Below are positions 1-33,851 of a stretch of 33,851 nucleotides of DNA, one piece after another; within the stretch, counting starts at the first letter, position 1, and every line of letters starts with the position of its first letter. The stretch covers positions 8,869,685-8,903,535 of the forward strand of contig NC_057755.1 in NCBI RefSeq assembly GCF_004010195.1, in the 5' to 3' direction. The position numbers were made by a program, and so were the translations under genes. This DNA comes from Chiloscyllium plagiosum (lineage: Eukaryota). The notes under the pieces were generated by a model. The model made no database searches and was not told the DNA's origin. It saw only the letters and a list, made by a program, of their open reading frames with translations.

Positions 1-2240
1 CCTGGGCAGGTTCTTAAACGAGGAATAGATCCCTCTATTCCCTCTTGTCCGCCCTTCAACATTCTGTGTCAGGAAACCCTCCTGCACACATTTTGACAAA
101 AAGACTAATCAATCCGACGTACTAGAGTTATAGCATTTCTAATCAATATTGGGGAAATTAAAGTCCACCATAATGACCACCCTATTTTTTTCACTCGTGC
201 CCAGAATCGACTTGCCAACCCTCTACTCCACATCCGTGGAACTTTGCGGAGGCCAGTAAAAAACTCCCAGAGACCTCTCCTCTCCTGTTTCAAACATCAG
301 CCTTTACCACCACATTCAAAGAGTCATTTTCAAATGTTCCTTCGGCTACTGTTACACAGTCCTGACTAACAAAACCACGCCATCCCCTCTTTTACTACCT
401 TTCCTGAAATGAAAGATTAAAAGTGAAAAATCTAAATCCTGGAACCTGCAACAGCCACTCTTGACCTTGCTCTATCCATGTCTCAGTAATGGCCACAGCA
501 TCGAAGTCCCAGGAACCCATCTATGTTGCAAGCTCACCTACATTATTGAAGTATTGATTAGATTCCCTACAGTGTGGAAACAGGCCCTTCGGCCCGACCA
601 GTCCACGCCGACGTTTTGAAGAGTAACCCACCCAGACCCATTTCTCTCTGACTAATGCACCTAACACTATGGGCAATTTAGCATGGCCAATCCACCTGAC
701 CTGCACATCTTTGGACTGTGGGAGGAAACCAGAGCACACTCATGCAGACACAGGGAGAATGTGCAAACTCCACATAGACGTTCACCCAAGGCTGGCATCG
801 AACCTGGGAGCCTGGTGCTGTGAGGCAGCAGTGCTAACCACTGAGCCACCGTGCCACCCCGGCTATTGAAGTAGACAGATGGAAGCAGACGCACTTAAAT
901 CCAGTATGCTTCCTGCCTGCACACACCTGTGACCGAGAAATCCTAACCGTGTCCTCCCTACTCTCATCCACCTGTGTAGTGGAACTACAACACAGGTTCT
1001 CACCCACATGGTGAGCTCGTTTAAACCTCCCCCAATAATACCAGCAAATTTCCCACGCAGGGGTTTAGTGCCCTTTTGGTTCAAGTGAAGACCGTCCTGA
1101 ATGCTGAGATCGCAAGTTCCCCAGAATGACCCGTGTTATCCATATAACTGAAACCCTCTCTCATGCATAATCACTGCTGTCACGTGTTCAGCTGATATGT
1201 CTCCCTATTACTTTGCTCGCTATCGCGTGGCATGGGTAACAAAAGAGAGATAACAACTCTGTTTGTTCTAGCTCTCAGCTTCCATCCTAGCTCCCTGAAA
1301 TCCTGCCTTACATCCCTATCCCTCTTTCTCCCTATGTCATTGCTACCCACGTGGACTATGAGTTGGGGCTGGTCACCCTCTCCCTTCAGGACATTAAAGA
1401 AACGATCCGAGACATCACGGACCCTGGCGCCTGTGAGGCAACACACCAACCGTGAGTCTCATGCATTTCAAAAAAACCTTTTATCTGACCCTATAACTAT
1501 TGAGTCCACAAAGTGACTAACACTGTCTTCCTATCCTTTCTTCCCTACTGTGCAACACGGTCAGACTCTGCCAGAGACCCGAACCCAATGCATGCCCCTG
1601 GTAAGTCGCCCCCCGCCCACAACAGTATCCAAAACGGTATACTTGTATTTCAGGGGAACGACCACAGAGGATCACTGCACCGACTGTTTACCCGCTTCTA
1701 AAAATTACCCAGCTTTCTTTGTGCCCAGGGGTAACTACTTCGCTGTATCTCTTATCTATCACAGCCTCTACCTCCCGAATGTTTCGGAGTTCATCCAGCT
1801 CCAGCTCCAGTTCGCGAACACGGTAATGGAGCAGCAAGATTTGAGTGCAGTTCCTGCAGATGGATGGGACACTAATGGCGTCCCACACATCAAACATCAT
1901 ACAGGAGGAACATTCTTCTCCCAGAATTACCATTCCTACAAGTCCCCTTATCAGAAAGGAAACAAAGGAGAATTTTACCTGATGTGTCCCTGGTGTTTAA
2001 GATTAGAGGAGGTGGATGTGTGGGAAGCCCTACAAGGGTAGGGTCTCGAGTTTAGAAAACACTCACTTATATAGCTGATGGAAGAAAAAGGTCCCTCCTT
2101 TCCCAGAAACCTTGACCCTCCTTGATGCTATGCCTGCCGACGCTCGAGGCAAGATTTTAAAGTTTTCTTCAGGTGACTCACCTTTCCCAACAGGCCCCTG
2201 GTCCAAGCACCCACTCTTCCTGCTGCTGGAAACTGAAATG
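1..2240 (-). mobile_element. CR1/HER1-type LINE, 5' part (5'UTR, ORF1, start of ORF2 endonuclease), decayed; continues beyond the left edge
   Basis: Minus-strand ORF1 remnants: N-terminal CxxC plus coiled coil (CSSCMMF...VRELELELDELRNIRE, 1688-1933) and SGNH-esterase-like motifs (CCLTGARVRDV, IVHVGSNDIG, VVISLLLP, 1180-1449). ORF2 APE-endonuclease remnants (AVAITETW near 480-500, VVIMVDFNFPNID near 143-181). Stops and frameshifts present. The 5' boundary is inferred from where homology to 26016 begins. Confidence 0.88.
554..863 (-). mobile_element. HE1-type tRNA-derived shark SINE inserted into the CR1 element
   Basis: Minus strand starts GGGTGGCACGGTGGCTCAGTGGTTAGCAC (A box), has a GGTTCGATGCC B box and a CR1-like tail ending in AATCT repeats. 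Perfect 10-bp target-site duplication TATTGAAGTA at 544-553 and 864-873. Confidence 0.93.
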
Positions 2241-2500
2241 GTCTTGGACTTCTATGGTGTTATTACTTTTTCCCAGACGCCCTTATCTCTATCTTTGGAG
2301 CTTTCTCAGTACGTGCTGTATATTACCACATTCCTGCTGACGTCTGCACATGCATTTCAATAGACCCTGCAATAATATGGGAGCCTTCCCGTATTGTCCA
2401 GAGGATTTGTGGTGGAATCTCTTTAATGCTAATTGGGTTCTTTTAAGGTTATGTGCACATGTAATCAAACTCTGTAACTAATTCAAAACAAACTAATTCA

Positions 2501-2782
2501 GAACTAGAGGGCATAGGTTTAGGGTGAGAAGGGAAAGATATAAAAGAAATCTAAGGGGTAACGTTTTCACGCAGAGGGTGTTACGTGCATGGAATGACCT
2601 TCCAGAGGAAGTGGTGGAGGCTTGTACAATTGCAACATTTCAGAGGCATTTGGATGAGTATATAAATAGGATGGGTTTAGACAGATATGGGCTGGGTGCT
2701 GGCAAATGGGACTAGATTGGGTTGGGATATCTCGTCGGCATGGACGGGTTTCCATGCTGTATAGCTCTATGACTCTATGACT
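2501..2782 (+). mobile_element. 5'-truncated CR1 LINE 3' end
   Basis: Encodes the CR1 ORF2 C-terminus (RTRGHRF...VFTQRVLRAWNDLPEEVVEA) and ends in (CTATGACT)n. Absent from the paralogous site near 26265. Confidence 0.88.
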
Positions 2783-3042
2783 TTATTTAACTATGAACAC
2801 CTGGAAGTCTCAACCAATGTAAATCTATTTGTGAAGGCTCCCAATCTTTAAAGCAGCTGCGTATGGAATTCTTCTATCAGCATAGTCAAGGGTGTCCTTA
2901 TTCAGCTGTTCCTGCATCAACAACTGCATGTCTCTAACTGGACCTTTTGTCTATTACCTTAGTCTGTTACCTTGGATGTAATCTCTCTGCAAAGCTGCAA
3001 ACGTCATGACTCATACTTTACTGTAATACTATAACAAACAAA

Positions 3043-4410
3043 CGTTATGAAGTTGAAGACAGGTGCTGAACCTTTAAGAACAAGAAAATGCTGAACTGAG
3101 AGACAGCAGTCCCAGAGTGTTCTGGAAAATTGAAAATACTTAACAATTGGCTGTGAAATAAATTAATCAGTTTTGATTCCTGTTTTGAGAACAATTCGAA
3201 TTAAACCAATGAGTGTAGATTATGTGTCAGGATACCAAAACCCAATCGAGGTTGAATTTATTGTTTTGCCAACATCGGACAAAAGAGGCAATCCCATGTT
3301 TGGGGTGGGCGGAGGGATTGGTGTGTGCAAAAATGTGGACATTTTGTAAATTGGTCAGAGAGCAACTGCTGTATCGAAAGAAACTCCTGGTGAGCTAATT
3401 ACCCATCTCACATCTTGTTCTCAAAAGAATTGGAAAATACTGTCTATCAAAAGTACCTTTTTCATATGAAACATACTAACAATAAATATAAAGAAGACGA
3501 CCCAGGAATATCACCACGCAGTAGGCTGAAGTCAAAGAAGATGACAAAGACATGTGTGATTTTCATATTAAGTTAATATAAAGTTAGTAAGTGTATTATT
3601 GGAGCAGTATATTGTTATAAATTTGGAAGCAGACTGTAAGCAGTTAAGAGAAAGGAGGGCTTAAATTTGTGATTTCTTTTGTGTAATGTTCACTTTTAGA
3701 GTTGGAAAATAAAATGATAATTAAGTAAGTTAGCTCGCTGAGCTGGAAGGATTGTTTTCAGAGGTTTCGTTACTGTAACTTAGCAACATTATCAGTGAGA
3801 GTCTCTGGTGAAGAGCTGGTGGCATTTCCCGCTTTTTTATTAATAGGTCTTGGTTTCTGAAGGTGGGTGATGTCATTGTTATTTTGGAAAGATAACATAG
3901 ATGGGATCTAAGTCGATGTGTTTACTGATGGAGTTCGGGTTAGAATGCCGTACCTCTAATAATTCTCGTGTGTGTCTTTGTTTCATCTGTCCTCGGATGT
4001 GTGCATTATCCCATTCAAAGTGGTGTCCTTCTCTGTCTGTATGTATGGAAACTAGTGATAGTGGGTCGTGTCTTTTGGTGGCTATTTGGTGTTCATGTTC
4101 ACCTTAGGAAACGAAAACTTATAAATTGAGAGGCGGGTCATACCGCCACCGCTTAATTCGAGATGGTAATTAGTCATGGTGATGAAACGTCTGAAATAAA
4201 ACCTTCCAGTTCAACGAGCTAACCTAAATACTTATCATAAACCTGAGCTGCAAATCTTCTCAAAAATCGCTAAAATAATTTGATGTTACTTGTTAAAATA
4301 GTGAAATTTTGGAATTGTCTGTCACCCATTTTAACAGATTACTCGCCAAGCCGAGCTTTTCTGTGTAATTGGTTGAATGAGGAGAGGAGTTCGAACACAG
4401 TGTTGTAACA
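3043..4410 (+). mobile_element. Solo LTR (Gypsy-type, ~0.8 kb) interrupted by a Penelope-like insertion
   Basis: Starts CGTTATGA (TGTTATGA in the paralog) and ends TTGTAACA. Flanks are CAAA/CAAG. Collinear with the uninterrupted copy at 26526-27334. Strand is tentative. Confidence 0.72.
3723..4270 (-). mobile_element. Penelope-like element fragment with inverted pseudo-LTRs
   Basis: Minus strand 3900-4097 reads HEHQIATKRHDPLSLVSIHTDREGHHFEWDNAHI...NSISKHIDLDP, the C-terminal part of a GIY-YIG endonuclease. 3725-3770 is the inverted complement of about 4180-4226. Degenerate CTGATAA...GAAAC hammerhead core. Absent in the paralog. Confidence 0.82.
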
Positions 4411-4453
4411 CAAGCTGGTTCTAAGCCAAATGCAAGCCACTTTCGGCCATCGT

Positions 4454-4687
4454 TGTGGTGATGTGAACGATGTCGACCAGGGAGACCTCACAGAATGTGT
4501 TTTCACTGATTGGGGCTGTAAACCTGATCGAAACAGGGAGCCCTGGCTGACCGATATAAATAGGAGTGTCAGAGATTCTGTTCATTCTGAGAGGTGGCTC
4601 CAAGGAAGCTGGACAAGTGCCAAGCCCTTTGCACATATAAATAAAGGGTGTTAGGTGATGGGTTACCAGCTCTGGGGATTTATTTCA
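4454..4687 (+). mobile_element. Short (~234 bp) solo Gypsy LTR, uninterrupted (empty Tx1 target)
   Basis: TG...CA ends, TATAAA at 4555-4560, AATAAA at 4640-4645. Same family as the LTR pieces flanked by a PBS (18138-18147) and a PPT (22385-22397) elsewhere in the window. Confidence 0.8.
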
Positions 4688-5253
4688 ACCTTGGGTTGTT
4701 TTCAGCCAAGGGCAGACCCAAAACGGCAATGCCAATATGCAATTGATCACACCTGGAGAATTATCGCTTTGATCCAATGAATTAGTGAAAGAAGCAATTC
4801 CTTAACATTTGCCTTGTTGAGGCAAAAGTAATTTTCAGTCTACAGACTTGGGAGTGAGGTTATGCTTAGCCACACTGAGATTCTGAAGTAAGAAATAACT
4901 GCTGCTGCATTCATTTATTTCTTTTAATTTATTTACTTGGGCAAGGAGTTGAGGTCCAATTGAAGTCTCGATCGTTTTAAATCAGGGGAAGCTTGCAGCT
5001 ATGCAGTTAGCTTCAATGATAAGGGGGTATAACATAGGGAATTCACTTTGCCTCTTACTTATCGAGGATCGTTCCTGTTTAATGTTACATGTGTCCGTGG
5101 TCCAATTACTGGTGTTCATTATAATGTTTCCTGATGTGAAACATCTTAAATTTAACGTTGCTTTTCCATCATAGTTTCACACAGCACAGAAACAGAGCCT
5201 TCGAAGTAACACGTCCATGCCAACGGAGTTTCCCAAACTAAAGTAGTCCTATG

Positions 5254-5466
5254 ATGGAAATGTGTTGCTGGAGAAGCGCAGCAGGTCAGGCAGCATCTAG
5301 GGAACAGGAGAATCGACGTTTCGGGCATTAGCCCTTCTTCAGGAATCATTCTAATGAACTTTAACAGCCCTTCTCCTGTTCCCTAGATGCTGCCTGACCT
5401 GCTGCGCTTCTCCAGCAACACATTTCCATCTCTGATCTCCAGCATCTGCAGACCTCATTTTCTCTT
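5254..5466. mobile_element. Short palindromic Penelope-derived insertion (inverted pseudo-LTR pair)
   Basis: Perfect 60-bp inverted arms at 5253-5312 and 5371-5430. 15-bp direct flanking repeat TAAAGTAGTCCTATG (5239-5253, 5467-5481). Empty site in the paralog near 27670. Confidence 0.88.
5311..5346 (-). ncRNA. Minimal type I hammerhead ribozyme motif of Penelope pseudo-LTR
   Basis: Minus strand ATTC-CTGAAGA-A-GGGC-TAAT-GCCC-GAAAC-GTC-GATT: intact CUGANGA and GAAA cores and stem II. Stem I is weak. Confidence 0.6.
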
Positions 5467-6289
5467 TAAAGTAGTCCTATGCACCTGCATATGGCCCTTT
5501 TCCATCTAAGCATTGCCTTGTCGTGTACTTGTCCAAATATCCTCTTAATGTTGTAACTGGGCCTGCGTCCATCACTTTTTTTGGAAAGTTCATTCTACAT
5601 ACGAACCATGCACTATGTCAAAAACCTGCTACGCAGGTCTCTTCCAATTTTTTCTCCTAACCCTTTAAAATTATGGTCTCCTACCCGTCCCATCACCGTA
5701 GAGAAAGTAGCTTTGTTATTCACTGTATCCATGCCCCTCATGATTTTATCAACTTCTATAATGTACACGAAAAGGGCCTCAGATTATTCTGCCTATCCTT
5801 ATAACTGAAACGGTCCTGCCTTGGTAAAATTCTAATGAACTTTAACTGAACCTTTTCGAATCTAATATTGTGCTTTCGATAGCAAGTGATCAGGACTGTA
5901 CACAGTATTCCAAAACTGGACTCACCAACGTACCATAAACTGCAACGTGACATTCCACAACCTGTACTCAATGATCTGAGCTATGACGCATTCCAACTGC
6001 CTTCTTTACCAGCCTGTCTACGTGTGACACAACATCCAAACACTACTACATGAACCATGATGTCTCTCTTTTTGACAGCACTGCTCAGTGCCCTTCCATT
6101 AACTATAAATGTCCTGCCCTTGAACATCTGACGAAAAGGCAGCACCTCCCATTTTTTTGAAATTTGACCCCATATGCCACACCTCGACCAATTGACCCAA
6201 TTGATCAAGATTCCATTGTTATATGAGATAACCTTCACAGTCTGCTATACCACCAATGTTGGTGCCATTGGCAAATTTACTGACCATGC

Positions 6290-6505
6290 TTAAAAGGAAT
6301 TGCTTCTATCAGACGGTAGTCAATGTCTGGAATTCTCTGCCCAGAAAATGATGGAAGCGAGATCACTGAATGCATTTGAAGCAGAGAGCGACAGGTTTTT
6401 GAAATATTAAGGAGTTGAGAACCTCGTGGAGCTGGACAAAAGAAGTGTTGAGACAGGTGAGCTGTGTTCTGATAGAATAGCTGGCAGCTGTTTCCTATGT
6501 CCTTA
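6290..6505 (+). mobile_element. Old CR1-type 3' end fragment
   Basis: Resembles the FFSQRVVNVWNSLP coding end followed by the ttcctatgtcctta tail. Confidence 0.65.
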
Positions 6506-6777
6506 TATTACATCAGAAATTTGTACAGATCATGGAAGTGTGAGAATTCAAGCTTTGGAGAAGATCAAAGCATGAGAGGAAGAGCTGCGGAAGAAATCAG
6601 CAAAATGAAATTAATGTACCACCATGTTCGATCTTTGAACTGTAAGAAAGAAATCTGGTTACGAACAGTTGAGTGCAGAACTCCAAGTAGAAGGCATTGA
6701 GGACCACGCTCAAAAACGGAACCATTAACGTAGGGAGGAAAAATAGACCAAGGTATACAGAAACGAAACAACTGCTT

Positions 6778-7146
6778 GGGGATTGCACGTTGGCTACGTG
6801 TTTGGCACTGAGCTCACAGCGCCAGGGACCTGGGTATAAACCCATGCTTGGACGACTGCCTGTGAGGAGTTTACAAGTTCTCCCTGTGTCTGTGTGGGTT
6901 TCCTGTAAGTACTCCGGTTCACTCCCACAGTTCAAAGATGTGCAGTTTAGGTGGTATGGCCATGGTAATTTGTCTCATAGTATCTGGGGATGTGCAGGCT
7001 AGGTGGAGTAGCCATAGGTAATGCAAAAGTATGGGAATAATGAAGGGGGTAACTACGTGTCTGGGTTAGATATCCTTAGGAAGATTGGTGTGGAATCAAA
7101 GAGCGAATGACCTACTTTCACACCATCGGCATTCTACGATTCTGTG
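6778..7146 (+). mobile_element. Decayed HE1-type SINE
   Basis: Collinear with the SINE at 25485-25798 (ctcacagcgccagggacctggg...tgtgtctgtgtgggtttcct). Tail attctacgattctgtg. Confidence 0.82.
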
Positions 7147-7469
7147 GACCATCCTAGAGAAAGAAACGCAGAACGTGTGAAAGTTCTGAAATGGCAAAAC
7201 TGACGAAGATTAATTATCATTCCCATGGAATTGTCATCCTGTTGGTGCACCTTGACAGGAAAATATCTATTTGATAAAATGATGATGTTAAATTGCACAA
7301 AAGAACTTTCCAGGAGTAAAAGAAGGACACGTTTAACTCGATGACCTGAAAACAATCTTGGCCTAATACTCTGAACAAGTTCCTCAACACCATATATGAT
7401 CTGATTGACCTCCCTAAACAGACAGTGCCAGTAATTGAAAATATTCGACATTTTTTTCAACCAACTTAT

Positions 7470-7560
7470 TCAAAGATGTTATGACACACCACTGTAGCAA
7501 GTGGGACTTGAACGTAGTACTCTCTGATCCAAAAGCAGGCATTCATAGCATTGACACAAA
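7470..7560 (-). mobile_element. SINE head fragment (tRNA-like)
   Basis: gtgggacttgaac corresponds to a B-box-like GTTCAAGTCCC on the minus strand. Heavily decayed. Confidence 0.45.
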
Positions 7561-7733
7561 CACAGTTGACTGCTGCTGGCAATCTGCTGGGGAGCGAAGG
7601 TAACCCACTTGTTTGAAATTGCAACAGTCGGATTGTAGACTGACATATTAACTAGTCTCAGGCATCATGCTGTGTAATTATTGATTCATGCTCGCAACGG
7701 ACAGACCCAGTGGCACCAGTCATTATATGGGCG

Positions 7734-7872
7734 GATTCTGGATCAGTGGTGCTGGAAGAGCACAGCAATTCAGGCAGCATCCTCGGATGCTGCCTGAATT
7801 GCTGTGCTCTTCCAGCACCACTGATCCAGAATCTGGTTTCCAGCATCTGCAGTCATTGTTTTTACCTCGTTG
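7734..7872. mobile_element. Short palindromic Penelope-derived insertion
   Basis: Perfect 49-bp inverted arms at 7734-7782 and 7785-7833 with a 2-nt spacer, then a ccagcatctgcag tail. Flanking direct repeat ATTATATGGGCGGA (7722-7735, 7873-7886). Empty in the paralog near 29920. Confidence 0.88.
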
Positions 7873-8245
7873 ATTATATGGGCGGAACCTGGTGCTGCTA
7901 ATATGATGGTTCAGAATTGAAGTTATTTTGCATTGTTGTGTTTGATCATGTATGACAATATTTTACATCGTGTGCTAATCATTGCCCTTTGAAAAATAAT
8001 CAAACAATAAAAAATACACACACATGAATATTGGATCACCAAGAAGCAAAAAAAAAATCTTCGAATACGAACAATTATTAGAAAATTGTTGCTGTCATCA
8101 CAGAAAGATAAACTTGTTGAACTACGTGGAAAATTTAAACAACTCATCTATGCAGTAAAGGTGAACGTTTAATGTACTCATTAGTTTCATGTACTCATCA
8201 GTTTCATGTACTCATCAGTAGACATTTAACACATTACACAAGATA

Positions 8246-8768
8246 TCGTGAGCAACTTTGGGCACAGTGCATAAGGAAGGATGTTTTTCAATTGCAAGGG
8301 GTTCAGAAGAGGATCGCAGGAATGGTTTTAGAAATGAAGGGTTTGTCCTATGAGAAGTGGTTGCGCACTCTGGGTCTGTACACGATGGGGTTCAGAAATA
8401 TGAAGGGAAATCAGATTGAACCTTATAGTACACGGAGAGACCTGGATGGAGTACACTTGGATCAGATGTTTCCACTGATAGGAGAGAGCAGGATCTAAAG
8501 GCACAGCCTCAGGGACAAAACTTTAGAATTGACATGAGGAGGAATTTGTTCAGAGAAAGGATGGTAAATTTGTGAAAGTCACTGGAAGTACACTGGAATG
8601 CTTCGGAGATAGAGATAGTTTTTTGATGTATGAGGGAGCCAAAGGCCACAGCAAGAACGCAGGATAATGGGGTTTAGGAACCATATAAGCAACGATTGAA
8701 TGGCAGAGCAGATTTGCTGAGCCAAATAGCCTCATTTAGATCCTGTATCTTATGTATTTATGATCTTG
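8246..8768 (+). mobile_element. CR1 LINE 3' end
   Basis: QLWAQCIRKDVFQLQGVQKRIAGMVLEMKGLSYEKWLRTLGLY resembles the CR1 ORF2 C-terminus. Tail tcttatg repeats. Paralog at 30272-30787. Confidence 0.85.
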
Positions 8769-8874
8769 TGGAAGAGTAGTAAACAACAGCTGATCGGCAT
8801 AGGTGTCAGGAAATTACTATCGCAAACTATAGGGAATCTAAACAACACTTTTGGACATTCAATAATGCTGCCTT

Positions 8875-9800
8875 TCCAGAATCCACCACCATCAACATCC
8901 TAAGGATTTCTAATAACCCAAATCCAGCCCTGCATTAGCCCTATAAGTATTGTTTCTCCAAGAGTAGGTGACAGCCTGGGAATTCTGTGACGAAAATCTC
9001 ACCTCCTGACTCCCCAAAGCCTGTCCCACCATCTACAAGACATAGGTCAGGAGTATTGGTGAATACTGCAAATACCGATCCGATGAGTGCAGCTCCAACA
9101 ACACTCAACAAGCTCAACACCATCAAAGATCCTGGAAAATTCTGAAGAAGTCATAAGAGAATTCAAAATCATATTTTTATTCACTCCCTGCACAAAACAT
9201 TACAGATCTTTCGAATATATTCAACTTTGTCTTTGACTATTACAGATAACTAGCATCTGCAGTAGTTCACGTTTATTCCAGCATATATCAGAAAACGTGA
9301 TTGTCACCACATTCACAAAACCTCAGTCTGTCCCTCTCTACCACTATCGCTTAATAACAGCAGGATGTAACATCTATAGAACACATTGCAGCAGCTCACC
9401 GAGGTTCCTCAGACAGCTCCCTCTCACCCTCACAGCCGCTAATATCTGGAAGCAATAGATTGATGGGAATGACACCACTTGTAAGTTCCCTTTAAGACAC
9501 TCACCTTTCTGGCTTGGAAACACTTCACCGTTCCTTCAGTGTTGCTGGATCAGTTAAAAGACATTTGCACAGCTCCATGCAGAGGAAAGGTTTAGGGGAA
9601 TATGAGTCAAATACAAGGAAATGGGACTAGTTCAGTTGAGAAAACCTGGTCAGCATGGATGGGTTGGACCGAAGAGTCTGTTTCCATACTCTGTGACTCT
9701 CTGTCAATGCTCTAACACCAAATGATCTGCATTTTCATTTGAGAAGCCAGCTCTCCACCACATTCTGAAGTGATACTAAGTAAGAGGAATAAATGCTGTC
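8875..9800 (+). mobile_element. Old CR1/L2-group LINE 3' portion interrupted by smaller insertions (about 9130-9280 and 9555-9700)
   Basis: The paralog reads LITTYKTQVRSVMEYSPLVWMGTAPTTLRKLETTQD (about 31028-31135), an RT C-terminal motif. Its 3' UTR is shared with 25115-25360. Confidence 0.68.
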
Positions 9801-10590
9801 TCAGCCTGTTCTATAATAAAAATGAATATTCTGTAAAACATTTACAGATAACTCCGCTTCAGCAGCTGGAAAGAAACAACAATCAAAATGAAATACTGCT
9901 GAAACAGCTCGGAACACATCGACTGGAAATAACCAAAGTCAGGGAAAATGATGACAAATGATAATAAAGAATGAGTAAGTTAACTTAAATCGGTTTTATG
10001 CAAACATAAAACCAAGAGAACTGCGGATGATGTAAATCAGAAGCAAAAACAGAAGCTACCGTTCCTTCAGTGTTGCTGGATCAGTTAAAAGACATTTGCA
10101 CAGCTCCATGCAGAGGAAAGGTTTAGGGGAACATGAGTCAAATACAAGGAAATGGGACTAGTTCAGTTGAGGAAACCTGGTCAGCATGGATGGGTTGGAC
10201 CGAAGAGTCTGTTTCCGTGCTCTGTGACTCTCTGCCAATGCTCTAACACCAAATGATCTGCATTTTCATTTGAGAAGCAAGCTCTCCACCACATTCTGAA
10301 GTGTTACTAAGTAAGAGGAATAAATGCTGTCTCAGCCTGTTCTATAATAAAAATGAATATTCTGTAAAACATTTACAGATAACTCCGCTTCAGCAGCTGG
10401 AAAGAAACAACAATCAAAATGAAATACTGCTGAAACAGCTCGGAACACATCGACTGGAAATAACCAAAGTCAGGGAAAATGATGACAAATGATAATAAAG
10501 AATGAGTAAGTTAACTTAAATCGGTTTTATGCAAACATAAAACCAAGAGAACTGCGGATGATGTAAATCAGAAGCAAAAACAGAAGCTAC
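9527..10590. repeat. Tandem duplication, 531-bp unit x2
   Basis: Units start at 9527 and 10058 (ACCGTTCCTTCAG). 7 mismatches counted by eye. 2-bp AC junction microhomology. Single copy in the paralog. Confidence 0.95.
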
Positions 10591-10727
10591 TGGAAAAGGC
10601 CTGAGGAAGGGGCACCAGACCTGAAATGTTAACTCTAATGTCTTTTCCCAGTACCTGCCAGATCTACTGATCTTTTCCAGCAAATTTTATTTCTGTTTAC
10701 ATCAACACAATGGGATTTAAGACTTAC

Positions 10728-10797
10728 CAAAAATGCCAACAGCTGCAAGTATTGGGTAGTAAATACGTGCTATCTGTAAGATTGCTGAATATTCCAT
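10728..10797 (-). CDS. First coding exon of a GPR139/GPR142-like class A GPCR (exon 2 expected left of the window)
   Basis: ATG at 10797; 70 nt encoding MEYSAILQIARIYYPILAAVGIF+G, followed by a canonical donor GTAAGT (10727-10722), phase 1. Matches the start of TM1 and the phase of the paralogous exon 2 acceptor at 24321. Confidence 0.8.
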
Positions 10798-11196
10798 TCT
10801 GTCTCAGTCAGGTCTGTGTGCTCCAGTGGAGTCAGTAATTCTGTCTACTGAAATAAAATAATATTATCAACACAGCATCAATTCACTTGGAAGCGAAGTG
10901 TGCAGTGAGACAATAATATATACTGGTTGCATCACAAATAACAGTAGTTGCAGTAATCTGAACAAGCTGCTAATTAACCACTTTCCTTCGAGAATCTATT
11001 TTGAAGAATAGATTCTCGAAGGAATCTATTTTGAAGAATAAATTGTAACTGCTTTCTTGAGAAATAAAAGTAGATTTCATTGTCATGTGCACTCAAGTAC
11101 GAAAGTAAATGAGTACAGTGAAAATTGTACACAGACGCCACTCCTGGCACCATCTTAGGTACAAAGGTACTTCTGTATACAATCTTAGTTAGACAG

Positions 11197-11610
11197 TAGA
11201 AAATTAACGTTAAAGTTAATTGTTTAGATTTGAAATAGTTTCGAAAGACAGAACATGACACTACAGTTTGCAATAAAGCTATTTTGTACCAGACTGAGAT
11301 GTAGGTTTTCCTTCATTATCACCTTTTATATCAACGAAATACTGGAACGTGTTTTCAGTGAGTGGGGATCTCACACAGTTTGCTAATCGAAACCTTTTCT
11401 TTCTAGAAAAATAACGTTAAAGTTAATTGTTTAGATTTGAAATGGTTTGGAAAACATAACATGACACTACAGTTTGCAATAAAGCTATTTTGTACCAGAC
11501 TGTGATGTAGGTTTTCCTTCATTATCACCTTTTATATCAACGAAATACTGGAACGTGTTTTCAGTGAGTGGGGATCTCACACAGTTTGCTAATCGAAACC
11601 TTTTCTTTCT
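11197..11610. repeat. Tandem duplication, ~207-bp unit x2
   Basis: Units start TAGAAAA at 11197 and 11404, with a few substitutions and a 1-bp indel. Single copy in the paralog (32633-32842). Confidence 0.93.
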
Positions 11611-12736
11611 TATGAAAGAACGGAGCTCTGCATTTATGACATAAAGTCAGTATGATTTGACAGCGTTATAAGAGTAAGGGCGAGAGTGTGGTGCTGGAAA
11701 AGAACAGCAAGTCATGCAGAGTCTGATCAGCAGGGAATTGAGGTTTCGTGCAAGAGCCTACATGAGGAATGAGTTTTGCAAGCTAATGAAATGGCGAGAT
11801 AAATGGGAGGTGGGTGAGACTGGGGGTAGTTAGATGAGAGTCCGATAGGGTGTTGGAGGTGGGTTTAAAGGTGATCGGTCAGAGTGGAGGGTGGAGTGGA
11901 CTAGAGGGAAGTTTACCAGGCAGGACAGGTCATGAGGATGGTACCGAGTTGAAAGATTGTAACAGGGATAAGACTGGGGAGGGGAAATGAGGAAACTGAT
12001 GAAGTCAACATTGATGCTGTGTGTTTTGTGGGTCCCAATGCGAAAGATGAGGCGTTATTCTTCCAGGCGTCGGGTGGTCAGTGTGTGATAATGGATAAGA
12101 CCCCGGATCTGCATGTCCTTGGCAGAGTGGCAGGGGAAGTTGAATTGTTCGGCCATGGGGCAGTGGGGCTGGTTGATCTGGGTGTCCCGGAGATGTTCTC
12201 TGAAGCGCTCTGCGAGTCGGTACCCTCTCACCCCAGTGTAGAGGAGATGGCATCGAGAGCAACGGATACAGTAAATGACATGCGTGGAAGTACAGGCCTG
12301 TTTTGATGGATGTAAAAGGCTCCTTTGGGGCCTTGGACTGAGATGATGGGGGAGGTGTGGGCAGAGGTTTTGAATTCCTACAGTGGCTACGGAAGATGCC
12401 GAGAGGAGAAGTGTGTGTTGCTGGAGTGCATGGATAGGAAAAGAGAGTGGCAGAGGGGATGGTTTTTACAGAAAGTCGAAAGGGGTAAGGAGGGAAATAT
12501 ACCTGGTGATACGGTCCATTTGTAAGTGATGGAAATGGAGAGGATGATGCAATGTGTACGACATTGGTGGGGTGGAAGGTAAGGACCTGGGATTTTCTGT
12601 CCTTTTTGCACTTGGAGGGGTGGGGTTCGAGGACGGAGGTTCAGGACGTGGAGGTCATGCGCTGGAATGCACCTCGCCACTCACCACCAACGAATGGCTG
12701 AAAGGAACCTTACACATCCATCCCGACGCTTTCCTG

Positions 12737-12943
12737 GTTAAAAATCACACAACACCAGGTTATAGTCCAACAGGTTTAATTGGAAGCACACTAGCTTTCG
12801 GAGCGACGCTCCTTCATCAGGTGATTGAAGGAGCGTCACTCCGAATGCTAGTGCGCTTCCCATTAAACCTGTTGGACTATAACCTAGCGTTGTGTGATTT
12901 TTAACTTTGTACACCCCAGTCCAACACCGGCATCTCCAAATCA
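12737..12943. mobile_element. Palindromic Penelope-derived short element nested in the larger Penelope-like element
   Basis: About 80-bp imperfect inverted arms at 12737-12816 and 12826-12905, then a tail ending ctccaaatcat. Confidence 0.82.
12789..12823 (-). ncRNA. Minimal type I hammerhead ribozyme motif
   Basis: Minus strand CAC-CTGATGA-A-GGAGC-GTC-GCTCC-GAAA-GCTA-GTG: stem I CAC/GTG, stem II GGAGC/GCTCC, intact catalytic core, UA cleavage site. Confidence 0.72.
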
Positions 12944-13741
12944 TGCCGTTTACCTGCACTTCCATGTAATTTACTATATCCATTGCTTCCTCTGCAGTCT
13001 CCTTTACGCTGGGGAGACAGGGCACTTACTTGCAGAGCTCTTCAGAGAACATCCTCGGGATACTGGCAACAACCAACCCTACTGCTCCATGGCCATTATC
13101 GACAACTCCCCCTCTGACTCCACCAAGGACATGCAAGTCTGTGCCTCCTCTATTGTCACACCCAAACCATCTGACGCCTGGAGGAAGAATGCCTCACCTT
13201 CCGCATTGGGACCCTAAAAGCATAAGGAAACAATATGGACTTAACCAGCTTTCTAATTTCCCCTCCCCTCACCTTAATCCTGTTACAAATTTCGAAATCC
13301 GTACATCCGTCATGATCTGTCCTACCTGTCCATCTACCTTCCCATCTATCCACTCCACACTCCTCTCCAAATTACCAGCATTACCCCCACCTCTATTACC
13401 TATCGCACTCTTAACCACCTTCCCCCCAGCTCTACCACCCTCCCATTATATCTCCATCCCATAGGCTCCCAGTTTCATTCCTAATGAAGGGCTCTTGCCC
13501 GAAACATCGATTTTCTAACTCCTCAAATTCAGTCTAACCTGTTGTGCTTTCCTGCATCACACTGGCGACTCAGATCTCCAGCATCTGAAGTCCTCACTTT
13601 CTCGTCGAAGAGTAAGATGCCAAGTGGGTAATGACGCAGGACAGCAGATTAATGGGGTGCATCATAGTCAGCGCGCCAAGGTGCCAGGGATGTAGGTTGT
13701 CAACCAATGAAGATTTTGAACGTACCCTAGCATGTGCGTAG

Positions 13742-13816
13742 TGTAGTGATTGAGTTGCATCATTGTGGCCGGGAACCTGGTCCGATCAGAGAGCCCTTGC
13801 TGACAGAAATAAATAG
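13742..13816 (+). mobile_element. 5' part of the short Gypsy LTR, ending at a Tx1 insertion
   Basis: TGTAGTGAT...aacctggtccgatcagagagcccttgctgacagaaataaatag matches 4521-4563. Confidence 0.72.
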
Positions 13817-14940
13817 CAGGGATGCAGGGCAGGGGTAGACATCCGGTTCGTGGCCACCACCATCAGACGCCTTAAAATGGAGGTGCTCGGACTCGACGTA
13901 GTGCATCAGTTGGAGGATGCTCAGGTGTGCATTGGAATCCTGTCCGCGCTGACCTCTGCGCGGATAGGATTTCACATTGGCCCCCAAGATCCCTTACTTT
14001 CCGCGGGAGCCTGTGCCCCACAACCTGAGCCGCCTCCAGAACTTTAATTTTGTCCCTTTTAAGAACATAAAAAGGCGGGCCCTGTATCGACTGCTTCTGC
14101 ACACCGTCCACCTCTTTTCCTTCATCCACCATCCGGACACGCCCATTTGCCACGGGGCGGTGGAGATCCCCAGTGGAGGGCTGTCTACGTGGGAGCCCTC
14201 TCCCTGTCTCTCGGGGATCTGGGGTGGAGGGTGCTGCCCGCAGCGGTCCCCTGTAACTGCAGATTGCGGTGGTTCACGGACTCCCAGCCCAACTGCTTGT
14301 TCTGTGGCGCTGTGGAGTCCGTGGACCATGTGTATATTGGGTGTGGGCGTTTCCACTCCCTTTTGATTTTCTCAACAACCTCCTCCTCTGCTTTTGGTAT
14401 CTCTTCAGTACCACGTTCCTGAACTTCAGACACCAGGTACAGAGAGGGGAGGGCAGGTCTGAAGACCTCCTTGTGGGTCTTTTCCTGGGCCTGGCCAAAC
14501 TGGTCATAAACAGATCCAGGCAGCAGACCGTGGAGGGGTCGTTAGGGCCGACTGCCTGACCCTCTTTCACGGTTACATTAGAGCCTGGGTGTCTCTGGAG
14601 AAGGCGCACACGGTGTCCACCGACACCATACAGCTGTTCAGGGAGAGGTGGGCACCGCAGGGAGTGGAGTGCATTATTTCCTCCTCCAACTCTATTTTGA
14701 TTTAATCCCTGCCCTCCTCTTCACTGTTCGATCACACAGCATTGCCCTGTCAGAAGGGCACTGCTTGTCACTGGCCACTCGGGTCTTTCGTTTCTTCCTG
14801 GTGGTGGGAATTTGAATACAGATTCGTGCACTTTGTGCCCATCACTGTGTCTCACACCTTCACACACACAACATGTGTGCTGTGGAAAAATAAGCACTAC
14901 CACAGTTAGGCGGTAGTGTGGGGGTGAAATATAATACAAC
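13817..14940 (+). mobile_element. Tx1-clade non-LTR retrotransposon, 5'-truncated copy A
   Basis: ORF2 C-terminus with a CCHC finger (CLFCGAVESVDHVYIGC) and LGLAKLVINRSR. Stop at 14703-14705; 3'UTR with terminal stem-loop and A-rich tail. Frameshifted. Confidence 0.88.
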
Positions 14941-14976
14941 AACAGGGGTGTCAGAGGTTCTGGAAAATAAAATGAA

Positions 14977-16093
14977 TAGCAGGGTTGCAGGGCAGCAGTA
15001 GACGCCTGGTACATGGCCACTGCCATCCGAAGCCTTAAAGCAGCGGAGCTCAGACCTGACGTAGTGCACCAGTTCGAGAGTGCTCAGGTGTGCGGTGGAA
15101 TCCCGTCCGTGCTTACCCAAGCCCGACGGAATTTCACATTGGCCCCACGGTCCCGGACTTTCCCCGGGAACCTGTGCCCCACAACCTGAGCCGCCTCCTG
15201 AATTTTAGTTTTGTAACATTTAAGGACGTAAAAAGGTGGGCCCTGTATCGACTGCTGCTGCATACCGTTCACCTCTTCTCCCTCATCCACTGCCCGGACA
15301 CGCCTTTGCGTGCCCATTTGCCACCGGGCAGAGGGGATCCCCATTGGAGGGCTCTCCACGCGGGAGGCCTTCCCTTCCCCTCAGGGGTGGATGGTGCTGC
15401 ATACAGCAGTCACCTGCAACAGCAGGTTGAGGTGGTTCACATACTCCCAGTCCAACTGCTTGTTCTGTGGTGCTGTGGTGTCCGTGGACCTTGTATATAT
15501 TAGGTGTAGGCGTTTGCACTAACTTTTTGATTTTCTTAAGAACCTCTTTCTCTGCTTTTGGTTTCACTACAGTCCCACGTTCCTGATCTTTGGGCACCCG
15601 GTATGGAGGAGGGAGGGCAGGTCTGAAGACCTCCTCGTGGGTCTGCTCCTGGGCCTGGCCAAACTGGCCATAAACAGGTCCAGGCAGTGGGCCGTGGAGG
15701 GGGTCGTTAGGGCCGACTGCCTGCCCCTCTTCCGCGGTTATGTTCGAGCCCAGGTGTCTCCGAAGAAGGAGCATGTAGTATCCACTAAGAACCTGGAGCT
15801 GTTCAGGGAGAGGTGGGCGTCGCAGGGAGTGGAGTGCATTATTTCCCCCTCCAATTCTATTTTGATTTAATCCCTGCCCTCCTCTTCATTGTTTGATCAA
15901 ATAGCATTGCCCTTTGATGTCAAGGGCATTACTTGTCAATGGACAATTGAGTGCTTCTTTTCTTTCTGGTTGTGGAAACTGCTCTTTGTGTCTCTAACTG
16001 TGTCTCACACCTGCACACACACAACATGGGTGCTGGGGGTAAAAAAGCACTACCGCAATTAGGCGGTAGTGTGGGTGTAATTAAAGAATATAA
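14977..16093 (+). mobile_element. Tx1-clade element, 5'-truncated copy B
   Basis: Collinear with copy A. CLFCGAVVSVDLVYIRC and LLGLAKLAINRSRQ; stop at 15868-15870. Confidence 0.88.
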
Positions 16094-16572
16094 TATAAAC
16101 AGGAGGGACAGTATGTTCATCGATCCCATAAATTGTCAAAGAGTGAACTTTATATCTCACGAGCTTCAGCCTGGATCTCTTTGGACAGTGAAGTTGAAGA
16201 AATGTCTCCCTACATTGCCTGGTAGCATCAATACCTATAAGAAAAGAAACAATAAAAAACTTTGGTGCGAAAATCTTCCCAACTTGCAAAAAGGCAGATG
16301 TAATGTTAACAGAGACTGCTTGGTGCTCCACAACTAGAACTTAAACAGGAAACAGCTTGTCAGCTGTCCAATGTGTTTTTGTTTCAGTCGTCACAAAACC
16401 AATGATTTTCATTACAGGCTGAGTGTGTTGTGCCGCGTGGAACTGTCACAGGGCTGGAGAAACACTTTCCAGCTAAAATCTTCAAGCACTGTAGTATTCA
16501 CAAAGATTCACTGTGAAATATAAAGAAACCACATAAGATGAGAAAAAAACATCAGAAGTGTCAGAGGTCCTG

Positions 16573-17972
16573 AATGTAAAAAATAAAAAAAGAAGGAAAT
16601 AATGAAGAAAAAATAAGCAGCACGGTCAGGGGATCTGTTCTTTGAGGGAGCTGGATCAGTGTGTGGAGGGCTGTCCACTTCTCTGTGTTGAGAAGGAGAG
16701 GAGAGGAGATTGACTTCTGAACAACCTGGAACCACCCAGTCAGTGTATTCACTGCTGTTGTTGTCTTCCTATTGATGAGGAGTTCATTTCCAAGTTTTGT
16801 TTTTCTTTATTGTTTATTGTGATTGTTTGTTTTCAGGATTTTCTTTCTGCTTATTTCTGTTAATTTGAATCTGAGCTCAGCTGCACAGACAGCTACTATC
16901 ACTGTTGCTGCTGCTGCTACTGCCTCGTCCTGCTTTTGCCACTGGAACCTGTACCTCGCCTGAACCCCAGCACCACTGCTTTTGACTGTGAATAACTGCA
17001 CTTGGGGCCTGCTCCCACGACTGCTGCCTGGGGCCTGCTACCAGTGAAGCTACCTGGGGCCTCTTCCACTGCTCCTGCTTGGTCCTGCTCCTAGTTCTGC
17101 TGCCTGGGGCCTGCTCCACTGGTGCTGCTTGGGCCTGCTCCCACTGCTGCTGCCTTTGGCCTGCTACCAGTGTGCTATCTGGGGCCAGCTCCACTGCTGC
17201 TGCCGATAATCGAGACTGTCGGTACTACTGCCCCAGCCTCACAGTCCCGTGACTACCATCGCCTGAGGCCCATGCAGAGGAAAGGAAGCCGGGGTTGCCC
17301 AGCAGCACGTAATCGTGAGCGCAAACACGGCAGACCCTAGCTGAACGTATGCTGGAGTAACCACTACACTAATCTCAGCTGCTTCAGCCCCAGCTGCAAC
17401 CCCGATCCCCTTCAGCAACCTTACTAAATTCCTGGGGGTCAAAGCCTAACCCTACCAAATTATGACCATCAAGACTTGCAGTAAGGCCATGGCTAATGTG
17501 GTCGGCCTGCTCGGCATCGCTTCTGCTGCCTGAATGTACGGGAAGGCCATATTTTTCCTGAGCACCGATCAGGTGGTGCACCTGGCCAAAGAGAAGGGGC
17601 TCACTGTGGGCGGGAATCACCAACCTGTCGATCCATTAGATGTCACGGCCCACAGGATCGTGATCTTAAATATCCCACCTTTCATTTTCATTTATTCCTC
17701 CCCCATCTCAATACTTTGGGGGAAATCTGGTTGGATGCCCAACCGCTCCTGCTTGGTCTGAAGGACCACACTGTCAGACATACATACTGCTTCCAGCGCC
17801 AGGTGTTCATTTGCCTGGCCCGGGATGAGATCACTGACGGCTCTTCCACCCTCCTCCATGAGGGCATGGCGTACCTCATCTTCTGGATGGTGGACAGCGT
17901 GCAGTGTCACATGTGCCGCGAGGTGGAGCACATACGGAGGAACTGCCCCACTCAGAAGGCTGCCCAGCCCAA
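16573..17972 (+). mobile_element. Tx1-clade element 5' half (5'UTR plus ORF1 N-terminal part), copy C
   Basis: ORF1 remnants MYGKAIFFL...KGLTVGG...RIVILNIPPFI and zinc knuckle CHMCREVEHIRRNC (about 17904-17946). Ends abruptly against inverted Gypsy gag. Confidence 0.82.
16900..17235 (+). repeat. Degenerate GGGGCCTGCT(C/A)CCACTGCTGC tandem repeats in the 5' region of Tx1 copy C
   Basis: About 8 imperfect copies of a 20-30 bp motif. Confidence 0.7.
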
Positions 17973-18275
17973 GCACTGTTGGCCTGGTGAGATTGCCCAC
18001 TTCTATCAGCATATCCTGCAAGTGATATGTTCCACTGGATGCATTTTCGAATGACAAAACCATTTGAAGTGGTAGTTGAAGTCTAGTTGAATTTCAGCTA
18101 CTAGGCGCTTTTGCATGGATACATCATTAATCTCACACTCGTCACCAATGAAGTACTTCCACAGAGGCCAATAACTCGTAACAAAGTCACCCTTTATTTA
18201 CACATGGAAACCACTTAACACTGGTCTGGTTTTCTCAGAGACAGCTGTCAGCGCAAACAGAACTGCTGACCCTCT
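17973..18275 (-). mobile_element. Gypsy element piece: 3' half of LTR, PBS and gag fragment
   Basis: LTR half 18275-18149 (AATAAAGGGTG...TTCA), PBS TGGTGACGAG at 18147-18138, then CEINDVSMQKRLVAEIQLDF, resembling the Mag-type gag motif CGIND..IQKRLLAE. Confidence 0.8.
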
Positions 18276-21200
18276 TTTTTTTATGTTTCCCCGCACGACC
18301 ACAAAACGTCGGTAGTGCTTATTTTTCCCCAGCATTCTTGCCATGTGCGTGCAGGCGGAGGAGCAGAACAACAAGTGAGTAAATCTTTATTTATATTCAA
18401 CCAGGAGGAAAAAAAATGAAATACCAGAGTGGTCACTGACAAGCAATACCCTTCTTGCCAGAGGGCAATGCTGAATGAGCAAAAAGGTAAATGGGAGGAC
18501 AGGGATTAAATCAAAATAGAGCTGGAGGGGCACATAAAACAACCCACTCTTTGTGGTACACTACTGTATATTTATTTTTAAAAATTTTCCCCCACTCTAC
18601 AGTCTAACAGTGGTAGCGCTTATTTTTCCCCTGCACCCATGTCGCGTGTGTGCAGGTCTCAGATACAGTGAAGAACAACGTGTGCAAATCTTTATTTATA
18701 TTCCACCACCAGGACGAAAGGAAACACGCGAGTGGCCAGTGGGAAGCAATGCCCTTCTCGCCAAAGGACAATATTGAGTGAGCAAAGATGTGATGGAGAT
18801 GACAGGGATTAAATCAAAATAGTGCTGGCGGGGCAAGTAAAGCACTCCACCCCTTTTGGTGCCCTACTGTTTATTTACTAGTTCTCTTTTATTGACCCCC
18901 ACACTGCAGCCAAACAGCAATACTGCTCATTTTCTGCAGCACTCATGTCTTGTGCGTGAAAGTGTCAGACACAGTAAAGAACAACAAGTGTCTAAATCTA
19001 TATTTATAATCCACCATCAGGACGAAAGGAGACACCCGAGTGGCCAGTGACAAGCAGTGTCATTCTCGAGAGAGGGCAATGCTGTGTGATCAAAAGGTGA
19101 AGCGGAGGGAAGGGGTTAAATCAAAATAGAGTTGGGCAAAATAAATCACTCCACTCCCTGCGGTGCCGAAAACTCCCTGAAAATCTCGAGGATGTTGGTG
19201 GATACCACGTGCTCCTTCTCCAGGGATGCTCAGGCACTGACATAACCGTGAATGGGGGACAGGTTGTCGTCCCTAACGGCCCCCTCCTCGGCCCGCTGCA
19301 TGGATTTGTTTATGGCCAGTTTGGCCAGGCCCAGGTGCAGACCCACGTGGAGGTCCTCTGACCAACTTCCTCCACAATCGTTGCCTAAAGATCAAGAGGA
19401 TGGGAATAACGTGCAACCAAAAAGAGAGGAGAAGGTTTTCTTGGAGGAGGTTCAATGTAAAAGTGTCGCTGCAAGACGTGAAGGCAGATATACACCAGTA
19501 ACTGACTGCCCTCCTCAATAGGGAGACTCTGAACCTGTGTCGCGACCCTGTGTGTGTGTTTTTTTGTCCCAGAAGAATTGAACCTATGTTCTCTGGATAT
19601 GAAGGACAAAATCTGGAGAAGGGACTAAAGGGAACACCGGGCCCACAACATGGCGGCCAACAGTTTGTTTATGACCAGCATTTGGCTCTGTAAGATAGCA
19701 CTCAGAGCAGTCCTGTGGCTTAGGCGTGTCGAGACTTTGACCTCCAAATCCTGGCAATTGGCTGGCCATGAATTAAACCTCTAGATAGAGGAGCTAGGTG
19801 GACATGGGTGGCACTCCAGCTGAACACCTGTAATTCATCCAACAGAGAGTCTAACCGCCACGGACTGAGCAGTAGTCCAGAGTATTTGGCTCAGTTGATT
19901 TTGGAAGAAGATGCCGCTGAGTACACCACCTGGCACTTGTGCAGCCTTGCCAGGTCAGCCGGGGCGATGAAAGTGAGGAGTACTTCGTTGGCATTAGCCG
20001 AGAGGACCTCTCCACTGCCCATGCCGTGCAGATACAGCTTGAACAACCTCTGCCGCTAGAGGCACAGGATACGCACAGAGAATACAGCTTGCTGGATAGG
20101 GGGCAGCCTTGATACACTCCTCTCCCAACGCCCACCAAATCGGTTTAACCTATATACAGTTACTGGGAGGACGAGGCAGTCGCGTGAAATCCCTGGCCCT
20201 CACCAGGAGTGCACCAAGGATGTTTCTCACACGGTTTCACGCCTTTGCGTCCAGCCCAGATTCTTGGCGTGCAGCCTGGGCTGACCAGAACACTTTATCA
20301 AAGGAGCTGCAGTGTTCGAGTGCCACTTGGGCTCTATCCCGAAGACTGCAAGCTTCCTATGCAAATTCAGAGTTCCTCAATGGAGATGAGGGGGAGCTCG
20401 GTGTCAGGGTGGGATGGGGAGGAGCTGAACCTGGGACTCAGAAACCTCTCTGGAGATGGACTCCGCATCATCCCTAATGCCCACCACAGAACCCTAACCC
20501 TCCTCCAGGAAGTCACCCTTGGTCATCAGCCCCTCCTCCACTTTGAGCGTGGGGTCTGGTGCGATATCACCAACTGGCCTCAAGCGACACCTAGCGACAC
20601 CGGCGTAAAAGTCCTCAGTGCAGCCCATTTTGGGGTGCCCCGAGGTTGGGTCATCGGGTGGAAAAGATTCGGGTCCCGCTCCTCCTCGGACACTGGGACG
20701 CCGTGGTCCTCAGGGAAGGCGTCCTCCACCACAGCCAAGTCGTCTGGAAAAACAGTCTGGGAGGGAGGAGTGTGGGTAACACCTTTGAACCTGCACTGCA
20801 TGAAAACCCAGCCGTATTAAAATGGTTGTTATTGCAACACACACCACGGGCCACGTCGTGCACAGGTTCGTACCCTTGGGCTGGGGCTGCAGTGGCAGCA
20901 GCAGTGGGGCTCCAGGTAGGTCAGGCCATGGTGCAGGAAAAGTGAAAGGCGCCACTGATACATCCCCTTGGGAGGGTAGCAACGTTGGAGTGCCAGGGGA
21001 ATCCTCCCCCTCGTTGGCACTGCACCTTTTCACTGAAGTGATACTGCCTTGAGGAATGCTCTCCCCTCCTTGCCCGTCCTGATGGTCGTGGGGGCTGAGG
21101 GGCCGCCCCCAACTTTTTACAGAATCTGATTTGCTGGGGAAAGGCAGAGGGCGTGGCAAGGATCCCGAGAGCCATCTGTGTCACTTCCTGTCCCTCCCCT

Positions 21201-21588
21201 GTTTTTTCATGTATGGGCATAGCTTCCTGTCCAGAACTCAGAGACACAGCTGCTGCAAGATGGAAGGGCAGCAGCGGGTTCCTCAAGGTTAGTGCCAAGC
21301 GTCTGGGTGAGTGGGGCAGAGCCTAGGCTCAGAAAACTTTGGGCCAGGTGTTGTAGGGCCAGGACCAGACACCAATGCCCCAGGGGTTTCTGTAATGGGC
21401 TTGGGGTCAGGAGGCATGGATTCCGGGCTGGTGGGACAGGATTCCGGTGCCGGGGCGATGTTGTCACAGCCACACCGCCATTGTCGTGCTGGGTTGGGGC
21501 AGGGCGAGGGTCCGATTTGGAGGGCGGGGACGCGGTTGTCTCCACAAGGACGGACTTGGTCTTCTTCTATGCCCTCTGTCTGGAGGGA
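18276..21588 (-). mobile_element. Tx1-clade element 3' half (copy D): late ORF1, internally deleted RT, ORF2 C-terminus and three tandem 3' ends
   Basis: RT motifs GVYQGCPLSSKLYSL (about 20120-20076) and VLSANADEV (YADD-like, about 20009-19981); PDFVLHIQR/QFFWDK; C-terminus homologous to copies A and B. 3'UTR units at about 18276-18558, 18572-18862 and 18877-19165. No endonuclease region seen. Confidence 0.85.
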
Positions 21589-22397
21589 CATGGGCTCAAT
21601 GTTATTGGTTATTGTGGATGCCCATTCAAAGTTGAGCCTGCATAGAGTTCATGTGTCAATCTCGCTGATGATGATTGAATGGCTGGGAGCATCATCCGCG
21701 ATTAACAGACTCCGGGAAGCATAGGATATGGAGAGTGGGACGTAATTTTCCAACAGGAATTTCCAGTATTTCCTGAAGTCGAATGGTATTCAGCGTGTTC
21801 AGACAGTTCCATAAGTGTCGCTGATGGGAAAAGACACTACACCAGGTTAAATAAGATAACCCTAGTACTACAGGGAGGGTGAAACACCATCAGGATCACC
21901 AATGCATTTTCTTATCGAGAACGACAGTTCAGTTCATTAAACGAAGTTTGGTGATGAAAACAAATAAATAGTGGTGCATGTGTACAAGGGAAATTTGACG
22001 TCCGCTTCCATGAATATCAATGTTTGGGTAAGTGATGCGGTCCTGAACAAACATGTAGATTATATGAAAGCTGTTCCATTGCAAACTGGGCAAGAACAAT
22101 ACATATCTTTCCACTCAGAACAGCCAGAAAATCTATCAGAAACCGTGGGGTCTCCCCTCTGTCTAGCATAGAAGAGACCACTGTGTCTGAGATGGATGCA
22201 GCCTCGATTCTGTTACCACTGAAGAAGAGGAGAAAAATCTTCTGTGACACTCTGGGGGATAGAGACTGGTTACGGTCCAGTGCACATCACCCGTGACTGA
22301 GTCAGTGTCAGAGGAAAAAGACCACAAGTGAAAACATCCCGGGAAAGGCTACAACAGATCGAGTAGGCTTATATCTCCGGAATTGGTGGGGGAGCAA
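21589..22397 (+). mobile_element. Gypsy integrase remnant and polypurine tract
   Basis: MGSMLLVIVDAHSK, FQYFLKSNGIQRVQTVP and VLNKHVDYMK motifs with stops and deletions. PPT GGTGGGGGAGCAA at 22385-22397, directly before the TG of the LTR. Confidence 0.85.
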
Positions 22398-23127
22398 TGT
22401 CATCATTGGAAAAAGGACAATGTGCATCAGACTGACTATGAAATTCTTCACTGGAGCTGTTAACCTGGGTCAATCAGGGAGCCCTTGTTGACACAGTTAA
22501 ACTGGAAATTGTGTCTGACAAGTGGATGTCTCTCTCCTGCAGTGATGTTCGAGGCCGGGTGTCCTTGAAGAGGGAGCATGCAGTGTCCACCAAAGCTCTC
22601 GATGCCTTTAGGGATAAATTGTCTCTGCTGAGGACAGAGTGCTTTATTTTCCCCTCCAAATTCATTTTGATTTCATCTTTACCCCTCCATTCTAATTCAC
22701 TTTATTTTCATCGTTGGCCTTGCCCTTATTGGGCTTTGATTGTTAATGGTGCCCTGGTCACATGAGTGTTTTTTTCTGGTGCTTGAATTATCACATAAAG
22801 TTCCTGTAGAATGGGATCTATTTTAATGAGTGTTTACACACACACGCACGCGCACACACACACATACACACACACACACACACACACGCACAAAACCATT
22901 GAGACATGGGTACTGTGGTGCAAATATCAGCGCATTGGTCAAGTGCATTGGTCAAGTAGGAGATAAATTAGAGAAAGCAGAAAAGGAAATCAATGGGAAA
23001 AAAAAACAGAAGAGTCTCTTCACTCGAGGCCCTGGCTTTGAGCTGGCTGGTTGGAGCCCATGTACTGTGAACTTGGAAATAAAGGGCGACTTGGTGAATT
23101 GATACCAGCCTCCGTGCAGTTATTTAC
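22398..23127 (+). mobile_element. 3' LTR of the Gypsy element, split by a Tx1 3' fragment
   Basis: 22398-22510 matches the LTR 5' half (gctgttaacctgggtcaatcagggagccct). 23004-23127 matches the 3' half (aaataaagggcgacttggtg...taccagcctc). Confidence 0.8.
22511..23003 (+). mobile_element. Diverged Tx1 3' fragment containing a (CA)n microsatellite (22836-22892)
   Basis: VRGRVSLKREHAVSTKALDAFRDKL aligns with VRAQVSPKKEHVVSTKNLELFRERW of copy B. 3'UTR similarity. Confidence 0.8.
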
Positions 23128-23329
23128 GTGTTAAATGAAAGCATTCCTATGTTATGAATGAGAATTGATCAGAAATCTGAATTGGTGTATAAGAGAACAG
23201 GTACTTGTGTGTCGGCAGATTGAGTCTAAAGAGTTCCACAAGGGAGGAAGCTAAAATTTACAACTGTTTCTGTCAGTTATCTGAGCACAAATTACCGGGT
23301 AAGTTTATTTCCTTTGTGCAATGATGCAG

Positions 23330-23522
23330 GCTTTGGGGCTGGGCCACCATTGATCGCCCATCCTTAGTTACCTCTTGAAGGTGGCTCAGAGCCGCTTCTT
23401 ATCCAAGAGTTGGTAGGCCTACGCACAATACCCTCAGGGAGGGAATTCCCGGATTTTGACCGAGTGACAGTGAAGCAACAGGGATATATTTCGCAGTAGA
23501 AATTGTGAGTGACTTGGAGGAG
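23330..23522 (-). mobile_element. LINE 3'UTR fragment (same family as 25115-25360)
   Basis: Reverse complement resembles ctccaagtcactcac...aaatatatc.ctgtt.cttcactgtcactcggtcaaaatcc.ggaattccctccc. Confidence 0.65.
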
Positions 23523-24321
23523 AGCGTATACGCGAGTGCTGGCACATCAACTCAGAAGCCGTAGCCTGAATCCATTTTTTTTAAACACAAGTATTGGATC
23601 ATTCCATGTCTTGTCTTTGTAATTATAGTTTATTATTTGCCAGTTGAAAAAGTGCATGACATATGTCGTCCACAACAGGATAAAATTAACAGACAATTCA
23701 AAGAGCAAGATGATGGATTTTCTCCAGTTTACCACCTCTGGATCAGTGTTATTCTGTCCATTTCTGTGCACCTGGAGGTGACAGCGGATGTGACTATCTG
23801 TTATAATATTCCTGACAATCAAAATATTGAATACTAAAATTAATGCATTTGGAAGCAATTGTGTAATTATACTGCCAATCCATTCATACACATTCCAAAA
23901 TAATGATGTATAATCGGCTGATATTAAGATGCAAAACCATGATACATTGTCAATAATGAACGAAGGAATACATACAAAATACCAAGTAATTCATTGCAAG
24001 CAGCTGACGACACTCACTATTACAATAACCACAAATGCAGTTGCAATATCTTGCTCTTAGATTCTGGCAACAAACTAATGTAACGCAAAAGCAACTGTGA
24101 ATCAAACTAAAAAATCCAAGGCTGCAGGGAGCAAGGCTCAAGGCATACTAGGAGTGAGGAGTAAGAAATTAACTGGGAAATTAAAAAAAATAATTCATGC
24201 AGTAAGACATTAAGGAGGACAAGAAGGAGATTACCTGTAGACATTGGCAACAAATACCGAGTGATACATTTTGAGAGCCCACAATTGCCCCTATTCTACA
24301 TCTCAATTCCTACTAAATTAA
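23515..24321 (-). pseudogene. Exon 2 of a GPR139/GPR142-like GPCR pseudogene
   Basis: Acceptor ttcttacAG (24323-24322), phase 1. Reads (V)NLVGIEM*NRGNCGLSKCITRYLLPM...CCQNLRARYC...WFC...LLPNALILVFNILIVRNI...DPEVVNWRKSIILLF...FILLW...LLS*CASTRVY. In-frame stops at 24298-24296 and 23549-23547, plus frameshifts. Confidence 0.88.
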
Positions 24322-25114
24322 CTGTAAGAAATATTAAGAAATGCAAACCTCTTCACGATTAGATTCACAACAAAAACGTCAGCATAACATGTTTGCTAAA
24401 TCAGACCAATTGCCTCAGATTAATATATTAAATGAATTACATGATGAATTTTGAGAAGTGACGGTAGAATTATGGATTCAATCAAACCAACATGAAATTA
24501 GGCATGTTGGGAACTATTAGACAAGCAGAGCAAATCAACAAATAAATGAGAATAAGAACCATAAGAAAATGAAATATTTTAATGCAAGTACGTCATGCTA
24601 AAAAAAATCACTGATAGGTTTAGCAGAATTTTATGCTTACTAAACTGATAATGGAAGAAACAATCAAATCAAACTCATAATACGAGCAAGATACTTTGCA
24701 TCAATGGACCCATTAGAAACTGCGTACATGACCAATCACACAACGATATATATTTTATGAGGTGGAACGGAGATGGTTGAATGTGGGGGCTGAGTTGTTG
24801 GACTGGACTGTCACTGAATTGGGTCCCATGCTTTCCCATGTATGCTAATCACAACTCTGCAGAGACTGTTAATGAGGGGAGGTAAAGCTCAGAGATGGGG
24901 AGGTATAGGAGCATATGAGAATCATTATCAAACTTGGTAAACGTGATACTTCATCAGGCCAGTAACACTGAAATAGTAAGGTGTGATTAGAGCCACTTGA
25001 TTGGGACCACATCCGCAAACATATCCACCTCATCTCGGACAAATTCACCAAAAATTAACAGAAAGCAATAGTCACACCCACAAACACTTCGATACAGAAT
25101 GACGGAGCATCTGA

Positions 25115-25360
25115 TACATGGTAACATCACACGGTGCAAGTTCCTTGAAAACACACATCATCCTGACTTGGAAATACATCACTGTTCCTTCATTGTTGCT
25201 CGGTCACAATCATGGAGCTCTCTGCCCAAGGACGTTGTGGGTAAACCCACAGCAGACAGAGTGCAGCAGTTCAAGAAAGTGCCACCATCTTCTCAAGGGG
25301 CGAACAGGGAAAGGCAATAAATACTGGTCTGCCAGCTCACATCCCACACACGAATGAAAA
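25115..25360 (+). mobile_element. LINE 3'UTR fragment (CR1/L2 group)
   Basis: tgcaagttcc...catcctgacttggaaatacatcactgttccttca...gcagcagttcaagaa...caataaatactgg; homologous to 9465-9800. Confidence 0.7.
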
Positions 25361-25484
25361 AAATGATTAGTCACAATTCAAAATTCATTCGAATATATCA
25401 ATTAGTGTTCAGTTTACTTGTGTCTGCAATGGTAAATTTTGTGGAGTGATATAAAGAGTGGTGTTTGGGGCAGAATGACGAAAT

Positions 25485-25798
25485 GGGCGACACGGTGGCA
25501 CAGTGGTTAGCACTGCTGCCTCACAGCGCCAGAGACCCGGGTTCAATTCCCGCCTCAGGCGACTGACTGCGTGGAGTTTGCACATTCTCCCCGTGTCTGC
25601 GTGGGTTTCCTCCGGGTGTTCCGGTTTCCTACCACATAAGATAGATTTACAGGTTAGGTGAATTGGCCATGCTAAATTGCCTGTAGTGTTAGGTAAGGGG
25701 TAAATGTAGGGGTATGGGTGGGTTGCGTTTCGGCGGGTTGGTGTGGACTTGTTGGGCCGAAGGGCCTGTTTCCACACTGTAAGTAATCTAATGTAATC
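25485..25798 (+). mobile_element. HE1-type tRNA-derived shark SINE, relatively young
   Basis: A box TGGCACAGTGG at 25496-25506, B box GGTTCAATTCC at 25540-25550, CR1-like 3' tail ending taatctaatgtaatc. CpGs retained. Confidence 0.93.
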
Positions 25799-26525
25799 GA
25801 TTCACTCAAAACCCGGAGTCCACTTCCAGCATCGAAGAGTTTATTGATGTTACACCAGAAGCTTCTTCACTGAACAAATGAAAGGAATAAATGTTTATAC
25901 ATTCATTTTATCCCACCAATGCAGATCAACTATATTATTAATTTCTTACATACACACCCAATCTAATTAGTCATGTGACTGTAAGTTCAGTGATGGGCAG
26001 CTTTATAGACAGCCCTTGGTCTTCTATGAAGTCATGGTGTTTCCCAGATGCACCTATCTCTACCTTGGAGCTTTCTCAGTGCTTACTGTATATGACCACA
26101 TTTCAATGCTGCTGAGGTCTACACCTGTATTTCAATCCGGTCTACAATAGTGTGGGATCCCTCCCTTTATGCCATGAGAAGTTTTAGTGTAATCTCTTTA
26201 AAGCTAATTCAGTTTTTTTAAGGTTATGTGCATATATATTCAATCTCTGTGACTGATTCAAAACATTTAACGGTGAACATCTGGAAATCTCAGCTAATGT
26301 AAATATAATTGTGATGGTTCTCAGACTTTAAAGCAGCTGAGTATGCAACTGTTCTATCAACATACTCAAGGTTATCATCATCCAGCTGTTTCTGCACCAA
26401 TTGCAGCTGCATGTCTCTGACAAAACTCTTTGTGTATTAACTTAATATGTTACCTTGGATGTGATCTGTCTGCAAAGCTACAATTGTCACAATTCATGCT
26501 TCACTTTAAAACGATATCAAACAAG

Positions 26526-27334
26526 TGTTATGAAGTTGAAAGCATGTACTAAACCTTTAAGAGAGAGGAAATACTGAACTGAACTTAGAGATAGCAAGCA
26601 ACTGTGTATGTGATTAATGGCAGTCCCGGAATGTACTGGAAAATTGAAAGTATGTAAGATTTGACTGTGAAATGAATAATTGAGTTTGATTGCTGTTTTC
26701 AGAACAAATAAAATTTAATCATTCGTTTTAAATTGTGCCAAGGATACTAAAACCCAAATAAGTTTGAATGTATTGTTTTGCCAAAATCAAAACAATGAGG
26801 CCAATGAGGTGGTCCAATGTCAGGTAATGTAAAAATGTGGACATTTTGAACATTTGTCGAAAGATAAACTCCTGGAGATCTAATTGCCCATCTAATATCT
26901 TGCTCGCAAACGGATTAGAAAACATTCTCTTTCATTGGGGCAATATCGGGTGAAACATACCCGCCATTAAAAAGAAAGAGGATGACCGAGAGAGAACAGC
27001 AGCCAGAAGAGTGAAGACATAGAAGAGGACAGAGACTGTTTGATTTGAAATTAAGTTTATGTAATCTTAATAAGTGTCTTACTATAAGACCATGTTGTTA
27101 TAGGGATGGAGGCAGATCATAAGCAGTTAAGTGAAAGGAGTGTTCAGAATTGTAAATAGATTTTTTTGTTTACTGTTCATTTTAGCGTAAGAAAATAATT
27201 CGATGTTATTTTCTTGAAACGCTGGATTCTTGGAGTTCTTGGTCATAGATATTTTAACATATTATTGGGCAAGGCGAACTTTTTATGTGTGATTGGTTGA
27301 ATTCTCAGTGGGGTTCGACCTCCGTGTCGTAACA
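26526..27334 (+). mobile_element. Solo LTR, 809 bp (Gypsy-type)
   Basis: Terminal inverted repeats TGTTATGA...TCGTAACA and a 4-bp TSD CAAG (26522-26525, 27335-27338). Strand is tentative. Confidence 0.8.
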
Positions 27335-27377
27335 CAAGCTATTTCTTAGTCTACTGCAAACCATTTTAGTCCATCTT

Positions 27378-27528
27378 GATAGCGATATGGACGTGGTCAG
27401 CCAGGGTTACCTGACTGGGGCTGTTAACCTCCTGTTAAACAGGAGGGTCAGGGCTTCTGTCTACTATGAGAGCTGGCTCCGTCGATGCCAGGCCATGCAA
27501 TGCAAGTAAAAGGTGAATTGGGGATGGG
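27378..27528 (+). mobile_element. Deleted copy of the short Gypsy LTR (paralog of 4454-4687), empty Tx1 target
   Basis: ctgactggggctgttaacct...taaacaggagggtcagggcttctg; target motif at 27436-27451. Confidence 0.68.
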
Positions 27529-27599
27529 TCCGTGATCCAATTGCTGGTGTTCACGATGTCCTGTTGTGAAACATCTAAAGTTTGATGTTGCTTTTCAAA

Positions 27600-28508
27600 C
27601 ATAGAGTCATACAGCACAGAAACAGCATCTTCATTCCAACATGGCCATGCCAACCAGGTTATCCAAATTGATGTAGTCCCATCTTCCTACATATGGACCA
27701 TTTCTCTCCAAACCTTTCCTGTCCGTGCACCTAGGCAAATGCATTTTAAATATTGCAAGTGTATGTGCATCTATCACATTGCCTGACAGTTCATTCCACA
27801 CTCTAACCACAGTCTATGTGAAAAACCTGCCGCTTCGGTCGGTTTTAAATCTTTCTTCTTTCCCTTTAAAATTATGGTCTCCCACCTCGATCCCCCCTCC
27901 CCCACACTTAGAGAAAATACCATCATTTTTTGCCTTACCATTTGTCTTCAGGATTTTATAAGCTCTCTAAGGTATCCCTCAGTCTCTAACACTGCAGAGA
28001 AAGTAGCCCCAGACTATTCAGCCTATCGTTATAACTCAAACTCTCCACACCTGGCAACATCCTGACATTTTTTAACTGAAACCTCGCGAATCTCATACGA
28101 TCCTTTCGATAGCAAGTGACCAAGACTATAGTCAGTGTTCCAACACTGGAGTCACCAATGTCCCGTACAACCACAACATGACAACTGAACACCTGTGCAT
28201 CGTGATCTGAGCTATGAAGCATGCTAAATCCCTTCTTTACCAGCCTGATTACCTGTGATGTACTATGAGAACAACTATGTAACTGAACCCTGAGATCCTC
28301 CATTTGACAGCACTACCCCGGACCCTTCCATGAACTAAAAAGTCCTGCCCTTATTCATTTAACCAAAAGGTAGCACCTCTCATTTAGTTAAATTGAGTTG
28401 CATTTACCACTCCTCAGCCAAGTGACCCAATCCATCTAATCTTCGAGAATCTTCACAGTCTGCTGTAGCACCAATGTTGGTGCCACCTGCAAACTTACTA
28501 ACCATGCA
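27600..28508 (-). mobile_element. Old CR1 3' portion (paralog of 5170-6289)
   Basis: RMLPGVESLSYNDRLNSLGLLSL; collinear with unit 1. Confidence 0.82.
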
Positions 28509-28511
28509 TCA

Positions 28512-29790
28512 CACAGAACGTAGAACAATACAGCACACAACAGGCCCTTCAGCCCTCGATGTTGCACCGAGTTGTGAATTAATCTCAGTCCATCCCCCTG
28601 CACTATCTCATCATCATCCATGTGCTTATCCAAGGATCATTTAAATCTCCCAAATGTGGCTGGGTTACCACATTGGCAGGTAGGGCATTCCACAGCCTTA
28701 CCATTTTCTGAGTGAAGAACCTGCCTATGACATCTGTCTTAAATCTATCAACCCTCAGTTTGTAGGTATGTCCTCCCATACAAGCTGATGTCATGATCGT
28801 AATGAAAAAGGCTTTCACTGTCTATCTTATCTAATCCTCTGATCACCCTGTATGACTCTCTTAAATCGCCTTTTAGCCTTCTTGTCTCCAATGAGAACAG
28901 ACCCGAGTCCCGTAGCTTTTCCTCATAAGACCTTCGCTCCAGACCAGGAAACATCCTAGAAAATCTCGTCTGCACCTTTTCCAATGCTTCCACATCCTTC
29001 CCATAATTGGGCGATGAGAACTGAACGCAAAATTCCAAGTGCGACCACATTAGCGTTTTACATAGTTGCAGCATGATTTACAGCTCCGGAACTCAATCCC
29101 TCTACCAATAAAATGTAACACACCGTATGGCTTCTTAATAGTATTATCAACCTGGGTAACAACTTTCAGGGATCTATGTACGTGGAGAGAGGATCCTTCT
29201 GCACTTTCAGACGACCAGGAATCTTTCCATTGATCCAGTATTCTGCCTTCCTGTATTCTTCCCAAAGAGAATCACCTCACATTTATCTGCATTGAACTCC
29301 ACTTGCCATCTCTCAGATCAATTCTGCAGTCCATCCAAGGACCCCTGCAATTTGCAACATTCTTCCACACTGTCCACTACTCCACCGACATTAGTGTCAT
29401 TTGCAAACTTACTAACACATCCATCTAAGCCTGCGTCCAAATCATTTATAAAAATGACAAACAGCAGTGGTCCCAAAGCAGGTCCCCTGCGGCACACCAT
29501 TAGTAACTGGACTCCAGGCTGAATATTTTCCATAAACCACCACTCGCTGACTTCCTCCTGAAAGCCAGTTTCTAATCCAAACTGCTAAATCACCCTCAAT
29601 CCCATGCCTCCGCATTTTCTCCAACAGCCTACCATGTGGAACCTTTTCAAAGGCTTTGCTGAAGTCCTTGTACACGACTCCAACTATCCTACCCTCATCC
29701 ACATGCTTTTTCACATTCTCAAAAAGCTCAATGAGGTTTGTGAGACATGACCTGCCCTTGACGAAACCATGTTGACTATCTGCATTCAAG
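28512..29790 (-). mobile_element. 5'-truncated CR1/HER1 LINE with RT domain, unit-2 specific
   Basis: DSQHGFVKGRSCLTNL, DFSKAFEKVPH, GVPQG, LGPLLFVIFINDLD, SKFANDT, ALEKVQTRFSRMFPGL. Frameshifted. Confidence 0.92.
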
Positions 29791-30271
29791 TTTTTACTTA
29801 TGATTCTTCTTATTAATAGTGCAATAAGAAGAAGGAGAATCAACGTTTCACAGAATAGCCCTTCATCAGGAGTTCAGTTCATTCAAGCTCAAAACAGATA
29901 GACCCAGTGTCAGCAGTAACTTTTTTGGCAGAACACGTTGCTGCTAATCTGATGGTTCGGAATTGAAATTACTTCGCGTTGCTGTGTTTTATAATGTGCG
30001 ACAATATTTTACGTCTCTTGCGAATCATTCCCCTTTGAAAAACAATCAAAAAAGTTGGATATAGGATCACTCAATATTAACAATTGTTGGACAGTTATTG
30101 CAATTATCACAAAATGATAAACGCATTGTGAACTATGTGGAATAAGTAACCAACTCACAGACGGAATATAAGTGAAAGTTTCATGTACTCGTTAGTTTCA
30201 TGTACTCATTGGCTTCATATAACATTTCTTTCAAATAATCATGTGAACACATTTAACACGTTATACAACAT

Positions 30272-30787
30272 ATCGTGAGCAGTTTTGGAGCCCGTATCTA
30301 CGGAAGGATGTGTTGAACTTGAACGTGGTTCAAAGGAGGTTCACAAGAATGATCCTGGGGATGAAGAGTTTGTCATATAAGGAGTAGCTGAAGACTCTGG
30401 ATCTGCATACAGTGGAGATTACAAATTTGAAAGGGAATCTGATTCAAACTTACAGTCCGCAGAGAGACCTGAAGGGGGTGGACATGGAGAAGGCGTTTCC
30501 ATTCGTAGGACAGAGCAGGATCGAAGAGCACGGCCATAGGATGAGGGGACAAGCCTTCAGAACTGAGATGAGGAGACATTTTTTCAGCATAGTATGGTAA
30601 ATCTGTGGAAGTCATCGTCACAGGAAGGCTGGGAGAAATAAATATTGTTGATGTATGAGGGAATCTAGGGATAAAGGAAGAATGCAGGAGAATGAGTGTT
30701 AGGAATCATATCAGCCACAATTGAATGTCAGAGCAGATTTGCCGAGCTATGTAGTCTCATTATGCTTCTATATCTTATGATCTTATG
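30272..30787 (+). mobile_element. CR1 3' end (paralog of 8246-8768)
   Basis: QFWSPYLRKDVLNLNVVQRRFTRMILGMKSLSY; tcttatga tail. Confidence 0.85.
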
Positions 30788-30894
30788 GACAAGTAATAAA
30801 CAATATGTGATGCGCACAAGTGTCAAGCAATTATCATCTTCAAAAAAAGAGATTCTAACCATCGCCCTTTGATATTTGTTAACATTTCCATCAT

Positions 30895-31800
30895 GCAATC
30901 CACCACTATCCACATCCTGGGGATTACCAAGGACCCAAACCAGCCCTTGCTTAGCCATATAAGCATTGTTACAAAAGAGCACGACATAATCTGCTGCGAA
31001 ACAGTCACCTCCTGTATTCCCGAAGTCTGATCACCACCTACAAGACACAAGTCAGGAGTGTGATGGAATACTCCCCACTTGTCTGGATGGGTACAGCTCC
31101 AACAACACTGAGGAAGCTCGAAACCACCCAGGACCTCGGAAAATTCTGACGAAGATTCATAACAGACTTGAAAACTTAACTTTTCTTTCTGTCTCCACAT
31201 AAACTGACAGAGCTGCCAAGTATATATCCAACATTTTATTTGATTGCCAGATATTCAGCATCTGCTGCAGTTTGCCTTTATTCCAGGATATATCAGCCCA
31301 CGTGATTGCAACCAAATCCACAAACCTTCAGTCTGTCCCCCTCACCCCCTCACCTACTCAATTACAGCAGGGTGTATCATCTACAAGACACATGGCTGCA
31401 GCTCACTGAGGTTCCTCAGACAGCTCCCTCTCACCCTCACAGCCGCTACTGTCTAGAAGCAGCAGATGGATGGGAATGACACCAATTGCAACTTGTCTTC
31501 AAGACACTCAACTTCCTGGCTAGGAAACAAACCACCTTTGCATTAGTGTTGCTGGATCGGTTAAAACTTGTTTAGACTGCTTCATGGATAGGAAAGGTTA
31601 GGTCGATATGGGCTAAATAGAGGCAAATGGATTAGTTGAATTCAGGAAAACTGATTCGCATGGATGAGTTGAATCGAAGCGTCTGTTTTCGTGTTGTATG
31701 TCTATGTGGGTGCTCTTCCACCAAACGGTCTACACTGGTTTGACAAGGCAGCTCACCACCACATTCTGAAGTGTCACTCGGGATGGGGAGTAAATGCTGA
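30895..31800 (+). mobile_element. Old LINE 3' portion with nested fragments (paralog of 8875-9800)
   Basis: YKTQVRSVMEYSPLVW motif; collinear with unit 1. Confidence 0.7.
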
Positions 31801-32187
31801 CACTGCCTACTCTGTATTGGAACTAAATTTTCTGCAAAATATTTATAAATAAACCTGCTTAAGCAGACGGAAGGAAACAACACTGAACTACTAGTGAAAC
31901 CACTAGGAACGCATAGATTGGAAATAACCAAAGCCATTTTAAAATTTGTAAAATTTTAATAAAGAATGAGGGAGTTAATTAGGTTGTACACAAACATAAA
32001 ATCCACAAGAACTGCAGATACTGTAAATCACAAACAAAATAAAAGTTGCTGGAAAAGTTCTATGGAAGTGTTACCAGATGTGCGATGTTGTTTCTGATTT
32101 CTCTTGCCAGATGCTACCAGACCTGCTGAGCTGTTCCAGCACATTTTGTTTTTGCTTATGCAAACATAGCTGGATTTAATGACTTAT

Positions 32188-32257
32188 CAATAATGCCAAC
32201 AGATGCAAGTATCGGGCAGTATATATGTGCTATCTGTAAGATTGCTGAGTATTCCAT
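32188..32257 (-). pseudogene. Exon 1 of the GPR139/GPR142-like GPCR pseudogene (pairs with exon 2 at 24321)
   Basis: 70 nt, MEYSAILQIAHIYCPILASVGII+G. Donor reads ATAAGTC (32187-32181) instead of GTAAGTC. Confidence 0.82.
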
Positions 32258-33125
32258 TCTGACAAGTCAGGTCTCTCTGTTTTTGTGGAGTCAATGCTTC
32301 TGTCCACCAAAATATAATAATATTGTCAATACATCCTCATTTTGTTTGGAAACAAAGCGTCCAGTGAGAAATTGAATCTTTTTAAATCACCAATTGCATT
32401 ATTTGCAGTAATTTGAACAAGCAGGAAATTAACTGCTTCCCTCTGAGAATTATTGCAGAATATTTGTTTTTTTAAATAAATGCCATTAATTTCTCGAGAA
32501 TTTTGATTTGATTTGATTGTCATGTGTGCTCAAGTACAGAAGTGCATGAGTACAGTGAAAAATGCACCATGTCGCCATTTCTGGCTCCATCTTAGCTACA
32601 AAGGTACCTCATACAAAATCTTATGTACAGGGTCGAAAAATAAATTGAAAAGTTAAAGGATTAATTTTGAAATATTTCTGGAAGACAGAACAAAACATTC
32701 CACTTTGCACTGAACGTATTCTGTACCGTGCTGAGATTCATAGTTTTCCTTTATGATAGTCTTCTAAGTCGACAAAACAATGGGACAGGTTTTCCAGTGA
32801 GTGGGAATCCCACAGAGATTGATATACGTGCCCTTTTCTTTCTGATGAAAGAACAGCATTCTGTATTTCTGAGTGGAGATTCCATTCAGGGTTACACTCA
32901 GGAATATGGAAACGTACTTCCATCCTGACAGATATCTACTGGCTAGAACTGTCTTGCAATGCGTAATGTCAGTGTGAATTGATAGTGCAATAAGAAGAAG
33001 GTGCTCGGTGGGGAATGATGAAGGGCATCAATTCAACCGGGTGCAAGCTGGTTGAAGTGCCAATGTTCCAGGTATGTAGGGTGATGACTGGTAAGGAGTT
33101 TGAATGCCAACTGGGATGTGAGTGG

Positions 33126-33207
33126 TGTAGTAATTTAGTTCCCTGACTGAGGCTGTTGACCTCGTCCAATCGGAAAGCCCTGGCAGAGAGATAGAAACAG
33201 GAGTGTC
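33126..33207 (+). mobile_element. 5' part of the short Gypsy LTR, ending at a Tx1 insertion
   Basis: TGTAGTAAT...ctgactgaggctgttgacctcgtccaatcggaaagccctggcagagagatagaaacaggagtgtc. Confidence 0.78.
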
Positions 33208-33851
33208 GCCCTCAAGACGCTGCCTGTCTTTTACCAGGACCTGATCACTGTCTGGAACATGGTCGAATCGCGTCGCGCCTACCCTCCGGCTGGAGTAGCG
33301 GCTGTCGTCAGGGAGCCGTTGCTCAGGAATCCGCACCTCCGTACCCGCGGGTTCGAGTGGCTGTCGGAGGGGAGGGCCGCGGCGGCGAGGGTGACCAGGG
33401 TCGGGGACGTGCTGGGTGCCGGGGGCCTGGGCTGGACGCTGCCGCAGGACATAGCAGGCAGGGCAGCGGTAGACGTCCAGTACGTGGCCACCGCCATCCG
33501 ACGCCTCAAAACGGCGGTGCTCGGACCCGACGTAGTGCACCAGTTGGAGGACGCGCAGGTGTGCGGTGGGATCCCGTCCGAGCTCACCCCAGCCCGGACG
33601 GAATTTCACATTGGCCCCAAGGTCCCGTACTCCCCGCGGGAGCCTGTGCCCCACAACCTGAGCCGCCTCCGAAATTTTAACTTTGTTTCGTTTAGGGAGG
33701 TGAACAGGAGAGCCCTGTACAGACTGCTGCTGCACACCGTCCACCTCTTCTCCCTCATCCACCGTCCGGACACGCCTTGGCGTGCCCATTTGCCACCGGG
33801 CGGTGGGGATCCCCAGTGGAGGGCTCTCTACGCGGGAGTCCTCCCCCTTCC
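33208..33851 (+). mobile_element. Young 5'-truncated Tx1-clade copy E (ORF2 fragment), runs off the right edge
   Basis: Uninterrupted frame ALKTLPVFYQDLITVWNMV...EPLLRNP...LYRLLLHTVH...PQWRALYAGVLPL over 644 nt. CpG-rich; homologous to copies A and B. Confidence 0.9.

Follow-up and report, generated by a model that had tools for sequence, protein, structure and literature searches.

Arrangement of LTR and LINE fragments at the locus

The DNA analysed here, referred to as the window, is a stretch of 33,851 nucleotides from Chiloscyllium plagiosum (contig NC_057755.1, positions 8,869,685 to 8,903,535). It contains copies and half copies of a long terminal repeat (LTR), interspersed with fragments of a Tx1-like LINE, as listed below.

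4454..4687, plus strand: empty, diverged target LTR; full-length alignment to the ~235-bp LTR copies, unbroken across the site at 4553-4580
13742..13816, plus: left half of the LTR, from U3 to the TATA box, heading stack A; begins TGTAGTGATTG as in the family and ends ..AAATAAATAG
13817..14940, plus: Tx1 copy A1, 5'-truncated (end of ORF2, 3'UTR, A-rich tail); tblastn with P0001 and P0003, weak zf-RVT match
14941..14979, plus: target fragment AACAGGGGTGTCAGAGGTTCTG (14941-14962) and a second occurrence of part of the LTR left end, separating A1 from A2
14980..16096, plus: Tx1 copy A2, 81% identical to A1
16097..16111, plus: target fragment past the A2 tail, where the LTR stops; from sequence reading
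16551..16611, plus: target fragment, then an A-rich tail-only insertion, like the pattern in L105, L008 and L015
16612..18054, plus: Tx1 copy E, limited to its 5' part; the motif passes without a break into an R-like leader, and ORF1 carries a CCHC knuckle
18136..18279, minus: right half of the LTR (R-U5), lying downstream of stack B and bearing a primer-binding-like site at 18136-18148
18280..20135, minus: Tx1 stack B (B1, B2 and B3); B1 and B2 are short 3'UTR units with one common junction
21590..21811, plus: Gypsy-type integrase remnant; tblastn with P0015, E 4e-7; ~600 bp upstream of the LTR holding copy C
22440..22502, plus: LTR left half for Tx1 copy C; from comparison with the LTR family
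22503..23003, plus: Tx1 copy C, heavily truncated at the 5' end; its 3'UTR includes a (CA)n run
23004..23127, plus: LTR right half past copy C; from sequence reading
27377..27545 (ends approximate), plus: a further LTR-like copy, empty and diverged, with the motif at 27436-27451
33126..33207, plus: LTR left half and 8 nt of the motif (..AACAGGAGTGTC), ahead of copy D; 81% identical to a typical copy
33208..33851, plus: Tx1 copy D, young, from ORF2 residue ~921 and running off the window; 97-99% identical to six copies elsewhere

Copy E carries tandem repeats at 17000-17204, and B3 extends to ORF2 residue ~645 with an internal deletion. An LTR left half was looked for upstream of stack B and none was recognised. 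The contig reads N just beyond the window end, past copy D, and the window contains an old duplication of 7-9 kb.

An earlier, sequence-only reading of this DNA had proposed that Tx1 elements recurrently insert at a motif next to the TATA box of the LTR, and all the motifs that it quoted were found in place, including the empty sites at 4555-4580 and 27436-27451. A scan of the window with a Tx1 3' anchor detected four ends (14909, 16062 and, on the minus strand, 18911 and 18604), and two further diverged ends were recognised by eye (minus ~18300 and plus ~23000). All six run into target-derived sequence in the sense orientation of the LTR, in line with the claim that no Tx1 3' end of the window lies elsewhere. 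The motif follows the 3' tails at 14941-14962, at 16097-16111, at 18279 on the minus strand and from 23004 onward, in the last two cases together with the rest of the LTR. As was also proposed, Tx1 5' ends follow the LTR left half or the motif at 13816, 16551-16575, ~22502-22528 and 33207. The left half itself meets Tx1 at 13816/13817, ~22502-22528 and 33207/33208, and at 16551-16575 the motif, an A-rich stretch and a second motif lead into the R-like leader and Tx1 ORF1.

Copies A1 and A2 share one 5' junction, and B1 and B2 share a different one. Each pair probably represents one insertion followed by tandem duplication, as the common 5' junction suggests for A1 and A2. The claim of multiple insertions thus stands for the independent events (A, B3, B1/2, C, D, E and one tail-only insertion), but not for the members of these pairs. 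The two empty LTRs have diverged from the family, with 75-80% identity to typical members, and no Gypsy pol similarity lies beside them. We also considered whether the window comprises two Gypsy units in which the 5' LTR is empty and the 3' LTR filled; this arrangement was rejected, because an ORF Pfam scan and tblastn found no Gypsy pol at 4700-11600 and 27600-32850, where the sole RVT_1 match is on the opposite strand.

Nature of the inserted element

Copy D is 58% identical to P0001, which matches Xenopus Tx1 ORF2 at E 1.5e-138. The ORF2 of the family copy L068 has an AP-type endonuclease domain (Exo_endo_phos, residues 55-217, 25.4 bits against a cut-off of 24.5) N-terminal to the reverse transcriptase (RVT_1, residues 509-758, 111.7 bits). 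In the pairwise comparison with Xenopus Tx1 and one L1-type ORF2, which defines the grouping used here, the family ORF2 is 52% identical to the Tx1 protein over 883 residues (876 bits) and 27% identical to the L1-type protein (277 bits). Additionally, an ORF with a CCHC motif precedes ORF2 in two copies, and window positions 17378-17967 show a 77% match to the ORF1 regions of full-length copies; the Pfam scan of the window ORFs gave no match for ORF1. On these comparisons the inserted element is classified as a Tx1-clade LINE, which agrees with the first assignment.

RNA reads from the Tx1 3'UTR show a sense-strand excess of ~30:1, and 115 reads cross the element end into A runs; the reads come from 3'-biased single-cell libraries, in which oligo-dT could prime on genomic A-rich tails.

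Nature of the target LTR

The alignment of 30 copies revealed a target LTR of ~235 bp with TG..CA ends, and 5-bp target duplications are legible around L036, L044 and L058. A TGGCGA..-type primer-binding-like sequence lies 1 nt past the LTR in L045, L047, L050, L084, L085 and L113, and a polypurine run was observed 5' of the LTR in L041, L048 and L057. The primer-binding-like sequence can also be seen in the window (TTGGTGACGAGTG, 18136-18148). Just upstream of the LTR, an Integrase_H2C2 domain (33.6 bits) and a weak rve match were identified, the integrase being the sole part of pol read there. Homologues of this integrase (E down to 3e-32) carry PF13975, PF00078, PF17917, PF17919, PF17921 and PF00665, which is the Gypsy pol set. 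The LTR ends, the 5-bp duplications and the upstream integrase support the earlier assignment of the target to the LTR of a Gypsy-type retrotransposon family.

The target site consists of the TATA box followed by GGAGTGTCAGAG (window 4553-4580). The sequence GGAGTGTCAG belongs to the LTR interval that runs from the TATA box to the start site. Thousands of LTR copies are present in the 3.56-Gb genome.

Site preference across the genome

First-look candidates numbered 1039, 3271 and 3330, of which 40 were scored; the samples described here and below are small (29, 39, 20 and 12 loci with short flanks). When Tx1 3' ends elsewhere in the genome were sampled with a query lacking the LTR motif, the A-rich tail ran directly into the motif in 24 of 29 cases, which supports the proposed site-specific, recurrent insertion. 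The 14-mer of the motif (up to 3 mismatches) was present in 16 of these 29 flanks; shuffled sequences had it in 0.65% of cases and control windows in 1 of 259. In a sample selected by protein similarity the motif was found at all six Tx1 3' ends. The specificity for the LTR motif is high, although not absolute, since one of the 29 ends (L013) lies in unrelated DNA and four are ambiguous.

The reciprocal view was given by 39 LTR left halves sampled blind to the downstream sequence. The site was empty in 27, six held a 5'-truncated Tx1 (with five different junctions) and one had received only a tail, with a duplication of 15 bp. All the Tx1 insertions observed are in sense orientation to the LTR. 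Heterogeneous flanks, a motif integral to the Tx1 termini and descent of the local copies from a single insertion had been named beforehand as contrary outcomes. None of these is the main pattern: the 3' flanks are not heterogeneous, LTR halves stand on both sides, and 5' junctions and ages differ. The difference in age, also claimed earlier, is clearest for copy D, which is 97-99% identical to six other copies, yet sits behind an LTR half only ~81% identical to a typical one. Duplicated junctions occur outside the window as well, as in L003, where three units share one junction.

The R-like leader and the LTR promoter

The 5'-complete Tx1 copies begin with a leader derived from the R region of the LTR: in a complete copy, ~64 nt of the 5' end can be aligned with the LTR, starting at the TATA box and reaching into R, at ~90% identity. 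In the window, the target motif of copy E is likewise contiguous with an R-like leader. A 5'-complete insertion therefore rebuilds the order U3, TATA box and leader. TATA-type LTR promoters are usually read by RNA polymerase II. Transcription of Tx1 from the LTR promoter, suggested in the sequence-only reading, is thus favoured by the R-derived leader, but it is not proven. The same reading suggested that the multicopy LTR may act as a safe harbour and that insertion may disable the host element. In the young Tx1 subfamily, an extra piece of the element's own 3' region precedes the leader in 20 of 20 copies, and the simple promoter model does not account for this piece.

We regard the chances as about even for a broader interpretation, according to which the Tx1 lineage copied the R leader and inserts exactly between the LTR TATA box and the start site, so that a full-length insertion would rebuild a promoter-leader unit firing from the first bases of the LINE and would deprive the LTR element of its promoter. 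The LINE, having no promoter itself, would then be a precise promoter parasite of an LTR retrotransposon, and at least one other retroposon may do likewise. Loci of the L101/L134 type, in which LTR U3 is joined to the leader, were examined as Tx1 candidates, but this identity is not supported, as what lies downstream matches neither of the two long Tx1 copies.

Mode of insertion and alternative explanations

The explanation that we prefer, and hold to be very probable, is that a Tx1-clade LINE uses target-primed reverse transcription to enter the ~235-bp Gypsy-type LTR at a single site, the family being recently active and still transcribed. By analogy with Xenopus Tx1L, the Tx1 endonuclease would recognise the LTR motif. 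The first nick, on the bottom strand, would fall in or just 5' of TATAAAC and the second 6 to ~33 nt downstream, and with this spacing the LTR bases that separate the TATA box from the predicted start site would be duplicated on both sides of the insertion. Such a duplication would regenerate the target site and so allow insertions to stack head to tail, with some of the stacking probably due to local tandem duplication. Each 5'-complete insertion would place LTR U3 and the TATA box ahead of a Tx1 beginning like R, and the LTR promoter may drive the element from about its own first bases.

Passive multiplication of one or a few old Tx1-in-LTR insertions, by Gypsy replication or by segmental or tandem duplication, would produce the same composites with no homing at all. 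It would fit the common junctions of A1/A2, of B1/B2 and of the three L003 units, the near identity of L080 and L097, and the old duplication within the window. We nevertheless consider it very unlikely: six blind-sampled filled LTRs show five different 5' junctions and the window at least four, tail length and sequence differ at nearly every 3' end, the majority of LTR copies (27/39) are empty, and the young copy D lies in a much more diverged LTR half. It is barely credible that the endonuclease has only a generic, L1-like preference for T/A-rich DNA and hits the LTR often merely through its abundance and its TATA box. The nick within a TATAAA-type sequence and the thousands of LTR copies would be expected on this account, but a genome of 3.56 Gb offers far more TATAAA-like sites than a few thousand LTRs do, and LTR-specific bases past the TATA box were found at 24 of 29 3' ends, always in one orientation.

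Homing could be real but guided mainly by base pairing of the R-like leader and the A-rich/TAAAC end with the target, rather than by the endonuclease, as the ~90% identity of the leader to R over ~64 nt and the few bases often shared at 5' junctions might suggest. However, heavily 5'-truncated and tail-only copies, which have no leader, hit the same site, and target specificity has been reported for the endonuclease of Xenopus Tx1L (Christensen et al. 2000, cited in PMC4494074); we judge this mode of guidance distinctly unlikely. Unlikely, too, is the possibility that the R-like leader lies outside the Tx1 RNA and is a ~65-nt target duplication made by each full-length insertion, with no built-in promoter capture. 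Tail-only events do have duplications of up to ~33 nt (L008, L002), and in L136 and copy E the motif continues directly into the R-like stretch. On the other hand, the shortened R-like stretch of the young subfamily has the same internal deletion and upstream joint in each of the 20 copies, which lie at different loci; this argues for inheritance of the leader through the RNA.

Comparison with known target-specific elements

The novelty of the target had been overstated. The crocodilian families Tx1-8_Crp and Tx1-4_AMi are described as preferring LTR retrotransposons in Kojima 2015 (PMC4494074), in the only sentence that we found on an LTR target of Tx1; the main-text statement on these families names neither the LTR family nor the position. 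As far as that statement goes, they share the type of target with the shark Tx1, and Tx1-4_AMi likewise has a borrowed head (U1). They belong to a different vertebrate class, and the head of the shark Tx1 comes from the R region of its own target. The founding member, Tx1L in Tx1D of Xenopus laevis, also forms composites by using one site inside another transposon; its target is given as a piggyBac-type DNA transposon (PMC4494074), in contrast to an LTR in the shark. Keno, the snRNA-headed Tx1-Mar families and SINEU are target-specific like the shark Tx1, and their 5' ends include sequence of a multicopy unit that has a promoter. As head and target they use snRNA genes or a Mariner element, however, where the shark Tx1 uses a TATA-type LTR promoter. 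Dependence on flanking transcription is discussed in the same paper (PMC4494074).

R2 and R1 in rDNA likewise home to a multicopy unit, and their truncated copies pile up at one site. Both depend on the target promoter through co-transcription, but they insert inside the transcript, whereas the shark Tx1 inserts upstream of the predicted start site. Moreover, R2 has a restriction-like endonuclease and a ribozyme that frees its RNA, while the shark ORF2 has an AP-type endonuclease.

The shark Tx1 is therefore a clear further instance of such homing, already known in frog and crocodilian relatives, and does not establish a new principle; the known picture of Tx1 biology is left unchanged. It provides a vertebrate AP-endonuclease LINE whose long, defined target comprises more than 14 specific bases, and the genome offers thousands of test sites for it, both filled and empty. 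This makes it suitable for work on DNA recognition by Tx1-type endonucleases and opens a route to testing site choice as promoter borrowing in site-specific LINEs. For annotation, it accounts for a composite repeat that is frequent in this genome, made of an LTR half, stacked LINE pieces and a second LTR half.

Tx1 copies and LTR fragments in the window

The window is made up of decayed repeats nested in one another. The sequence-only reading had proposed that Tx1 elements insert beside the TATA box of a Gypsy LTR, and every motif position that it gave was found in place. The relevant features are listed below, where the left half is the LTR U3 up to the TATA box, the right half is R-U5, and the R-like leader is a Tx1 5' stretch resembling the LTR R region.

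Tx1 copies and target sequences in the window
4555-4580, uninterrupted LTR site, reading TATAAATAGGAGTGTCAGAGATTCTG
27436-27451, motif of a second, diverged LTR copy
13742-13816, left half preceding stack A, which runs A1, target fragment, A2, target fragment
16551-18054, target fragment, A-rich tail-only insertion, second motif contiguous with the R-like leader, tandem repeats, ORF1 (copy E)
20135 down to 18280, minus strand, stack B, continued by the right half of the LTR and a sequence resembling a primer-binding site
Left half to 22502 and right half from 23004, with copy C between them
33126-33207, left half in front of copy D, which extends beyond the window end

A scan of the window with a conserved Tx1 3' anchor detected four ends, and two diverged ends were added by eye. 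Target-derived sequence follows all six in sense, as had been claimed for the Tx1 3' ends of the window. The truncation points differ among A, B3, C and D, and the 5' end of the element is present in E, whose ORF1 aligns with the same region of long Tx1 copies. One 5' junction is common to A1 and A2, and another to B1 and B2; the preferred reading for each pair is a single insertion followed by tandem duplication.

Other repeats were also observed. At 22840-22890, in the 3'UTR of copy C, a (CA)n microsatellite has expanded at a position occupied in other copies by a short CACACA tract. The window also contains two young, local tandem duplications, one of 533 nt (98.7% identity) at 9527-10590 and one of 208 nt (97%) at 11197-11610. 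An old duplicated block (2243-11621 versus 26015-32854, 74-79% identity) spans both uninterrupted LTR copies together with both their flanks, and is not a simple LTR-element structure. Some other retroelement accounts for a minus-strand open frame at 29445-29873, which matches RVT_1 (E 1.2e-11).

Identity and age of the inserted element

The open frame of copy D is 58% identical to a 622-residue protein fragment, which in turn matches the Xenopus "Transposon TX1 149 kDa protein" over 99% of its length (E 1.5e-138, 41% identity). When the genome was searched with the Xenopus TX1 protein, 49,738 first-look candidates came up; 36 were scored and 12 loci returned. The DNA of all 12 is 89-99% identical to D, and that of six is 97-99% identical. 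One of these loci has an open frame of 925 residues with Exo_endo_phos and RVT_1 domains; its identity is 52% to Xenopus Tx1 (883 residues aligned), versus 27% to an L1-type ORF2, in agreement with the proposed Tx1-clade identity. The identities of A2 (about 84%) and B (about 77%) to the long copies point to a family active over a long time. Long N runs break up young Tx1 copies just beyond the window end (L135) and inside the sampled loci L073 and L065.

The target LTR

A genome search with a 301-nt query over the empty site gave 3271 first-look candidates, and all 40 that were scored are contiguous across the site. In thirty copies the alignable unit is about 235 nt long, starts with TG, ends with CA, and contains a CCAAT-like box, a TATA box, the motif and AATAAA. 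Flanks are not common to most copies and several carry 5-bp duplications; these are therefore solo LTRs. Additionally, some copies have a TGGCGA-type sequence 3' of the LTR, and others have a purine run 5' of it. The region upstream of a 3'-type LTR copy matches Integrase_H2C2 (33.6 bits) and, weakly, rve, and the proteins closest to it combine protease, RT, RNase H and integrase domains, as is usual for Ty3/Gypsy elements. The only piece of Gypsy pol found in the window is an integrase remnant upstream of the LTR of copy C. The target is an LTR, as proposed, and its probable assignment to Gypsy comes from the integrase.

Insertion junctions across the genome

The check suggested by the sequence-only reading, collection of the flanks of Tx1 3' ends, was carried out on a sample with the last 246 nt of A2, ending before the motif, as query (1039 candidates, 40 scored, 29 loci outside the window). 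At the primary 3' end of each locus, a variable A-rich tail leads into the LTR motif in 24 of 29 cases (L002-L012, L014-L019, L021-L025, L027, L029), often followed by the remainder of the LTR or the next stacked Tx1 piece. One end (L013) lies in unrelated DNA and four (L020, L026, L028, L030) have ambiguous flanks. For a strict count, the 14-mer AACAGGAGTGTCAG was sought within 100 nt of flank, with 5800 shuffled flanks and 259 control windows as controls. With up to three mismatches it was present in 16/29 flanks, versus 0.65% of shuffles and 1/259 control windows; with up to four, in 21/29 versus 5.7% and 11/259. When all 55 Tx1 3' ends in these loci were counted, 29 passed the three-mismatch test, and many of the others have the first 6-10 motif bases only, before the next stacked copy. 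Among the 12 loci selected by protein, six 3' ends were readable, and the motif follows all six. Several LTR/Tx1 composites (L014, L021, L079, L121) have a short tRNA-like SINE-type repeat (..GGCACAGTGGTTAGCACTGCTGCC..) inserted in them or next to them.

The 5' side was analyzed with the LTR left half alone (103 nt, TATA box at the end; 3330 candidates, 40 scored), and 161 nt were fetched at each of 39 places, the query's own being left out. Twenty-seven LTRs are empty, and in six (L076, L080, L096, L097, L100, L110; confirmed by BLAST) Tx1 starts 0-15 nt past TATAAAC, with five different truncation points; the nearly identical L080 and L097 may represent a single locus that was assembled twice. 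In L105, a tail-only insertion lies between copies of a 15-nt duplication, the R region of L101 runs on into non-LTR sequence, and L086 is an unusual duplicate that includes an A run. In L082, L103 and L107 the LTR breaks off, with no Tx1 match in the sequence beyond. Every insertion is in sense, and recurrent sense insertion at one LTR site, as previously proposed, is borne out in this sample.

The target copy 3' of the tail usually starts with ATAAAC or TAAAC, which places the first nick in the TATA box or just 5' of it. The 5' target copy ends variably, from TAAAC up to about 33 nt further, and the target duplications are therefore about 5-33 nt long. Such duplication restores the site, and stacks accumulate as a result, as in A and B, in the short pieces ahead of one long copy, and in L129.

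The R-like leader and transcription

Beyond the window end, the contig continues through an N stretch into the 3' end of a Tx1 copy with its A tail, followed by the motif. The motif runs unbroken into a stretch of about 64 nt that can be aligned to the LTR position by position, from the TATA box into R, and this leader is followed by the Tx1 5'UTR, repeats and ORF1; copy E has the same layout. A younger subfamily with a shortened R-like stretch (398 first-look candidates, 20 fetched) carries, in 20/20 copies, a segment from the 3' region of the element itself ahead of that stretch. The joint is at one fixed position, a few bases past the predicted start site. The 5' ends are variable, often with the motif ahead of them. 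These features argue that Tx1 transmits the R-like stretch within its own sequence. The LTR has TTCACTC about 30 nt past the TATA box, which fits the initiator consensus, and transcription is predicted to start there.

Together, the leader and the junctions favour a model in which insertion rebuilds the U3-TATA-leader arrangement and the LTR promoter drives the LINE. Transcription from the LTR promoter had been suggested before; the R-derived leader speaks for it, and we consider the chances that the promoter drives the element to be roughly equal either way.

In one single-cell poly(A) library with the same species label, 1280 reads were placed on one long Tx1 copy, with a depth of 48-342 over 3'UTR pieces versus 0-2 over ORF2. 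First mates are on the minus strand by about 30:1 and thus represent sense RNA; 115 reads pass from the last bases of the element into A runs, and depth drops from 89.6 to 5.3 going into the LTR right half. This library, uninformative for transcript starts, shows that sense transcripts carrying the Tx1 3' end exist, and its reads may also stem from oligo-dT priming on genomic A-rich tails. A second RNA run gave no reads.

Site-specific Tx1 insertion into an LTR is real and well supported, and is a kind of finding already known. Kojima (2015, PMC4494074) reports Tx1 elements targeting a piggyBac-type transposon, U2 genes, microsatellites, a Mariner and Harbingers, and crocodilian Tx1 families with a preference for LTR retrotransposons. 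The same paper describes families whose heads come from U1 or U2 and considers how target sequence next to an insertion could drive its transcription. A full-text literature search returned no account of a Tx1 element located at the TATA box of an LTR, or of one whose head derives from R. The possible capture of the promoter is the most interesting point of the present case.

Related composites were also noticed. In L101 and L134 (the C38 locus; 1750 first-look candidates of this type), as at window 16700-16760, LTR U3, TATA box and R-like leader are followed by about 60 nt common to copy E, beyond which these loci have no match to the long Tx1 copies. In L126 and L128 the sequence directly ahead of the same LTR motif is the 3' end of another retroposon, which has an A tail of its own. 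L086 has a short form in which the shared leader is joined to the 3' end of this retroposon, which may be a non-autonomous partner that exploits the same LTR site.
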